Position numbers and translations under genes: made by a program
Source: an uncultured virus (IMG/VR IMGVR_UViG_3300022753_002012)
Taxonomy: Duplodnaviria > Heunggongvirae > Uroviricota > Caudoviricetes
IMG/VR virus record: IMGVR_UViG_3300022753_002012
DNA length: 64,000 nucleotides
Reading direction: 5' to 3' (one strand)
Notes under the pieces: model-generated
The model's database searches: none
The model's input: only the letters and a program-made list of their open reading frames with translations
What the model was told of the DNA's origin: nothing
Shown here: positions 1 to 64,000 of the stretch, in pieces
How the letters are laid out: each line of letters begins with the position of its first letter
Numbering within the stretch: the stretch's first letter is position 1

Positions 1-53
1 TGTTTGATAATTCTCCACGGTGAACCGTGGATATCACCAGTTAGATAGATCAT
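1..53 (-). CDS. Metallophosphoesterase (calcineurin-like), N-terminus only; runs off window
   Basis: Manual translation MIYLTGDIHGSPWRIIK contains the GDxHG motif; GGAGGT RBS upstream. Confidence 0.6.
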   Translation of the reverse strand, partial: MIYLTGDIHGSPWRIIK

Positions 54-231
54 TTGGAACACCTCCTTATTTAATAAATTATATCATTTCTAACTTGTAA
101 AAGGTTGGGATTGATGAAAACGTAATCGGTTTTGGTGAAAATATAGTCGCAAGCTCAAAAGAGACTTAAAGCACAATTGAAGGACTTATAATGCGTTTGA
201 TTGTGCTGGGGGGCGGCTTGGGATATAATCA

Positions 232-597
232 TTATGATCTCGGCTTGAGATATGTATTTTCGTGCAACAGTTTCTTCAAGTGTCGCGCATTATCTAAAAG
301 AATTCGTCTTTCATATGCGGAGCAATTTTGGAAAATCTCTAACACCTCCTTGTCTGCAAAAGTTCCTGTGGTTCTGCATTTTAGCAGGTTTTCTCCTATC
401 AGCTCGTCCGCCGTAACAGAGAGTGCGTTCGCCAGAGCGACAAAAGTATCAAGATTGGGGCAAGTCAAACCTGTTTCGATATAACTAACGGTTTGAGGTG
501 AGACATCCGCTACCTCCGCTAGCGCGCTTTGCGAGAGACCTTTTGAGATGCGTACTTTTTTAATACGCTTTCCGATAAGAACATAATTTAGTGGCAT
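232..597 (-). CDS. XRE-family helix-turn-helix regulator
   Basis: IGKRIKKVRISKGLSQSALAEVADVSPQTVSYIETG; start moved to ATG 597 after GGAG RBS. Confidence 0.8.
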   Translation of the reverse strand: MPLNYVLIGKRIKKVRISKGLSQSALAEVADVSPQTVSYIETGLTCPNLDTFVALANALSVTADELIGENLLKCRTTGTFADKEVLEIFQNCSAYERRILLDNARHLKKLLHENTYLKPRS

Positions 598-738
598 ATT
601 CCTATTCTCCTTATAAAAATATTTCACTAAAATTATACCCCTTTAACGAGAATACCGCCACCTCGCTATTCACAATTAGGTGAGTTGGTGATAAAATTTT
701 ATTAAAATATAGCCGAGCGGGTAAGTGAGGTGAGGAGA

Positions 739-1098
739 ATGGACGAAAAAACTGAATTGAAATTGATAGGTGAGCGTATTCGCGCCATTCGCCTAGAAAG
801 AGGTATGACGCAGACAGATCTCGCATTTGCCGCGCATATCGCGCCTTCAAACGTAAGTGATATTGAGCTTGGCAAAACGAAAATGTGGCTTACGACCTTC
901 TGCAAATTGATAGAGGCACTTAAGGTATCCGCTGACACGATTCTTCGTCCCGACGTTCCCGAGGTCAATGGGCTGTATCAGAAGGAGTACGCAGCATTGC
1001 TTGCTGATTGCACTCCCGCGGAAATTGAGACAATCATGAAAATTGCCAAAGAGGTCAAGACCTCACTACAAAGCAAAAAAGACGAATATGATGATTGA
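739..1098 (+). CDS. XRE-family helix-turn-helix regulator, divergent from previous gene
   Basis: IGERIRAIRLERGMTQTDLAFAAHIAPSNVSDIELG; GAGGTGAGGAG RBS. Confidence 0.85.
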   Translation: MDEKTELKLIGERIRAIRLERGMTQTDLAFAAHIAPSNVSDIELGKTKMWLTTFCKLIEALKVSADTILRPDVPEVNGLYQKEYAALLADCTPAEIETIMKIAKEVKTSLQSKKDEYDD

Positions 1099-1130
1099 GT
1101 GGGTTTTATTGTAAGACCCACTCTTTTTTT
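1097..1130 (+). terminator. Intrinsic terminator
   Basis: GAGTGGG...CCCACTC stem followed by T7. Confidence 0.75.
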
Positions 1131-1261
1131 GCGCCTATAACAAAATTTTTTGTGTTTTTATCAACTGCATTTGATGGACTTCAAATGCGGTTGATTTTAT
1201 TTATGGCGAAGTGGCGATATAATTGTTGGGAAGATAAGCAGAAGGAGGTATTGTAAAAACT

Positions 1262-1873
1262 ATGAATGAAAATGAAATCTTCACTCAATTAAGTGCCATT
1301 CAAACACCGGCACAGCTTGCTTTGTCTTACGGAGAAGATTCGGAGAGACAGATGAAAATAGCTGAGCACAAGCTGTGGCTGGAAAGCGTTAGAAAGGAGC
1401 GTCCTAACCCCGCCAAAAAATATAGGATTGGTATCTATATTCGTTTTTTTAATCAAACGAAATATGAGGATTATCTTGACTACCATAAAAAACAGTTTGC
1501 GGATACCATTGCGCTTTGTCCCAACTGGACCCTCGTAGACTTTTATGTGGATGAAGGCGCTAGCCCTCCTAATATGGAAAGAGCTAAGGAGTGGAGCCGT
1601 CTTATCCAGGATGCTTGGGATGACAAAATCGACTTGATTATTACGCAAAAGATCGGAAACGTGTCGAAAAAGCGCCACGAGGTTATTATGTTCTCGCGTA
1701 TGATGGCATCTCTCAAAAAGCCCATAGGCATTTACTTTGTATCCGAAGATATTTTCAACTTAGCTTCGTACTACCAGGAAGATTTAAGGGATACCTTTTT
1801 CGTTCCGCAGGGATGGGAGCAACTTCCCGATGAACCGATAGATATGAGGGGGTTGCCGGAAAGCCATGATTGA
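1262..1873 (+). CDS. Resolvase-like (serine recombinase N-terminal fold) protein lacking catalytic residues
   Basis: Aligns to next gene (PNWTLVDFYVDEG, KIDLIIT, PIGIYFVSEDIF) but YxRVS is replaced by YIRFF and SRFARN by GNVSKK. Confidence 0.7.
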   Translation: MNENEIFTQLSAIQTPAQLALSYGEDSERQMKIAEHKLWLESVRKERPNPAKKYRIGIYIRFFNQTKYEDYLDYHKKQFADTIALCPNWTLVDFYVDEGASPPNMERAKEWSRLIQDAWDDKIDLIITQKIGNVSKKRHEVIMFSRMMASLKKPIGIYFVSEDIFNLASYYQEDLRDTFFVPQGWEQLPDEPIDMRGLPESHD

Positions 1874-3755
1874 TGAAGAAAGACGCGCGAAAAGACGCGA
1901 AGCAAAAGAACGAACACGCAAACGCATGCGTGTAGAGATTGACCGCGACAATTACGAATATACACCTGAAAAGAAGCAGATCGATTACTATGATGACGAA
2001 GTCCCCAAAAGGGTAGCTATTTATGTCCGTGTATCGACTGATGATGTAAGACAAACAACCTCCTTTGAGCTTCAAAAGAAATATTACGAGGATTTTGTTG
2101 ACAAGCATCCCAATTGGACTCTTGTTGAAATCTATGCTGACGAGGGAATAAGTGGTACAAGCCTTGCCCACAGAGATGCCTTTAATCGAATGATAAGCGA
2201 CTGCCGCGCGGGCAAAATTGATATGATTATTACAAAGAGCGTATCGCGTTTTGCGCGTAATGTAATGATTACAATTGGCTTTGTCAGAGAACTCGCCGAG
2301 ATGAAGCATCCTGTAGGCGTGTTTTTTGAGTCGGAGTGTATTTTCTCACTCAATGATGACTCTTCTATGGCGCTTTCGTTCCTTGCAACGATGGCAGAGG
2401 AGGAGTCGCATACCAGAAGCCGTAGTATGGAGACTTCGCTTCGTATGCGCCTTGATAATGGTATACCGTTGACGCCAAAGCTCCTTGGCTATACCCATGA
2501 TATCAACGGAAATCTTGTAATAAATCCCGAAGAAGCGCCAACCGTGAAATTGGTATTTTACATGTACCTTTATGGTTATTCTTCGCAGCAGATTGCGGAT
2601 GCTTTGAATGCGCTTGAGAGGAAGTCATATTTTGGCAACGTGAATTGGACGTCAGGCGGTGTGGTACAAATTCTGCGTAATGAACGTCATTGCGGTGATG
2701 TGCTTACTAGAAAGACATTTACACCCAACTTTAGAGATCATAAGTCCCGCAAGAACTGCGGCGACCGTCCGCAAAGCCGTTACCTCAATCATCACGAGGC
2801 CATTGTCTCCCGAGACGATTTTATTGCCGTGCAGCAGATGATCGACAACGCAAAGTATAAGAACACCTCATTTTTGCCGAAGCTCCATGTTATTGACAAA
2901 GGTATTTTGAAAGGATATGTTGTCGTACATCCAAGATGGGCAGCGTTTAAGAGTGGAGATTATTATAAGGCTTCTCAAAGCGTGTACCCAGAGCTTGCCG
3001 AGCATGACTATGTAATGCCCCATAAGACCGAGGTGAAGGTTGAGGTTGAGGCAGGGGACTTTGATATGCGCGGATTTGAAGTCGCGCGTTCCGAGCTGTT
3101 TGACACGGTATCCACACCAGCCGTTACTTTTGCGGATAGAAGCATCAAATTTAATATGGCGTGCGTAAAAAGGCTTGGAGAAAAGAATTATATCGAATTG
3201 CTTGTAAACCCAATTACGCAAAAATTCGCTATTCGCCCAACAAAGAAGGAAAATCGACACGGGGTGTACTGTTCCAAGCGCATCGGGAAGAGAACTGAAA
3301 CAAAAGATATTCCCACCGCCGCTTTTAGCGATACCATCTTTGAGATCTTTGGATGGAACCGAGACTGCAAATATCGCATTACAGGCTCGTTCCTTGAGCA
3401 GGATGGAGAAGTGGCGTACATCTTTGATACCGCGAACACACAAGCCTATTTTAAGCCGTATGTTCTTCCCGCGAAAGAGGGCGAGGATGGTGCATCCGCA
3501 ATTCAGCCGTTTACCCCTATCGGTAAGCATATCCGTGCCATACCTCAAGATTGGACGAGCAGCTTTGGGAAAGAGTATTATTTACACGAACAGTCACTGG
3601 CAGAGCTTGAGGGACAGAGCGAAAGCGACTGGCAACTCCGTCTCGAAGGGCAGTTGTTTGAGACGGGTAAAAAGCTCAACGTAACAAGTTTTGAAGTGCT
3701 GCGACAATATATAAAACAAGAATTGAGTGATGTGAATATTGTAGGAGGTACCTAA
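1866..3755 (+). CDS. Large serine recombinase with atypical C-terminal domain
   Basis: AIYVRVSTD, DEGISGT, KSVSRFARN, recombinase domain (LLGY...HEAIVSRDDF); no Cys zinc ribbon; extra ~270-aa C-terminus. Confidence 0.9.
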   Translation: MIDEERRAKRREAKERTRKRMRVEIDRDNYEYTPEKKQIDYYDDEVPKRVAIYVRVSTDDVRQTTSFELQKKYYEDFVDKHPNWTLVEIYADEGISGTSLAHRDAFNRMISDCRAGKIDMIITKSVSRFARNVMITIGFVRELAEMKHPVGVFFESECIFSLNDDSSMALSFLATMAEEESHTRSRSMETSLRMRLDNGIPLTPKLLGYTHDINGNLVINPEEAPTVKLVFYMYLYGYSSQQIADALNALERKSYFGNVNWTSGGVVQILRNERHCGDVLTRKTFTPNFRDHKSRKNCGDRPQSRYLNHHEAIVSRDDFIAVQQMIDNAKYKNTSFLPKLHVIDKGILKGYVVVHPRWAAFKSGDYYKASQSVYPELAEHDYVMPHKTEVKVEVEAGDFDMRGFEVARSELFDTVSTPAVTFADRSIKFNMACVKRLGEKNYIELLVNPITQKFAIRPTKKENRHGVYCSKRIGKRTETKDIPTAAFSDTIFEIFGWNRDCKYRITGSFLEQDGEVAYIFDTANTQAYFKPYVLPAKEGEDGASAIQPFTPIGKHIRAIPQDWTSSFGKEYYLHEQSLAELEGQSESDWQLRLEGQLFETGKKLNVTSFEVLRQYIKQELSDVNIVGGT

Positions 3756-4543
3756 TGAGTGAAATTTATGGGAATTCGAGTATATCGGATTTAATGAAAA
3801 GAGTAGAGGACCCAGCACCACCCACGGAGCTGGTGGATGCCGATGCAGACAGTATGGCTCCTGTGTTGGGTAGCAACGATGAAATATTAGAGCTTGGAGA
3901 CGACTTTAATTTTGATGATTTCCAGGTCGTAAGACGGGAGTTTTTCGCACACTTGCACGAACCGTCTATCAGCTTTAATAATTGCAAATTCAGCGTAAAT
4001 TCTGCGTGCTTAACTAAGTTCCCGAGCTTTGAATATGCCCAGGTTCTTGTTAGCAGTGACAAGAAGATTTTGGCGTTGCGTCCTTGTACGGAAGGAGCGA
4101 AGGATTCATTTCCTTGGTGCTATATCTCTAAGGGGAGAAGAAAGCCAAAAGCTATAACTTGCAAACTTTTCTTTGCAAAAATCATTACTTTGATGGAGTG
4201 GAACCCAGATTATCGTTATAAAATCCTCGGCAAATTGGTTCACGCAAACAACGAGTATATGTTGGTGTTTGATCTTACTGCGACAGAGGTTTATCAAAGA
4301 ACATTCCCTGAAGGTCAGAAGCCGAAAACCTCCAGAACTCCCGTGTTCCCGGCAGAGTGGCAGAATCAATTCGGTTTGCCTTATGCCGAGCACCGTCAAT
4401 CCATGCAAATCAATATATTTGATGGGTATGCTATCTTTGCGGTCAAAGAGAACACCACCAGTGATGACGCCAGCACCTCTTCTGTAACCGATACAGGGCT
4501 TTTGCCTGCCAATGTCGGTTATAACGGAGGTGATCAAACATGA
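3755..4543 (+). CDS. Hypothetical protein paralogous to the C-terminal domain of the upstream recombinase
   Basis: DFNFDDFQVVRREFF..PSISF..NSACL..YAQVLV..ALRP..WNPDYRYKILG..VFD vs DFDMRGFEVARSELF..PAVTF..NMACV..YIELLV..AIRP..WNRDCKYRITG..IFD. Confidence 0.8.
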   Translation: MSEIYGNSSISDLMKRVEDPAPPTELVDADADSMAPVLGSNDEILELGDDFNFDDFQVVRREFFAHLHEPSISFNNCKFSVNSACLTKFPSFEYAQVLVSSDKKILALRPCTEGAKDSFPWCYISKGRRKPKAITCKLFFAKIITLMEWNPDYRYKILGKLVHANNEYMLVFDLTATEVYQRTFPEGQKPKTSRTPVFPAEWQNQFGLPYAEHRQSMQINIFDGYAIFAVKENTTSDDASTSSVTDTGLLPANVGYNGGDQT

Positions 4544-4917
4544 GCAACGCACCCATAATCGTTAAGATGGCTGTTGACCTAAAAAGAAGGAAAATACGAA
4601 TACATAAGATGACCATACACCTTTTGGGAGACCCTAAATATATACAGTTGCTTGTTGATCCAGAAGGAATGACGGTAGGTGTTCGTGCGGTCGATAGCAG
4701 CGTTTCAGGCGACCAAGCACACAGGTTGAACCAAACCATAATGGCTTCAGGACATTCGTATGAGATATCGAGCACGCTCTTTATGAGAAAGTTGCGAGAG
4801 GTAGTGCCGGAAATTGAGGAGAATTGCTCCTATCGTTTCACCGGCAGAGTTTTAGAAAAGCAACGTGCTGCCGTCTTTTCGTTAAAGACTATGACGCGGA
4901 TTGAGGGGGATCGGTAA
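4540..4917 (+). CDS. Hypothetical protein, probable third copy of the same domain
   Basis: KYIQLLVDP..VGVRA..CSYRFTG..VFSL; ATGA overlap with upstream gene. Confidence 0.7.
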   Translation: MSNAPIIVKMAVDLKRRKIRIHKMTIHLLGDPKYIQLLVDPEGMTVGVRAVDSSVSGDQAHRLNQTIMASGHSYEISSTLFMRKLREVVPEIEENCSYRFTGRVLEKQRAAVFSLKTMTRIEGDR

Positions 4918-5879
4918 TGGAAGCAAAAAGCGTTAGACAATTAAAAATCAACAAGGAGTTCAAGAACCTCATTCGCCCTTTGCTGCATCGTGAGCTTGTG
5001 CAACTTGAAGCTAATATTCTCGCGGATGGTTGCAGAGATCCCATTATAACGTGGAATGGCTTCATTGTTGACGGACATAACCGCTATGAGATATGTACGC
5101 GACATCAGGTGCCGTTTGCTGTCTTGGAGATGGATTTTTCGTGTAAGGAAGCGGCAATAGCGTGGATCTGCGCTAATCAGCTTGGTAGAAGGAATATAAC
5201 CGATGAAACAAGAAAGTTTCTTATCGGTAGGCAGTACGAATCGGAGAAGATTGTAAATAGTATGTGCAATAGCCAGGGGCATAACCAATATACCGAGCCG
5301 GATGACCTAGTTGAGTATCCGCCTGAGACCCCTTCCTACTCCGCCCGCGCGAGACATAGAACGGCAGCTCGTATTGCTGCGGAGAACCATGTGTCCCCAG
5401 GTACGGTGCAAAAATATGCGCTATTTTCAAAAGCACTGGAAACTATAGGCTCAAAGGAACCAGACCTTGTTTCAAAAATCTTGTCTGGGAGATATAAGAT
5501 TTCACATAATGGCATTATGGAAATGGCAAATATGACGGCGGATGAGTTGAAAAGACTCAATCAAAAGTTTAATCGCAACGCAAGCGCATATTTCCCGTAT
5601 AGCCAGTCGCGGTCTGTTTTGGGAGTCGGAGAAGGTTCAGAAGGTGCAGTGCCCACGATTGGCGGCATCAAGGAGATGCCTGCGTATGACCCCGACTCGG
5701 GCGTTACCGAGCTGAGTTTAACCATCCCGTCGTGGATTGGTAGCATTGATAGAATTCGTAAGAATGTAAACCTTACCAATATTTCACCAGCTACACGCGC
5801 AAAAACAATAGAAGCATTAGAAAAGTTGAGCGACGTCATAGAGGATATGCTGTCGGCAATTGAGGAGGCTACGCCATGA
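4917..5879 (+). CDS. ParB/Srx-like N-terminal domain plus HTH protein
   Basis: GCRDPIITWNGFIVDGHNRY, NQLGRRN, HTH-like TAARIAAENHVSPGTVQKY. Confidence 0.8.
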   Translation: MEAKSVRQLKINKEFKNLIRPLLHRELVQLEANILADGCRDPIITWNGFIVDGHNRYEICTRHQVPFAVLEMDFSCKEAAIAWICANQLGRRNITDETRKFLIGRQYESEKIVNSMCNSQGHNQYTEPDDLVEYPPETPSYSARARHRTAARIAAENHVSPGTVQKYALFSKALETIGSKEPDLVSKILSGRYKISHNGIMEMANMTADELKRLNQKFNRNASAYFPYSQSRSVLGVGEGSEGAVPTIGGIKEMPAYDPDSGVTELSLTIPSWIGSIDRIRKNVNLTNISPATRAKTIEALEKLSDVIEDMLSAIEEATP

Positions 5880-6784
5880 TAGAATATAAAGATTTTGTGC
5901 CGAACGTGCACTTTGAACTGATACCTATCAAGGCGCTTGTATCGAACCAGGACTATCAGCGGTGCCTTTCCGAAGCGCATATTCTTCGTGCAGCCCAGCA
6001 TTTTGACTTATATCAAATAAAGCCCGTCAAGGTCAGCCGCCGTGACGGAATCAACTATGTTTTCGATGGTCAGCATACGATTGAGATCGTGGCAATGGTA
6101 TCAGGGTCTCGGGAGACTCCCGTTTGGTGTATGATTTACGATGACCTCTCCTACGAACACGAAGCAGACATTTTTGCAAATCAGCAGAAATTCGTCAAGG
6201 CGCTTCGCCCGCACGAGGTGTTTAAGGCAAATCTTGAGGCTGACAATGACGACCAACTTGTAATACGTGACCTTGTCGAGTCGTATGGACTCAAGATCGG
6301 CACGGCAACAGGTCCCGGCGTTGTTAGCGCGGTGTCAACCGTTGAAAACATTTACTTTAAGTACGGATATCATGTCTTAAATCGTGTTTTTCGTTTGTGC
6401 ATTGCAACGTGGGAAGGGGATACCAATTCACTCTGCGCCAATATGCTCAATGCCGTATCTAAACTTGTTGTCACTTACCGAGAACAGTTGGATGATGACG
6501 AGTTCAAAGAAAAACTCGGCAGCGTTTCGGTAAAGCAAATTGGACGACAAGCGCGCGAACGTCGAGCAGGTTCTTTAGGTGTTGCTGAGGTTTTAGTCAT
6601 CATTTATAACGGCAAGAAGAAAAACCTCGCAAGCAGACTTGATATAACCAAGTTAAACGCCAAAGATTTCTCTGCGATGTTGGCAGAGGGTGATGACGAT
6701 TATTTGCGTGTAGAGAAAAGCCCTCAAACCACCCTTGGGGTGGATGAAATTTCAATGTTTGATGATGATAAGGAGGAAGAATAA
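5876..6784 (+). CDS. ParB-like domain protein (DUF6551-like)
   Basis: YQR..L...PVKVSRRDGINYVFDGQHT motif. Confidence 0.7.
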   Translation: MIEYKDFVPNVHFELIPIKALVSNQDYQRCLSEAHILRAAQHFDLYQIKPVKVSRRDGINYVFDGQHTIEIVAMVSGSRETPVWCMIYDDLSYEHEADIFANQQKFVKALRPHEVFKANLEADNDDQLVIRDLVESYGLKIGTATGPGVVSAVSTVENIYFKYGYHVLNRVFRLCIATWEGDTNSLCANMLNAVSKLVVTYREQLDDDEFKEKLGSVSVKQIGRQARERRAGSLGVAEVLVIIYNGKKKNLASRLDITKLNAKDFSAMLAEGDDDYLRVEKSPQTTLGVDEISMFDDDKEEE

Positions 6785-6808
6785 GCAGGAGCTTTCGTGT
6801 GTGGGGTG

Positions 6809-6839
6809 GAGGTTGCTATTATATTTTTGGAGCGACCTC
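6809..6839. repeat. 31-bp imperfect palindrome, copy 1 (related to 41716-41746)
   Basis: GAGGTTGCT-13nt-AGCGACCTC. Confidence 0.6.
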
Positions 6840-8418
6840 AAATTGTGATTTCCGTTCCGCTTTGGAATATGAATATCAGCTTTCCGTCATTCATTACCTT
6901 GACGCGGTCTATGGTCAAAAGCCACAGGGTCGTATCGAAGCCGAGGAGCTTGCTTTCGGTGCTTTTGAAGGCGTTGATGAAGTCCATAAAGGCATCGGCT
7001 CTGCCTTGACGAGCCAAGCGCTCTTGTTCCAAGAGGGCAAGCTCTGAGTTGGCTGTTTCATATCGTGCTGTGTAACCGTTATATTTTTCGATGTAGCCTG
7101 TTTGATCCTGGGCGCTTGTGGAGTTGTCTTGTATGAGCTTTCGTATGAGTTGGGAGACAATCTCCATCTCTTCAATAAGGCTTTCGCGCTTGCGGTCAAT
7201 TTCGGTACAATCGGTAAGGTAATCGCATACCATTTTGCAGTTGGCAATAATCTCATCCTTGGAATCAAACAGGGTGTTGAAGGCTTCCACGAACTTCTCT
7301 TTGATAATTTCTTCGGTGAGGTGGGGAGTCGTGCATTTTTCTTTGCCACGCTTGAATTTGTCGTTGCATTGGAGTATGATTTTGCGGTACTTCGGTATGT
7401 TGGAACTCCAAACCTTGGCTCCAAAGAAGGCTCCGCAATCACCGCATATAATTCGTGATGCGAAGATGCCGTTGCCGCTATACTTTCTGCCAAGGGTTCT
7501 GCGCCTTGCGAACTCTTTCTGAACACGCTCCCACTCTTCGGGCGGAATGATAGCCTCGTGGCTGTTTTCAACGTAGTATTGCGGAATCTCACCCTCGTTC
7601 ACTTTTTTCTTTTTGGAAAGGAAATCCACCGTAAAGGTCTTTTGAAGAAGGGCAGCGCCTTTGTATTTTTCGTTGGTCAGCATACTTTCAATGGTGCTGA
7701 CCGACCACGCATCTCTGCCCATCGGTGTGGGGATGCCATCAGCGGTAAGTTCTTGTGCTATCATCCAAGTGGTCTTTCCGTGAATGAAGTCTCTGTAAAT
7801 GCGACGTACAATGACCGCCTGTTCCTCGTTTATCACGATGCTTCCGTCATCGCCTTTGTCGTAGCCGAGAAAGCTGGCAAAGGGAATAAGTACCTTGCCG
7901 TCAGCCGCACTTTTGCGTTTGCTCCAAGTGATGTTCTCGGAGATGCTGCGGCTTTCTTCCTGGGCTAAGGACGACATAATGGTGAGGAGCAACTCTCCCT
8001 TGCTATCAAGCGTCCATATGTTTTCTTTTTCAAAGTAAACCTCAACGCCTTTTTCCTTGAGCTTTCTTATGGTAACCAAGCTGTCGACCGTGTTTCTTGC
8101 GAATCGGCTGACCGACTTTGTAACGATGAGGTCAATCTTTCCTGCAAGGGCGTCCTCAATCATCTCGTTGAAGCCGTCTCGGTGCTTTGTGTTCGTGCCG
8201 CTGATACCTTCATCCGTGTAAACTTTTACGAAATCCCACTCGGGATTTTTGGTGATGTAATTGGTGTAGTAGTCGACCTGCGCCTCGTATGACGTAAACT
8301 GCTCATCGTGGTTGGTGGACACTCGTGCGTATCCGCAGACCTTCTTTTTGTAAACACCCATCATCGGAATGCGTGTCAGCGGATTGATTGTTGCGGGGAT
8401 AACTGTAATTTTAGCCAT
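6838..8418 (-). CDS. Large serine recombinase (integrase)
   Basis: GYARVSTN, KSVSRFARN, recombinase domain, CGDCG zinc ribbon, coiled coil. Confidence 0.95.
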   Translation of the reverse strand: MAKITVIPATINPLTRIPMMGVYKKKVCGYARVSTNHDEQFTSYEAQVDYYTNYITKNPEWDFVKVYTDEGISGTNTKHRDGFNEMIEDALAGKIDLIVTKSVSRFARNTVDSLVTIRKLKEKGVEVYFEKENIWTLDSKGELLLTIMSSLAQEESRSISENITWSKRKSAADGKVLIPFASFLGYDKGDDGSIVINEEQAVIVRRIYRDFIHGKTTWMIAQELTADGIPTPMGRDAWSVSTIESMLTNEKYKGAALLQKTFTVDFLSKKKKVNEGEIPQYYVENSHEAIIPPEEWERVQKEFARRRTLGRKYSGNGIFASRIICGDCGAFFGAKVWSSNIPKYRKIILQCNDKFKRGKEKCTTPHLTEEIIKEKFVEAFNTLFDSKDEIIANCKMVCDYLTDCTEIDRKRESLIEEMEIVSQLIRKLIQDNSTSAQDQTGYIEKYNGYTARYETANSELALLEQERLARQGRADAFMDFINAFKSTESKLLGFDTTLWLLTIDRVKVMNDGKLIFIFQSGTEITI

Positions 8419-9716
8419 TAGATTGCCTCCTTCCGTTTTCTTTTTTCGCTAAAGGCTTTTCTTTTTTCTTCGGTCCAGGATTCGCTGCGTGAACGGTCTT
8501 TCCACCGCGTTACAACCTCTTTTCCGTCCTTGAAGCAGAACACCAAGGTATTATCGCTTTCAGCTCGTACAAGGGAAATTTGGGCGTTGTAGGCGGTCTC
8601 GTCAAAGTTCTCAAGCCCCAACGCCTCGGCTGCTACTTCATAAAGCGTCTCTTCGGGAATCTGCTTTGAAGTGGGGCAGGCGGCTTTTCCTTGCATATTG
8701 TAAGTGGAGCAGATCCAAACGACCCTTGAAGGGGTTACCTTTCTGCGGTAGGATTTTCCGCAGTTCCCGCAGATGATTTTCGCTGTAAAAGGGTATTTGC
8801 GTGAGGCGACGGGGTGAGAGTATTTTTCAGACTTTTTGGCAATCATCTCTTGCACTTGGCAGAACACCGAAGCGGGGATAATTGCCTCATGGCTTTCTTC
8901 CACGTGATACATTGGAAGTTCACCTTGATTTACGCATCGTACCTTTTCTATGTGGTTGTTGGTGTAAAAGCGTTGTAGGAGCAGGTTGCCTGTGTAGGCG
9001 TAATTCTGCAAAACCTTCATAACGCTACTTTTGCACCATTTGCCATTTCGGTAAGAGGGAACACCGCTTGCGTTCAGGTCATTGGCAATGGCATTCATTC
9101 CTTTGCCGCTGATGTAAGCGTCAAAAATACTACGGACGATTTTTGCTTGCTCCTCGATAATAACGTATTTGCCGTTCTCCATCCTGTAGCCGAGCATCGT
9201 GCCGTTCCAGGGGAGTCCCTCTTCAAAGTTCTTTTTGACGCGCCACTTCATATTTTCGCTCATTGAGTAGCTTTCTTCTTGAGCGTAGGACGCGAGGATG
9301 GTAAGCATCAGCTCGCCCTCGGCGCTAATCGTGTGAATATTCTGTTCCTCAAAGAAAACGTCAACGCCGATATCCTTTAGCTCTCGAACCGTCTGCAGTA
9401 GAGTTACGGTGTTTCTTGCAAAGCGGGAGATGCTCTTTGTCATTATCATTGTGACTTCGCCTCTGCGACAAGCCTCGACCAATCGGAGAAAATTCTCACG
9501 GTTGTCTTTGGTCCCCGTTACTGCCTCATCCGCATAAACACCGCAATATAACCATCCCGGTTGTCTTTGGATGTAGCTTGAAAAATAACTGACTTGCTCG
9601 GAGAGCGAATGGAGCATCGCGTCCTTTCCGCTTGAAACACGGCAGTAGGCAGCAACCTTGATTACTTGTTCTCGTTTGGGTTTGTCGTGCTTTACTTGTA
9701 CTACGATTCTATCCAT
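8418..9716 (-). CDS. Large serine recombinase (second)
   Basis: AYCRVSSG, KSISRFARN, CGNCG zinc ribbon. Confidence 0.95.
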   Translation of the reverse strand: MDRIVVQVKHDKPKREQVIKVAAYCRVSSGKDAMLHSLSEQVSYFSSYIQRQPGWLYCGVYADEAVTGTKDNRENFLRLVEACRRGEVTMIMTKSISRFARNTVTLLQTVRELKDIGVDVFFEEQNIHTISAEGELMLTILASYAQEESYSMSENMKWRVKKNFEEGLPWNGTMLGYRMENGKYVIIEEQAKIVRSIFDAYISGKGMNAIANDLNASGVPSYRNGKWCKSSVMKVLQNYAYTGNLLLQRFYTNNHIEKVRCVNQGELPMYHVEESHEAIIPASVFCQVQEMIAKKSEKYSHPVASRKYPFTAKIICGNCGKSYRRKVTPSRVVWICSTYNMQGKAACPTSKQIPEETLYEVAAEALGLENFDETAYNAQISLVRAESDNTLVFCFKDGKEVVTRWKDRSRSESWTEEKRKAFSEKRKRKEAI

Positions 9717-9733
9717 ATATACCTCCTTAATTT

Positions 9734-9777
9734 GTACTCATATATTCGCTCTAAAAGCCCCAGAAGTCAAGTCAATT
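9734..9777 (-). promoter_or_regulatory. Promoter-like motif upstream of recombinases, shared with 35611-35654
   Basis: 31/44 identity to the other copy; TTGACT on minus strand; similar position upstream of an AAGGAGGT RBS. Confidence 0.5.
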
Positions 9778-9938
9778 CAGCGATATATAGTAGACGAATT
9801 TAAGCCGTATTTTTTGGCGATAATTGTATCAATTTCAGCGTACTCTTCGAGGGTAATAAGCCCCTCATCAAGCATCTTTTTGACCATTGCCATAGTGGTT
9901 CTGTAGAGGGTGATTTGCTCAAATAAGGTCTTATCCAT
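9777..9938 (-). CDS. Small SHOCT-like protein of the recombinase cassette
   Basis: YRTTMAMVKKMLDEGLITLEEYAEID; start reset to ATG 9938. Confidence 0.7.
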   Translation of the reverse strand: MDKTLFEQITLYRTTMAMVKKMLDEGLITLEEYAEIDTIIAKKYGLNSSTIYR

Positions 9939-10320
9939 TTGCCACAGCCCCCTTCGTTTTAGCCCTGCCGTAACAGGCACGGGAGCAGTATTTTCGACCG
10001 GAGCTTTCGTAAGCCTGAAAGCTCTGTCCGCAAATGGGGCAGAGGATAGTGGCAACGGATCGGTGATGCATTTCGTCCTTGTGGTCGCGCCACCAAGCGA
10101 AACGGCATTTATCCGAACAGAATTTTTTCTCCTTCTTGTGAGGGAGTTTTTCCACGGGCGCTCCGCATTGCAGACAGTATTTTTGATTTTTATTGACTGG
10201 GTGCCTGGAGCAATAGGATTTGACCGAATGCAAATTTAACCCCAATTTTGCCGAAATGGTTCTGTAACCGAAGCCTTGTTTTTGAAGATTGACTATAAGG
10301 CTGCGTTCTTTTTTTGTCAT
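9931..10320 (-). CDS. HTH plus zinc-finger protein (possible excision regulator)
   Basis: GFGYRTISAKLGLNLHSVKSYC, CLQCG, FCSDKCR, CPICG, YCSRAC. Confidence 0.75.
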   Translation of the reverse strand: MTKKERSLIVNLQKQGFGYRTISAKLGLNLHSVKSYCSRHPVNKNQKYCLQCGAPVEKLPHKKEKKFCSDKCRFAWWRDHKDEMHHRSVATILCPICGQSFQAYESSGRKYCSRACYGRAKTKGAVANG

Positions 10321-10356
10321 CGTGATACCTCGTTTCTGAAGGAGGTTTTTTGAGTT

Positions 10357-10398
10357 CCTTCAAGGGTAGGCCACGAAAAAGGCAAAAAGGGGTGGTCT
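10357..10398 (-). repeat. 42-bp direct repeat copy 1 (putative phage-sigma promoter)
   Basis: 37/42 identical to 49656-49697; both lie just upstream of minus-strand operons. Confidence 0.75.
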
Positions 10399-10412
10399 AA
10401 ATCGAAAATAAT

Positions 10413-10449
10413 AAAAAAAGACCTACCTAGAGGCATCCCCCAGGTAGGT
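10413..10449 (-). terminator. Intrinsic terminator
   Basis: ACCTACCT...AGGTAGGT stem with T7 on minus strand. Confidence 0.75.
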
Positions 10450-10460
10450 AATCAGTAATA

Positions 10461-11036
10461 TTAGTTGTTGGTTTTATCCTTGTTTATTGCTTCGCAAAGC
10501 TCCTTTTGAACCTTAAGCAATACAACAAATCCGTCCACAGAATCCTTTATTACAAAGTACGCATCATCTATGTCGAGCTTTTCTATCATTTCAAAGCGCT
10601 CAAAATAACGCATAAACGTCGTGGTTTCGTGGTCGCTGCAATTTAAGAGACCTTGCACGATTCGTGCGTTCAGGGTTTTGTATTCCTTCAGTTCCAAACA
10701 TACAGCAGTTACCGTATCCAAAATGTCCGGGTGTTCCCAAACGAAATCGGCAATCTCCTGAGAGTTGCTGGAATCGTTTTTCATGGAATAATCCATCAGC
10801 TCAAAGTAAGCCTCAAGATCGGAATAGTTAAATCTTTGGGCTTTTTCTTCAGCGAAAAAGGCGTTGATATCGCAATTTAATATTTCCGAGAGCTTGGGTA
10901 AGAAGTCAATGGAAGGAAGCGCGTCGCCATTCTCCCATTTGGATACGGATTGTGGGGAAATGGTGAGGTACTCCGCCACCTGCTTTTGAGATAGACCTGC
11001 TCTTAAACGTAATGCTTTTAGATTTTTATTAAACAT
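10461..11036 (-). CDS. XRE-family regulator with unknown C-terminal domain (moron)
   Basis: LKALRLRAGLSQKQVAEYLTISPQSVSKWENG; own TTGACC-17-TATAAT promoter at 11095-11067. Confidence 0.85.
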   Translation of the reverse strand: MFNKNLKALRLRAGLSQKQVAEYLTISPQSVSKWENGDALPSIDFLPKLSEILNCDINAFFAEEKAQRFNYSDLEAYFELMDYSMKNDSSNSQEIADFVWEHPDILDTVTAVCLELKEYKTLNARIVQGLLNCSDHETTTFMRYFERFEMIEKLDIDDAYFVIKDSVDGFVVLLKVQKELCEAINKDKTNN

Positions 11037-11139
11037 AGATTTGTTCCTCCATCAGTTTTCACCTATATTATAAACCCAAATGCCTATCTGGTCAATGACT
11101 GGATAGGTGAGCAGGGTCTCAACCAGTGGTTGTTCCAAA

Positions 11140-11913
11140 TTATTGAAGATTTTCAATAAAGATTTGGTTCAATTCATCCCAGCTCTTCTGAACATCTTTT
11201 GGGTAGTCGGCAAGGAGTGCTTCTATCTCTTCGATAGATGAATCAAGATAATTGTTTATAACATCTATTCGTTTGCCTTCGCCGAGTTCCGATGTGGTCA
11301 TCTTCATACGAAGAAGCTCGTTTACTGCAGGTGCAATATCGGGAATCAGGCATTTTTCTGCAAGTTCCGAGAATTGCATAGGGGGAGGACTGTTCTTTTC
11401 AAGAATCCATCTGCATGCGAGAAGGGGTCGCAGGACATAAAAATACTTTTTCAGGCGTACCGTTTCACCGCGCAAATATTCTCTGTAATTGCTTTTAGCC
11501 GTACTCAAATAGTGATAAAGCCCCGACTTGGATTGGAAATAATCACTGATTACGCTGGATATCTTTTGCCACTCCGGCGTTGTTTTATAAACGATGGGAG
11601 AGTTGTTCCACTCAAAGAGCGTAGGATTAGATTTGTGAAGCAAAACAAGTGCTTTTTGCAAATCCCAACCATTGATATCAAGCGTTTCATCGAGTTGCCA
11701 TTCGATCACATCTCTTGTTTTATCTAAGCGTAGATAATAATCTCTGTGGCGAACATAGATAAAGCGTACATCAAAGTCGCTGTCGGGAGAAGGGAATCCC
11801 CAAGCACGGCTACCTGATTCCACACAGTGCAAAATGCGAATGTTTTCACGTTCCTCTATTTCTTTTAATTTTTCTGGAATGACGGTTTCTATAATGTGTT
11901 TTTCATTCACCAT
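11140..11913 (-). CDS. Pol-beta-type nucleotidyltransferase (YcgL/RlaP-like)
   Basis: ESGSRAWGFPSPDSDFDVRFIY, DINGWDL, LKKYFYVLRPLLA. Confidence 0.85.
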   Translation of the reverse strand: MVNEKHIIETVIPEKLKEIEERENIRILHCVESGSRAWGFPSPDSDFDVRFIYVRHRDYYLRLDKTRDVIEWQLDETLDINGWDLQKALVLLHKSNPTLFEWNNSPIVYKTTPEWQKISSVISDYFQSKSGLYHYLSTAKSNYREYLRGETVRLKKYFYVLRPLLACRWILEKNSPPPMQFSELAEKCLIPDIAPAVNELLRMKMTTSELGEGKRIDVINNYLDSSIEEIEALLADYPKDVQKSWDELNQIFIENLQ

Positions 11914-11934
11914 ATAGGGACACCTCCTTTAGAA

Positions 11935-12438
11935 TTATATTTCCTTGATTGTATCTGAGTTTTGAGGCACGAAAGAGAATACCTCGGGGACAGTTGTTGT
12001 CCATAACCGAGCCACATCAATTTGGTGCTTGGTAAGCGTACCTCGGCAGCTTTTGAGCCTGTTAAAATCGGTTTTGAAGTTGGCAACGCTTTTACTTTGC
12101 GTGAGATCAGTGACCTTTTCAACGTCGGTGCATCTTACCAGCTCATCCTCTAAGTTCATTACCTGGGGAAGAAAGACCAGCTTTGACTTGGTGCAGTATT
12201 TTTCGATATTCTCAATGTTCTTTTTGAGTTTGTCGGTAATCGGAACGTCGGTGTCAAACACGAATACAACGGTCGTTCCCGGCTTTATCGTGAGAAGAAT
12301 GGATTTTGAAATGATTGAGCTAATCACATTCAGAACCTTCGTTTTGCCGGGAGCAATCAGTTCGGGCTTTTCTTTGAGAGCTTTGATGAGAGTCTCGTCG
12401 CAATCGCCTTCTACAAAATAAATGCAATTATTCGTCAT
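11935..12438 (-). CDS. TOPRIM-like (RloB/AbiLii-like) protein
   Basis: IYFVEGDCDE and VFVFDTD (VEG...DxD); overlaps ATPase stop; start reset to ATG 12438. Confidence 0.6.
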   Translation of the reverse strand: MTNNCIYFVEGDCDETLIKALKEKPELIAPGKTKVLNVISSIISKSILLTIKPGTTVVFVFDTDVPITDKLKKNIENIEKYCTKSKLVFLPQVMNLEDELVRCTDVEKVTDLTQSKSVANFKTDFNRLKSCRGTLTKHQIDVARLWTTTVPEVFSFVPQNSDTIKEI

Positions 12439-13534
12439 CTTCCCACCCCTTTTCAAGAGAGTCAAGGAGGGAGTCGTTGGGCAGAGAAGAGAACACATCA
12501 TTTTCAACTGCACAACGAATCGAGTCGGTGTTGCGCTTCAAAATCTCCGAAGCGTACATAACCGATACTTCAACTTCATCTCCATCAACATTCTTACGAA
12601 GGAAAGCAAACGAATGCTTAGGAAGATTTAAGTCAAGCATATCTGTGTTGTGCGTGGTGAAAATCAGCTGCTCGTTATCCTTGATGTTGTCCATCATAAT
12701 GCCGAAGATACGCTTTTCAATATCTGTTTGGATATAAGAGAAGTGCTCATCGCAGTAATAGAAGCTACCTGCTCCCGAAAGCATCGAAGCCAAGAAGATA
12801 GCAATATCTACACCTTCCGCTGTACCGCTAGATAAAACCTCACGATTGAGGAGCTTGCCGTCTTGGATGATAATTTCCGTTCCTTTTCTGCGGATGATAT
12901 AGGAGTCTCTCAAATCCTTAGAAAGAGTAACATCGGTGAGAGTAGGATCAAGCGTTCCAATTACAGCTCTAAGGGTCTTAAGAAGCGTATTCTTTTTTAC
13001 TCCTGCAAGATTGAGGGTTGATTCTATTTCGGGGTAAGCAAATCTATAATTCAACTCACCAAATTTGTTCTTGAGCGTTTTGGTATCCGTTTCAATCAGC
13101 TTGGTTGTGTGATTGAGTTTGGCAACACACATCTCATAGGAGTCTTTTTCCGCAATATTAGCATACGAATGCGTAAGCTCTATATTTGCATTAGCGGGAT
13201 CAATCGATGCTGTTAATCTATGGAGTACAAAACCCTCGTTGACAAAGTCAATGCTGAAAGACCCAACTGTGTTGGGTGTAACCATCTCCAAAAGCAAAGC
13301 GGTATTGCCGGTGTTGATGAATTTGAATATTCTGGATAATGCTTTACCGAGGCTCGTTTTACCTGTTGCATTCGCACCCATCAAAAGAACAACCTTTTTG
13401 TATCTAAAGTTGGGGCGCTCGGCAAGATGCTCGTTTTCAATGATAGAGTTGACTATCTTTTTGGGATAGGCAAAATTAATATGAAAGTCCGAAAAGCCGA
13501 GAATATTGGTCAGTTTAACGTTTAAAACAATCAT
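12428..13534 (-). CDS. ABC/AAA_21-type ATPase (RloA/AbiLi-like)
   Basis: Walker A GANATGKTS, signature LSSGT, Walker B YYCDE, QLIFTTHN. Confidence 0.85.
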   Translation of the reverse strand: MIVLNVKLTNILGFSDFHINFAYPKKIVNSIIENEHLAERPNFRYKKVVLLMGANATGKTSLGKALSRIFKFINTGNTALLLEMVTPNTVGSFSIDFVNEGFVLHRLTASIDPANANIELTHSYANIAEKDSYEMCVAKLNHTTKLIETDTKTLKNKFGELNYRFAYPEIESTLNLAGVKKNTLLKTLRAVIGTLDPTLTDVTLSKDLRDSYIIRRKGTEIIIQDGKLLNREVLSSGTAEGVDIAIFLASMLSGAGSFYYCDEHFSYIQTDIEKRIFGIMMDNIKDNEQLIFTTHNTDMLDLNLPKHSFAFLRKNVDGDEVEVSVMYASEILKRNTDSIRCAVENDVFSSLPNDSLLDSLEKGWEDDE

Positions 13535-13577
13535 ATTTACCTCCGATAGTAGTTATTAGTTCGCCATTTACGAAGTA

Positions 13578-13606
13578 ATTATATCATATATTCTACGCAA
13601 ATGCAA
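13578..13606 (-). promoter_or_regulatory. Sigma-A promoter of ATPase moron
   Basis: TTGCAT-17-TATAAT with TG extension. Confidence 0.65.
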
Positions 13607-13648
13607 GAGGTTTTATGAGATTTGTTATAAATAATTTTTGAATTGAGC

Positions 13649-13688
13649 AAAAAAATAACGCCCACCGAAGAAAAAATCCTCGATGGGC
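13649..13688 (-). terminator. Terminator of late/lysis transcript
   Basis: GCCCA(T/C)CGA stem, T7 tract. Confidence 0.6.
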
Positions 13689-13694
13689 ATAAAG

Positions 13695-14603
13695 TCAGTT
13701 AGGTATTTTGAGTTCCATTCCCGTGTAAATCACATTGGAAGTCAGCCCGTTCAGCTCCTTGATTTCAGGATACCGAGAGCCTTTGCCGAGATAGGTCTTG
13801 GCAATGTTCCAAAGGCAATCGCCACGAACAACGGTATGGGTGCGATAGGTTTCCTTCGGATAGATGCATTCTCCATCGGGGGAGAACACAAAGTAGCCGG
13901 AATTGTCATCGGCGGCACGGACAGCGTTGGCAAGGACACGATATGCGCCGATCTGCGACTTCTTGTCCGACCAGGTCTTACGCACACGGTAGTAACCGCT
14001 TGTGAGCGTTTCGGGATACTCCTCGGTTGCCGTTTCGGTCTGTGTGTCGAGCAGAGCCTTAACGTCAGTGCGGAAGGTATCCATCGACTTGCCGTGCTTG
14101 GGAAACCAATGCATCACGTCTCCATGGTTGGAGGCAATGCCGAGCTTGCGACCCTCGCTGTGGCAGATGATGTCCTTCTCGGAAAGACCGTAGAGCTTGC
14201 AGAGATATACACACAGCTCTACAGCCTCCTTGTAAACGGCATTAAAATACGAGGCATCGGTAAGAGCGTCCTCGCAAATTTCAAAGCCTATGTGCGTATT
14301 GTTAGCCGAGCCACCTGCGTGCCATCCTCGATGATTCCAAGGGAGGGTCTGGTAAGTGGCAATCGTGCCGTCATTGAGCTTTCCGATAAAGCCGTGAACG
14401 CAAACCTCACGACCGCCGGGGTGATAGGTGTTCCAATGGTTATTGTACTTGTTTTTACCGAGCAATCCGTCATCGGGGCCAACGTAGCGTTTGAGCCACG
14501 GATTGTTAGCTCCGGTGGAATGCACCATAATGCCTTTGACGGTAATGGTTCTGCCTGCCTTGTAGCAAGCGTTCTCGGTCAAAATAAGGGTATGAAGGTT
14601 CAA
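13695..14603 (-). CDS. Endolysin: N-acetylmuramoyl-L-alanine amidase plus LysM
   Basis: GIMVHSTG, WHAGG..N..HIGFEICE, HSEG..NHGD; C-terminal HTVVRGDCLWNIA LysM; TTG start. Confidence 0.92.
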   Translation of the reverse strand: MNLHTLILTENACYKAGRTITVKGIMVHSTGANNPWLKRYVGPDDGLLGKNKYNNHWNTYHPGGREVCVHGFIGKLNDGTIATYQTLPWNHRGWHAGGSANNTHIGFEICEDALTDASYFNAVYKEAVELCVYLCKLYGLSEKDIICHSEGRKLGIASNHGDVMHWFPKHGKSMDTFRTDVKALLDTQTETATEEYPETLTSGYYRVRKTWSDKKSQIGAYRVLANAVRAADDNSGYFVFSPDGECIYPKETYRTHTVVRGDCLWNIAKTYLGKGSRYPEIKELNGLTSNVIYTGMELKIPN

Positions 14604-14604
14604 A

Positions 14605-14922
14605 TTACTCACTCTCCTTGGGGGTGTCAACAGTAGTGGTGGGTTTGTTTGTGAGCTGCTTTACGACCTGGTTTGTGCCGGTTGCGGAAAGACCGCTTGC
14701 TGCACCGATGACGATGGCAACAAGGATGTTCGTGGTTTCAAGAACACCGGGAACGCAGAAGAAGCAGATAGTGCCGATAAGGGCACCGAGACCGCAAGCA
14801 ATGAGAGGGATGAAACGTCTGAACTTCTCATCACCGCCCATAGCGGTTTTTACGATGTCGATTATCGTGTAAACGATAGCGGCAATTGCGGGGATGGTTG
14901 CGAAATCTACAAAAGTTGTCAT
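14605..14922 (-). CDS. Holin
   Basis: Three hydrophobic segments, GAASGLSATG, directly upstream of endolysin. Confidence 0.8.
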   Translation of the reverse strand: MTTFVDFATIPAIAAIVYTIIDIVKTAMGGDEKFRRFIPLIACGLGALIGTICFFCVPGVLETTNILVAIVIGAASGLSATGTNQVVKQLTNKPTTTVDTPKESE

Positions 14923-14939
14923 GGTAAAAATTCTCCTTA

Positions 14940-15197
14940 TTATTTGTGCGCCTGTTGGTTCAGGTGCTTTTCGATTTTGTTAATTGCGTGGGTTACGGGA
15001 CCGTCACAGCCTTGTTCCTGTAAACCCTTGAGGCAAGCAAGGACACCTTGCGTGAGGAGGGTCTGTTCCTCCTTGATCGCCTTGATGTCCTTGTCCTGCT
15101 TTTCTTGTTTGAGATACCATCTGTACACGGCAAAAACAACCCCGAAGATAACTCCAAGGGCGGTTATTACTGCCGCAACAGTCGTGATGTGTTCCAT
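14940..15197 (-). CDS. Single-TM lysis-cassette protein (holin/antiholin-like)
   Basis: N-terminal TM helix then charged helix; position in lysis module. Confidence 0.6.
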   Translation of the reverse strand: MEHITTVAAVITALGVIFGVVFAVYRWYLKQEKQDKDIKAIKEEQTLLTQGVLACLKGLQEQGCDGPVTHAINKIEKHLNQQAHK

Positions 15198-15208
15198 AGC
15201 CTACCTCC

Positions 15209-15604
15209 TTAATCAGCGAAATTGATAATGTTTTCGAGCAGAATCATATCGTTGGGGGTGGGAAGATCGTCGGCAGATCTGAAATGCTCCTCTTTGAGGG
15301 TGATGATTTCAAAGTCCTCGATCTCGGTGTCGAGCAGCTTAGCAACCTCGGCTTCAAAAGCCTCCTTCGCCCTCGCATCCTTGAGCTTGAGTCGCCCATC
15401 AGAAAGGAACGCAGGAGTGCCGTGTTCGGTCTTTTCACCGTAGGTCTCGACCGCCTTGCGTTCCTGGTCGCAGTAAAATTCGTATTCAGCTTCCACCTTT
15501 TTGCGGAGCTTTACGATTTCACGCAGTTTCTTGTAGTCGGCAAAACGCTTCTCGGTGAGCCTTACGATGGCATCCTTTGCCTCTACGACATACTTGAGTT
15601 TCAT
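15209..15604 (-). CDS. Hypothetical phage protein after tail fibre
   Basis: ORF with AGGAGG RBS in operon. Confidence 0.7.
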   Translation of the reverse strand: MKLKYVVEAKDAIVRLTEKRFADYKKLREIVKLRKKVEAEYEFYCDQERKAVETYGEKTEHGTPAFLSDGRLKLKDARAKEAFEAEVAKLLDTEIEDFEIITLKEEHFRSADDLPTPNDMILLENIINFAD

Positions 15605-15619
15605 GGATTTTTTCCTCCT

Positions 15620-18553
15620 TTATCCTGAATAAGTGCTTGATGAATAATCGGAAATACCACTAAAAGCGGAACTGCCGATGCCTACCAAAAGACCGCAATA
15701 GAACAGAAGATAACGAGAAGTCAAGGTTGCGGTCTGTACCTTGATTTGCCCCATCGTAAGGGCGAGTTTATTGGAGACGTATATGCCGTTACCCGTACTG
15801 AGCTGAAGGGATTTACCCACACGGACACCGCCATCGGCGCACAAAAGCGAGCTGACGGCAATACCGCTGACAGTACTGCTTGAATTATTCCAAGGGATAT
15901 AGCCCGTACCGCCCGTGATATGACCAATCTTTGTTGAACCATTATAGAACGATACTGTCGAGCCGGATATTTCAAGACCCAATCCCGAGGACTTCTTATT
16001 GGAGAATGTTCCCGTGATGGTAGCGCTCGTAGCATACAAAGCTCCGGCAGAGGTTACATAGAATGTTCCCGCACCGAGACCGATGCCGTCCGTGCCAATG
16101 TAAACACCTGCGGTTGAACTGCTATACGAGGTCTTTGTCTTGTAGATCGAGCTTGAACCTATGGTGAAACCGCCAATGGAGCCACTTGGAGCAGAGAGTC
16201 TTCCGCTGAAGACGGTACCGGAAGCCTCGTCCGAGGATACACCGGGAAGTTTCAAATACCAACTGTTGTCGTTATAATTGGCATTGATGTAGTAGGTGCT
16301 GTTGCCACCGAAAGTGAGCTTACCGGTTATGGTTAGGTTTTCAACAGAACCGCTTGTGGCAGTAATCTTACCCGCAATATCCGCCCCCGTCGCATAAAGA
16401 ACACCAGTCTTGGAAACGCTGAAGGTTCTGGTGCCTCCCCCACTCGCAGCATTGTGAGCGCGAATCCAATAGCTGGCGGTGTCAGAAGCCGAAGCCAGGT
16501 AGAACGAACCGCCCGTTTGGGTTGTGCCTATAGCCGAAGATGTGATAGACCAAGCACCGATTGAACCACTCTTTGCAGTAATCGCACCTGCAGATGTAAC
16601 ATAGAAGGTTCCGGCGCCGAGACCGATGCCATCTGTTCCAACATACACACCCGCTGTTGTGTTGCTGTAAGCAGTTTTCGTCTTATAGATTGAGCTTGTG
16701 CCAATCGTGAAGCCACCAATGTTTCCAGTAGGAGCAGAGAGTGTACCCTCAAAGTAAGCGGAGGTATCATCAACACGGAATTTCGGCAAATAAATATACC
16801 ACGAGCCATTGTTTTCGTTGGGGTTAAGGAAATATTCGTTCATATCCCCAAAATAAATCGAACCCAGGATATTAAGGTTGGAGAGACTTCCCGAGGTAGC
16901 GGTTATCGAACCAGTAATAGTTGCATTGGAAGCATATAAAGCTCCCGCCGAGGTAACATAGAAAGTACCCGCACCAAGCCCGATGCCGTTTGTACCGAGG
17001 TAAACTCCGGCGGTCGTATTGTTGTAGGCGGTCTTGGTTTTGTAGATACTGCTTGAACCAATGGTGAAGCCACCGATTGTGCCACTCGAAGCCGTTATCG
17101 TACCCCTTACAGAAAGCCCGGAGCTTGTAACGCTCATTACGGTCGTGCTGTTGGAATACAGATAAAAGCCACTTGTGGTCAGCTTCCAACCGAAGGAGGT
17201 AGTTGCGCCACCTTCTTCATCAACCTTTGCTTCAACCTCCGCAGCAATCTCTTCGGTGGTCTGTTCCAAGGTGGAAATATCGCCCTCGGCGTTGGTCATA
17301 CGAGTTTTGATACTGTTGACGCTCGTGGTGAGGGTGGCAATGTTACCTTCGGCATTGCTGACGCGGGTGGTAACGCTTGACACGTTTTGTTCGATGGTGG
17401 AGATATCACCTTCAGCGGTTTCCACACGGGTGGTAATACTGTCAAGGTCTTGCTCCAAAGCCGTAATATCACCCTCGGCATTGGTCATACGGGTTTTAAT
17501 GCCGTTAACGCTTGTCGTAAGGGTTGCAATATTGCCTTTGTTGGTGCTGACCTGGACTTCAACAGCGTCCACCGTTTGGGTCAAGGTGGAGATGTTGCCC
17601 GTGTTCGTGGACACCTGGGTGCTGATAGAATTGACCGTTTGCGTAAGAGAGGAGATATTGCCTCGGTTGGTTTCCACCTGGGAACTGATACCATCAACTG
17701 TCTGCTCAAGGGTTGAGATGTTACCCTCGGCAGTAGTCACACGTGTTTTGAGTCCGTTGACCGTAGTTGTCAGCGTGGTAATGTTTCCTTCTGCCGATGT
17801 AACCCTTGCGGTGATACCCGAAAGGTCGGTGGTGAGATCGGAAATATTGCCTTCCGCACTTGTAACACGGGTTGTGATAGAACTGACAGATTGCTCCAAA
17901 GATGAGATGTCGCCCTCGGCATTGGAAACACGGGTTGTGATACCGCTAACCGATGTTTCAATAGAGGCAATATCACCTTCGGCATTCGTCACCCTTGTAG
18001 TGATAGAGCTGACGTCTTGCTCGATAGCGGAAATGTCGCCTTCTGCGTTGGTTACACGGGTTTTGAGTCCGTTGACGGTGGTGGTGAGGGTCGTAACCTT
18101 TCCCTCGGCAGAGGACACACGAGTAGCAAGTCCGTCAGCCGTTACCTCCAATTCCGAGATGTTTTCTTCGTTTGCGGTAACACGCAAAGCAATGCTTGAA
18201 GCGGTCTGCTCAAGCTCGGAAACATCTGTCTGGATATCAAGGATGGTTTCTTGCGCCTCGCCCAGCCCATCTTCAACAACCTCGACACGCTTGGTAACCG
18301 AAGATACCGTGCTTGTAAGACCATTAAGGTTGGTTTCAAGATTGGCTTCTTTGGTCTCAATGGTTTTTATGGTGGTACGAATGGTGTCCGTACCGTTTTG
18401 TTCCTTCCAGGCAGAGCCGTTCCACACCATAGTTACGGGTGGATTTTTTGAAGTATCCACCCACAACTGTCCAAGGGTAGGATTTGCCGGTGCGGTTTTG
18501 GAAGGCTCCGCATCATAAAGCGAATGAATGGTTATTTGTGCTTGCGCCCGCAT
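15620..18553 (-). CDS. Tail fibre/receptor-binding protein with 21-aa coiled-coil repeats and triplicated beta-rich module
   Basis: GQLWVDTS N-terminus; repeats ITTRVTNAEGDISALEQ; three IGGFTIGSSSIYKTK..GIGLGAGTFYVTSAG. Confidence 0.8.
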   Translation of the reverse strand: MRAQAQITIHSLYDAEPSKTAPANPTLGQLWVDTSKNPPVTMVWNGSAWKEQNGTDTIRTTIKTIETKEANLETNLNGLTSTVSSVTKRVEVVEDGLGEAQETILDIQTDVSELEQTASSIALRVTANEENISELEVTADGLATRVSSAEGKVTTLTTTVNGLKTRVTNAEGDISAIEQDVSSITTRVTNAEGDIASIETSVSGITTRVSNAEGDISSLEQSVSSITTRVTSAEGNISDLTTDLSGITARVTSAEGNITTLTTTVNGLKTRVTTAEGNISTLEQTVDGISSQVETNRGNISSLTQTVNSISTQVSTNTGNISTLTQTVDAVEVQVSTNKGNIATLTTSVNGIKTRMTNAEGDITALEQDLDSITTRVETAEGDISTIEQNVSSVTTRVSNAEGNIATLTTSVNSIKTRMTNAEGDISTLEQTTEEIAAEVEAKVDEEGGATTSFGWKLTTSGFYLYSNSTTVMSVTSSGLSVRGTITASSGTIGGFTIGSSSIYKTKTAYNNTTAGVYLGTNGIGLGAGTFYVTSAGALYASNATITGSITATSGSLSNLNILGSIYFGDMNEYFLNPNENNGSWYIYLPKFRVDDTSAYFEGTLSAPTGNIGGFTIGTSSIYKTKTAYSNTTAGVYVGTDGIGLGAGTFYVTSAGAITAKSGSIGAWSITSSAIGTTQTGGSFYLASASDTASYWIRAHNAASGGGTRTFSVSKTGVLYATGADIAGKITATSGSVENLTITGKLTFGGNSTYYINANYNDNSWYLKLPGVSSDEASGTVFSGRLSAPSGSIGGFTIGSSSIYKTKTSYSSSTAGVYIGTDGIGLGAGTFYVTSAGALYATSATITGTFSNKKSSGLGLEISGSTVSFYNGSTKIGHITGGTGYIPWNNSSSTVSGIAVSSLLCADGGVRVGKSLQLSTGNGIYVSNKLALTMGQIKVQTATLTSRYLLFYCGLLVGIGSSAFSGISDYSSSTYSG

Positions 18554-18571
18554 CGGCTCAGCCTCCTTTCG

Positions 18572-19651
18572 TTAGAGTGTTACAACGACCATAAAGGTTG
18601 CCTTGGTGGTAACGTCGGAATTGGAGACCGAGAGGGTTTTACCCGTTTTCGTTCCGCTTGTACCCCAAGAGGTGTCGATAGCACCGTCCTTGTTGTATTT
18701 GGTCCAGGTATAAGTCCCTTTACCTTCGCTGTCGATTTCTGCACCCGCCTGGTATACAACAGCGGTGAGGGTTGTCGAGCCTTGACCGTTCTTAAAGACG
18801 TCACCACCTGTGGAGGTAATAATCACCTGGATGGGGTCAGAGTTGTCGATAAAGGTCGCAACGTCGGTAAAGGTGCTGTTGTAGGTGTTGGATGCGGAGT
18901 CGGAGTCGGTTGCGATACACTTGAAAACAGCGTAACTATCGACGGCTGCCGCATAGATGGTGATGGTAGCGGTTGTCGTTCCCGTGTACATACCCGAAGT
19001 ATCCGAGAGTTTTCTCCAACCGGTGCCGAACTTAGCATCATAGCCCGTGGAGGAGGACGAAGTCACGCTCGAATCCATAATCGCCCAAGCATAGGTAACG
19101 TTGGTGGTATCAACGGTCGAGCCTCTCCAAAGCTCTGCTTTTGCCGTAAGAGTGGCAACCTCGCTGTTCTTAAACACGTTACCGCTGGGAGTGGTAACGA
19201 GAAGGTCAACGATACCACCGCCGTTTACGACACGGCTGAAGGAAATGGTGAGAGGATGCGTGAGAGAAAGTCCCGTGGAGGCATCCTTGTAAGTGATAAC
19301 GCAACGATAATCAATGCCAGGCAGACCTGCCATCACGTTGCCCTTAATGGTAAGGATGTGGCTCTTGGTTCCGCTTAAAGCATAATTGCCGGAGGTGGTG
19401 ATTGCCGTAGTGGAGCTGCCAATATACCACTTAACAGAGGTAACGGCAGACGAGGTGATTTGGTCGGTAGTCGTACCGATGACATACAAGCTGGGGGTCA
19501 GCACCAGGTTGGTAGAAGACCAGTCCGGGTTGTATGTGTTGTTATCGGGGTTGAACATCTGCGATTTTGCGAGGTTCGACCCGATATAACCCGTGAGGGT
19601 TAAGGCGTCGTTGTAGTCAATAATTGTAAATTGACCTTGTGCTTTGCTCAT
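18572..19651 (-). CDS. Tail-associated protein (Ig-like beta-rich)
   Basis: Thr/Ser-rich with repeated G(N/D)VFKN motifs, also present in the neighbouring tail protein. Confidence 0.7.
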   Translation of the reverse strand: MSKAQGQFTIIDYNDALTLTGYIGSNLAKSQMFNPDNNTYNPDWSSTNLVLTPSLYVIGTTTDQITSSAVTSVKWYIGSSTTAITTSGNYALSGTKSHILTIKGNVMAGLPGIDYRCVITYKDASTGLSLTHPLTISFSRVVNGGGIVDLLVTTPSGNVFKNSEVATLTAKAELWRGSTVDTTNVTYAWAIMDSSVTSSSSTGYDAKFGTGWRKLSDTSGMYTGTTTATITIYAAAVDSYAVFKCIATDSDSASNTYNSTFTDVATFIDNSDPIQVIITSTGGDVFKNGQGSTTLTAVVYQAGAEIDSEGKGTYTWTKYNKDGAIDTSWGTSGTKTGKTLSVSNSDVTTKATFMVVVTL

Positions 19652-19679
19652 AATAAAAATCTCCTTTATTTGAATTTAC

Positions 19680-21506
19680 TCAACCGAGTAAGCTGAGCCT
19701 TGTGGTAGTGTCGATGAGGTCGCAGAAAAAAGTGGCGCGGACATCGACATCCTCGCCCGTAATATCTATGGATTTCGTTCCTCCGTAGTGAGCCTCGTTC
19801 CACAGCTTATCCGCTTCGGCATCGTCCGAGACACGAGTCCAAATAAACTGATTGTCATCGAGGGTGTCGGTGATATTCTCGTCCCAAGAAAAGACGGTAG
19901 CCGTAAGCGTAGTTTGTATATTGCCGTTTTTGAAGATGTTACCGTTGGAAGAGGAGATCACAAGCCGATACATTTTCTGCTCGTTAATCTCGTCAATGCG
20001 AATGTTCGTATCTTCGACCGATTCGGTTGTCGCATAGGCTTTCAGGACGACCTCGCCCGTTTCCAAGTTCCAATAGGAGGAGCCGTCTTGAGAAGAGAGC
20101 GTACCTGCTTTGATGATGTTTGCAATCAGCGTACCCGAGGTTATAAAATCCGCAACGATAGCACCATCGGAGGTGATTGCCGTTTCGTAGGGACCGTTGT
20201 AGCCATTTGAGGAGAAACCAAGCCCGCCTACGTTCCAACGCCATATATTCACGGCATCTTCAATCGTAGGCGCATCCATAACGAGAAGCTCATAAGGCTG
20301 ACCCGTTTCATCACCACGCAAAACAACATAACCGCCACGCTGACCCGTTATAAGCTCGGTTGCGTTCTGAATGGCAGAAGCCATAAGGCTCGGCAAGCGG
20401 TCAATCTTCGCAGCGGTGTTTTCTATGGATGCCTGCGTTTCCGAAATAGTGTCCGTAAGGCTTGAACGTACCGAACCGAGGGTGATCGAGGTATACTTTT
20501 CCGCAAGGGTGTCGTATACCGTCTTTACTACCTTTGCGGTTGCCGAAACACCGAGAAGCGTATGCTTGATGGTGACGCGGTCGCAGAGAGATACACGCTC
20601 AAGGATGGCAGCATATTCGGGTTGCTTCCATAGCGGCTCAAAGGAAATGGTCAAATTGGGTGTTTCCACGCCCAGGGGATTGTTTTCAAGATACTTCACG
20701 GCTTTCGCACGGAGAGCTTCTTCGGTGATGACCTCGTCCATCTCAAAGGAATCGGTGAAATCCCGAATCAGCGTTTTCGGCTGCACCAGGGTGGAGTCGG
20801 AGATGGAGAGAATTTGCTCGGTCAGCGTGATAACGGTTTCGTTGCCGTCCTCGTCCGTGTATACGGCATAGGGCAGCAAATCCGTATAAACATCGGAATT
20901 ATCGGTGTCCTCTTCAAGTTTGGTGAGGTTCTTGCCGTATTCGATAACCACACCCTTGTTCTCTCCGCGTCCTTGATGGTGAATAACCGTATAATTGTCC
21001 CATTCAAACTCGCCACCCCAAAGGCTGATCAGAGAGCCGGACGAACCGCCAAGCACCGCACGGAGGCTTTTCGGCTTTTCCACCGAGAAGTTCTTTGAGG
21101 TAACATAGTCGGTTTTGAAGGTAAAATTGTGCGGTGTGAGTGCCTTTTCAAAAGCCATATCAATGGCAAGTTGGGGCATAATGTCTTTGGCTTCAAAGGC
21201 AGGTGTCGCAATGGTAGTAAGGTCATAGGAGAGGTGCTGGGCATATACCTTTACAATGCCGTTTATTGGCTTTGTGATGCGGTAAATGCGGAAGACCTGG
21301 TCCTTGGATGTATCATTGGGCTTTGCCTTTACAAGACGTTCCTTGCGGATTTCGTTGTAAAATTGCCCTGAAATCGGATACTGAAAGGTGCATTCATAGG
21401 TGCTGTTGCGTTCTTCGGTTACCTCGCAGGAGATAATGTCCGAAAGAGCGCCGATACCGAAGGTCGCAAAATTTGTCGCATTGGCTTTGTAAAGAATCGG
21501 TATCAT
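19680..21506 (-). CDS. Tail spike/baseplate hub (Tal, prophage tail endopeptidase family)
   Basis: CEVTEERN, FRIYRI, AQHLSYDL, WGGEFEWDN, IEYGKNL, GLGFSSNGYNGPY. Confidence 0.85.
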   Translation of the reverse strand: MIPILYKANATNFATFGIGALSDIISCEVTEERNSTYECTFQYPISGQFYNEIRKERLVKAKPNDTSKDQVFRIYRITKPINGIVKVYAQHLSYDLTTIATPAFEAKDIMPQLAIDMAFEKALTPHNFTFKTDYVTSKNFSVEKPKSLRAVLGGSSGSLISLWGGEFEWDNYTVIHHQGRGENKGVVIEYGKNLTKLEEDTDNSDVYTDLLPYAVYTDEDGNETVITLTEQILSISDSTLVQPKTLIRDFTDSFEMDEVITEEALRAKAVKYLENNPLGVETPNLTISFEPLWKQPEYAAILERVSLCDRVTIKHTLLGVSATAKVVKTVYDTLAEKYTSITLGSVRSSLTDTISETQASIENTAAKIDRLPSLMASAIQNATELITGQRGGYVVLRGDETGQPYELLVMDAPTIEDAVNIWRWNVGGLGFSSNGYNGPYETAITSDGAIVADFITSGTLIANIIKAGTLSSQDGSSYWNLETGEVVLKAYATTESVEDTNIRIDEINEQKMYRLVISSSNGNIFKNGNIQTTLTATVFSWDENITDTLDDNQFIWTRVSDDAEADKLWNEAHYGGTKSIDITGEDVDVRATFFCDLIDTTTRLSLLG

Positions 21507-22234
21507 ATCGTCACCCACCTTGGCTTTATTTCAAGGCTTGTAATACCTCCATCAAAAGAAATGGTATTATTGCCGGGTGCGAGAACTGGGAAACCATCAC
21601 CGCTGACGGTGTCATTCTTAAGCTCGGTGTCGTGATAGAAGTTCATCAGCTCCGAGTCGCATTCGGTGTATCCGTTAAGGGTCTCAAATGCCCATACTGC
21701 GGTGCCTGCCGAAGATTGAATGATAAGGTTTCCCGTGCCTCTGCCGTTAACCTTGATGTACGGCTTGGCGGTGAAGGGATAAGGGTTGGACAGTACAAAG
21801 CCGGAGCTTGTGTATGCCGTAAGGCTCTGCCCGGTATTCAGATACCGATAGGGCTGAACGCTGAAGTTCACGGTGAAAACGCCGATCTTGTTCAGCTCGT
21901 CATCGATATCCAACTTGTTATTAAATACAGCCTTCCGAAAGAAAGCGGTGTCGTAGCTGTCCGAAAGCGTATGATAACGGTCAGGCTCGGTGTAAAGCCA
22001 AGCCTTGATTGCCGTTATCTTGCTTGAAAGCTCGGAGATGCTCTTTGCGGGTACAAAGCAAGTGTAGGACACGGCCCCGTTGGGAAAGCGTCCATTGGGA
22101 GTGATAAGATCTCCGTCTCTGCCGGGGATGGACTGAAATTTCAAATCGTATTTCGGTGCGGAGAAGATGTCCTTACCGCTGATACGAATGCCCATATCGG
22201 CGGAGCTGATACCGTTATAAATAAAATAATTCAC
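21503..22234 (-). CDS. Distal tail protein (Dit)
   Basis: FIYNGISS, IPGRDGDL, F.VQPYRY, FPVLAPGNN; follows tape measure. Confidence 0.85.
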   Translation of the reverse strand: MNYFIYNGISSADMGIRISGKDIFSAPKYDLKFQSIPGRDGDLITPNGRFPNGAVSYTCFVPAKSISELSSKITAIKAWLYTEPDRYHTLSDSYDTAFFRKAVFNNKLDIDDELNKIGVFTVNFSVQPYRYLNTGQSLTAYTSSGFVLSNPYPFTAKPYIKVNGRGTGNLIIQSSAGTAVWAFETLNGYTECDSELMNFYHDTELKNDTVSGDGFPVLAPGNNTISFDGGITSLEIKPRWVTI

Positions 22235-25200
22235 GCAAATACCACTCCTTTCCGTTTGGCAAACGCATCTGCCGTGACCATAATTTCTTGTGTGAGCGCG
22301 GAGATATCCTCGCTTGAATAGTTGTTGAAGTTTTCGATGTTCAGGTGGATAGCAAAGCCACCGCTTGCTGTAAGACCGTCTGCGAGGGCGCTGTGAGCGT
22401 TGACGTCGATATTGCTTGGGAGCGTAGTCGACAAGTCTGCCGACAGATCGTCAAATACAGAATTGAGGTCTTTTGCCATATGCGTTGCGGAGTCGATTGC
22501 CTCACCCGCGGTTTCATCAATACCGCCAGCCAAGCCCTCCATCATCATGTCACCAATCCACGCCATCTTTCGTGACGGGGAGTGAATGCCGAAAAAGTCG
22601 CAGATGCCGTCCCAAAGGTCGGATGCCCAGCCGGACACCTTATCCCAAATCCAAGAGGCAAGGCTCTGGATACCTTCCCACAGACCCTTAACGAGATTAG
22701 CACCAACGTCAACGAAGGAGCCAAGACCGTTAAGCAACGCATTCACCAACGAGGTGATGATTTGAGGCATAGCCTTAACCAACTCCCATATGATTTGAGG
22801 AAGGTTTGTAATAAGGGACATAAAAAGGTCAACGCCAGCTTCGATAAACTTGTCGATGCTTCCGAGAAGTCCGTCTATGATGCCGTTGATAAGATCTGGT
22901 AAACAACCGACAATGCTGATAATTATGCGAGGAAGCTCCGTAATCAGCGAGGTGAGAAGCGTAATACCGCACTCAATAATCATCGGTATCATACCGAGTA
23001 AGGTGTCGATAACGCTGACAATGATTTCGGGGATTGCCTGGACGATTGTAAATATAATCTCCGGCAACGCACCGATAAGGGACGTTATCAGCGTAATACC
23101 CGCGTCAATAATCAAAGGCACCGCACCAATAACGGCATTAAGGACACCTTCGATGATAACCGGGATGGCTTCCACAATTGTGATAACGATTTCGGGAAGT
23201 GCGCCAATCAGCGAGGTAATAAGATGCACGCCCGCTTCAATAAGAAGTGGGATGGCGTTCATAAGTGCCTCAAGGATGCCGTTGATTATCACGGGGATTG
23301 CGTTTACGATGGTTTCGATGATAGTCGGCAAAGCTCCGACGAGAGCCGTGATAAGGCTGATACCCGCATCGATTATCATCGGGATTGCACCGATCACCGC
23401 CGTAAGGATGTTGTCGATGATGACGGGTATCGCGGCGATAATCGTTTCAATAATGCTCGGAAGAGCCGCCACCAAGGAGGTGATGAGCTGTATTCCGGCA
23501 TCAATGATAAGAGGGATAGCGTTGATAACCGCTGTCAGAATTCCGTTGATAATCAAAGGAATCGCCGCCACAATGGTTTCGATGATCGTGGGTAATGCGC
23601 CGATGAGAGAGGTTATAAGCTGTACACCTGCCTCGATAATTTGAGGAATAGCCCCCATAATAAAATCGAGTAGGGATTGTATGAGTTGCGGGAGAGCTTC
23701 TATAAGAAGCGGAATTGCATCAAGGATGCCTTGTGCCAAAGCCAAAATCAGCTCAAGGGCGGCATCCAGGAACAGAGGTAAATTGTCAATAATGGTTTGC
23801 ACAATTTCCATAAGCACCTGAACGATGGTGGGGATCAACTTCGGGATTGCCTTGGTGATACCTTTTACCAACGTCAAAATGACCTCAAGTCCAGTCTTAA
23901 GAAGCGTGGGTAGGTTACTTAACAAGCCTTCTGCAAGACTTGACACAAGTAAAAGAGCGCCGTTTGCCACCTGGGGTAAGGCAGAAATCAAGGCGCTTAA
24001 TATTGTGAGGATAAGCTGTGAAGCCGAATCCACAATGATTGGGAGATTGTCCACAATGGCTTGACCGAGAGAGGTTACCATCGTAACAATCAAATCAAGA
24101 AGCATCGGCAGATGCTCCATAAAGACGTCTATCACCTTGGGGAGAATATCTCCAATGACATCCGCCATCTTTGAGAGGTCGCCTCCGGCAGCGTTTATGC
24201 CGTTGGTAAACTCTCCGAGAAGCCCAACACCATCCGAGGCAAGCTCGGTAAGGATCGGCAACAAAACCGTTCCCAGGGCGTTTTTCGCCGCCGTAGCGCC
24301 AACGGAGAGGTATTGGAGTTGGTCATCCAAGGCTCCGTATGCATTGAGTGCATCATCACCGAGAACGTATCCGGCTTCTTGTGCCTGCGCCCCAAGCTCT
24401 GCCATACGCTCCGCACCCGCTTCGATAAGAGGGTTAAGCTCTTGAGCCGACTTACCGAGGATTTGCATTGCGATGGCATCACGCTCGGTTTCGTTTTCCA
24501 TCTTACCGAGGGCATCGATGATTTCCCAATACACGGTATCGGAGTCTCGCATATTACCTTCGGCATCGTAAACGGAAACACCGAGCTTTGCATAGGCTTC
24601 GGACATTTCGTTCATTGCCGGGGCAACGGGCTGTGAGGCACTTGCCACATCTGCTTGTGCGGTGGCAAGGTTAATCTGTGCTTGTTCAAGGGCTATGGCT
24701 GCCTTTTTGACAGCCGCAGACCCTTCGGTGCTTTCGGCAAGGGCGGCGTTGTAGGTGTCTTGTGCAGAGGTCAGTTTGCTTTGCGCCTTTTGAAGAGCAA
24801 TGGCGGCTTTCTGGGCTTGTTCGGAGTCCGCACCATTCTTTTCAACGGCTGCGTTATAAGCAATTTGAGCCGTTTTCACACCATACATCGCATTCTCGAC
24901 AGAGGAGTAGGCTTTCTTTACGGCATCACCGCTTTTGGCAACCGCCTCGTCATAGGCAATCTGTGCCTTTTCAAGATTGAGGGATGCGGTTTCGGCTTTA
25001 GCCTCTGCCTTGGCGAGCTTCTCCATATCAACCGATGCTTCGCCTGCAACGTTGGCAACGGTGGACATCGATTTGATATTTTTTGCCATCGATTTCGTCA
25101 GCGTTTCGGTAGAGACGTCAACAAGCTCGGCGGCATACATATATTCTTGGAGCTTCCCGGTAGCGATACCGGTTACCGTGGATTCGGTGATAACTGAGTC

Positions 25201-25791
25201 TGCGTAAGCAGCACCCTCTGTTGCCATATCCACAAGTGCTTTTCCGGCAGCCACGGCGGCGGCAGATACAGCAGCGAAAGCGGCGGCAATGGTGGCGGCG
25301 GTGGCTTTACATACAGTACCGAGACCATCAAATTTGCCTCCGGCATCGTCTGCCTCTTTGCCCGCATCCTTGACCTCTTTACCCATATCGTCGGCTTCTT
25401 TGCCAGCCTCGTCCATACCTTCGCTTGCGTTATCAAGGGCAGAATTGTTGTCCTTGAGTTCACGCTCCATACCATTTAAGGCGGCTTCGGCATTGTTGAG
25501 CTGAATTTGCCATGCTTGGGTGCGTTTATCGTTTTCTCCAAACGACTCGGAAGCGTTTTTGAGAGCCGCACGGAGAACCTCAATTTTAGATTTTTGGGCT
25601 TCGATTTGTTTTCCCAGAACTTCATTCCGAGCCGTGAGAGCCTCGACAGATTGGTCGTTTTTACCGAACTGCGACTCCACGAGCTTCATTTCCGAACCGA
25701 GAACCTTGAAGGATTGGTTGATATCCGCCAGGGATTGCTTGAATTCCTTTTCGCCTTCAAGACCTATCTTTAGTCCGAACTTTTCTGACAT
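22231..25791 (-). CDS. Tape measure protein
   Basis: 1186 aa, GLKIGLEGEKEF N-terminus, ~40-aa amphipathic repeats, FFGIHSPSR. Confidence 0.93.
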   Translation of the reverse strand: MSEKFGLKIGLEGEKEFKQSLADINQSFKVLGSEMKLVESQFGKNDQSVEALTARNEVLGKQIEAQKSKIEVLRAALKNASESFGENDKRTQAWQIQLNNAEAALNGMERELKDNNSALDNASEGMDEAGKEADDMGKEVKDAGKEADDAGGKFDGLGTVCKATAATIAAAFAAVSAAAVAAGKALVDMATEGAAYADSVITESTVTGIATGKLQEYMYAAELVDVSTETLTKSMAKNIKSMSTVANVAGEASVDMEKLAKAEAKAETASLNLEKAQIAYDEAVAKSGDAVKKAYSSVENAMYGVKTAQIAYNAAVEKNGADSEQAQKAAIALQKAQSKLTSAQDTYNAALAESTEGSAAVKKAAIALEQAQINLATAQADVASASQPVAPAMNEMSEAYAKLGVSVYDAEGNMRDSDTVYWEIIDALGKMENETERDAIAMQILGKSAQELNPLIEAGAERMAELGAQAQEAGYVLGDDALNAYGALDDQLQYLSVGATAAKNALGTVLLPILTELASDGVGLLGEFTNGINAAGGDLSKMADVIGDILPKVIDVFMEHLPMLLDLIVTMVTSLGQAIVDNLPIIVDSASQLILTILSALISALPQVANGALLLVSSLAEGLLSNLPTLLKTGLEVILTLVKGITKAIPKLIPTIVQVLMEIVQTIIDNLPLFLDAALELILALAQGILDAIPLLIEALPQLIQSLLDFIMGAIPQIIEAGVQLITSLIGALPTIIETIVAAIPLIINGILTAVINAIPLIIDAGIQLITSLVAALPSIIETIIAAIPVIIDNILTAVIGAIPMIIDAGISLITALVGALPTIIETIVNAIPVIINGILEALMNAIPLLIEAGVHLITSLIGALPEIVITIVEAIPVIIEGVLNAVIGAVPLIIDAGITLITSLIGALPEIIFTIVQAIPEIIVSVIDTLLGMIPMIIECGITLLTSLITELPRIIISIVGCLPDLINGIIDGLLGSIDKFIEAGVDLFMSLITNLPQIIWELVKAMPQIITSLVNALLNGLGSFVDVGANLVKGLWEGIQSLASWIWDKVSGWASDLWDGICDFFGIHSPSRKMAWIGDMMMEGLAGGIDETAGEAIDSATHMAKDLNSVFDDLSADLSTTLPSNIDVNAHSALADGLTASGGFAIHLNIENFNNYSSEDISALTQEIMVTADAFAKRKGVVFA

Positions 25792-25838
25792 ATATCACCA
25801 CCTCCTTGAGAACGGATTTATAAATTTACAGAAAATTA

Positions 25839-25867
25839 TTGATTTTTGGACGAAATAGTGATATAAT
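25839..25867 (+). promoter_or_regulatory. Sigma-A promoter of antisense moron
   Basis: TTGATT-17-TATAAT with TG extension. Confidence 0.7.
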
Positions 25868-25869
25868 TA

Positions 25870-26178
25870 TTTGTGTTGTAGAAGTCCTTACTAAATACAA
25901 GCTCACTTATACTTTCAAAAAACGAGCATTTGAATGCGGTGACCGGGTGTTTTTGGTGTCTACAGCGACAAACGAGTAAACCGTGAAACTTATCAGCTCT
26001 TGCATATGCTCGTTATGAGTTGAGAAAATAGTTGCGTGTGACTTTTAGTAGTTCCCCTACGTTTCACAGCTTTACACCACAAAATTGAGCCATGGAGAAT
26101 ATCGATGGTTTTGTTTTGGTGCGTGTAAAGCAATAGAAATTGTATTTGCTACACGTGCCACAAGCGCGTGTATTTTTT
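25870..26178 (+). ncRNA. Putative structured leader/ncRNA with pseudoknot and terminator
   Basis: Complementary segments 25875-82/25959-66, 25921-29/26006-14, 25983-89/26061-67, 26069-77/26123-31; terminator 26150-26178. Confidence 0.55.
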
Positions 26179-26202
26179 GTTGGCTCGGAAAGGAGTATTG
26201 CT

Positions 26203-26424
26203 GTGAAGAAGGTATCTGGTAAGACGCATACCAAGGAGCAACTGAATAACTGGGCTAATCAAAATAACCCGAACAATAAAGCATATCGGGCGAACGCGAA
26301 TAACCACAGTAATCAGTTGAACCCCAAACACAAAACCCATCAACAAAGGCATAACGCTGATAGACGTTATCAAAAGATGGGCTATGTAGAATGGGCTCCT
26401 GATTATCCCGAATGGGATGATTAA
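26203..26424 (+). CDS. 73-aa Asn/Gln-rich repeat microprotein
   Basis: GAAAGGAG RBS, GTG start; NNWANQNNPNN / NNHSNQLNPKH. Confidence 0.7.
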   Translation: MKKVSGKTHTKEQLNNWANQNNPNNKAYRANANNHSNQLNPKHKTHQQRHNADRRYQKMGYVEWAPDYPEWDD

Positions 26425-26430
26425 CAATCG

Positions 26431-26461
26431 AGGCGAAGATGGGAAGCTGTCTTCGCCTTTT
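26431..26461 (+). terminator. Intrinsic terminator of moron
   Basis: AGGCGAAGA...TCTTCGCCT then T-run. Confidence 0.7.
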
Positions 26462-26669
26462 ATATTCCGTCGGGGATAATATCGTCTATGAAATGCTCCC
26501 GTTTCGGTTTGGATATGCCGGAAAATTGTTTGTGACATTCCCAAAGGTCGAGTAAGAGACCAAACGGCATAAGACCCACCTCATCAATGGTCAGATGAAG
26601 GTGGGCAATGCCATAATATATGAGCCGTGTGAACAGCTCTTCGTCACTTACTCGACCTCCGTGTTTTTT
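26460..26669 (-). CDS. Tail assembly chaperone -1 frameshift extension (gpGT-like)
   Basis: A-AAA-AAC slippery site at 26669-26663; -1 frame reads HGGRVSDEELFTRLIYYG..MPFGLLLDLWECHKQ..IIPDGI*. Confidence 0.8.
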   Translation of the reverse strand, partial: KKHGGRVSDEELFTRLIYYGIAHLHLTIDEVGLMPFGLLLDLWECHKQFSGISKPKREHFIDDIIPDGI

Positions 26670-27031
26670 GTGTCAGCCTCGCTCTCGACGTTACGCTGAG
26701 TACCCTTATACAGAGCCTCGGTGATGGCGGTCTTGTAAGATGCAAGGTCTGCGGGAACGGTGAGAATTTCCACGATCTCTTCGGTAAGGAGGTCGCGGGG
26801 GTTATCCTTGTTTTTGAGATTGTGGATGAGGATGGACTGATTTGCCAGAAGCGTAATCAGCCATACGATCTCACCGATAGCCATTTCAAAGTTCTCGTTC
26901 TTCATGAGCTTATCGCCAAGGTTCTCAAGACCGCCGTAGCGACCTGCGATTTCCTTGGTAGCCTTGGTGGTAAGAACAAGCTCGTAGTCCTCACCGCCGA
27001 TGGTAATGGTTGCGGTTCTATCCGTAATCAT
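26648..27031 (-). CDS. Tail assembly chaperone (gpG-like)
   Basis: Between major tail and tape measure; ends in slippery heptamer. Confidence 0.85.
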   Translation of the reverse strand: MITDRTATITIGGEDYELVLTTKATKEIAGRYGGLENLGDKLMKNENFEMAIGEIVWLITLLANQSILIHNLKNKDNPRDLLTEEIVEILTVPADLASYKTAITEALYKGTQRNVESEADTKNTEVE

Positions 27032-27045
27032 AGTGCGTTACCTCC

Positions 27046-27642
27046 TTATTCTGTAGCAGCCGTCGCAAAGGTCGGCTCGTAGACGTCGTTATACCAATTG
27101 GTAATAACGGTTGCGCTCACAGATGCATCACCCTCGGTGACCTCTGCCTTCCAGGGGTGCTTACCGCTTGCGTCGGGCTTGTTACGGCGCATAATGGTGC
27201 CCTCGATGGTGGGAGTGTTGAAGGTAATGCTGTCGCCCTTGGTCGCAAGAGCAGTAGCGGGGATGCCGAACTTGACACGATAGAGCCAGAAGTATTTGTA
27301 CTTGCCATTGGCTTTCTTTGCACGGAAGCCGATAGCAACGGGAGTGCCACCGTCCTCGGTAGAAGCAATGACCACGCCGTTTTTATCGATGGTCGCACCC
27401 GTGAGATCGGAAGCCACGGTGGCTCCAAGCTCGTCAATGCCGAGGGAGAGAGTGCCACTCTTAAACTCCTTCACGATTTCGGCAGCTCCGTCATCGGCAT
27501 ACAGCGTTGCCTCTGCAAGCTCAACCGAAAGGTCGGCGGTCATTGCCTTTGCCAGGGATGTAGGCTTTGCATAGGTTTCAATGCCGTCTGCATCCTCGGT
27601 GATTTTGGCATAAAAAAGTTTATCAAGACCAATTGTAGCCAT
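27046..27642 (-). CDS. Major tail protein (phi13-like)
   Basis: IGLDKLFYA, LYADDG, VAIGFR, WLYRVKF. Confidence 0.9.
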   Translation of the reverse strand: MATIGLDKLFYAKITEDADGIETYAKPTSLAKAMTADLSVELAEATLYADDGAAEIVKEFKSGTLSLGIDELGATVASDLTGATIDKNGVVIASTEDGGTPVAIGFRAKKANGKYKYFWLYRVKFGIPATALATKGDSITFNTPTIEGTIMRRNKPDASGKHPWKAEVTEGDASVSATVITNWYNDVYEPTFATAATE

Positions 27643-27645
27643 AGA

Positions 27646-27990
27646 TTATTTTTCCTCCATTTCGTAATGATTGGCTACGTCCACAACATAGTGGTGATAG
27701 CCTGTTTCGGTTTCGTAACCGATGTATTGTCTGTTCGTAATGGTCATATCCGCACCGAACAGCGCACGGATAATTCTGTTTTTATCGGCACCGTAGTTGC
27801 CCTTACAATAAAGGGAGATACGCGCCTCTTGAACATCGTAAACGGGAGCGTTGTCGGCATTCAAATCAAAGGTGTCAGTCAGCGGTACGATTACGATGTA
27901 TTTGTCGGGGGCCGTATCTCCGAACACGCCCGTTTCAAGGGGAATGTTCAAAGGCGTAAGTGCCGTATTGAGATCTGCCAGAATGCTCAT
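27646..27990 (-). CDS. Tail completion/terminator protein
   Basis: Position and size in neck operon; YETETGYHH. Confidence 0.7.
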   Translation of the reverse strand: MSILADLNTALTPLNIPLETGVFGDTAPDKYIVIVPLTDTFDLNADNAPVYDVQEARISLYCKGNYGADKNRIIRALFGADMTITNRQYIGYETETGYHHYVVDVANHYEMEEK

Positions 27991-28418
27991 AGCTTGTTTA
28001 CCTCCTCCTCAAATTTCCGCATCATAGCCGCTTCACACGCCTTTTTCGATGCTGATTTCGCAGGCTTCAAAAAGGGCTTTGCGGGTTGTCCGTGCCGTCC
28101 GTATTCCAGGATATTGGCGATTTTTGCGTTGCTGTCGCCATCGGAACGAGGTTCTGCAAAGCCAATCTTGATGTTATAGTTGCCGTCTCTGTCTACCTTG
28201 GGCGGTGTCATACCGAGGGAGCGTTCAAGCTCACCCGTGGAACGAGATGCGACCTTTGTGTTCTTGCCTACGACAGCGGCGAGGTTACTTTTAACTTTTG
28301 CAAGGACTACCTCGCCACCTGCTTCAAGCACACGCTCGGCAATTTCGTCTGTCTTTTCACCGAGGGTGGAGAGTCGTTTGAGGAATTCCTCCGGCATTTG
28401 GATTTGTGCTTTAGCCAT
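27987..28418 (-). CDS. HK97 gp10-like neck protein
   Basis: TGEL..S, LEYG, QPAKPFLKPA. Confidence 0.85.
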   Translation of the reverse strand: MAKAQIQMPEEFLKRLSTLGEKTDEIAERVLEAGGEVVLAKVKSNLAAVVGKNTKVASRSTGELERSLGMTPPKVDRDGNYNIKIGFAEPRSDGDSNAKIANILEYGRHGQPAKPFLKPAKSASKKACEAAMMRKFEEEVNKL

Positions 28419-28746
28419 TGGTAGCCACCACCTTTTTTGCTAAAACTTCTATATACATACCTCGACCTTTAACGTCCTCAACGGATATGATGTCGAATTT
28501 TTCACCACCTGAGTAGAGGATGTAGTCGGGGGTTATCGTGATACCGGGGATGATGCGAAATCGAAATAAATCGGTAGCCTCGGAGAAAGAGGCAAGGTTA
28601 GCCCAACGCTGTGAGCCGTGCCGTCCTTCACGATATGCTCGTACCGAAGCTACGCCCTCGTATACGGAGGTTGCGAAGCCTTCAGCATCTTTGACCTTGC
28701 GGAATATTCCGATTTCTATAAATGCATTCATTTTTCCAAAGCTCAT
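28411..28746 (-). CDS. Head-tail adaptor (head closure)
   Basis: Position; KDAEGF, FRFR, FDIISVED. Confidence 0.8.
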   Translation of the reverse strand: MSFGKMNAFIEIGIFRKVKDAEGFATSVYEGVASVRAYREGRHGSQRWANLASFSEATDLFRFRIIPGITITPDYILYSGGEKFDIISVEDVKGRGMYIEVLAKKVVATNG

Positions 28747-28748
28747 AC

Positions 28749-29069
28749 TCACACCTTCCAATCTCGATCAAGACGGAGAAGCAGATTGACCGTGTTCCAT
28801 ACTTGCGTTGCTGCTTGCGGGTTATCCGCAAAGAAACCGCCTGTACTTCCGTCACGTGACTCATAGAAATGAGAGGCAAGCATAATCACAGCTTGTTCGG
28901 TCGTGGCGGGCATAGCGGTTTCATTGTAAGTTCCGGCTTTGATGTGCTGATAGCTTTCTGCATACGCTACGGCGGCGGTGATGTAGCTTTGCAAAAGAGC
29001 ATCGTCAGCCGAGTGTTCCAGAATAAGGTTCTGTTTAACCTTAAGAAGCAAATCTTCCATCACCGTCAC
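28749..29069 (-). CDS. Head-tail connector (gp6-like)
   Basis: VKQNL..DDALL..YI.AA..Y, AVIMLASHFYESR. Confidence 0.88.
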   Translation of the reverse strand: MTVMEDLLLKVKQNLILEHSADDALLQSYITAAVAYAESYQHIKAGTYNETAMPATTEQAVIMLASHFYESRDGSTGGFFADNPQAATQVWNTVNLLLRLDRDWKV

Positions 29070-29080
29070 CTCCCATTAGG

Positions 29081-30283
29081 TTAGGTAGCAGAGCCGCCCT
29101 GCTGAAGCACCTTGATCGCCTCGGGAAGGATGAGCTTACCATCGACGCGCTTGGTAGCGATGAAGCCGACCTGACCCGTCTCTGCGTAACGCTCGTTGAG
29201 GCGCTTGAAGGATACACCCTGGCGGTCACCAATCCAGTAGTAAGAGAAGTCACCGAAGGCGATGGACTTTGCACCTGCACCGAGAGTGGGAGCATAGGGC
29301 GAAGTGAAGATACGCTTGCCGAGGATGGTGTCAAACTCACCATCACGGAGAGCGGGCTGCCAGAGATACTGACCGTTCTTGTCCTTGAGCTTGCGGATAG
29401 CCTTGATGGTGCTATCGTTAAGCACCCAAATTGCCTTCTTACGATAGGGCGACTTGAGGGAGTAGAAGAGGTCGATGAGTTCATCCGCAGTAATGTCGGT
29501 AGCGGATGCTGCGGTTACGCCGACTTCAGCACCGCCGACATCTGCGAGAATACCCGTAGGCTTTCCGGTACCATTGCCGGAGATGAACGCAGCTTCCTCG
29601 GCGTTACCGATACGGCGGGCAAACTCGGAGGTGAAATAGCCCTCAAGGTCGAAGGCGGAGTCGTTGAGAAGCTCCTCGGAAACCTTGATAAGGGTTGCCA
29701 CCTTGTGTGCGCCGATGAGCTGCTGACCGAATGCATCATCGCTCTCGGGAATCAGTCCCTCCTCGTCAACCCAAGCGGCAGTACCACGGGTGGATACGAT
29801 GGGGATTTTGTGTGCGCCACTCGCTGTAGTGAATACGTGAGCGTGCTTACGGATGACGTTCTCCTCCTCAAGAGAAGTGATCAGTCTCTTCTCAAAGGTA
29901 TCGGGAACGAGGTAACCGCCCTCGCTGTCGGTGCCTACCTGGAGAGCATTGCGGATTTCGTAAGAGTCACGCTTTCTTGCGTGGTTCCAGAATGCATCCT
30001 TGTAAGCATCGGAAGCTCTGCCGATTTTGGTGTCAGCCTTGGGAGCTTCGGGCTTTGCGGTGAGGGGAGTGCTTGTTGCACGGGACATTTCCTTGTCCAT
30101 AGCCTCAAGTCTCTCCATACGAGAGATTTCCTTGCCGAGATCGGTAATCTCGCTTTCCATACGAGAATAAGTAGCGTCATCCTCGGCAGAGAGAACGCCC
30201 TTGTCGGTTCTGTGGGAGTCAAGGAATGCCTTGGCTGCCTCCCACGCGGTTGCACGCTTGGTGCGAAGTTCGTTAATAGTCAT
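29081..30283 (-). CDS. Major capsid protein (HK97 family)
   Basis: GGYLVP, VSEELLNDS, LKDKNGQYLWQP, FGDFS. Confidence 0.95.
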   Translation of the reverse strand: MTINELRTKRATAWEAAKAFLDSHRTDKGVLSAEDDATYSRMESEITDLGKEISRMERLEAMDKEMSRATSTPLTAKPEAPKADTKIGRASDAYKDAFWNHARKRDSYEIRNALQVGTDSEGGYLVPDTFEKRLITSLEEENVIRKHAHVFTTASGAHKIPIVSTRGTAAWVDEEGLIPESDDAFGQQLIGAHKVATLIKVSEELLNDSAFDLEGYFTSEFARRIGNAEEAAFISGNGTGKPTGILADVGGAEVGVTAASATDITADELIDLFYSLKSPYRKKAIWVLNDSTIKAIRKLKDKNGQYLWQPALRDGEFDTILGKRIFTSPYAPTLGAGAKSIAFGDFSYYWIGDRQGVSFKRLNERYAETGQVGFIATKRVDGKLILPEAIKVLQQGGSAT

Positions 30284-30299
30284 AACATTTTCCTCCTTG

Positions 30300-31094
30300 T
30301 TAATGTTTCAAAAGATTGAGTCGGTCGTAAAGGTCATCAACCTTTCGACCCGTGGGCTTTGGTTCTTTAGGCTGAATTTTTGCAGCCTCGGCTATCATTT
30401 TGTGGCGCATCTTGTTCATAAGAGCAACCTCGACAGCCTTGCGAGAGAACATCATAGATGCCTTGGGAGCAACGTCTGTGTTCTCGGTAGGTATGGTTTC
30501 TTCGGGAGTTACGGTGATGTCCTCGACTTGAGCCGGGGCTTCTCGTGTGAGAATGCCGTCGATAAATCCAAGCTCAAGTGCCTTGTTAGCATCCATCCAG
30601 GTCTCTGCATCCATAAGGTGTGCGAGCTTTGCACGAGAGAGTCCGGTCTTGATTTCGTAGGCGTTGAGGATTGACTCCTTTACGCTTCCGAGCATCTCGA
30701 TAGCCTTTTCCATCTCGTCTTTATCGCCCATCGCAACCGTCATCGGATTGTGGATCATAAGCATACCAACGGGGGACATAAGGACTTCTGTACCAGCCAT
30801 AGCAATAACGGAAGCAGCCGAAGCCGCGATGCCGTCAATTTTGACCGTAACAGAACCTTTGTAATCCATCAGCATATTGTAGATTTGAGCCGCCGCAACG
30901 CAATCGCCACCGGGGCTATTAATCCAAATGGTGATGTCACCACTACCGGATTCAAGCTCCTCGCGGAAAAGCTGTGGAGTGACGTCATCGTCAAACCAAC
31001 TTTCCTCGGCGATGGTGCCGTTGAGGTGCAGAGTTCTCATTGCCGGAGTTGTCTCCGTCTTCTCCTGATTCGTCCAATTCCAAAACTTCTTCAT
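30300..31094 (-). CDS. ClpP-like prohead protease
   Basis: INSPGG, IDGIAASAAS, MIHNP, ETWM..ALELGFID. Confidence 0.93.
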   Translation of the reverse strand: MKKFWNWTNQEKTETTPAMRTLHLNGTIAEESWFDDDVTPQLFREELESGSGDITIWINSPGGDCVAAAQIYNMLMDYKGSVTVKIDGIAASAASVIAMAGTEVLMSPVGMLMIHNPMTVAMGDKDEMEKAIEMLGSVKESILNAYEIKTGLSRAKLAHLMDAETWMDANKALELGFIDGILTREAPAQVEDITVTPEETIPTENTDVAPKASMMFSRKAVEVALMNKMRHKMIAEAAKIQPKEPKPTGRKVDDLYDRLNLLKH

Positions 31095-32358
31095 CGGGTG
31101 TTTCCTCCTTTCCGTTATCGTTGGGTGTTATATTTGCAAAAGCTCCCGCATTACGCATAGGGAGCATATTGCCGTTAATAAGGTAAAGGTCGCCGCCTTC
31201 TTCCGTGGGGATGCGGTCGAGGTTTTCAAGCTCTCGGATATCGTTGGCGGACATCCAACCGTTCTGGCGACCGATTGCGTAGCCGTTCATACGGCTTTGA
31301 TAGTCGCCTCGTAAAAGCCCCTCAAGGTTGAATTTCACATAATACGATTTTTTCTCCTCGGGGGTCAGAAGAGAACGCATAATGGATTGCTCCCAACGGA
31401 TCACCCAGGGGTCAAGCGTGTATTTGACAAATTCGAGGGACTGTTGTTCAATGTTTGAAAAGCTCGACTTCTCAAGGTCGCCCACCATATGGGGAGGCAC
31501 ACGGAAAATACGAGCGATTTCATTGATTTGAAATTTGCGGGTTTCAAGGAATTGTGCTTGTTCCGGTGAAATGGAAATCGGCGTATACTTCATTCCTTCT
31601 TCCAAAACTGCCACCTTGCCGGAGTTGGACGAACCACCGAACTGGCTTTGCCAGGCTTCACGCACACGGCTTGGGTCTTTTATAGTACCGGGATGTTCGA
31701 GAACACCGGAGGGAGCAGCACCATTGGCAAAGAACTTGGCACCGAATTCCTCACAAGCAATAGCCATACCGATAGCGTTTTTAGCCATCGCAATGGGCGA
31801 ATAGCCGACCAAACCGTCAAAGCCAAGACCGGGGATGTGAAGCACATCGGACGGCTTCAGAATCACCGACGAGCCCTTCATTGTGGGAGCTTCATCGTTG
31901 GAGCGTTGGTACGTATAGTAAAGCTGGCCGTGTTCGTCTCGGTCAACGGTCATCTTGTTTGGCATAAGCGGATATAGAGCGATGACCTCGTTTTTACCGT
32001 TCCTTATGATTTGTGCGTAAGCGTTGCCCCAAAGCAAAAGGTGTGTCATCAGCGTTTCTCTGAAAACAAAACTTGACATTTCGGGGTTCGGCTCATCGTG
32101 GAGCAGTAAATACAGCGGATGGTTTACGGCTTTTTCCTTGCCACCCGATTCGGTATAGTGATAGAGATGAAGCGGAAGTCCGGCGACCGCTTCTGCAAGA
32201 ATACGGACACACGAATAAACCGCTGTCATTTGCATAGCGGAGCGCTCGTTGACGGGCTTGCCAGATGTTGAGCCGCCCATATAGAAGGTATAGGCGCTTC
32301 CGGCTGTACTGTTGGTAGGCTTATCCCGTGAACGGAATAGTCCTGAAAATAATCCCAT
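30991..32358 (-). CDS. Portal protein (HK97 family)
   Basis: AVYSCVRILAE, LLWGNAY, VLHI, GYSP, IARIFRVPP. Confidence 0.95.
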   Translation of the reverse strand: MGLFSGLFRSRDKPTNSTAGSAYTFYMGGSTSGKPVNERSAMQMTAVYSCVRILAEAVAGLPLHLYHYTESGGKEKAVNHPLYLLLHDEPNPEMSSFVFRETLMTHLLLWGNAYAQIIRNGKNEVIALYPLMPNKMTVDRDEHGQLYYTYQRSNDEAPTMKGSSVILKPSDVLHIPGLGFDGLVGYSPIAMAKNAIGMAIACEEFGAKFFANGAAPSGVLEHPGTIKDPSRVREAWQSQFGGSSNSGKVAVLEEGMKYTPISISPEQAQFLETRKFQINEIARIFRVPPHMVGDLEKSSFSNIEQQSLEFVKYTLDPWVIRWEQSIMRSLLTPEEKKSYYVKFNLEGLLRGDYQSRMNGYAIGRQNGWMSANDIRELENLDRIPTEEGGDLYLINGNMLPMRNAGAFANITPNDNGKEETPDEEVLELDESGEDGDNSGNENSAPQRHHRRGKLV

Positions 32359-32412
32359 ATTGATTTACCTCCTTGGAGTAGTGTTTGGATTTTAGAAATT
32401 TATCAAAAGCAC

Positions 32413-32464
32413 TTGACAATGCATCCAATTGGGTGTATAATAATCAAAAACATCCAAATGGCTG
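32413..32464 (+). promoter_or_regulatory. Consensus promoter with two palindromic operators
   Basis: TTGACA-17-TATAAT; CATCCAATTGGGTG (32422-35) and CATCCAAATGGCTG (32451-64). Confidence 0.7.
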
Positions 32465-32488
32465 TAAATTCACGAAAGGTGCTTTGAT

Positions 32489-32833
32489 ATGAAAGAATTT
32501 AAATTTGATGGTTTTCAGATAATACACCCAACAACGTGCGGTATCCTTAAAGAGAGACGCATATTTTTAGGTATGACGCAGAAGCAGGTAGCAGAGAAGG
32601 CGGGTATTCCAATCCAAAGCTATCAGCGTTTTGAAAGCGGAGAGCGTAATATTATGACGGCATCGTTTCAAATGGCGTGTCGCGTGATTGAGGTGCTTGA
32701 AATGGATATATCCGCATTCTACCACAACGAGTATGTGCTGGGTGAGCCTACATACGATTCGCCCGAAGGCTTGCGTTTCAAGAAAACGGGCAAGCTGATC
32801 AACGAGGATATCGTTGATGATTCAGATAAATAA
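32489..32833 (+). CDS. XRE-family regulator, antisense moron between terminase and portal
   Basis: LKERR..LGMTQKQVAEKAGIPIQSYQRFESGER. Confidence 0.85.
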   Translation: MKEFKFDGFQIIHPTTCGILKERRIFLGMTQKQVAEKAGIPIQSYQRFESGERNIMTASFQMACRVIEVLEMDISAFYHNEYVLGEPTYDSPEGLRFKKTGKLINEDIVDDSDK

Positions 32834-34423
32834 AAGCCCGCGTTCATCATAAACGCTGGCGCTGGTATCGTTGCCACAACGAATTGCTCGGTCGAGCGCC
32901 ATAATCGCGGCAACTGCACCGTCAATCTTTTCTGTGGATTTTTCCTTGTCGGGTTTGATATTGCCCGCAGGGTCGGTACGAATAAAAATGTTATCCATCA
33001 TCCAATGGAGAACGGGATGCCCTCCGTGAGCAATCTTCTGCTCAAGCACGAGCTTCATCAGTTCCTTGGTCGGTGGGGACATATCTTTGAAGCCCTGTCC
33101 AAAGGGGACAACGGTAAATCCCATACCTTCAAGGTTCTGCACCATTTGAACAGCCCCCCAACGGTCAAAGGCAATCTCACGAATATTGAAACGCTCACCG
33201 AGTCGTTCTATGAATTTCTCAATGTAGCCGTAATGAACAACATTGCCTTCGGTGGTCTGTAGGAAGCCTTGACGCTCCCATATGTCATACGGCACGTGGT
33301 CGCGCCGAACACGAAGTTCAAGGCAATCTTCGGGAATCCAGAAGTATGGAAGAATGACATATTTATCGTCCTCGTCCCCAGGCGGGAATACCAGGACGAA
33401 TGCCGTAATATCCGTAGTGGAGGAGAGGTCGAGTCCGCCATAGCAAACACGACCTTCCAGATCGTCTTCATTTGTTGCGAAGGCGCACCTGTCCCACTTA
33501 TCCATAGGCATCCAACGGATGGCTTGCTTTACCCATTGATTTAAGCGGAGCTGTCGGAAGGCGTTTTCTTCTGCCGGGTTCTGCATTGCAGATTCGCAAG
33601 CGGCGCGGACTTTATCGATACCAACGGTAATACCGAGGGAGGGATTGGCTTTCTTCCATACCTTGGGGTCCGTCCAATCGTCCCCTTCATCTGCCCCATA
33701 GATAACGGGGTAGAAGGTAGGGTCGATTTTTCTGCCTTCCAGGATGTCTTTTGCCTTTTGATGGGTTTCGTAGCAAATAGATTTTGTGTCCGTTCCCGCC
33801 GTGGTGATAAGGAAGTACAGCGGTTGCATTCGTGCGTCACCCGAACCCTTTGTCATAACGTCAAAGAGTTTTCTGTTCGGCTGCGTATGAAGCTCATCAA
33901 AAACAACGCCGTGGATATTAAAGCCGTGCTTGGAATAAGCCTCGGCAGAGAGAACTTGGTAGAAGCTGTTGGTCGGTATATATTGGATACGCTTTGCCGC
34001 CGTTAATATCTTGACCCTCTTTGCGAGAGCAGGGCACATACGCACCATGTCTGCCGCCACTTCAAAAACGATAGAGGCTTGTTGACGATCTGCAGCACAG
34101 CCGTAAACCTCGGCTCTTTCCTCGTAGTCCCCACAAGTGAGGAGAAGGGCGACCGCTGCCGCAAGCTCCGATTTGCCCATTTTCTTTGGGATTTCGATGT
34201 AGGCAGTATTAAATTGCCGATAGCCGTTTGGCTTTAGGATTCCGAAGAGGTCCCGTATAATCTGTTCTTGCCAATCAAGTAGCTCAAAGCGTTTACCCGC
34301 CCATGTGCCTTTGGTATGGCAGAGCTGTTCAATAAAATTTACGGCGTGGTCGGCAGCCACCGCATTATAGCGAGAGTCTTTTGCCTTGAACTTTGTTGGC
34401 TTGTATTTTTTACGTGTTGCGAT
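32822..34423 (-). CDS. terL: Terminase large subunit (probable ATC start at 34423; GTG 34360 is the alternative)
   Basis: IPKKMGKSEL Walker A, VFDELH Walker B, GGLDLSSTTD, KIDG. Confidence 0.93.
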   Translation of the reverse strand: MATRKKYKPTKFKAKDSRYNAVAADHAVNFIEQLCHTKGTWAGKRFELLDWQEQIIRDLFGILKPNGYRQFNTAYIEIPKKMGKSELAAAVALLLTCGDYEERAEVYGCAADRQQASIVFEVAADMVRMCPALAKRVKILTAAKRIQYIPTNSFYQVLSAEAYSKHGFNIHGVVFDELHTQPNRKLFDVMTKGSGDARMQPLYFLITTAGTDTKSICYETHQKAKDILEGRKIDPTFYPVIYGADEGDDWTDPKVWKKANPSLGITVGIDKVRAACESAMQNPAEENAFRQLRLNQWVKQAIRWMPMDKWDRCAFATNEDDLEGRVCYGGLDLSSTTDITAFVLVFPPGDEDDKYVILPYFWIPEDCLELRVRRDHVPYDIWERQGFLQTTEGNVVHYGYIEKFIERLGERFNIREIAFDRWGAVQMVQNLEGMGFTVVPFGQGFKDMSPPTKELMKLVLEQKIAHGGHPVLHWMMDNIFIRTDPAGNIKPDKEKSTEKIDGAVAAIMALDRAIRCGNDTSASVYDERGLLFI

Positions 34424-34449
34424 GGCATTGCCTCCTTTCTATTGGCAGT

Positions 34450-34480
34450 AAAAAAGGATAACGCCCGAAGGCGCTACCCT
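34450..34480 (-). terminator. Strong intrinsic terminator directly upstream of terL RBS
   Basis: AGGGTAGCGCC-TTCG-GGCGTTATCCT followed by a T-run. Confidence 0.75.
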
Positions 34481-34498
34481 AAAATGTATGGTTGATGC

Positions 34499-34678
34499 TT
34501 ATTCCGCTTCACCAGTTAAAATGAAGTGAACATATTCTTTGCGGTGTTCTTCCAGGAAGATAACCAACTCGAAGTATTCCATTTCGTAGGCAAGGCGCAG
34601 AACCATATTTGTGTCAAACATATTCGTCAGCCCCGTGGCACGGATTGCGAGGATTTGTTCTTTCACCTTATTTGTCAT
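34499..34678 (-). CDS. DUF5049-like small protein
   Basis: VKEQILAIRATGLTNMFD..YVHFILTG. Confidence 0.75.
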   Translation of the reverse strand: MTNKVKEQILAIRATGLTNMFDTNMVLRLAYEMEYFELVIFLEEHRKEYVHFILTGEAE

Positions 34679-34907
34679 CGTCAATCCTCCTACAAGCATC
34701 CTCACCGTAAATAACACCAAGGCTTGAGCCGATATCCCAACGCACATGAATTGTGCCTGTATCATCAACGTGCTTCACGGTGCCTTTGCAACCGGGAACC
34801 AAGTCTGTGCGGTATGGGTCGCTCATTCGTACAAGTTCAACACGTGCACCATTCGGAAACCTCTCCCTTAAGACTTCCAATGTGGCTTTGCTTATTCCGA
34901 ACATCAC
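34668..34907 (-). CDS. DUF4314-like protein
   Basis: GARVELVRMSDPY, GTVKHVDDTGTIHVRWDIGSSL. Confidence 0.8.
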   Translation of the reverse strand: MMFGISKATLEVLRERFPNGARVELVRMSDPYRTDLVPGCKGTVKHVDDTGTIHVRWDIGSSLGVIYGEDACRRIDDDK

Positions 34908-35581
34908 TCGTTTTCCTCCTTTGCGTTTTTAAATGCGGATGAACCTTCAAGGTTTCGGAGCAGAATTTTTCGCTCCGTCTTGTATTCGTTGCCGATGAAG
35001 CCGAGACGAAGGAGGAAGCATCGGAATGCGTGCTTCTCGTTGTCGGTCTCTTTTTCCTTTGCGGTGACACGCTTTTGGTTCCGCGCCATCTCGCAGAGCT
35101 TGCAAATAAAAGTATCATAGGCTTTCAGCTCGTCTGGGGTAGGCTGTCCCTTGAACCAGGGGAATGAAACCTTGGTGTCGGTGATCTCAAGCGGAAGGCT
35201 GTCCGTTCCCAGGGCTTTCTTGATAAGGTGTCCCTTGGCTGCGATAAGTGCCTTGAGGTTTTCAAGGTTGCTTTCGGTAAAAAGGCTTTTTGGCATCGAA
35301 ATACAAATGCCGAGAGACTCCTCCTCGTCATCGGAAGTGTCCTCGGCACTCATATCGATATCAAAGCCCTCGTCATAAAGGTGTTCCATCAGCTGCTCAA
35401 GCGTCTCCTCGTCAATGCCGTCCTCATAATGAAGGCAACCGTTCTTATCAACGGTAAAGTCCTTGATTTCGTAGGCAAAGCTGGGCGCTCCCTTGTACTG
35501 TGCAGGCCAATCGAGCCATTCTGCGATGGTGGTTACCAGGCGCTTGCGTTCAGCGCCGTTTGCGTGGATTGTAATCGTCAT
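34904..35581 (-). CDS. Conserved prophage protein (often labelled virulence-related protein)
   Basis: YKGAPSFAY, NEKHAFRCFLLRLGFIG, LLRNLEGSSAFK. Confidence 0.75.
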   Translation of the reverse strand: MTITIHANGAERKRLVTTIAEWLDWPAQYKGAPSFAYEIKDFTVDKNGCLHYEDGIDEETLEQLMEHLYDEGFDIDMSAEDTSDDEEESLGICISMPKSLFTESNLENLKALIAAKGHLIKKALGTDSLPLEITDTKVSFPWFKGQPTPDELKAYDTFICKLCEMARNQKRVTAKEKETDNEKHAFRCFLLRLGFIGNEYKTERKILLRNLEGSSAFKNAKEENE

Positions 35582-35610
35582 GTGCGTATGACCTCCTTGT
35601 TTTTTTTATG

Positions 35611-35654
35611 GTACACACATATTAACTCCAAAAGCGAAATATATCCAGTCATTT
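35611..35654 (-). promoter_or_regulatory. Promoter-like motif shared with 9734-9777
   Basis: 31/44 identity, upstream of AAGGAGGT RBS. Confidence 0.5.
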
Positions 35655-35724
35655 TCGACATTTTCCAAGGTAGAATATGTGGCTCGTTTTTTGTAAATAA
35701 TTTGTGTAATATAGACGTTGCCTA

Positions 35725-35753
35725 TTGAAAAAACCACTTTTTTGTGATATAAT
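35725..35753 (+). promoter_or_regulatory. Sigma-A promoter driving riboswitch
   Basis: TTGAAA-17-TATAAT with TG extension. Confidence 0.75.
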
Positions 35754-35761
35754 AAAGGCAA

Positions 35762-35893
35762 CCTATAAAGAGTGCGTGAGGGACAAGCCCGTTGACCGCA
35801 CAGCAACCTACCAAATGGCAAGGTGCTAATGCTTGAACGATGGGATGATATATGATGCTTTCAATCCTGTCGTAACGATGGGATTGTTTTTTT
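35762..35893 (+). promoter_or_regulatory. SAM-I (S-box) riboswitch lacking P4, with terminator expression platform
   Basis: CCTAT-AAAGAG, P2 TGCG/CGCA with GA/TGA kink-turn and GGG-ACAAG-CCC, P3 AGCAACCT..AGGTGCT, pseudoknot CAAG/CTTG, GATGGG; terminator 35862-35893. Confidence 0.85.
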
Positions 35894-35936
35894 ATGCTCT
35901 CTTGTAGGAAATATTTTTTATAAGGAGCATAATATT

Positions 35937-36245
35937 ATGCGTACAATCAAATCTCTCACACAAAACACAGAAAAGGTCTTCATCTCTTGTGCAACGCAAA
36001 AGGCTGCAATGCAGTTCTTACTGAATGCAGAAAAAGAAGGTATCCGTTTTGCCAACGGCACGGCTCCAACGCAAGGGAGTATCAGCCATTGCTATTGTCT
36101 CCATGCCGATGGAACATTGTGGTATGTCGGTTGGGCGGGGCAAATGTATTATCATCAGAACGAGGCGCACCTAACAAAGATCGATTACGAGAAATACGAA
36201 GGCGGGGCAGAGGACTATTTTATTCATCGTCCTGAACAAAGCTAA
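35937..36245 (+). CDS. Hypothetical 102-aa protein under SAM riboswitch control
   Basis: AAGGAG RBS, ATG; no recognisable enzyme motif. Confidence 0.75.
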   Translation: MRTIKSLTQNTEKVFISCATQKAAMQFLLNAEKEGIRFANGTAPTQGSISHCYCLHADGTLWYVGWAGQMYYHQNEAHLTKIDYEKYEGGAEDYFIHRPEQS

Positions 36246-36269
36246 ATTAATCAAACTAAATATAACTTA

Positions 36270-36298
36270 TTGACAAAAAAGGCATTTTGGTATATAAT
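36270..36298 (+). promoter_or_regulatory. Perfect consensus sigma-A promoter
   Basis: TTGACA-17-TATAAT. Confidence 0.75.
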
Positions 36299-36304
36299 TA
36301 ATGC

Positions 36305-36422
36305 AGGGATGATACTCAAAGCACATAAAGTTGTTCAAAGGTTATGTACCCCATGTTATCGTTATCCCTAATGTGAGAAGCAACCGCCTAACTTGTCAAG
36401 GTATAGGCGGTTGTTTTATTTT
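36305..36422 (+). ncRNA. Putative ~118-nt small RNA
   Basis: Promoter, long 5' hairpin (AGGGAT/ATCCCT, ACATAA/TTATGT), terminator CAACCGCCTA/TAGGCGGTTG-TTTT; no RBS-led ORF. Confidence 0.55.
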
Positions 36423-36436
36423 ATGCAAGATACTGT

Positions 36437-38743
36437 TTATTCATCATCCTGCATCGAGTTGAAATACTCAATACCAGCAAGCACAAAGAATACACAGGGA
36501 AGAGCCACTCCGTTGCCCCAAAGCTTATACTCTGCAGAGTCGGAATGAGGGTGTTCCAGCCAACGGCGCACCTGCTTTTCGGTTTTTGGTTTGCAAGTGC
36601 CGATGACCCTTGCGTAGGTGTCCCATACCTCTTGCCAAAAACGAACATCCTGGATGGTCGGATACGGCTCATCAAGGTTTGAACACCAATGGTCCGGGAA
36701 GCCTTGGAGTCTTGCACACTCGGTAGGTGTGAGTCTGCGGACGGTATAGCTTGCTTCCATCACGCCATTATGGTGTCCGGGGCAAGTGCCGTTGACTACG
36801 GTGTTGCCACAGTTTTCAAGGAAATACTGACCGACATCACGGGAAGCGGAGGGGTCGAAGCCGTGAGGCTGAACCACCGCGCCCGGACCTTTGGCAACCA
36901 TCGTGGGCTGCGTTTCTTCGGAGAAGGATGGTGCGAACTTAGCGTTCTTGCCCTGGTTAAAGGTGTCTCTGCCAATGCCGTAACATACAGCGTTCGGGTC
37001 TTTGAAGTCACGTGCCATCAACGTAGGTGACTTTTCCTCTTCAATTTGCGTAAAGCTTCCAGTGGTCATAGCGTAAACGTGTACTGCGTGGCGATCCACG
37101 GTGTTCAGCGTATACATAACTTCGGACTCTTTATATCCGTCTCCCTGGTGGGAAGGACGCGCGCCGTTGCCTTCAATGACAAAGGTTCCTCCTTTTACAC
37201 AAACGGCAGGCTCACCGCCGTGGGTGCAGGTCAACGTAGGTGATTTTTCCTCGGTCACGTTACAAGCGGACTTGCCACCACCTTGGTCTACGCATACCAC
37301 GGCAATGCCGCCTTGATTGCAAGAGGGATTACCACCATTGCCATCAAGGGTGCGAGAGGTGTCGGCTTCGTAGATACCGCTGTGAGGATTGGAGGACTTC
37401 ATTGCGTTGGAGTCCTTGGAGCAAATGCCAAAAGGCTGAAGGACGCAGTTGAAGTTGTCCTTGTCTGGCATACGCTGATTACCACCCGCGTTCTGCTTTG
37501 TGAGCGTGGGAGATACTTGCTTGCCGTCCCAAGTGGTGGGAACGAAAACGGTCTGATCGTTGTTGCAAGCTAGGGTCGCGGACTTGTCGGTCTGTATCAA
37601 AGCACCCTTACCACCGCCTTCACAGCCGGAACGAATCTTCATAACGAGAGGGACATTGTTTCCGCCCGTTCCCATACGAGAGGAGAGGGTTTGAACCTTA
37701 TCTTCCTTCTCGATCTTGATGCGACCATCGTTTGGATGGTTTTCAAGAGCAACGGTGGCGGGAACAACACCCGCACGGAGCGTAGGAGAGCGTTCCTCCT
37801 CAAATCCGATGCTTCTGCTGTTGGCAGAGTGTTCGGTGCAAAAGCCTGCGGAATCCATCACACAAGGCGGATGATGTGCCTCGGCGCGGAGAGTGCAAGT
37901 GACCTCCTCGGTAACATCCATACGATTGCCACCCTGGTCGTTAAGCACCACTCCGTTTCTGCCCGTAGACATACCACAGTTGACACCGAGCGTTGCCGCC
38001 TTATCTCCCGTTAGGTCTGCGTTGTACCCATCGATGCCTGACGCTCCAGGGCAACCTTCAAGATCGTTGGTAGCTCTTTGCCACGCACGGAAGCCCTCCG
38101 CAGAATACCTTGACACGCCCTCGGACTTAAATAATATGTCTCCGGCACGCCCACCTGCAAAATCTGCGACAAGAAAGATGCGGCGTCTTCGTTGGGGGAC
38201 TCCCCAGTATTGAGCGTCGAGAGTTCTGTATGCCACGCTCCATCCGTCTCCCAGGTAGAGGTCTGCGTAAGGCCATCCGCCTTCAGGCGCAGGCACCTCG
38301 GTCCCTTCCTCTGCGATGCCGATGACCGCTTCGAGGACGGCTTTGAAGTCTTTCCCGTTGTTAGAGGAGAAGGCTCCGGGGACATTCTCCCAAACGATGT
38401 ATCTTGGATATTTTCCATTCGTTGCGTTCCTCATTTCTTTAATGATACGGACGGCTTCATAAAAAAGAGATGACCTTGAACCATCAAGACCATCTCGTTT
38501 GCCCGCCACCGACATATCCTGGCAAGGCGAGCCGAAAGTGATTATATCCACGGGTTCTATCTTACCGCCGTCCATAGCAGAGATATCTCCGTAGTGTTTC
38601 ATATAGGGAAAGCGTTTCGTGGTAACTCTTACGGCAAAAGGCTCCACCTCGGATGCCCAAACGGGTGTGATACCCGCCAGGATACCTCCAAGAGGAAAAC
38701 CCCCGGAGCCATCGAATAAGCTCCCAAGTTTAAGATTCGACAT
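36437..38743 (-). CDS. DNA (cytosine-5) methyltransferase with very long repetitive variable region
   Basis: LFDGSGG, GSPCQD, ENVPG, PQRRRRIF, RRLTPTECARLQGFPD, WGNGV. Confidence 0.92.
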   Translation of the reverse strand: MSNLKLGSLFDGSGGFPLGGILAGITPVWASEVEPFAVRVTTKRFPYMKHYGDISAMDGGKIEPVDIITFGSPCQDMSVAGKRDGLDGSRSSLFYEAVRIIKEMRNATNGKYPRYIVWENVPGAFSSNNGKDFKAVLEAVIGIAEEGTEVPAPEGGWPYADLYLGDGWSVAYRTLDAQYWGVPQRRRRIFLVADFAGGRAGDILFKSEGVSRYSAEGFRAWQRATNDLEGCPGASGIDGYNADLTGDKAATLGVNCGMSTGRNGVVLNDQGGNRMDVTEEVTCTLRAEAHHPPCVMDSAGFCTEHSANSRSIGFEEERSPTLRAGVVPATVALENHPNDGRIKIEKEDKVQTLSSRMGTGGNNVPLVMKIRSGCEGGGKGALIQTDKSATLACNNDQTVFVPTTWDGKQVSPTLTKQNAGGNQRMPDKDNFNCVLQPFGICSKDSNAMKSSNPHSGIYEADTSRTLDGNGGNPSCNQGGIAVVCVDQGGGKSACNVTEEKSPTLTCTHGGEPAVCVKGGTFVIEGNGARPSHQGDGYKESEVMYTLNTVDRHAVHVYAMTTGSFTQIEEEKSPTLMARDFKDPNAVCYGIGRDTFNQGKNAKFAPSFSEETQPTMVAKGPGAVVQPHGFDPSASRDVGQYFLENCGNTVVNGTCPGHHNGVMEASYTVRRLTPTECARLQGFPDHWCSNLDEPYPTIQDVRFWQEVWDTYARVIGTCKPKTEKQVRRWLEHPHSDSAEYKLWGNGVALPCVFFVLAGIEYFNSMQDDE
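38011..38418 (-). CDS. Nested alternative-frame ORF, putative methyltransferase beta-type subunit
   Basis: Same strand, different frame, GAGGA RBS; LSQILQVGVPETYYLSPRACQGILRRA resembles the MTase variable-region entry motif. Confidence 0.6.
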   Translation of the reverse strand: MENIQDTSFGRMSPEPSPLTTGKTSKPSSKRSSASQRKGPRCLRLKADGLTQTSTWETDGAWHTELSTLNTGESPNEDAASFLSQILQVGVPETYYLSPRACQGILRRASVRGKELPTILKVALERQASMGTTQT

Positions 38744-39998
38744 TTCGTTCCTCCACTTCTTTTACAAGATCGGAATAAGGAATACGCTCGCCACCGCGAA
38801 TGACATACACATTATCGCTGTCCCCGGTATCCTCAACGTAACGGCGAAGAATGACCGAAGCATACTTTTCATCCAGCTCCATCGTATAGCAGATACGGTT
38901 TGTTTTCTCGCAAGCCATAAGCGTAGAGCCGGAACCGCCGAAGGTATCTACCACAATAGCGTTTTCCTGCGAGGAGTTGGTGAGCGGATAAGACAAAAGG
39001 TCAAGCGGTTTGCTTGTAGGGTGGTTGGCGTTACGCTTGGGTTTGTCGAAGTTCCAAATGGTGGTCTGCTTGCGGTCGGAATACCATCTGTGCTTTCCGT
39101 TTTTAAGGAAGCCATAAAGCACGGGTTCGTGCTGCCATTGATAATCCGAGCGACCGAGAACGAGGCTGTTCTTCGCCCAAATGCAAACACCGGCAAGATG
39201 GAAGCCCGCGTCAATGAATGCCTGACGGAAGGTTAAGCCTTCGGTGTCAGCGTGGAAAACATAAGCGGAACCGCCAGCCTCAAGGTGGGATACCATATTA
39301 TCAAAGGATGCGCGAAGGAAGTTGTAAAACTCTTCATCCTTCATACTGTCGTTCTGAATGGTAAGCCCGCTTTTGCTTTTGAAGGAAACACCATAGGGCG
39401 GGTCTGTTACGATAAGGTTGGCGCGTTTGCCATTCATAAGCGTAGCAACGTCATCGGCGTTTGTTGCATCACCGCAAACAAGCCTGTGTCTACCGACTAC
39501 CCAAACATCACCTTTTTCAACGAAGGCGGCTTTTTCAAGAGCAGCGGTAAGGTCGTAGTCATCATCTTCGGCTTCGGATTCTTCCTTGCCGAAAAGGTCT
39601 GCGATTTCATCTGCGCCAAAGCCCGTAAGAGCAATATCGAAGGACTCTGCCTGCAACGATTCAATTTCAACGCGGAGAAGTTCTTCGTCCCATCCCGCGT
39701 CAAGTGCCATTCTGTTGTCGGCAATGATATACGCTTTCTTTTGCGCCTCGGTCAGATGGTCAACAAAGACACACGGCACTTCGGTGATACCTTCCTCACG
39801 GGCAGCAAGAACACGACCGTGACCGGCAATGATGCCAAAGTCACGGTCGATGATGACGGGATTTATGAAACCGAACTCTCGGAGGCTTGAACGGAGTTTG
39901 CCGATCTGTTCCGGGGAGTGGGTTCGCGCATTGTTTACATAAGGTACGAGCTTGTCAAGGGAGACAAGCTGCATATCGGTTGTGGTCTTCTTGCTCAT
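38730..39998 (-). CDS. ParB-domain N6A/N4C DNA methyltransferase
   Basis: PYVNNARTH, IAGHGR; TDPPY, HPTSKP, DTFGGSGST. Confidence 0.92.
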   Translation of the reverse strand: MSKKTTTDMQLVSLDKLVPYVNNARTHSPEQIGKLRSSLREFGFINPVIIDRDFGIIAGHGRVLAAREEGITEVPCVFVDHLTEAQKKAYIIADNRMALDAGWDEELLRVEIESLQAESFDIALTGFGADEIADLFGKEESEAEDDDYDLTAALEKAAFVEKGDVWVVGRHRLVCGDATNADDVATLMNGKRANLIVTDPPYGVSFKSKSGLTIQNDSMKDEEFYNFLRASFDNMVSHLEAGGSAYVFHADTEGLTFRQAFIDAGFHLAGVCIWAKNSLVLGRSDYQWQHEPVLYGFLKNGKHRWYSDRKQTTIWNFDKPKRNANHPTSKPLDLLSYPLTNSSQENAIVVDTFGGSGSTLMACEKTNRICYTMELDEKYASVILRRYVEDTGDSDNVYVIRGGERIPYSDLVKEVEERNVES

Positions 39999-41032
39999 AT
40001 AAGCGCCTCCCGATAATGGCAGCCCTCTGCAAGAACTTCATAGTCGCGGTCGAGCAGATTGAGCTTCTCAATGATGCCCAGGGGTGTGAGATCGTAATTC
40101 TCACGGACATAGGTTTCGAGAGGGATGTTCTTGTCATTTTTGATAACTACAGATACAGGCTCCGCAATGCCGATGGCATAACCGAGCTGAACCTCGCACC
40201 ACTTCAGCGCGTAGATGTCTAGCAACTTGCAAGCCAGGTGACGCGCCATATACGAAGCGGAGCGGTCTACCTTCGTCGGGTCTTTGCCGGAGAAGGCACC
40301 GCCGCCCACGGCACAGTAGCCACCGTACTGGTCGCATACAATTTTACGTCCGGTCAAACCGCAATCGGCCGTGGGACCGCCAAGCGTCCAAGTACCGGAG
40401 GGATTGATAATAAGTTCGGGGAGAGGGTTCTCACCGAAGATATCCTTAATAAGTTTTGTGACTTCCGCGCTGACGTCATCCAGCGTTGACATATGCTTGT
40501 GGCAGACCGAAACGAGGATCGTGTGAACCGAGGCAAAGCCAGGCTCAGCATCAAGGTCAACCGTTACCTGGGTTTTGGCATCTCCGATAAAGGGACAGTT
40601 AGGATTGGTGTCGATGTCGTCTTCAATGGCACGGATAATCTTGTTGGCAAGGTCAAAGCCGAAAGGCAGCTTGCTTTCCGTTTCCGCTGTAGCGTATCCA
40701 AACATAATACCCTGGTCGCCCGCACCGATTTTGGTGTCGGAGGATACGGCTTCGTTGATCTCGTGGGACTGCTTGCCGATAAGGTTAATCACCGCGTCAA
40801 CGGTGTAGCCGAGCTTCGCAGCAACCCTACGCACGATGTCGATATAATCGACTTTAGCGTTTGTAGTGATTTCACCGCCGAGAACGACCGTGTTATCCTT
40901 TACCATCGTCTCGATTCCGCAGTGGCTGTTTCTGTCCAGGGAGAGACATTCGGTAAGGATAGCGTCGGAAATCTGGTCGGCGTATTTGTCGGGGTGGTAC
41001 TTGCTGATTTGTTCTGTTGAAAAAAGTCTCAT
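39995..41032 (-). CDS. metK: S-adenosylmethionine synthetase
   Basis: HPDK.ADQISD, GAGDQGIMFGYA, DAKTQVT, GLTGRKI, GGGAFSGKDPTKVDRS. Confidence 0.95.
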   Translation of the reverse strand: MRLFSTEQISKYHPDKYADQISDAILTECLSLDRNSHCGIETMVKDNTVVLGGEITTNAKVDYIDIVRRVAAKLGYTVDAVINLIGKQSHEINEAVSSDTKIGAGDQGIMFGYATAETESKLPFGFDLANKIIRAIEDDIDTNPNCPFIGDAKTQVTVDLDAEPGFASVHTILVSVCHKHMSTLDDVSAEVTKLIKDIFGENPLPELIINPSGTWTLGGPTADCGLTGRKIVCDQYGGYCAVGGGAFSGKDPTKVDRSASYMARHLACKLLDIYALKWCEVQLGYAIGIAEPVSVVIKNDKNIPLETYVRENYDLTPLGIIEKLNLLDRDYEVLAEGCHYREALI

Positions 41033-41035
41033 AGT

Positions 41036-41575
41036 TTAATATCCTTTCCTTGCAGTAAGCAAACGCTCCATCACGTCATCGTGGGGAGTAGCACCGTCAT
41101 ACTCGACAGAGCAATTTTCCTTTACGATCTGGAAAATCGAAAACCAGGATGCGTTTACTTGTTTCATATAGTCGCGGCTCATTGCCACATAGGGACTTGC
41201 GATAGCGTTGACCGTGGTGGGGTGCTTGGCAAGGAAACCGAACTCGGAGATTGCCTCTTCGCATTGTACCCAACGCGAAACGGACATCGCATACTGTTCA
41301 ATCAGCTGCGTGTTAACGAGCTTATCGCATCCGCGCGCCTTGAGCCATTTGTAAGTAGCAATAAAAACCTCCTCGGCGCACAAGTCCTTACCGCTTTTTT
41401 GCTTTGCTTTGAGATAGGCTTTCACGGGAGGAATGTCCTCACCCTCGAACTCTACGGGGGTGGGCAGCACCATTGCGCCGTCCGCTTTGCCATCATTGAT
41501 TTTGTCTATGAGCGCCTTGGGTTTAGGTCCCGTTCCGGGGCGCGCTCCGCCTCGGTTGGTGCCGTCTTTGGCCAT
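41036..41575 (-). CDS. terS: Terminase small subunit (P27-like)
   Basis: RGGARPGTG.KPK, IEQYA, ASPYV, DDVMERLL; follows HNH/cos region. Confidence 0.8.
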   Translation of the reverse strand: MAKDGTNRGGARPGTGPKPKALIDKINDGKADGAMVLPTPVEFEGEDIPPVKAYLKAKQKSGKDLCAEEVFIATYKWLKARGCDKLVNTQLIEQYAMSVSRWVQCEEAISEFGFLAKHPTTVNAIASPYVAMSRDYMKQVNASWFSIFQIVKENCSVEYDGATPHDDVMERLLTARKGY

Positions 41576-41639
41576 ACTTTTGAATCCTCCTTGTTGTAAT
41601 TTAACGATTCGGGGTTAATACCCCGTTTGAATAGGAAAA

Positions 41640-41714
41640 AATGCGCGTGAAAGCCCCAGCCCGCTGGCGTCTTTTTAGGTCCCGGAGATTTTGACCGCCC
41701 CTGGGGGCTTTGGG
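41640..41714. other. Probable cos/packaging region
   Basis: Intergenic between HNH and terS; GC-rich CCCCCAGGGGCGGTCAAAATCT on minus strand. Confidence 0.5.
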
Positions 41715-41747
41715 GGAGGTTGCTCCTAAATTTTAGTAGCAACCTCC
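41715..41747. repeat. Palindrome copy 2 (related to 6809-6839)
   Basis: GGAGGTTGCT-13nt-AGCAACCTCC. Confidence 0.65.
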
Positions 41748-42104
41748 TTACCGTTTCCATCTGTCTCCCGACTCTGCGGTGATGCGTGAGTGGCAGGATT
41801 TACAAAGTGCCATCAAGTTGCTCTCGTCGTGTGTCCCGCCGTGGTTGATGGGCAGGATGTGATGCACTTCTTTTGCGGGCGTCAGACGCTCCGCTTTAAG
41901 GCATTCCTCACAGAGAGGATGCGCCTTGATGTATCTGTTGCGTATTTTTCTCCACTCCGAGCCGTAACGCTCGCTACTGTCATAAGGACGTTCGTATTTG
42001 TTATATCGAGTGTTCATCACCCTGGTGTGTTCCTCGCAGTAACGAGCGTGTGTCAGCTTGGGGCAGCCGGGATAACCGCACGGTTTCTTAGGCTTTGTTG
42101 GCAT
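41748..42104 (-). CDS. HNH endonuclease (packaging-associated)
   Basis: PLCEEC, EVHHI.P..GGT...NLMALCKSCH. Confidence 0.92.
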   Translation of the reverse strand: MPTKPKKPCGYPGCPKLTHARYCEEHTRVMNTRYNKYERPYDSSERYGSEWRKIRNRYIKAHPLCEECLKAERLTPAKEVHHILPINHGGTHDESNLMALCKSCHSRITAESGDRWKR

Positions 42105-42181
42105 TGGCTACCTCCTTGTGGGTATAAGAAATGCCACCCACAGAAAGTCCCGTGGATGGCATCTTGCGTTTATTTTTTCGC

Positions 42182-42243
42182 ATTATAATTCTACCATAAG
42201 TCAAGGTGGTCATGTCTGGCCATTTGCGGTCATTTACGGCGAC
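42182..42243 (-). promoter_or_regulatory. Putative activator-dependent late promoter
   Basis: TATAAT without a -35 at 17 bp; 10-bp phased repeats GGTCAT/GGCCAT/GGTCAT/GGCGAC. Confidence 0.55.
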
Positions 42244-42245
42244 TT

Positions 42246-42599
42246 TTATTTATTCTCATTTTTTATTGCAAAACTTTCGAGCAGTGCTTTTTCAATCCGC
42301 GCCATAGTAACGGTATCCATATGACCGATGCGCTTTTCAAGCCTTGATTTATCTATGGTGCGTATCTGCTCCAGTAGCACCGTAGAGCCGGGATACAGCC
42401 CACAGCTCCTGTCCCTAACTACAACGTGGGTCGGTAGGACGTGTTTTGTGCGACTGCTTGTAATAGCGGCTATGACGGTTGAGCTGTAATAATTGCCGAT
42501 GTCATTTTGAAGAATAACCACGGGTCGGTATCCGCCTTGCTCCGAACCATAGCCCCACCCGAGGTCTGCCATAAAGATGTCTCCTTTTCTAACCCTCAT
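42246..42599 (-). CDS. mazF: PemK/MazF-family endoribonuclease, no adjacent antitoxin
   Basis: KGDIFMADL..GSEQGGYRPVVILQND, LPTHV, LLEQIRTIDKSRL. Confidence 0.88.
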   Translation of the reverse strand: MRVRKGDIFMADLGWGYGSEQGGYRPVVILQNDIGNYYSSTVIAAITSSRTKHVLPTHVVVRDRSCGLYPGSTVLLEQIRTIDKSRLEKRIGHMDTVTMARIEKALLESFAIKNENK

Positions 42600-42606
42600 A
42601 AGCACC

Positions 42607-43032
42607 TCAAATAGTAATGGGATTTTCAGGCACCTTTACGTGCTGAAGTGCATTGCCGTGCCAGCGCCTTATTGTGCGTTCTGCCGCGTTCAGCTTTAAG
42701 GCAATTTGATCCCAAGTATAATTGTGAATGTAGCGGTAGCGGAGAACGGTCTGCTCGTCTTTATCGGTAACCTCTTCAATGACGCCCCTTATCTGTTCCT
42801 TCAGGTCTACGAGCTTGTCAATCTCAGCATTGATTTTTTGCTCCATATCCATAATCTTAATAAGACAACGCACGAAGGGAGGATCTGTCGGTCTAGTACC
42901 GCCGGGCTTTTCTTCCCAAGACGGGGAAGAGATGCTTGTTGACATCTGGCGTAACCTTGCGACCTCTTCCAAATCCGATGCAATACGCTGATCGAGCCTA
43001 TATGCCTGGCTCAAATATTCCTTTGCTCTCAT
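42607..43032 (-). CDS. RinA/ArpU-like (DUF1492) late transcriptional activator
   Basis: AKEYLSQAY, VLRYRYI..TWDQIA..L..AERTIRRWH..AL. Confidence 0.8.
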   Translation of the reverse strand: MRAKEYLSQAYRLDQRIASDLEEVARLRQMSTSISSPSWEEKPGGTRPTDPPFVRCLIKIMDMEQKINAEIDKLVDLKEQIRGVIEEVTDKDEQTVLRYRYIHNYTWDQIALKLNAAERTIRRWHGNALQHVKVPENPITI

Positions 43033-43262
43033 ACGCGGCATTCCTTTCTGATACGCTCCATAATGAATTCACCATCAATGGTAGTCAGCACTCCAAACCA
43101 GTCGGAGCGAAAAAACGCCTCTAGCTCTTTTAGCTCCTGTTCGGTCTGCTTGCTTTTATTTCGATAAAGGCTGCGTTTATATACTTTTTTGTAATCCTTT
43201 GCAGCAGAAAGAATGATTGCATTTGCTAGATTTTCATAGCAAGTATCTATTGGCATTTTCAC
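43029..43262 (-). CDS. Conserved hypothetical phage protein
   Basis: YENLANAII.AAKDY, LEAFFRSDWF. Confidence 0.75.
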   Translation of the reverse strand: MKMPIDTCYENLANAIILSAAKDYKKVYKRSLYRNKSKQTEQELKELEAFFRSDWFGVLTTIDGEFIMERIRKECRV

Positions 43263-43651
43263 ACCTCCTCAATTTCGATATATATCCCGCAAGGCTCGTC
43301 AGACCATCGTTTTTCGGCAGTCTCTCTTACGACTTGCGCGTCATCCTTCCAAAAGCCACAAGCTGTCATACAGTCCTTGAGGAGCTTTTGCAGATTGTCG
43401 GTATCCGGCTTCGTTGTACGCCACTCTCCGTGCTTATGAGACTTTCCTTTCGGGAAAAGCCAAAGCACTCGCAGGGAAATAGCCCCCGTCAAAGGTGCGA
43501 TCGGTTTATGTAGGCTCAAATGTCCGCATAAAAGGTTTCTTGCGTCCTTGACCTGCTCGGGATCATAAAATATAGGCTTACCTTGCACAACTTTTACTTT
43601 TCGTTCCTGCGCCGTAACTGTCGGCGGGTTCATAGCTAAAAAGAAATTCAA
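43259..43651 (-). CDS. rusA: RusA-family Holliday junction resolvase
   Basis: KPDTDNLQKLLKD, WKDDAQVV. Confidence 0.88.
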   Translation of the reverse strand: MNFFLAMNPPTVTAQERKVKVVQGKPIFYDPEQVKDARNLLCGHLSLHKPIAPLTGAISLRVLWLFPKGKSHKHGEWRTTKPDTDNLQKLLKDCMTACGFWKDDAQVVRETAEKRWSDEPCGIYIEIEEV

Positions 43652-43704
43652 TTTTTACCTCCAAATTTCGTCATAAGTGGAATTCCTAAAAGTCAACGTT
43701 TCGA

Positions 43705-43830
43705 TGTGGGGAAAGGCTTGGCTTTCAGCCTTTCCCACACACGTGAACGTCAGTGAACGGAATTTATATTTATATAAATGGTTTTCCGTTTACGGAAGAA
43801 AACTGCGATTTTTCAGTTTTCCGTTTTTTT
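43705..43830. other. Candidate phage replication origin
   Basis: Inverted repeat GGGAAAGGCT/AGCCTTTCCC, AT-rich ATTTATATTTATATAAAT, repeated TTTTCCGTTT and GTGAACG at end of primase-helicase. Confidence 0.35.
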
Positions 43831-45828
43831 GCTATCGGATTGCTCAATGAGACCGACCATTCCGTTCTTTATCCAGTAGCGGTTTGACACCTCTTTGAGC
43901 CTGTCTCTAAGGCACCTCTCAGTAATACCGAGGTATTCCGCCATAGCTTTTGTAGTAACGGGACTCTCGTAGGAGCAAGCGCTATAGGCACTATCTATCG
44001 ATTCTCGGCGTTCCTCGGCGGTCGTATATTTCTTGTTCTTGGCGCGTGCCGCCTCAAAGCTTCCTTCGGAATGTGCCTTGCCAAGCTCACCGCTGTCATC
44101 GATGCGGTGAATGGGGTAATCAAACCAGAAGTTGACGGGCTTGAAATTTTCAAACTCACGCAGGCTTGATTCCATTCTCCAAGCGGTAGCGTTGCCGTCT
44201 TGAACCTTGTTAGAGAGATCTTCGCTAAGCTCAAGCTGAATCATATCGAGCTGTGCGTCCGGGTCTCGTGCAAACACACCGCTGCCGGAAGCGCGGTCGA
44301 TAGCCTTTTTGCCGCCTTGCGCTCCTTTGCTGTGATGATGGCAATAAATCGTAGCGCACCCCGTTTCAGCACAAATTTTGTCGAACTGATTACAAAACGC
44401 TGCCATATCCGAAGCATTGTTTTCATCTCCCGTGATAACCTTATAAATGGGGTCAATGATAACGGCGCTGTATTCGCTGTCCTTGACGCGCCGTATGAGC
44501 TTTGGCACCAACTTGTCGAGGGGAACAGCGTGTCCGCGCAAGTTCCAAATCACGATGTTGTCCATATGCTTCATTGGGATTTTCAGCGCCTCGTAGATTT
44601 TCATAAAACGATTGATACAGGAAGCAGGGTCAATCTCAAGGTTCACGTAAAGAACCCGTCCTTGTTTGCAAGGGAAGCCAAGCCAGGATTTGCCTTCCGC
44701 GAGAGCAATGCAAAGCTCCATCAAAAGGAAGGATTTCCCCGCCTTACTGCTTCCTGAAATGAGCATTTTATGTCCGCAGCGAAGGACACCTTTTATAAGC
44801 TCCTCGGGCAGAGGAGGGAGATTGTCCTTGAACTCATCGAGGGATACTAGTCCCGGCAATTCATCGGATGCACCTTCCACATAGTCGAGCCACTCGACCC
44901 AAGTCTTACGACCGATATTTTCTGCAACGATATATTGATTGTTGCCGTTGCGGGTAGCACCGGGCAAACGGGAAAGCCGTGAAGGGTTGCGGTTCTGCTT
45001 ATCTACCACAACGCCGTTCTTTTCGAGAAAATCATATAAGAACTCTACGCGCTTGCGGTATTCATCGTAGCTCTCGGCATCAACCCTCACGATAGCGTGA
45101 AGGCTCTTGCCACCGCTGTGTACGAGACACGCAATCGGCAGCTCCAGCTTTCGGTACATTGCATCTTGGTCGGCAATCGACATCGCGTCCGATTCCACCA
45201 AGGCATATTTGAACTTTGTGACATGCTCGTTTTTAACGCCTTCGCCGTTGACGGGATTAAAGCGAATCCAAGCACCGGCTTCTTTGTGCCAGTCTCCAAT
45301 GGTAGCGCCGAGATCGTCAGCGTACTTTTCAAGAGAGACAATAAGCTGTCCAGCGGTGCGGTCGTAGTAGCCTTTGCTTGAAGGCTTCCATTTGCCATCG
45401 GCATCCTCCCAAGACTCGGTAACGTAGCTAACCAGGTCATCTTTATCAAAGAGCAGGGAGAGATAGCGTTTCAGCTCCGAGGTGGGATTGAAGTTATCTT
45501 GAATGGTGGAGTAGTCGGTAAAGTCGTCTCCATCGTAAGAGATGGTATCCGACCAATCCATTACGCCGTTACCGTCAAAGGGAGTCCAACCGCGCTCCTT
45601 TGCCATTTGCACAATCGTAGCTCCCGTGATGGGAGTACCGCTTCCGTTGAAGGTGCGCCACTTGCGTTCGCATTCACCTTTCTTATATCTCTTGTCATTA
45701 CGGCTCCAAGCATCCCAGACATCCGAGGTGAATCCTTCCGCCTTGAGAGCCATGCCAACGTTAATCCATTCTTGATATGTCAAAGAGGCAACATCGATTA
45801 TTTCGAGTGCCGATAAAATATTACTCAT
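43813..45828 (-). CDS. Primase-helicase (PriCT-2 plus AAA_25/RepA-like)
   Basis: YQEWINVGMALK, HSGGKSLH, GSSKAGKS, IIDP, HHHSKG. Confidence 0.88.
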   Translation of the reverse strand: MSNILSALEIIDVASLTYQEWINVGMALKAEGFTSDVWDAWSRNDKRYKKGECERKWRTFNGSGTPITGATIVQMAKERGWTPFDGNGVMDWSDTISYDGDDFTDYSTIQDNFNPTSELKRYLSLLFDKDDLVSYVTESWEDADGKWKPSSKGYYDRTAGQLIVSLEKYADDLGATIGDWHKEAGAWIRFNPVNGEGVKNEHVTKFKYALVESDAMSIADQDAMYRKLELPIACLVHSGGKSLHAIVRVDAESYDEYRKRVEFLYDFLEKNGVVVDKQNRNPSRLSRLPGATRNGNNQYIVAENIGRKTWVEWLDYVEGASDELPGLVSLDEFKDNLPPLPEELIKGVLRCGHKMLISGSSKAGKSFLLMELCIALAEGKSWLGFPCKQGRVLYVNLEIDPASCINRFMKIYEALKIPMKHMDNIVIWNLRGHAVPLDKLVPKLIRRVKDSEYSAVIIDPIYKVITGDENNASDMAAFCNQFDKICAETGCATIYCHHHSKGAQGGKKAIDRASGSGVFARDPDAQLDMIQLELSEDLSNKVQDGNATAWRMESSLREFENFKPVNFWFDYPIHRIDDSGELGKAHSEGSFEAARAKNKKYTTAEERRESIDSAYSACSYESPVTTKAMAEYLGITERCLRDRLKEVSNRYWIKNGMVGLIEQSDSKKTEN

Positions 45829-45837
45829 AGCGCCTCC

Positions 45838-47418
45838 TTAAGGTCTGTATTTTGACGGCACGATTCCAAAGGGCACCATCCAGTTGTTCATAGCCAGGCG
45901 GGATATCATCTTGCTGGCATCCTCGAAGCTCCAAGTGCCGACTCGCACAAATCCGTAACGCTCCAAACAGCGGATCTGTTTCGGGGTAGAGAGACCTTCG
46001 TCTTGTCTGCGTTTGAGGCGGTCGATCATCATACTTGCCATACCCGTATTCGTAACGGTGTCTGCAAAGATGCCGCGATTCTCTAAAAACTGGAGTTGCT
46101 TTTCCGAAGGCGGTGCCATTTCCCACGCAAAGGTAGGGACATAGTTTGCTAGGTCTTCCGCAGCAATCGACATCGCATATTGCAGAGGGTCAACAAGCTT
46201 GCGCTTGCGACGTCTCATCTCTGCAAGCTCACGAGCAAGAGCCTCTTCGCGCTCAAGGAGCACATCACGCTCTGCCTGTTCTTCCGTTTCGATAAGGTCA
46301 TAAACGGCATTGTCCTTTTGGAGACGCTCGTCCATTCGTTTTGTAATCTTTTCATCCTTCGATATAAGGGCAGAGGGACGGCAGAGGTCGTGTCTGTCCG
46401 TCATCCAAAGGAAGTCTAAAAGCAGGAGATGATCCTTGCCGGGGGAGAGTCGCATACCGCGTCCCACCATCTGCTGATAAAGGCTTCTGACTTTGGTGGG
46501 GCGGAGAACTACAACGCAATCCACGGAAGGGCAGTCCCACCCTTCGGTGAGCAACATACTATTGCAAAGCACGTCAAAGTCGCCCTTCTCAAAGCGTTCT
46601 AAGATTTTAGCTCTGTCTTCGCTATTACCATTTACTTCGGCGGCGCGAAGTCCGTATTTATTCAGGAGCTCACAGAATTTCTGCGATGTTGCCACGAGAG
46701 GTAAAAATACAACAGTTCTTCTGCCTTCGCAGTAATGCTGCATCTCCCGTGCGATTTGATCGAGATAGGGGTCAAGGGCAGAACCGATTTCACCTACGGC
46801 GTAATCTCCGTTGGAGATGCCCACGGTGCCGATATCCAGTTCGAGAGGGATAAGCTGAGCCTTCACGGGGCAGAGGTAGCCTTCTCGGATTGCTTGGCTC
46901 ATTCCGTATTCATAAGCTTTGCTGTCAAAATATTTACCGAGGTTTCGTTGGTCGCCTCGGTCCGGCGTTGCGGTAACGCCGAGTATGTTTGCGTTGGGAA
47001 AATGCTCCAAAACGCGCTGATAGCTGTCCGATAAACAATGGTGAGCTTCGTCAACGACGATATCGGTGAAATGCTCCGCGCCAAAGCGTTCAAGTCGCTT
47101 CGGCTGTGCGAGTGATTGCACCGAACCGATTGTCACGGGAGCATTGCTTCCAATGGAGGAGCTTTCGGCTTTTTCAAGAACCGAATCCAAACCGCACACG
47201 CTTTTCAGCTTATTTGCCGCCTGATCGAGAAGCTCACCTCTGTGAGCCATAATAAGTACACGCCCGCCGTTTTCTACACGCTCTTTTGCGACCGAGGAGA
47301 AAACCACCGTTTTGCCGGTGCCTGTGGGAAGAACAAGAAGAGTCTTCCTGTTTCCCACAGACCATTCGTGCAAAATAGCATCTCTCGCCTCAGCCTGGTA
47401 AGGTCTGAGAGATATCAT
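45838..47418 (-). CDS. DEAD/DEAH-box SF2 helicase
   Basis: LRPYQ, PTGTGKT, DEAHH, TATP, QMVGRGMR. Confidence 0.93.
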   Translation of the reverse strand: MISLRPYQAEARDAILHEWSVGNRKTLLVLPTGTGKTVVFSSVAKERVENGGRVLIMAHRGELLDQAANKLKSVCGLDSVLEKAESSSIGSNAPVTIGSVQSLAQPKRLERFGAEHFTDIVVDEAHHCLSDSYQRVLEHFPNANILGVTATPDRGDQRNLGKYFDSKAYEYGMSQAIREGYLCPVKAQLIPLELDIGTVGISNGDYAVGEIGSALDPYLDQIAREMQHYCEGRRTVVFLPLVATSQKFCELLNKYGLRAAEVNGNSEDRAKILERFEKGDFDVLCNSMLLTEGWDCPSVDCVVVLRPTKVRSLYQQMVGRGMRLSPGKDHLLLLDFLWMTDRHDLCRPSALISKDEKITKRMDERLQKDNAVYDLIETEEQAERDVLLEREEALARELAEMRRRKRKLVDPLQYAMSIAAEDLANYVPTFAWEMAPPSEKQLQFLENRGIFADTVTNTGMASMMIDRLKRRQDEGLSTPKQIRCLERYGFVRVGTWSFEDASKMISRLAMNNWMVPFGIVPSKYRP

Positions 47419-47429
47419 CGGTTACCTCC

Positions 47430-47945
47430 TCAAAACGGAATATCGTCATCGGGACCGAGTTCTACAAAGCCACCGTTGTCGCCAGCGAAGAAGGTGGGGT
47501 CGTAATCGATAAAACGCTCGATATCGTTTGCAACCTTTTCTTCGCCCGCGTTGTTGGTATACTTGCGAGGCTTGAAGTGTGCGCGACCCTTGGAGCCGAC
47601 TACACGGTTCCAGTCCATAACCAGGCGCTCACCATGCTTCTTCTGACCGATGCAGCGGAAGAAGGAAGAGATACGCCACTCAAGGCTGCGGTAAAGAATG
47701 AGGTCAAATTTGACCGTGGCAATGCCGTCTGCGGTTCTTACCACGGCGGTGATGGCAGCCTTGTTACAAGCGGGGATCTTTTGGCTGCCGGGGAAACGAC
47801 CGCGCTCGAAGTTGGTGATTTCAAAATTGTAGTCGCCCTCTTCCAGGGTGATAAACTCCTGACCATCGGTCTCAATGGTGGAGTCCCAATCCATGCACAT
47901 ATCCTGTGCGGGAGCGTTGTTGGTGTTATAAGGGTTGTAAGTCAT
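47430..47945 (-). CDS. Phage ssDNA-binding protein (DUF669-like)
   Basis: LEEGDYNF; acidic DDDIPF tail. Confidence 0.75.
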   Translation of the reverse strand: MTYNPYNTNNAPAQDMCMDWDSTIETDGQEFITLEEGDYNFEITNFERGRFPGSQKIPACNKAAITAVVRTADGIATVKFDLILYRSLEWRISSFFRCIGQKKHGERLVMDWNRVVGSKGRAHFKPRKYTNNAGEEKVANDIERFIDYDPTFFAGDNGGFVELGPDDDIPF

Positions 47946-47964
47946 AATAATTTATCCTCCAAAA

Positions 47965-48900
47965 TTAGTTATTGTTGTTATGATGAATGGTGGTAACGAT
48001 GCGCTCCCAGTTGGGGAGAAGCCATCTGTTGACGAACTCTTCGGAATAGTGGTCGATGGGGGTGCTTTCGGTATAATGCCCCTTGAAGGCTACGAGCTTT
48101 TGCAGATCCGCCTCTTCAATTTCGGCTTCGCTCAGCATACGGATGATTTTGCTGATAACCTCTTCGGGCAGAGTCTGCGGCTTATTGCCCTCACCGAAAA
48201 TATGGCGGATTTTGTCGAAATCCAAATCCATCTCGTCAGCAAGACCATGTCTGTTCTTGGCATCCCAACACGGGTGATGGGTTGCGTACATAACGCGCTT
48301 GCCACCTTGCGCCTTCTTTGCGTTTGTTTCGGTGGTAACAACGTAGGTCTTGAAGTTGATAAAGAGCAGGGCATCGCACCACTCTTTGAGCAGGGGAGCG
48401 ACCTGCTTTGAGAGCTTCATCTCCCAACGGTCGTATGCACCCATTTCGTCCGGCTGTTCAAACTTACGCATCTTTGCGTGTGCCGTAACGATAACGTTGA
48501 TGCCCGACGCGATCACTGCATCCAGGGCAGCAAGCAAACGGCAGTATTCCTCGGAGAGGTAGGTGTAACCCTTGCCATAGCCGAACTCCTCAATCCCCGA
48601 CTTCTTGAATTTCGTGAGGATATAGTCGGTACACATAATTTCAGCTTTGTCTGCAGTATCCAACACGATGGTTTTGCAGATGTTCGGTGTCCGGGCGACC
48701 TCACCAAGCATTGCAAGCAGACCTTCCCAGGTGTCTGCCTTGGGGAAACGAGCTACATCCATTTGGTCGGTGCCGTTCTCCAAATCGAAGAAAACGCAGC
48801 CGCCCGCTTGGGATGCAAATGTAGATTTACCGACGCCTTCCGCGCCGTAAATAACGAGCCTTACGGGTCTGGTTCTTTGACCTCTTGTAATTTCAAGCAT
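47965..48900 (-). CDS. AAA_24/Sak4-like ATPase (ssDNA annealing)
   Basis: YGAEGVGKST, GYGKGY, EWCD, AKNR. Confidence 0.88.
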   Translation of the reverse strand: MLEITRGQRTRPVRLVIYGAEGVGKSTFASQAGGCVFFDLENGTDQMDVARFPKADTWEGLLAMLGEVARTPNICKTIVLDTADKAEIMCTDYILTKFKKSGIEEFGYGKGYTYLSEEYCRLLAALDAVIASGINVIVTAHAKMRKFEQPDEMGAYDRWEMKLSKQVAPLLKEWCDALLFINFKTYVVTTETNAKKAQGGKRVMYATHHPCWDAKNRHGLADEMDLDFDKIRHIFGEGNKPQTLPEEVISKIIRMLSEAEIEEADLQKLVAFKGHYTESTPIDHYSEEFVNRWLLPNWERIVTTIHHNNNN

Positions 48901-48913
48901 TTCTTTTCCTCCT

Positions 48914-49438
48914 TTAGCTTAACGAGCAGGACTGCTCTTTGACGATGAATGCGCCGGGAACAATAACGCCCGACTTGATGAGCTTCTTGACGTCGGTCTT
49001 ACTGACCTCTGGGTCTTTTCTGCGAACGCAAGAATCGAAGCCGTGTGTGCCGAGCCATTCGATAGCGGCTGATGCGTCCGCAACCTCAACCCTCTCCGTG
49101 GCACGGAATTTAACCGTTGCAACACCGCAATCGGTATTCTCGCCATTGCATTCACGGCGCAGAACTTCCATAATACGTTCCGCTTTGCGTTCTGCCTTTT
49201 GGCGTTTCTCCTTGAGCCTTTCCTCTTCGGCTTTTACGGCTGCCGCTTCAGAACGGCAATTCAGCACGAGCTTTGCCAGGTACTCAAGAATGCGGGAGCG
49301 TTCCATCTGCAAAGCATCGATCTCCGCCATAACGGAATCGATATCTCCCGTGATTTCACCCGTTTCCGGGTCAGGCTCCAATGAGAGGAAGAGGTTCTCA
49401 AGAGCCTCGTTGACTTCATACAGTTTCAAGCGCGTCAC
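48914..49438 (-). CDS. Siphovirus Gp157-like protein
   Basis: KLYEV..DPETGEI, KAEEERL, PEVSKTDVKKLIKSG..VPGA. Confidence 0.85.
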   Translation of the reverse strand: MTRLKLYEVNEALENLFLSLEPDPETGEITGDIDSVMAEIDALQMERSRILEYLAKLVLNCRSEAAAVKAEEERLKEKRQKAERKAERIMEVLRRECNGENTDCGVATVKFRATERVEVADASAAIEWLGTHGFDSCVRRKDPEVSKTDVKKLIKSGVIVPGAFIVKEQSCSLS

Positions 49439-49619
49439 CTCCCATCACTTCTTTGATGGCAACTTCCTCAACCGAATCGCCGGGGATGAGAATCGTCATC
49501 TTGCACGGGGCACCGAAGAGAAGTCGCATAATGCGCTCACGCATTGTGATCTTGCGAACATTGACGATGCCGCCGGGCTTTTGCTTTTTTGAAACACTGA
49601 TCGTTAAATTCTGTTTCAT
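49416..49619 (-). CDS. Conserved hypothetical phage protein
   Basis: AGGAG RBS; first gene after 42-bp motif. Confidence 0.7.
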   Translation of the reverse strand: MKQNLTISVSKKQKPGGIVNVRKITMRERIMRLLFGAPCKMTILIPGDSVEEVAIKEVMGGDALETV

Positions 49620-49655
49620 ATCGTTTACTCCTTCCGAAGGGTAAATTTTTGTGTC

Positions 49656-49697
49656 CCTTCAGTGGTAGGCCACGAAAACGATAAAAAGGGGTGGTCT
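49656..49697 (-). repeat. 42-bp direct repeat copy 2
   Basis: 37/42 identical to 10357-10398; immediately after sigma-like gene stop. Confidence 0.75.
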
Positions 49698-49698
49698 T

Positions 49699-50088
49699 TT
49701 ACAAAAATTTTTTCATTTTTTTCAGAGCACGTTCCACAGCGTCTCTCACGGAGGTTCTATCAAGCCCCTCTTCACGTGCGACTTGCGCCACAGACTTGCC
49801 TTTGAAATATACCTGGTCAATAAGGTACTGCTGACGCGGAGACAGTTTGTCCATCGCGCTTCTCAAAGCTCTGCGTTCTTCGCTTTCAATAAAGTCCTCC
49901 TCGATATTCTCGTCTGAGGAGATAAGGTTTCCATATGTATCGTAGGCTTCCAGGGAACAGTTGTGCCTGCGTTGACGGTGGTCGGAGTTGTAGTCCTGCC
50001 TATCCAGTTCAACGATAACGTTGCCAATGTCCTCCGTAACCTCGACCTCGGAAATGGTGCCGTCTGCGAATGTGTACTTGATTTTCAT
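49699..50088 (-). CDS. Sigma-70 region-4 domain protein (phage sigma-like factor)
   Basis: LRSAMDKLSPRQQYLI..YFKGKSVAQVAREEG.DRTSV..AVERALKK. Confidence 0.85.
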   Translation of the reverse strand: MKIKYTFADGTISEVEVTEDIGNVIVELDRQDYNSDHRQRRHNCSLEAYDTYGNLISSDENIEEDFIESEERRALRSAMDKLSPRQQYLIDQVYFKGKSVAQVAREEGLDRTSVRDAVERALKKMKKFL

Positions 50089-50090
50089 AA

Positions 50091-50383
50091 TGTGTCCTTT
50101 CCGCCATGACGCGGGTGGGGCGGAAGGATACAAAAAGAGCCGATGCCTTTGATGCAGTACCGGCTCAGCCTAAAATGGGCATGACAAAGCACGGTGGGTA
50201 CATCAAGTTCAAAAAACAGCTAAAGCTGAAATTGACTCTTTATGTATCCCGCCGCCTTAATGCGCATCTCAGGCTTTTGAGATTATTTTTATTGAGCTTT
50301 CGCTCTTGTTTCTAAGTAAAAAGAAAAGCCGACACAAAACACTCCTGGGATAGTACTATCCCGTAGGAATGCTCGTGCCGGCT
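50091..50383 (-). promoter_or_regulatory. Structured leader of sigma-like gene
   Basis: At least five hairpins, two followed by T-runs, the last occluding the RBS; perfect palindrome GGGATAGTACTATCCC. Confidence 0.5.
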
Positions 50384-50455
50384 GAAACTCGCTTGGTTTC
50401 GCTCGTCTTGAGCAATATTTATTTTATGTGAAAGTGTGTCACTCGCTTGGTGTCA

Positions 50456-50653
50456 CTACTTGGCTTCACTTGTTTCTGCAGTTTTGGCTACCTCGGTCAT
50501 AAGGGCTCCGATTGGAACCACTTCGACCTCGTCCCCTTTGGGGCGCTTAATACGGATGGCATATTCGCCGGATTCCGTTTTTACCGCTTCGCCAATAGGA
50601 ATATGGCATTGAGGGGTGTAAACCATTCTTTTTTTAGCTTTGAATTTTGTCAT
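50456..50653 (-). CDS. Small hypothetical protein
   Basis: AAGGAGG RBS, ATG 50653. Confidence 0.6.
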   Translation of the reverse strand: MTKFKAKKRMVYTPQCHIPIGEAVKTESGEYAIRIKRPKGDEVEVVPIGALMTEVAKTAETSEAK

Positions 50654-50691
50654 CCAGTTCCTCCTTAGATTTCTACTATGCAATACGTCTG

Positions 50692-51936
50692 TTAATGATA
50701 CATTTGGCTTGGCATTTTTACCTTGTCCCGTCCGTCAATCGGCATTTTAAGATCACCCAGCAAAGAGCCATATGTAAGCGCTGCCTTTCCATATCTGCTA
50801 CGTATTTCCTCTACGCAATCTTCAAGGCGTTCACGGCGTTCACGGTGTTCGTTGTCGATAAAGAGAGATAATTGTTCCGATTCGTGGACGGAAACAAGAT
50901 CGATTGCACGGACGCTAACGGCGCGCACGGGGCAAGTCCATTTGTAATTTGCCTTAAAGGTGTGGAAAGCTGCTGTTGCTATTTCAGAAGGGAGCTGTGT
51001 CCTAAAAGGTAATTTTGATTGGAACTGTGATCCGTAAAGATCGTTACTCCGAACCGACACTTGAACGGTTCGCGCGGAAAGTCCATGCAAACGCAAACGA
51101 TGACCGATATCTTGTGTTAAGGATAGAATCACCTTCCATACCTCTTCTTCATTGACAAGGTCGGCAACGCAAGTAATCCCGTGTCCTACGGATTTAACGG
51201 GTGAAACGAAGTCACGATGCATTACCCTAGATGCGTCCTTGCCGTTTGCGTAAGTCCATAAAGCATAACCATTTACGCCAAGAAGCTGTTGTATGAATTT
51301 TGGATCAGTCTGTGCTAACTGACCGATGGTATAGATGCCTATGCGATTCAGCTTTTTCGTAGTTGCTGAGCCACAATAAATCAGTTCGCTACAAGGCAAT
51401 CCCCATATTTTCTCTTTGAAGGACGCCTCGTCGATTTCTGTGATGGCATCGGGCTTTTTCATATCACTTCCCAGCTTGGCGAATATTTTATTAAAAGAAA
51501 CGCCAATTGAAACGGTTAGCCCCAATTCTTCTCGAACTGTCGTGCGGATGCTTTCGGCAATGGTCATCGGATCGCCGCAAGCATTTCTGCTACCTGAAAC
51601 ATCCAGCCAACACTCGTCCATACCGAAGGGTTCAATAAGGTCGGTGTATCTGCTGTATATGGCTTGCGTCAGCTTGGAATATTTAAGGTACTGGTCGTAT
51701 TGAGGGGGAACAATGATGAGGTCTTTACAGAGACGTTGCGCTTCCCAATTTACCATTCCCGTTTTTATGCCCGCTTTTTTAGCAAGCTCAGATTTTGCAA
51801 GAACGATGCCGTGCCTATCCTCGGTTGAGCCGCACACCGCTACGGCTTTTCCACGGAGCCTGGGGTCAAGCATCATCTCGACAGATGCATAAAAACAATT
51901 GAGGTCGCTATGCAAAATGGCTCTGGTTGACGTCAA
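50692..51936 (-). CDS. dinB: Y-family DNA polymerase IV
   Basis: HSDLNCFYASVE, GMDECWLD, AKLGSDMKKPD; TTG start after GGAGGTG. Confidence 0.92.
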   Translation of the reverse strand: MTSTRAILHSDLNCFYASVEMMLDPRLRGKAVAVCGSTEDRHGIVLAKSELAKKAGIKTGMVNWEAQRLCKDLIIVPPQYDQYLKYSKLTQAIYSRYTDLIEPFGMDECWLDVSGSRNACGDPMTIAESIRTTVREELGLTVSIGVSFNKIFAKLGSDMKKPDAITEIDEASFKEKIWGLPCSELIYCGSATTKKLNRIGIYTIGQLAQTDPKFIQQLLGVNGYALWTYANGKDASRVMHRDFVSPVKSVGHGITCVADLVNEEEVWKVILSLTQDIGHRLRLHGLSARTVQVSVRSNDLYGSQFQSKLPFRTQLPSEIATAAFHTFKANYKWTCPVRAVSVRAIDLVSVHESEQLSLFIDNEHRERRERLEDCVEEIRSRYGKAALTYGSLLGDLKMPIDGRDKVKMPSQMYH

Positions 51937-51960
51937 AATAATCACCTCCTCAAAAAAACT

Positions 51961-52110
51961 GAACTTTTTTATAAAAAAATTGAACTTACCTATTGACAAA
52001 AGTTCGTGTCTGCTGTATAATAGGCTTACAAGTTCACCACAAGTTCGCATTTATTATAACACCTCGAAAACGATTTGTCAATAGGAAAATGGAACTTTTG
52101 TAGAACTTTT
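51961..52110. promoter_or_regulatory. Genetic switch: face-to-face promoters and multiple operator half-sites
   Basis: TTGACA-17-TATAAT on + (51993-52021) and on - (52081-52053); seven GAACTT/AAGTTC. Confidence 0.75.
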
Positions 52111-52149
52111 ATAGAATTTTCATTTTTTGAAGAAGGAGTGTATATTGAG

Positions 52150-52581
52150 ATGAAGTCTTTTGCAGAAAAGATTCGAGACGCTAGAAATGAACTCCGATTG
52201 ACCCAGCATCAGTTGGGAGAAAAGACCGGAGTATCCGTGCGCTCGATATTGGCGTATGAGAGAGGAGAGAAGAAACCCCGCCAAGCCATGCTGTTAAAAC
52301 TTGCAAAAGCGCTTAATGTTTCAACAAAATATCTTGCAGATGATACTTGCACTGACCCGCAGGCAGACATCGAGATGGATGATTATATTGAGGAAGCACA
52401 TGGGCGCTATGGTATGGACGGCGTTCGTGATATCAATAATCTTCTTGCACAGAACCAGGCATTATTTGCCGGTGGAGAATTGTCGCAAGACCAAAAGGAT
52501 GCATTCTTCCAGGCAGTAATGGAAGCATATGTTCTTTGCAAAGAAGGAGCAAAAGAAACTTACGGTAGAAAGAAGAAATAA
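52150..52581 (+). CDS. XRE-family repressor (ImmR/CI-like)
   Basis: FAEKIRDARNELRLTQHQLGEKTGVSVRSILAYERG; upstream of ImmA-like gene. Confidence 0.88.
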   Translation: MKSFAEKIRDARNELRLTQHQLGEKTGVSVRSILAYERGEKKPRQAMLLKLAKALNVSTKYLADDTCTDPQADIEMDDYIEEAHGRYGMDGVRDINNLLAQNQALFAGGELSQDQKDAFFQAVMEAYVLCKEGAKETYGRKKK

Positions 52582-52617
52582 TATGTCCGTAAAATCCTTA
52601 ATGGAAGGAGGGCGAGT

Positions 52618-53172
52618 ATGTACTACGGAGATATTGTTGATGCCGTAAAAAGGGTGAAACGACAATACGGCGAGCGCGATCCTTTTCGTCTCTGCCGCGC
52701 AATGGGTATTATTTTAAACTTCGTATCGTTGGGTACGGCTGAAGATGCTATCAAAGGCTTCTTCGTATATAGTAACCGAAAGGGCGTTATAACAATTAAT
52801 AGTGATTTACCATTGGTAATTCAACGCATTATCTGCGCCCACGAAATCGGACACTATGTTTTACATAAAAAAAGGAAGGCTTGCGCTTTCCACGAAGTCG
52901 GTCTTTACGATGAATCGGTTGAATGTGAAAAGGAAGCGAATTTCTTTTCTGCAGAATATTTGCTTGAGGACAATGAGGTTTTTGAGACTCTGCGTCGGGA
53001 TACCACATTTTTCTCGACAGCCGCGATTTTGATGGTGCCGTTTGAACTGCTAGATTTCAAGTTCCGCGTTATGAAGTGGAAGGGATATCAGCTTATCGAA
53101 CCGCCCGTCCATGCAAGCAGTAAATTTTTGCGGGATATGGAGGTGCCTTCGGATGCAGACTTTTACGACTAA
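52618..53172 (+). CDS. ImmA/IrrE-family metallopeptidase (antirepressor)
   Basis: DPFRLC, CAHEIGH (HEXXH), EKEANFFSAEYL. Confidence 0.9.
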   Translation: MYYGDIVDAVKRVKRQYGERDPFRLCRAMGIILNFVSLGTAEDAIKGFFVYSNRKGVITINSDLPLVIQRIICAHEIGHYVLHKKRKACAFHEVGLYDESVECEKEANFFSAEYLLEDNEVFETLRRDTTFFSTAAILMVPFELLDFKFRVMKWKGYQLIEPPVHASSKFLRDMEVPSDADFYD

Positions 53173-53440
53173 ATCTCCCAAAGTATATGTTGCCGTCCGC
53201 GCGGAGTTTGACGAAGATGGCATTATGTTCCCCAAAGAAATAACGTGGGAAGATGGAGAAAAATTCGAGATAGATCGTGTGCTTGATATTCGTCAAGCTC
53301 CTGCACTCAAAGCCGGAGGGCAGGGTGATAGATATACAATTATGGTAAAAGGGCAACAGAGTTACCTGTTTTTTGAGCGTAGTTGCAACCTAACCGGAAA
53401 CGTTATAGGAAGATGGTTTGTAGAACGCAAGAATGCCTGA
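53153..53440 (+). CDS. Conserved hypothetical protein, possible Y-polymerase accessory
   Basis: GGAGGTG RBS; WEDGEKFEIDRV, KAGGQGDRY, WFVE. Confidence 0.7.
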   Translation: MQTFTTKSPKVYVAVRAEFDEDGIMFPKEITWEDGEKFEIDRVLDIRQAPALKAGGQGDRYTIMVKGQQSYLFFERSCNLTGNVIGRWFVERKNA

Positions 53441-53486
53441 ACCCAAACAAATATGTGGTGTCGGTGAAAAATGACACTACAAGTTT

Positions 53487-53514
53487 AAGGTGTAGCGTAA
53501 TAGCTACACCTTTT
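53487..53514 (+). terminator. Hairpin/terminator
   Basis: AAGGTGTAGC/GCTACACCTT then TT. Confidence 0.6.
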
Positions 53515-53571
53515 GCTTTACAAAATGGTTTTTCTGTGATATAATATAGTCACTACAATAGAGGGAGTGTA

Positions 53572-54525
53572 ATGTTTATGTGCTATATTGTCTTGGATAT
53601 GGAATGGAATCAGCCGTTCAATTACAGGAAAATGATTCGTAAACCCGTAAAGCTCGTGGGAGAAATCGTTCAAATCGGAGCGGTGAAGCTCAGCGAGGCT
53701 TTTGAGATGGTTGACACGTTTAAGATTATGGTTGCTCCCAAGTATTATACTCGTATGAATGAGGCGGTTGAGGATTTGACCCATATAACCACAAGTGACC
53801 TGCAGTATGGATTTCCGTTTCCGCAAGCTATCAAACATTTCATCAACTGGTGTGGCTCCGACTATAGCTTCATCACTTGGGGCTGGGACGATGTGGATAT
53901 GCTTGAGGACAACTTAAAGCTCCACGGGTTGGATTACTCGTGGCTTCCCACGTATTATAACCTCCAGCCGATATACAATTACCAGATTTCAAAAGAATCG
54001 AGACAGGCGTCGTTGTCTGAGGCAATGGGAAGGCTCAACCTTGAGATGTCCGAAGCGCACGATGCCCTTAACGACGCTAGAAACGCTGCAAAGATATGTA
54101 CCGTACTCGATGTGACTGCCGGTATAGAGGCCTACGGAGAAATCATCAAGCGTCCTTTGAAGAAAACCAATGCTACGCTCGATGAGATCAGCTCTCGTAA
54201 GTCGTATAAGGATCGTCAAGATGTATTCGTAGATTTGGAAATGAACCGATTTATCTGCAACGGCTGTGGCGAAATGGTTTGCTGCGGAGAATGGCTCAAG
54301 CAGAGCACAGATAAATATGTTTGCATTGCGCGTTGTGATTGTGGTGAAGAGTTCTTTGTAAGATTGAGATTTAGAAAGAACAACAACGGAACCTGGCGCG
54401 CCGGAATAACTGTATATGCCATGAACGAGGAACACCAGGCATTCTATAACGGCGTTATCGAGAGAAACAAGGTAAAAGAAGAAAAATGGATAGCGTACCA
54501 ACAGCTTCATGCGGTTGCGGTATAA
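53572..54525 (+). CDS. DEDDh 3'-5' exonuclease with Cys-rich C-terminus
   Basis: VLDMEWN, EIVQIGAV, HDALNDA; CNGCG, CDCG. Confidence 0.88.
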   Translation: MFMCYIVLDMEWNQPFNYRKMIRKPVKLVGEIVQIGAVKLSEAFEMVDTFKIMVAPKYYTRMNEAVEDLTHITTSDLQYGFPFPQAIKHFINWCGSDYSFITWGWDDVDMLEDNLKLHGLDYSWLPTYYNLQPIYNYQISKESRQASLSEAMGRLNLEMSEAHDALNDARNAAKICTVLDVTAGIEAYGEIIKRPLKKTNATLDEISSRKSYKDRQDVFVDLEMNRFICNGCGEMVCCGEWLKQSTDKYVCIARCDCGEEFFVRLRFRKNNNGTWRAGITVYAMNEEHQAFYNGVIERNKVKEEKWIAYQQLHAVAV

Positions 54526-54548
54526 GAATTGAGAATGGAGAACGAACA

Positions 54549-55574
54549 ATGAAAAATGCTGATAGTTTGAACAGACTCCGCCTTTTGCGGATTTGGGAAA
54601 TTTTGAATAAGGAAACCGATGAAGACCATCCGATGGGAACGGAAACACTCCGTGAGAAGCTCCTTGAAGGCGGTATCGATTGCCATAGAACCACTCTTTA
54701 TGAGGATATCAAACTGCTTAATGATAGTGGCTACGAGATTATGTGCCGCCGTGGTCGAAGCAATCAATATTACGTGATGGATCGTAAATTTTCAAATCCA
54801 GAGGTGCATATTCTTATGGATGCCGTACAGGCGGCTAGCTTTATTACAAGCAAGAAAACAACCGAGCTTGTCGATAAAATTGCGAATTTGGCGGGAAGCC
54901 AAAAAGCGATGGTGCTAAAGAAAAATATCGTTCAGTTTAACACAGCCAAGAGTGATAACGAGAATATCTATTATTCCGTCAATGAGATTGTTACCGCGAT
55001 TAACACAAACAGGAAGATAATTTTTCTATATTTTGATTACGACAGCAATCACAATCGTGTCTATCGACACAACGGCCACCACTACGTGGTAAGTCCGTAT
55101 GCGACTATTTTCGCTGACGGTCACTATTATCTTGTTATCTATGATAAACGCTACAACAAGATGACGCATTACCGCATTGACCGTATGGACAAAGTGGAAA
55201 TTATAGAAGAACTGGCTGATATGCCGCCGGAGGAGCTTGCATTTGATATTGCCGAACACAAAAAGCAGCTCTTCGGTATGTTCTCGGGTGAGACGACCAG
55301 TGTTACCATTGAGATGAAATCCTTTTTATTGGATGCAGTTTTCGACTTGTTCGGAAACAAAACAAGAATACTTCCATATGGCGATGATAAAATCCGCTTC
55401 ACGGCAGACGTGCAGATTAGCGACCTTTTCTTCGGCTGGTGTTCTTCCTTCGGTCAAAACCTTAAACTGATCGCACCGCAGCACATATTGGAGGCATACA
55501 AAGAATACACCGCTAAAGTAATGCAGCAATATGAAGAGGGGGAGAAGGATGAAGAAAACGTCGGAGAAAACTAA
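54549..55574 (+). CDS. WYL-domain transcriptional regulator
   Basis: wHTH ETDEDHP..RTTLYEDI; VSPY..YYLV..HYRIDRM; LIAPQ. Confidence 0.9.
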   Translation: MKNADSLNRLRLLRIWEILNKETDEDHPMGTETLREKLLEGGIDCHRTTLYEDIKLLNDSGYEIMCRRGRSNQYYVMDRKFSNPEVHILMDAVQAASFITSKKTTELVDKIANLAGSQKAMVLKKNIVQFNTAKSDNENIYYSVNEIVTAINTNRKIIFLYFDYDSNHNRVYRHNGHHYVVSPYATIFADGHYYLVIYDKRYNKMTHYRIDRMDKVEIIEELADMPPEELAFDIAEHKKQLFGMFSGETTSVTIEMKSFLLDAVFDLFGNKTRILPYGDDKIRFTADVQISDLFFGWCSSFGQNLKLIAPQHILEAYKEYTAKVMQQYEEGEKDEENVGEN

Positions 55575-55971
55575 AAGGGGCCTCTTGACGCTGTTTATCG
55601 TTTTTGAATGTATATTTGCTCCATTCACGGTCTTGGGGTTGCTGATTTTCTTTCCTGTCGGGTTGATTGGTCTCGCTGCGTGTATTATTTACGCGCTTGT
55701 GATTATTTCTATCAAGCAATCTATTAACGGAAAGAAGCCAATCCTGGATTTGTTTCGTGAAGGCAAGAAAACCTGCCGTAAATGTAAACATACGTTTTCA
55801 AAAAAGGACAGCTTGACCTGCCCCTATTGCGCCAGAGTAAGAGAGTTCAAGCGAAAATATGCGCCTATTATAGAATCCAAAAAGCTCCCGCCCAAGGATG
55901 AAGAGCATATGGATTTTTGGGAAGAAATAGGGCTTTTAATGCTGATTGATGAAATATTTGATGATGAATAA
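55549..55971 (+). CDS. Membrane protein with zinc ribbon
   Basis: Two TM segments, CRKC..CPYC. Confidence 0.7.
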   Translation: MKKTSEKTKRGLLTLFIVFECIFAPFTVLGLLIFFPVGLIGLAACIIYALVIISIKQSINGKKPILDLFREGKKTCRKCKHTFSKKDSLTCPYCARVREFKRKYAPIIESKKLPPKDEEHMDFWEEIGLLMLIDEIFDDE

Positions 55972-55985
55972 AGGGGAGACAAAAA

Positions 55986-56048
55986 ATGTGGATTATTTTA
56001 TGTATTATCGCGCTTCCATTCGTTGTTCTTTCTGAATTAATTAAGTAA
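55986..56048 (+). CDS. 20-aa hydrophobic peptide
   Basis: GGGGAG RBS; MWIILCIIALPFVVLSELIK. Confidence 0.45.
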   Translation: MWIILCIIALPFVVLSELIK

Positions 56049-56078
56049 TTGGTTATCGGACCATAAAGGAGGATTTAA

Positions 56079-56393
56079 TTGACAAAGACATTAGTTAAAC
56101 TCGGCGCAATTTCTGCGCTGGTGTTTGCAGTGTGCGGCTGGAGCACACTAGGAGCGATGTGGAGTGGTATCTGGCAGGTGCTGGTGGCACTCTTCCCGTT
56201 GCTTTGGGAAGGCATTAAGTATATGGTGGAAGAATACCTGACATCGCCATACTTTATCACGGGCGCAATTATGATGATGGCATCGGGTTTCGGCATCTGG
56301 TTTGGAGTACGAGGCGGCAAGGCGCTTTACCTCGTCGTTTCGTTGATTGGCACCGTCATCAGCTTGGCAAGCATGGGCGTCAGTTTTATATAA
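56079..56393 (+). CDS. Small multi-TM membrane protein
   Basis: AGGAGG RBS, TTG start, hydrophobic throughout. Confidence 0.7.
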   Translation: MTKTLVKLGAISALVFAVCGWSTLGAMWSGIWQVLVALFPLLWEGIKYMVEEYLTSPYFITGAIMMMASGFGIWFGVRGGKALYLVVSLIGTVISLASMGVSFI

Positions 56394-56405
56394 GGAGCAA
56401 AAACC

Positions 56406-56549
56406 ATGCCAGACTTAGATGATTTTCACGCTTTCAAAAGCACCAGCGGTGGTGGAAGCGGGGGCGGCGGAATGGGATGTTCCGGCGGGCTTTGGGCGGT
56501 TATAATTATAATTGCACTTCTCACGCTGCTCGGTCAGTGCGGCGGATAA
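56406..56549 (+). CDS. 47-aa Gly-rich single-TM peptide
   Basis: AAGGAG RBS; MPDLDDFHAFKSTSGGGSGGGGMGCSGGLWAVIIIIALLTLLGQCGG. Confidence 0.6.
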   Translation: MPDLDDFHAFKSTSGGGSGGGGMGCSGGLWAVIIIIALLTLLGQCGG

Positions 56550-56560
56550 ATAGGAGGTAT

Positions 56561-56767
56561 ATGATGAAATTTGGATTAAGAACCCCATCATTGAAACGCT
56601 CATTAAGAGCCAGAACAACTGGACGAGCGAAGCGTAGTGTTAAAAAAGCTCTTATACCCGGATATGGCAAAAAAGGAATGGGATGGGTGAAAAGCCCGAA
56701 AAAAGCCGCATACAATAAGGTTTATAACAAAACCTCGTTTAGCCTTTGGGATATATTCAAAAAATAA
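56561..56767 (+). CDS. Highly basic 68-aa phage-type protein
   Basis: AGGAGGT RBS; RTPSLKRS..ARTTG..PGYGKKGMGW..YNKVYNKT. Confidence 0.75.
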   Translation: MMKFGLRTPSLKRSLRARTTGRAKRSVKKALIPGYGKKGMGWVKSPKKAAYNKVYNKTSFSLWDIFKK

Positions 56768-56799
56768 AAACAGTAAATGAGCTAAAAAGGGTGAAAAGA

Positions 56800-57396
56800 A
56801 TGACTTGGGATGATTTTTATGAGCGTTTTTTTGATTGGGCAGATAGTACCAAGGTCAGCAAGATTTCTTCGTTGACGACGTTAGGAGAAGAGGAAGATAT
56901 TATTGAAGTCGCTGGTGAATACGCTTATATCGGAAATAAAGAGTGCACTAGGTTTTTGAAGAAAATAATAGCTCTTGGTGGTTGCTTTACCGCTAGCAAT
57001 ATCATGGAGCTGATATACAACGTTGAGCCATCGTTCATATGGGAACTGGCACAAAAGAACAACACCCCTTATAGCGAAGATGCGTTGGATGAATTGGCTA
57101 CGTATTTGTCGGACGAGCAGTTGAAGAGTCTCGCGCGGAAAAGCAATATTCGTTTTCAAACGGTTAGTGAATCGCAAAAGCGTCCTGAAACAAAGAGACC
57201 TGGATTCTTTGAAGCAATGGCTGCGATATTTACCACTGGAGGAAGCAAGCAAAACACACACGGTCACCGTTGCAATGGAGATTGTGCCAACTGTCCGCCA
57301 CATTATGGCTACAGATACGGAAGATGGTACTATGGTCATAACCATATGGAAGGCTGTGAATTTGGCGGAAACAGCGGTAGCGGAGGGAAAGATTAA
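56800..57396 (+). CDS. Hypothetical protein with C-terminal Cys/His motif
   Basis: CNGDCANCPPHYGYRYGRWYYGHNHMEGC. Confidence 0.7.
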   Translation: MTWDDFYERFFDWADSTKVSKISSLTTLGEEEDIIEVAGEYAYIGNKECTRFLKKIIALGGCFTASNIMELIYNVEPSFIWELAQKNNTPYSEDALDELATYLSDEQLKSLARKSNIRFQTVSESQKRPETKRPGFFEAMAAIFTTGGSKQNTHGHRCNGDCANCPPHYGYRYGRWYYGHNHMEGCEFGGNSGSGGKD

Positions 57397-57416
57397 GAGA
57401 AAGGAGACCAAAGTGA

Positions 57417-58730
57417 ATGGATACCTATGAAATGATGCCGTTTAAAGGAACGGCTGTTAAGATGCAACTCGTATCCAATGGTATATGCTATGGTCCGTGT
57501 CCTATGGTCAATGATGAAGTAGAACAGCGGGTCACCATAACTCCCACGCATATATGGGTTAGCAGATATACATACGGAGATGGGTTCAATTACGGATTAC
57601 AGCAAAAGTTTAATGGAAGAATAGCACGTGAGAATGGTGAAGCAATTCTAGCCGAACTTGGTACATATTTTAGTGATGAAAATAACCTCGACGCATTTGC
57701 CACGGATGTGGGGTCGTGGGAACTTATTTTAACAAATGAAGAGGGTGACGCTTTTAAGTTTTTCGGCTCTTTGATATCGTTGAATACGGAGCTAGACAGC
57801 ATTTGCGATGATATGCGTGAACGGCTTGATATGCCTTTTCTGTTTCTTTTTAATGGAGATGACAGGCAAGATAAGATAACTCGACTCACCATTGAGTATA
57901 GCCGAACAACCAAAATCAAGTCTAATCCCGAGCATAACGTTCCATATGAGTTTGTTACATGGAATTATGCAGAAAAGATTACGATAGACCGCGAAAGCGA
58001 AACGTTAGAATATTTTAGGCGTATTGGAGAGGAGTGCGATACAACCTGGAAATATCACGTCGCAGAAGGCGTTCCTCATTTCCTTGATGATATTGACATC
58101 GATATGTTCGACGACATAGAGGGCAATCCTCCCGACGCAATGGATGACCCAATGGAGAGCAAAAGCTACAAAATTATCATTGAGTTTGCTCATATGCCGG
58201 ATAAGGTTATCACGGGTAGCTTCGACCGCTTGAGTCTGCCAAGCAAGTGGCCGTCCTTCGCAAAAGATCTAAAAGAATTTATGCGTTTTTATGGTGAGGG
58301 AGAAGTGATTGACCGTGTTCGTTATGAAGCGCAGAAGCAATGCCCAGGCGACATCATCTACCTGTCTGTTACCTTTGGCGAACACGGAAAGCGGTACTAT
58401 TACCGAACCGAAGACAATTCTATTGAAATCGGAAATTGGGTTGTCGTTCCCGTTGGAACTGACGGCAAGGAAAGAATCGTGAAGGTTGAGAAAAAAGAAT
58501 ATTTCCGGGAAGATAATGTTCCTATGCCTTTGGATCGAGTAAAAAGCGTAATTGAGGTGTTCAATCCTCCTGAATCGGGAGAGGCAGCCATGGACTGTCC
58601 GGTGCTCAATAAAAAAATCACGATGGATGAATGTTATGAGTATTGTTTGAGCGGCTTTGATGTACCTACAGACGAGGAAGCCGAAGAATGCGATTTAAAG
58701 TGCGAAAAGTGTCGTTACTACGAAGATTAA
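57417..58730 (+). CDS. Hypothetical multi-domain protein
   Basis: 437-aa ORF, AAGGAG RBS; YYYRTED..IEIGNWVVVP module and Cys-rich tail. Confidence 0.75.
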   Translation: MDTYEMMPFKGTAVKMQLVSNGICYGPCPMVNDEVEQRVTITPTHIWVSRYTYGDGFNYGLQQKFNGRIARENGEAILAELGTYFSDENNLDAFATDVGSWELILTNEEGDAFKFFGSLISLNTELDSICDDMRERLDMPFLFLFNGDDRQDKITRLTIEYSRTTKIKSNPEHNVPYEFVTWNYAEKITIDRESETLEYFRRIGEECDTTWKYHVAEGVPHFLDDIDIDMFDDIEGNPPDAMDDPMESKSYKIIIEFAHMPDKVITGSFDRLSLPSKWPSFAKDLKEFMRFYGEGEVIDRVRYEAQKQCPGDIIYLSVTFGEHGKRYYYRTEDNSIEIGNWVVVPVGTDGKERIVKVEKKEYFREDNVPMPLDRVKSVIEVFNPPESGEAAMDCPVLNKKITMDECYEYCLSGFDVPTDEEAEECDLKCEKCRYYED

Positions 58731-58760
58731 AATTAAAACAAAAATAAAGGAGTTTTAGCT

Positions 58761-59150
58761 ATGAAAAAGGAAACATTGAGACAGTTGCTCGATATGGCGA
58801 AGGACGATAAGACCGCAGCCGAGGTTCTTGAGATGATTCAAAATTACGAGGACAAGTATGAAGATGGCACGGATGGAACTACGGTGAAAATTAGAATTTT
58901 CAAGGGTCCCGATGGCAAGGTTGTAACGGAAATTTGCTCTTTGCTGGAGTACCGCGACATCTCAAAAATGACCTTAGAGGAACTGCGCGAATACTACGAA
59001 GAGCTTGAAGAAAGGCTCGATGAGGTGGAAAGCAACGAACCCGACGACGAGGACGGGGACGAACACGCAGAATGGGAAGATGAACTTTCCGAGGTTGAGG
59101 AAGAAATGGATGCTGTAGAGGCTAGAATTTCCGAACTTGAGGGAGAGTAA
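58761..59150 (+). CDS. Very acidic hypothetical protein
   Basis: AAGGAG RBS; 30 of last 58 residues are D/E. Confidence 0.75.
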   Translation: MKKETLRQLLDMAKDDKTAAEVLEMIQNYEDKYEDGTDGTTVKIRIFKGPDGKVVTEICSLLEYRDISKMTLEELREYYEELEERLDEVESNEPDDEDGDEHAEWEDELSEVEEEMDAVEARISELEGE

Positions 59151-59200
59151 TAATTTATAACCTTTTTGCGCTGATTGTCGATAAATGTGGAGGACGCTAT

Positions 59201-60715
59201 ATGAAGAAAGAATTTTCTTTTTTGGATAAAAAATTGATGGGAGTAATGAGGGACTTGCTGTTTTCTTCGGAAACGATTGCAGGTATTTTCTGCATGTGCA
59301 AATCCCAAAAGAAGAGACAAAAGCTCTACAATTTCATAATGGACAACCTTGAGTATGTAACTCAAAGCGATGTTCTTCATATGGCTGTAATGATTGACAA
59401 CGCCAGAGAGCAGGTGATATATGAGGACACCATTGTCAAATATATCGGTGAGGATGATGGCGAAGTTGTCAACGGACATCTTTATCAAGCGGGAGTGATT
59501 TACGATGGTGGTGAGGTCTATAAGATTAGGACCGAAAAACGCCATATAAGAGAATATCCTGCCAATATGTTTATTGAGCAACGCGCTAAAAATATCAGGA
59601 TAGAGTTTCTTGATAATCCGTTGGACGGAGAAATCCTTGATGGACTGCAAATGGACGAGCTGTATGACATAGTTAGCCGTGATAACGGAATGCTCACGTT
59701 AGAAAACGGCTGTAAATGCTTTAAGTTTAGAGGAAGCGGCGAGGACTTTGAAGACAAACCCGAAGAAAAAATAAAGGTTTTAGAGAAGAAGGAATTGCTC
59801 CGGCGTTATATTCTTCTTTCAAGATTTAGCTCTTCAATGCACATTCGTCCGTACATAAGAGAAGATTGCAAGTATGTGTCCGAGTGGAGTGGTACTACCA
59901 TCAAAGGCAAACAAACAATTATAGATCGCGCAAGAATGGTCTTTAAGAATTGTCTCGACCATGAGATATTTTACCATATGAACACTGGTGTAATAGCCGA
60001 CACCAACAACGAGGAACTGATTCCCGTAGGCACACCGTGTATGGGTATTTGGGAGAAAGGCAAACTTCGCAGCATTGTAATCATCGACGTGGATGAGGAC
60101 GGTTACATTTATAAAATCAACTATTACAGCAATCCCGGCTTAAGCATTACGCCGGATATCATAAAAAGCAACTACATAGAGATAATCGATGGTCATGACA
60201 CTGGCGGAGTGTTTTGGTTTAGACCTTGCAACGTTGACTTGACCGATTACAAGGGCGCACGAGATTATTGGGATCAGGTAACAGAGTCAGCGGACGAAAT
60301 ATCTATTGATGATTTCGTTTTTGATGACTACCTTGCATACTTCTTCTTGCAGGTATTCGATGAGAATTTAGATGCCAACAAGCTGCGGTACAATAGCGAA
60401 GAAGAGAGGCTCGTAAGCTTCGGGTGGAATTTGGATCATAATTTTTACACCCGCGAACAAATGACGGCTGTTTTGGAGATGATATGGCAGCTCATTACAA
60501 GGATGGAGAATGCGGAGAAGGAAGAGGTCAAAAAGGCATATCCCGTGCTGGAAACGGAATATTGTAAACCTTTAGATGTCGTCGCCGCAATCTATGACAA
60601 TCCGAATTATCATCCGTGTGCTGCTCACGATTTCTATGTAAGGTTTATTAGAAAAATTAACGATATGATGGAGAAGAATCCAGAAATGAAATACTTCTCC
60701 GTAATGGGACCGTAA
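59201..60715 (+). CDS. Hypothetical multi-domain protein
   Basis: 504-aa ORF with GGAGG RBS. Confidence 0.75.
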   Translation: MKKEFSFLDKKLMGVMRDLLFSSETIAGIFCMCKSQKKRQKLYNFIMDNLEYVTQSDVLHMAVMIDNAREQVIYEDTIVKYIGEDDGEVVNGHLYQAGVIYDGGEVYKIRTEKRHIREYPANMFIEQRAKNIRIEFLDNPLDGEILDGLQMDELYDIVSRDNGMLTLENGCKCFKFRGSGEDFEDKPEEKIKVLEKKELLRRYILLSRFSSSMHIRPYIREDCKYVSEWSGTTIKGKQTIIDRARMVFKNCLDHEIFYHMNTGVIADTNNEELIPVGTPCMGIWEKGKLRSIVIIDVDEDGYIYKINYYSNPGLSITPDIIKSNYIEIIDGHDTGGVFWFRPCNVDLTDYKGARDYWDQVTESADEISIDDFVFDDYLAYFFLQVFDENLDANKLRYNSEEERLVSFGWNLDHNFYTREQMTAVLEMIWQLITRMENAEKEEVKKAYPVLETEYCKPLDVVAAIYDNPNYHPCAAHDFYVRFIRKINDMMEKNPEMKYFSVMGP

Positions 60716-60719
60716 TAAG

Positions 60720-61439
60720 ATGAATAGTGATATAACTTATGATTTGCAACGAATGGAGCTTAACAATCAGCTCTATGAAGCGTGTGGAAAAAAAGAGCTT
60801 GACCTGGAGCTGATTAAGCGACTGCTGAATAAAGGAGCCGATCCGTTGGGACCAACGGGCGAGTTCGATATTTTGGAGCACTTGTATGGAGAGATTGCCG
60901 GTGAATTGTGTTATGACGAGACTGAAAAATTGAAGAATTTTCCCATCATAACCGAATTGTTTTTGAATGCCGGGATGGATATTTCCAAACCTCTTATTCC
61001 ATATGATAATGCAAACAGCATAAATCCCTTGTGGGAATTTGCGTTTGCCCCTTGTGAGGAGACGGCTGTTGCCATGAAAATGCTACTTGATAACGGATTG
61101 GATGCCGATTCGGTAGGGGCGTTTATAGACCACGCTATCGGAGATTTCTTTTATTTGGATGGCGTAAATCCTAATGACGAGGATTGCGTTATCAATTGCA
61201 CGTGGGTTATGAAGATGATAATGCTTGCCGCCTCGTATCCGCACATACTAGAGGTGTATCCCCCCTTGAAGGAAATGATCCAAACAGAGAATAACGAATA
61301 TGACTTGATGAATTTTAGAAACCTCAACGCTTTTACCTATGAATTTGACGCAAGCACTGCAAGACTATATTTCATAGGCGGCACCGTGAGAATTTATGAA
61401 AAGGAAAGTAAGAAGCTTGTATGGACAATGAAGGTGTGA
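60720..61439 (+). CDS. Hypothetical protein with degenerate ankyrin-like repeats
   Basis: IKRLLNKGADP, ELFLNAGMD, KMLLDNGLDAD. Confidence 0.65.
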   Translation: MNSDITYDLQRMELNNQLYEACGKKELDLELIKRLLNKGADPLGPTGEFDILEHLYGEIAGELCYDETEKLKNFPIITELFLNAGMDISKPLIPYDNANSINPLWEFAFAPCEETAVAMKMLLDNGLDADSVGAFIDHAIGDFFYLDGVNPNDEDCVINCTWVMKMIMLAASYPHILEVYPPLKEMIQTENNEYDLMNFRNLNAFTYEFDASTARLYFIGGTVRIYEKESKKLVWTMKV

Positions 61440-61660
61440 AAGACTTAGCCTATTATTTGGCGCTCGATTACGAGCTTGTGGTTGTGCCGGACGAAGAAGA
61501 GGGCGGATATGTTGCATACTATCCCGATCTAAACGGATGCATCACTTGTGCCGAAACGATTGAAGAGGCAAAAGCCAATGCTGAGGACGCCAAACGAGCG
61601 TGGCTAAATGCGTGTTTCGAGGATGGCGTTTCAATTCCGATGCCACACCCAAAGAGTTAA
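61421..61660 (+). CDS. hicB: HicB-family antitoxin domain (no hicA adjacent)
   Basis: EEGGYVAYYPDLNGCITCAETIEEAKANAEDA..W..IPMP. Confidence 0.8.
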   Translation: MDNEGVKDLAYYLALDYELVVVPDEEEGGYVAYYPDLNGCITCAETIEEAKANAEDAKRAWLNACFEDGVSIPMPHPKS

Positions 61661-61725
61661 TTTGACATTACTTTTGGCATTTCGTTAAAATCTTTTAATA
61701 TTCCGCACAAATCGGCAATGAACCC

Positions 61726-61754
61726 TTGAAAAATTGAAGTTGTTGTGGTATAAT
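61726..61754 (+). promoter_or_regulatory. Sigma-A promoter of R-M operon
   Basis: TTGAAA-17-TATAAT with TG extension. Confidence 0.65.
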
Positions 61755-61798
61755 GAAAACTGTATAATTATAAATCTTACTTGTTAGGAGATGAAATT

Positions 61799-62002
61799 AT
61801 GTCGGACGTTATGCAACAGCAGCCGGAACGTTGGTATTCTACCAAGGAAATTTGTGCTCATCTCGGTATCAGTCGAGACACAATGCTTACCTGGATTCTT
61901 GAAAAAGAAATGCCTGCACACAAGGTCGGCCGCAACTGGAAATTCAAAATTAGCGAAGTCGATGAGTGGGTTAGAAGCGGAAAGGCAGCGGACAAGGAGT
62001 AA
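61799..62002 (+). CDS. Excisionase-like HTH_17 DNA-binding protein
   Basis: WYSTKEICAHLGISRDT..MPAHKVGRNWKFKISEVDEWV. Confidence 0.85.
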   Translation: MSDVMQQQPERWYSTKEICAHLGISRDTMLTWILEKEMPAHKVGRNWKFKISEVDEWVRSGKAADKE

Positions 62003-62046
62003 CTTGCAATGATGAAAAATATCAAGAAATGGAGGGTCGACTCAAG

Positions 62047-62784
62047 ATGGCACAACAAGTGAAATCTAAACAGCGCGTAGCCGAGCGTGGAGAAGTTTTT
62101 ACTGCCGAGCGAGAGGTGCAGGCTATGTGCGATTTGGTGAAACAGGAAACCGAACGAATTGATAGCCGATTTTTAGAGCCGGCTTGTGGCGACGGCAACT
62201 TCTTATCCGTTATACTTAAAAGAAAACTTGAGATCGTAAAAAAGAAATATAGACGTAGCGCCTACGATTGGGAAAGAAACTCCTTGCTGGCACTCGGTAG
62301 TATGTACGGTGTTGATATTATGCTGGACAATGTCATAGCCTGTCAGGAACGCCTTTTTGAAATTTGGAATAAGGAATACAAAGCCGTTTGCAAAAAGGAA
62401 TGCAATGAGGAAACACGAGAGTCGGCTAGATTTATTTTAAGGCTAAATATCGTGTGTGGAAACGCACTCACACTTCTTTGCGTGGATGCACAGGGAAACG
62501 AGCTGAATGTTCCTATCATCTTTTCCGAGTGGACATTCCCGTTTAACGATGCTAGGATGCAACGCAAGGACTACACCTTTGCTGAACTTCTTGCCGCAGG
62601 GGACAAGCTCGAAAAGAAAGATGATCAATTAGGTCTATTCGATGACGAAGAGGCACCAAGCGAAGAAGGTAATTTCCTTCAGCAATACATTGCTCACTAC
62701 AGACGGATTAGTGAGGATGATACCAGATGGCGTGAAACCTACCGTCACATAGAAATTAAGGAGGAGGACAGTGGCAATGGCTAA
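62047..62784 (+). CDS. SAM-binding DNA methyltransferase-like subunit of R-M locus
   Basis: GEVFT, LEPACGDGNFL, YGVDI, NIVCGNAL; no NPPY. Confidence 0.8.
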   Translation: MAQQVKSKQRVAERGEVFTAEREVQAMCDLVKQETERIDSRFLEPACGDGNFLSVILKRKLEIVKKKYRRSAYDWERNSLLALGSMYGVDIMLDNVIACQERLFEIWNKEYKAVCKKECNEETRESARFILRLNIVCGNALTLLCVDAQGNELNVPIIFSEWTFPFNDARMQRKDYTFAELLAAGDKLEKKDDQLGLFDDEEAPSEEGNFLQQYIAHYRRISEDDTRWRETYRHIEIKEEDSGNG

Positions 62785-64000
62785 TGGACTTTTTGATAAT
62801 GTTTATAACCCCGATGTGCTTTCGTGCTTAGCAAATCTTTCTAACGATGAGGTGTTTACTCCTCCCGAAGTTGTAAATCAGATGCTCGATATGCTTCCCC
62901 AGGAACTGTTCCGTAATCCTGATACCACGTTTTTAGACCCTGCTTGCAAAACAGGCGTATTCCTTCGTGAGATTGCAAAGCGTTTGATTGTCGGACTTGA
63001 ACCGCAGTTTCCGGACTTGCAAGAACGCCTTGACCATATTTTCCATAATCAACTTTATGGTATAGCTATAACGGAATTGACAAGCTGGTTATCCCGTCGC
63101 GGTGTATATTGTTCTAAATTTCCTCATAGCGAGTTTTCGGTATCCTTTTTTGACGAAGATCACCAAGACGGCAATGTAAGATTTAAGAGAATGCATCACA
63201 CATGGGATACTGCTAAACTGATGACCCTTGACGGAAAGAAACTTGGCAAGTGTATTTATTGTGGAGCAACACGTGATGAATATGACCGTGATGACGCTCT
63301 TGAAACATACGCATACGAATTTATCCACCGAAATTCCCCAGAGGAGATTTTTAATATGAAGTTTGATGTTATTATAGGTAATCCTCCATATCAATTGAGT
63401 GACGGGGGCAATGGAAAAAGTGCAAAACCCATTTATCAACTTTTTGTTGATAGAGCAATGAAGTTGAACCCTCGGTATCTTTCCATGATTATACCATCTC
63501 GTTGGTTTTCTGGTGGCAAAGGATTGGATGATTTTAGAAAGTCGATGCTTTCGGACAGAAGAATGAGAAAACTGGTTGATTATGAGAATTTCAAGGATGT
63601 TTTCCCAGGAGTAGATCTTGCAGGTGGCGCTTGTTATTTCTTGTGGGAAAAAGATTACGATGGCATGTGCGAGGTTGTGAACTTCAGTCGAGATAATCCA
63701 TCTACAATGATGCGCTATTTAGATGAAAATGATACATTTATCCGCCAAAATACCGCAATTGAAATTGTCAAAAAGATTCAGTCTCAAAGTAAAAAATACT
63801 TAAATGAACGTGTTTCGGCAAGAAAACCGTTTGGTCTTCCCACAAACTATATTCCCAAGGATAAGGGTATTCCTTGCTGGTTTATACAGCGTATTGGTTT
63901 GAGATATGCAGATCCCAGTGAAGTGGATGATTCCAACGGATTCCTCGATAAATGGAAGTTCTTAATCCCCAAATCACCAATTGCAGGACAAACAGATTTT
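62777..64000 (+). CDS. Eco57I-like adenine methyltransferase/R-M enzyme, runs off window
   Basis: Manual translation: NPDVLSCLANLSNDEVFTPP, LDPACKTGVFL, MKFDVIIGNPPYQ, IPSRWF.GGKGL. Confidence 0.88.
   Translation, partial: MANGLFDNVYNPDVLSCLANLSNDEVFTPPEVVNQMLDMLPQELFRNPDTTFLDPACKTGVFLREIAKRLIVGLEPQFPDLQERLDHIFHNQLYGIAITELTSWLSRRGVYCSKFPHSEFSVSFFDEDHQDGNVRFKRMHHTWDTAKLMTLDGKKLGKCIYCGATRDEYDRDDALETYAYEFIHRNSPEEIFNMKFDVIIGNPPYQLSDGGNGKSAKPIYQLFVDRAMKLNPRYLSMIIPSRWFSGGKGLDDFRKSMLSDRRMRKLVDYENFKDVFPGVDLAGGACYFLWEKDYDGMCEVVNFSRDNPSTMMRYLDENDTFIRQNTAIEIVKKIQSQSKKYLNERVSARKPFGLPTNYIPKDKGIPCWFIQRIGLRYADPSEVDDSNGFLDKWKFLIPKSPIAGQTDF

Follow-up and report, generated by a model that had tools for sequence, protein, structure and literature searches.

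A P4-less SAM-I riboswitch joined to a small protein gene: a probable mobile low-SAM expression cassette of gut phages and Clostridia

The window analysed here is a 64-kb stretch of DNA from an uncultured virus, and its plus strand carries a short transcription unit made up of a promoter, a SAM-I aptamer, a terminator and a 102-aa open reading frame (ORF; 35937..36245). The neighbouring genes lie on the opposite strand and, in order, are assigned by domain searches to a phage C5 cytosine DNA methyltransferase (36437..38743), a ParB-N6 DNA methyltransferase (38730-39998) and a phage SAM synthetase (39995-41032). The plus-strand unit and the C5 methylase gene are convergent, and the ORF is separated from the methylase stop at 36437 by a terminator at ~36377-36420. 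A candidate small RNA is placed at 36305-36420.

The sole Rfam match within the window is to the SAM-I family (RF00162), at 35760-35846 on the plus strand, with 61.6 bits (E 7e-12, model positions 1-108) against a gathering score of 44.4 bits. When the models of clan CL00012, which includes SAM-IV and SAM-I/IV, competed for the site, RF00162 was retained as the best and one lower-scoring match from the same clan was dropped. The sequence-only reading of this DNA had described an S-box-like aptamer with P1, a kink-turn P2 and P3, to be checked against the Rfam SAM-I and SAM-I/IV models, and had noted the absence of P4 and an A-G pair at the top of P1; the search upheld each of these points. In the aptamer (35760..35846), P1 is formed by 35760-35767 with 35839-35846, P2 and the kink-turn loop occupy 35772-35801, P3 occupies 35802-35831, and a pseudoknot joins the P2 loop to J3/4 (CAAG at 35784-35787 with CTTG at 35832-35835). 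The alignment to RF00162 deletes 17 model positions where P4 would be, and places two non-standard pairs in P1, A-G at the top and A-A in second position.

P4 is missing from all 19 aptamers that we aligned, which share 41 invariant columns and a mean column identity of 83%. Within this alignment 91.7% of cells are paired, 12 pairs are changed on both sides, and none of 500 shuffles matched the pairing. Pairing is 100% in P2 and in the pseudoknot and 96% in P3, with compensatory changes in all three. The pseudoknot, read earlier as compensated from the window alone, shows such changes in three of its four pairs, the CAAG/CTTG of the window being replaced in relatives by CTGC/GCAG or CAGA/TCTG. 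A P4-less covariance model of our own (R1) gives the window aptamer 105.5 bits. Judged by its sequence and covariation, the window RNA is a P4-less variant of the SAM-I family. We file it as such because natural SAM-I aptamers without P4 are reported to exist and to be able to function, with weaker affinity, and designed P4-less aptamers are likewise reported to respond to SAM (PMC12714719). The loss of P4 may have reduced the SAM affinity of the window aptamer.

Upstream of the aptamer lies a sigma-70-type promoter with an extended -10 element (TTGAAA-17-TGaTATAAT, 35725..35753), which agrees at 11 of 12 positions and has the upstream TG. From the position of this promoter, transcription is predicted to start near 35760, and comparable promoters lie upstream in many homologue loci. 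The aptamer is followed by a predicted intrinsic terminator (35862..35893; -13.1 kcal/mol), with an 11-bp stem at 35862-35886, a TAA loop and a run of seven T (TTTTTTT) that ends at 35893. The 11-nt sequence AACGATGGGAT occurs twice, first in P1 as its 3' strand and again in the terminator as its 3' arm, and in the minimum-energy fold the P1 3' strand pairs with the 5' arm of the terminator as an antiterminator (35837..35873; -12.7 kcal/mol). The antiterminator appears in the unconstrained fold, and the fold of 35755-35905 has z = -4.1 relative to shuffles. The same repeat of P1 in the terminator is present in 20 of 21 leaders; L030 lacks the terminator and retains the helix over the Shine-Dalgarno (SD) sequence. 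The extended -10 promoter, the 11-bp terminator with its P1 repeat and the antiterminator logic had all been picked out beforehand from the letters of the window, and the folds and the other leaders agree with a P1 3' strand that alternates between P1 and the antiterminator.

Directly after the terminator lies the segment ATGCTCTCTTGTAGGA (35894..35909), which is predicted to pair either with the ribosome-binding region ATAAGGAGCAT (35920..35930; SD AAGGAG at 35922-35927) or with the 5' half of the aptamer, whose sequence TATAAAGAGTGC the ribosome-binding region resembles. Pairing with the SD region is predicted at -17.1 kcal/mol and pairing with aptamer positions 2-22 at -19.3 kcal/mol, and both duplexes of the window are stronger than those of all 200 shuffles. 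Among the 21 leaders, the duplex with the SD is stronger than at least 95% of shuffles in 16, and the same segment pairs with the aptamer 5' half in 17. In thermodynamic folding, which ignores ligand and pseudoknot, the unpaired probability of the window SD is 0.00 with the aptamer blocked versus 0.33 in the unconstrained fold; among 19 leaders so folded, it is at or below 0.12 in 14 with the aptamer blocked, and in most it is higher in the unconstrained fold, with little or no opening in five (L012, L013, L009, L003 and L030). This second conserved element after the terminator suggests, from the modelled folds, a double lock that would be both transcriptional and translational. Part of the complementarity between the segment and the aptamer would arise in any case, since the AAGGAG of the SD is similar to the conserved AAGAG in J1/2.

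The ORF encodes a member of an unnamed small alpha/beta family in which F27, A31, E34, G35 and D83 are nearly invariant. Given that its AlphaFold2 model has a pLDDT of 89 (pTM 0.80) and that dN/dS among relatives is 0.06-0.34 (nine pairs with both rates computable, of 11 tried), the ORF is a real gene under purifying selection. No family in Pfam, PHROGs or NCBIfam matches it, none of 46 relatives has a Pfam domain (their source names are only 'hypothetical protein'), and the defence models of PADLOC-DB match neither the ORF nor eight relatives, fusions included; the earlier statement that the ORF holds no motif of the Met/Cys/SAM pathway thus stands. The homology search and structure prediction that had been proposed for it led to homologues that keep the riboswitch and to no named family or solved fold: the family profile reached a best E-value of 0.17 against PDB sequences, a Foldseek search of the PDB with the model gave nothing at E 0.001 or better, and structural comparison with VIA-align gave a best Z of 3.7. 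Matches in BFVD are to uncharacterised phage proteins only (E 4e-3 or weaker), and the nearest clusters in the Protein Atlas are unnamed.

Several named candidates were set aside. Translat_reg/RegA, the nearest named Protein Atlas cluster, reached 0.84 with the ORF and 0.81 with a fused domain, scores too low to count as a lead, and the 50 matches listed by a wide structural search include no RegA-type entry. TusA (a weak match of 21 bits in one fusion, below the cut-off) and D-amino-acid transaminase (15.5 bits versus a cut-off of 277) were dropped. The phmmer matches to giant RCC1-repeat proteins are not homology; the likeness is a local beta-hairpin, HxxxLxxDGTLWxVG, summed across many repeats. 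A DNA-mimic anti-restriction protein was rejected, as the family is not acidic (the median pI is 6.3; of 96 members, 42 lie under pI 6 and 26 over pI 8). Toxin-like domains, membrane segments and nuclease motifs were not found in the family. One relative (P0047) is fused to a domain of the N-formylglutamate-amidohydrolase type, and no longer form (232-2000 aa) was returned at E 1e-5 or better, a result of little evidential weight. Folding of a cassette protein with the MetK dimer of the same genome gave a complex score of 0.01 (mark 0.32).

The switch and the ORF are linked in both directions. From the side of the protein, all 20 distinct full-length homologue loci (33-44% protein identity) carry the P4-less switch. 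This total combines a first set, in which 15 of 16 loci had it and the single miss (L014) is a 5'-truncated remnant, with five of five further genomes, phage PV036439 and locus L035. From the side of the RNA, 25 of 27 IMG/VR contigs that bear the P4-less 3' motif carry an ORF of the family next to it, and the other two switch copies precede other ORFs of no named kind. The sequence-only reading had allowed for a chance capture, in which homologues would never carry the RNA, and the reverse was found. The leader DNA is 73-91% identical between loci although the proteins are only 33-44% identical. A locus scan with a smaller alignment (A4) gave one extra locus, and a plasmid search for the cassette gave no match.

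The family is patchy, with six occurrences in 400 sampled Clostridia genomes, one of them the centre genome itself. Cassettes occur in mobile or variable neighbourhoods and also at plain chromosomal sites, for instance between glnA and rny in L007, and many chromosomal loci (L003, L004, L007, L010 and L011) have no methylase nearby. In annotated loci the gene is monocistronic and never lies within a Met/Cys operon. These sequences suggest that RNA and gene move together as a single unit among phages and Clostridia of the gut, and the earlier proposal of a self-contained prophage moron, with a SAM-I aptamer and terminator/antiterminator ahead of an ORF of no known family, was borne out. In the open-access library searched, we found no paper on a phage SAM riboswitch that controls this ORF family, and the word 'riboswitch' has no occurrence in the available text of an article on Heliusvirales phages (PMC11283538).

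Phage cassettes are placed between the terS and terL genes, and the minus-strand operon reaches terL only by running across the cassette. A C5 methylase gene on the other strand meets the cassette tail to tail in the window and in four other loci (L034, L064, L065 and L066). In these four, the ORF and the convergent gene share 11-20 nt at their 3' ends, as they do in L015, where the convergent gene is PAPS-reductase-like; all five are related phage or provirus loci. In neither L064 nor L066 is the ORF followed by a convincing terminator. On two large viral contigs (L067 and L068) the cassette adjoins LPD29, an N6-methylase-SNF2 fusion and GmrSD_N, and L068 also has a superinfection-exclusion gene (GP17) near the cassette. 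The placement beside a phage metK and two methyltransferases that had been reported for the window is correct there and does not hold generally for metK: PF02773 was found in two of ten viral records that carry the cassette, at a distance of 39-45 kb from it, and we rejected metK as a regular companion. Heliusvirales phages are reported to carry metK in 58.9% of genomes (PMC11283538).

Five cassette-bearing genomes have only one or two SAM-I matches each, and in four of the five a second match carries P4 and precedes metK. The cassette leaders resemble such SAM-I (S-box) leaders of Firmicutes (RF00162; e.g., the metK leaders in L019-L022) in their core, P1-P3, kink-turn loop and pseudoknot, and in their OFF logic, a terminator plus an antiterminator that draws on the P1 3' strand. 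They differ from the Firmicutes metK leaders in lacking P4 and in having the extra SD-masking/anti-aptamer element, and their aptamers are shorter and score lower (85-91 nt and 51-64 bits versus 98-103 nt and 72-80 bits for metK leaders of the same genomes). Nearly every gene known to be under SAM-I control has a role in Met/Cys/SAM metabolism or transport, whereas the cassette gene encodes a small protein on mobile DNA. In the P4-less SAM-I variants reported from a group of Actinomycetota (PMC12714719), P4 is likewise deleted and function is reported to be retained with lower affinity; unlike these, the cassette aptamers come from Clostridia of gut and rumen and from phages of these hosts, make up a single close-knit sequence group and precede one gene family. 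In Clostridium acetobutylicum, an S-box-controlled antisense RNA is reported to repress the methyltransferase operon ubiG-mccBA at low SAM (PMC2566862, PMC9943018), and there too a SAM-I switch is convergent at the 3' end of a methyltransferase operon. Low-SAM read-through is reported to give antisense transcription in that system. The cassette differs in preceding a conserved ORF under selection, and within the window a terminator stands in the way of transcription into the methylase gene. In L034, L064, L065 and L066, with their 3' overlaps, an antisense transcript that enters the methylase gene is plausible.

Taken as a whole, the locus is probably best explained as an autonomous, horizontally mobile cassette for expression at low SAM, in which a strong constitutive promoter leads into a P4-less SAM-I aptamer and its expression platform, with one small protein gene downstream. 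Its regulatory part is very probably a SAM-I switch whose product is made when SAM is low. With SAM bound, P1 would keep its 3' strand, the downstream copy would close the terminator and transcription would stop at ~35893; with SAM low, the P1 3' strand would instead capture the terminator 5' arm, and transcription would run on to give the full mRNA. These two steps rest on anatomy and known S-box behaviour. We infer in addition that, whenever the aptamer is folded, 35894-35909 would mask the ribosome site in any transcript, and that in SAM-free RNA it would pair with the aptamer 5' half instead, so that leaky read-through would remain untranslated and the ON state would be locked. Because a SAM-I aptamer with terminator/antiterminator logic gates the gene, the 102-aa protein should be made when SAM falls. 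The product appears to be a cytosolic protein of ~100 aa, of no known family or fold, that is tied to the switch wherever it is found and, given this tie and its purifying selection, would be needed only when SAM is scarce.

What the protein does is a matter for a more tentative proposal. It could possibly be a 'methylation-failure' response factor of a DNA-methylation counter-defence module, which would act when the DNA of the element or the cell cannot stay methylated. This guess draws on the phage cassettes that lie tail to tail with methyltransferase genes between terS and terL, on the polyvalent-protein and restriction-type domains that adjoin the cassette on two large viral contigs, and on the second SAM-I switch that controls metK in four cassette-bearing genomes. 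The last observation may also be read metabolically, as that metK switch is the only other SAM-I switch in these genomes, and it is possible, if somewhat doubtful, that the protein is an auxiliary metabolic product (an accessory factor, a small enzyme or a ligand-binding protein) that raises or spares SAM or methionine at low SAM. The usual range of SAM-I-controlled genes and the fusion in P0047 to an amidohydrolase-type domain are in line with such a helper, and phages might keep the cassette for the same reason that many keep metK, as in Heliusvirales (PMC11283538). However, no metabolic domain or solved fold was matched, and a monocistronic gene outside Met/Cys operons, with a patchy distribution and mobile or variable neighbourhoods, is unlike a core pathway gene. 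It is extremely improbable that the loss of P4 killed the aptamer and left the ORF expressed or silent regardless of SAM; the missing helix and the two non-standard P1 positions could be read as decay, but all 19 aptamers share the P4-less form and show compensatory changes across P2, P3 and the pseudoknot, the leaders are better conserved than the proteins, and both natural and designed P4-less aptamers are reported to respond to SAM (PMC12714719).

Two further readings give the convergent transcript or the rival phage the leading part. Low-SAM read-through could itself be the output, with convergent transcription throttling a SAM-consuming methyltransferase or late operon, by analogy with the ubiG operon of Clostridium acetobutylicum (PMC2566862, PMC9943018). 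The 3' overlaps in five loci, the lack of a convincing terminator after two ORFs and the operon that crosses the cassette towards terL all fit such an antisense function, which is compatible with a role for the protein. We nevertheless regard it as quite unlikely, since the window has a strong terminator ahead of the methylase stop, the ORF is under purifying selection, and the switch is kept at chromosomal sites with unrelated or co-directional neighbours; in relatives, a checkpoint-like effect via convergent transcription is conceivable. The sequence-only reading had instead suggested a possible abortive-infection trigger against SAM-lyase phages, or a possible lysis/lysogeny checkpoint tied to methylation capacity. 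As an alarm for SAM depletion, the switch would respond when an invading phage with a SAM lyase drains SAM, and the protein would be an abortive-infection or growth-arrest effector that protects the lysogens. SAM lyases that deplete SAM are described as phage weapons (PMC7877911, PMC8406200), and the tight shut-off predicted from terminator and SD masking is what a harmful product would call for. Prophage and variable-region contexts, the patchy distribution and the superinfection-exclusion gene in L068 point the same way. This alarm is nonetheless very unlikely: plain methionine starvation would trigger the switch too, the phage cassette lies in a counter-defence and packaging block and not at lysogeny-expressed ends, the PADLOC models, which an undescribed system would escape, match neither the ORF nor eight relatives, and toxin-like domains, membrane segments and nuclease motifs are all absent.

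SAM riboswitches are textbook regulators of sulfur metabolism, and here one is joined to a protein family without a name, a fold match or metabolic neighbours. A hypothetical protein becomes directly testable in this way, because the switch states its condition, low SAM. The compact 87-nt aptamer, with its possible double lock, may also be a useful natural design for riboswitch engineering. The carriers of the cassette are scattered Clostridia and a phage lineage, Ca. Heliusvirales, that is reported to be very widespread in human guts (PMC11283538). The position next to methyltransferase genes suggests that phages monitor SAM, the cofactor of anti-restriction methylation. On a broader and rather unlikely reading, phages and mobile elements of gut Clostridia would use the cassette as a conflict sensor for a collapse of methylation capacity, whether from starvation or from the SAM lyase of a rival, and the collapse would fire a new small effector and, in Heliusvirales-type phages, convergent transcription into the methyltransferase/packaging operon as well. 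If this were true, DNA protection and packaging would be coupled to the supply of SAM.

At the level of sequence, the cassette RNA is a true SAM-I aptamer with an OFF architecture of the S-box type. The RF00162 (SAM-I) model matches the plus strand at 35760-35846 with 61.6 bits (E = 7e-12), above the curated cut-off of 44.4 bits, and this is the sole Rfam match within the 64 kb. The Rfam alignment includes P1, P2 and its internal loop, P3 and the junctions; the 17 P4 positions are deleted, and P1 has non-standard pairs at two positions. The promoter at 35725-35753 (TTGAAA-17-TGaTATAAT) is of the extended -10 type, retains the TG, agrees with the consensus at 11 of 12 positions, and places the predicted transcription start on the first aptamer base. 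The terminator is an 11-bp hairpin (35862-35886) followed by T7, and no other terminator-like site was seen in 35400-36600. The 11 nt of the P1 3' strand recur in its 3' arm, and the antiterminator is present in the unconstrained fold of 35755-35905, which is stabler than 200 of 200 shuffles (z = -4.1); terminator and antiterminator are near-isoenergetic (-13.1 versus -12.7 kcal/mol). The sequence-only reading had described an SAM-I-like aptamer without P4, an extended -10 promoter and terminator/antiterminator logic. The feature is real, and that description of it is correct.

Of 21 leaders, 20 have a terminator in which the 3' arm is a copy of the P1 3' strand. A further conserved element lies immediately 3' of the T-run (35894-35909 in the window). 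Its pairing with the ribosome-binding region is stronger than in at least 95% of shuffles in 16 of the 21 leaders (median -15.1 kcal/mol). In 17 it can alternatively pair with the aptamer 5' half, which comprises J1/2 and the 5' strands of P1 and P2 (median -18.6 kcal/mol); part of this second complementarity is to be expected, since AAGGAG resembles the AAGAG conserved in J1/2. When the SAM-bound state was mimicked by blocking the aptamer in folding, the unpaired probability of the Shine-Dalgarno sequence was at most 0.12 in 14 of 19 leaders. It was higher in most of the 19 in the unconstrained ensemble (0.02 to 0.71 in the leader of locus L004; 0.00 to 0.33 in the window), with little or no change in five. 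The folding energies suggest that the expression platform is a double lock, transcriptional and translational. SAM-bound RNA would terminate, and transcripts that read through could not be translated; SAM-free RNA would be antiterminated, with the aptamer kept open and the Shine-Dalgarno sequence freed. The one leader without the terminator belongs to L030, a chromosomal cassette (leader about 1800-1926, minus strand) that has kept the SD-masking helix directly after the aptamer, and may be a purely translational version of the same switch.

RNA and protein travel together. Sixteen loci with relatives of the ORF were compared: 12 from MAGs, one on a metagenome contig, one on a viral contig, and two IMG/VR copies of the phage in the window. 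In 15 of them a match to RF00162 precedes the ORF by 45-107 nt; the exception, locus L014, is a 5'-truncated remnant comprising residues 32-87 only. The gene occurs in 6 of 400 sampled Clostridia genomes, one of them the centre genome, and all five new loci carry the switch, as do Ruminococcus phage NatCom_28274 (PV036439) and L035, a locus of a more distant subfamily. With copies identical to the window left out, every one of the 20 full-length loci has the switch, at protein identities of 33-44%, which answers in the affirmative whether homologs keep the riboswitch. The reverse search used a pattern that is particular to the P4-less 3' end, in which the P3 3' strand, J3/4 and the P1 3' strand follow one another directly. 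It occurs in 27 IMG/VR contigs with 18 distinct first-ORF sequences, and the next gene is a family member in 25. The remaining two P4-less SAM-I leaders precede uncharacterised ORFs outside the family, one of 138 aa (L041, 712-1125) and one partial, of at least 155 aa, that matches phrog_25593 (L059, 3-467, minus strand); the leader is thus sometimes re-used for other cargo. Even where the coding sequences of two loci have diverged too far to align as DNA, their leaders share 73-91% nucleotide identity, so the RNA module is more constrained than the protein. By these sequence comparisons, switch and ORF are inherited as a unit on mobile DNA.

An alignment of 19 aptamers (85-91 nt, mean column identity 83%) was tested against the SAM-I secondary structure minus P4, plus the pseudoknot. 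In total, 91.7% of cells pair and 12 pairs have changes on both sides, values reached by none of 500 shuffles, and sliding the partners by 1-3 columns lowers pairing to 27-41%. The pseudoknot, which had been read as compensated in the window, is 100% paired and takes three forms across the alignment (CAAG/CTTG, CTGC/GCAG and CAGA/TCTG). Judged by their sequences, the cassette aptamers are a coherent P4-less subclass. PMC12714719 reports some natural SAM-I sequences without P4, aptamers that can work without it, and an affinity that drops as P4 gets shorter; loss of P4 is therefore a known variation rather than a new class. Five genomes with the cassette were scanned for SAM-I: the cassette match scores 51-63 bits, and the only other match, present in four of the five, is canonical, P4-bearing (72-80 bits) and upstream of metK.

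The 102-aa product belongs to no family in Pfam, PHROGs, NCBIfam or PADLOC. A full HMMER pass over 1.84 billion representatives recovered 210 proteins at E <=0.001, of which 17 reach E <=1e-10; most are 90-125 aa long. A profile search gave 46 relatives, none with a Pfam domain, and 'hypothetical protein' is the only name that any source gives them. F27, A31, E34, G35 and D83 are nearly invariant, and the composition is neither acidic nor hydrophobic. Some relatives have varied C-terminal additions, one an N-terminal FGase-type domain and one a tandem domain. The AlphaFold2 model (96 sequences) is a confident alpha/beta fold (pLDDT 89, pTM 0.80). Foldseek returned nothing at E <=0.001 among solved structures, an independent aligner found no similar solved structure in 48,161 chains (best Z 3.7), and a viral structure library gave only weak matches to uncharacterised phage proteins. 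The hairpin HCYCLHADGTLWYVGWAG at residues about 50-68 resembles one RCC1 repeat blade, and phmmer draws in giant RCC1-repeat proteins by this local likeness (one of 2439 aa, for instance, is matched in 13 stretches); we rejected these as homologues because only the hairpin motif is in common. Among close viral variants dN/dS is 0.06-0.34 (9 of 11 pairs with both rates; one pair of unequal length and one with saturated dS were left out), and the ORF is a protein gene under selection.

A Clostridia-type prophage, encoded on the minus strand, occupies the window. Its flanks carry other mobile or defence DNA (1866-3752, plus; 6838-9716, minus; 62029-64000, plus), among it DUF6551, a third large serine recombinase, an RlaP-type nucleotidyltransferase (11140-11910) and, at the window's end, an Eco57I/MmeI-type restriction-modification methylase. 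Tail, capsid, protease and portal genes lie between the serine recombinases (6838-9716, minus) and TerL (32822-34360), which is followed by DUF5049, DUF4314 and a match to the PHROG 'amidoligase enzyme' (34904-35581). This 225-aa ORF, in the minus-strand stretch 34499-35581, is matched by none of the Pfam models, and a GGACT gene was not seen in the window. The plus-strand cassette comes next, and then a C5 DNA methylase (36437-38743), a ParB-N6 methylase (38730-39998), a SAM synthetase (39995-41032), TerS, HNH, MazF and replication genes, and a repressor region near 52-53 kb. The MazF/PemK-type toxin gene (42246-42605, minus) is directly downstream of a DUF1492/sigma-70 region-4 gene (42607-43041).

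The same layout is found in PV036439 (GenBank, Ca. Heliusvirales), with a 39% identical homologue in the same antisense slot behind the same riboswitch. Three proviruses estimated to be 92-100% complete (L064-L066) also keep the gene order: TerS, metK-like (L066), N6 methylase, C5 methylase, antisense cassette, YAcAr/SLOG, DUF4314, Amidoligase_2, GGACT and TerL. The YAcAr/SLOG to GGACT genes form a conserved set between methylases and TerL (L064/L065). Two viral contigs of 128 and 152 kb have as neighbours LPD29 proteins, an N6-methylase-SNF2 fusion, GmrSD_N, a 3D domain and a GP17 superinfection-exclusion homologue. Neighbours vary from locus to locus on bacterial contigs: HsdR with LexA/UmuC (L013), UmuD/UmuC (L018), a C5 methylase (L008), a recombinase (L012), the plain housekeeping genes glnA and rny (L007), and elsewhere macro, ADP-ribosylglycohydrolase, RelB and DUF2726 genes. 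The placement of the cassette antisense beside a phage metK and two methyltransferases holds in the window (36437-41032), but metK was rejected as a regular companion, PF02773 being found in only 2 of 10 viral records, 39-45 kb away from the cassette.

We tentatively favour a role for the protein as a response factor for failing DNA methylation inside a counter-defence module, a reading that is possible rather than probable. Somewhat less likely is a helper in SAM homeostasis. The base rate for riboswitch-controlled genes and co-regulation with metK speak for it; against it, the ORF has no metabolic domain and no operon, and its distribution is patchy and mobile. Antisense throttling of the methylase/late operon in phages, as an added or the main effect, seems unlikely, and has precedent in PMC2566862 and PMC9943018. 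In four loci (L034, L064, L065 and L066) the cassette ORF and the C5 methylase gene convergent with it share 11-20 nt at their 3' ends, and at L015 the ORF overlaps a PAPS-reductase-like gene that adjoins a ParB-methylase; no convincing terminator was found 3' of the ORF in L064 and L066. The window differs in having a 190-nt spacer 3' of the ORF, in which a second promoter precedes a predicted transcript of about 115 nt that ends in a terminator, so the window's cassette transcripts should stop before the methylase gene. In this segment (36270-36420, plus) the promoter is a perfect sigma-70 sequence (TTGACA-17-TATAAT, 12 of 12 positions). The transcript would fold into two hairpins, of which the second is a strong terminator (fold z = -4.5), and has no Rfam match or convincing ORF. 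We regard it as a candidate small RNA, encoded between cassette and C5 methylase gene; among the loci compared, it was found only in identical IMG/VR copies of the window's phage.

The SAM-depletion alarm or abortive-infection trigger, which the sequence-only reading had proposed, is more doubtful still, and that the cassette is a dead relic is very improbable; we rank the readings in the order in which they are given here.

We found no description of a phage-borne SAM riboswitch controlling this gene in open-access and bioRxiv full texts. The main text of the Heliusvirales paper (PMC11283538) has 0 occurrences of 'riboswitch'; according to that paper, 67% of Heliusvirales genomes encode a C5 methyltransferase and 58.9% a SAM synthetase. 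The riboswitch class itself (SAM-I), of which the cassette RNA is a P4-less variant, was already known. What is new is that, in phages and other mobile DNA of gut Clostridia, this variant is in a strictly conserved partnership with an uncharacterised protein family. Sequence, covariation and comparison between loci support the regulatory logic well, and we infer from it that the protein would be made only when SAM is low.
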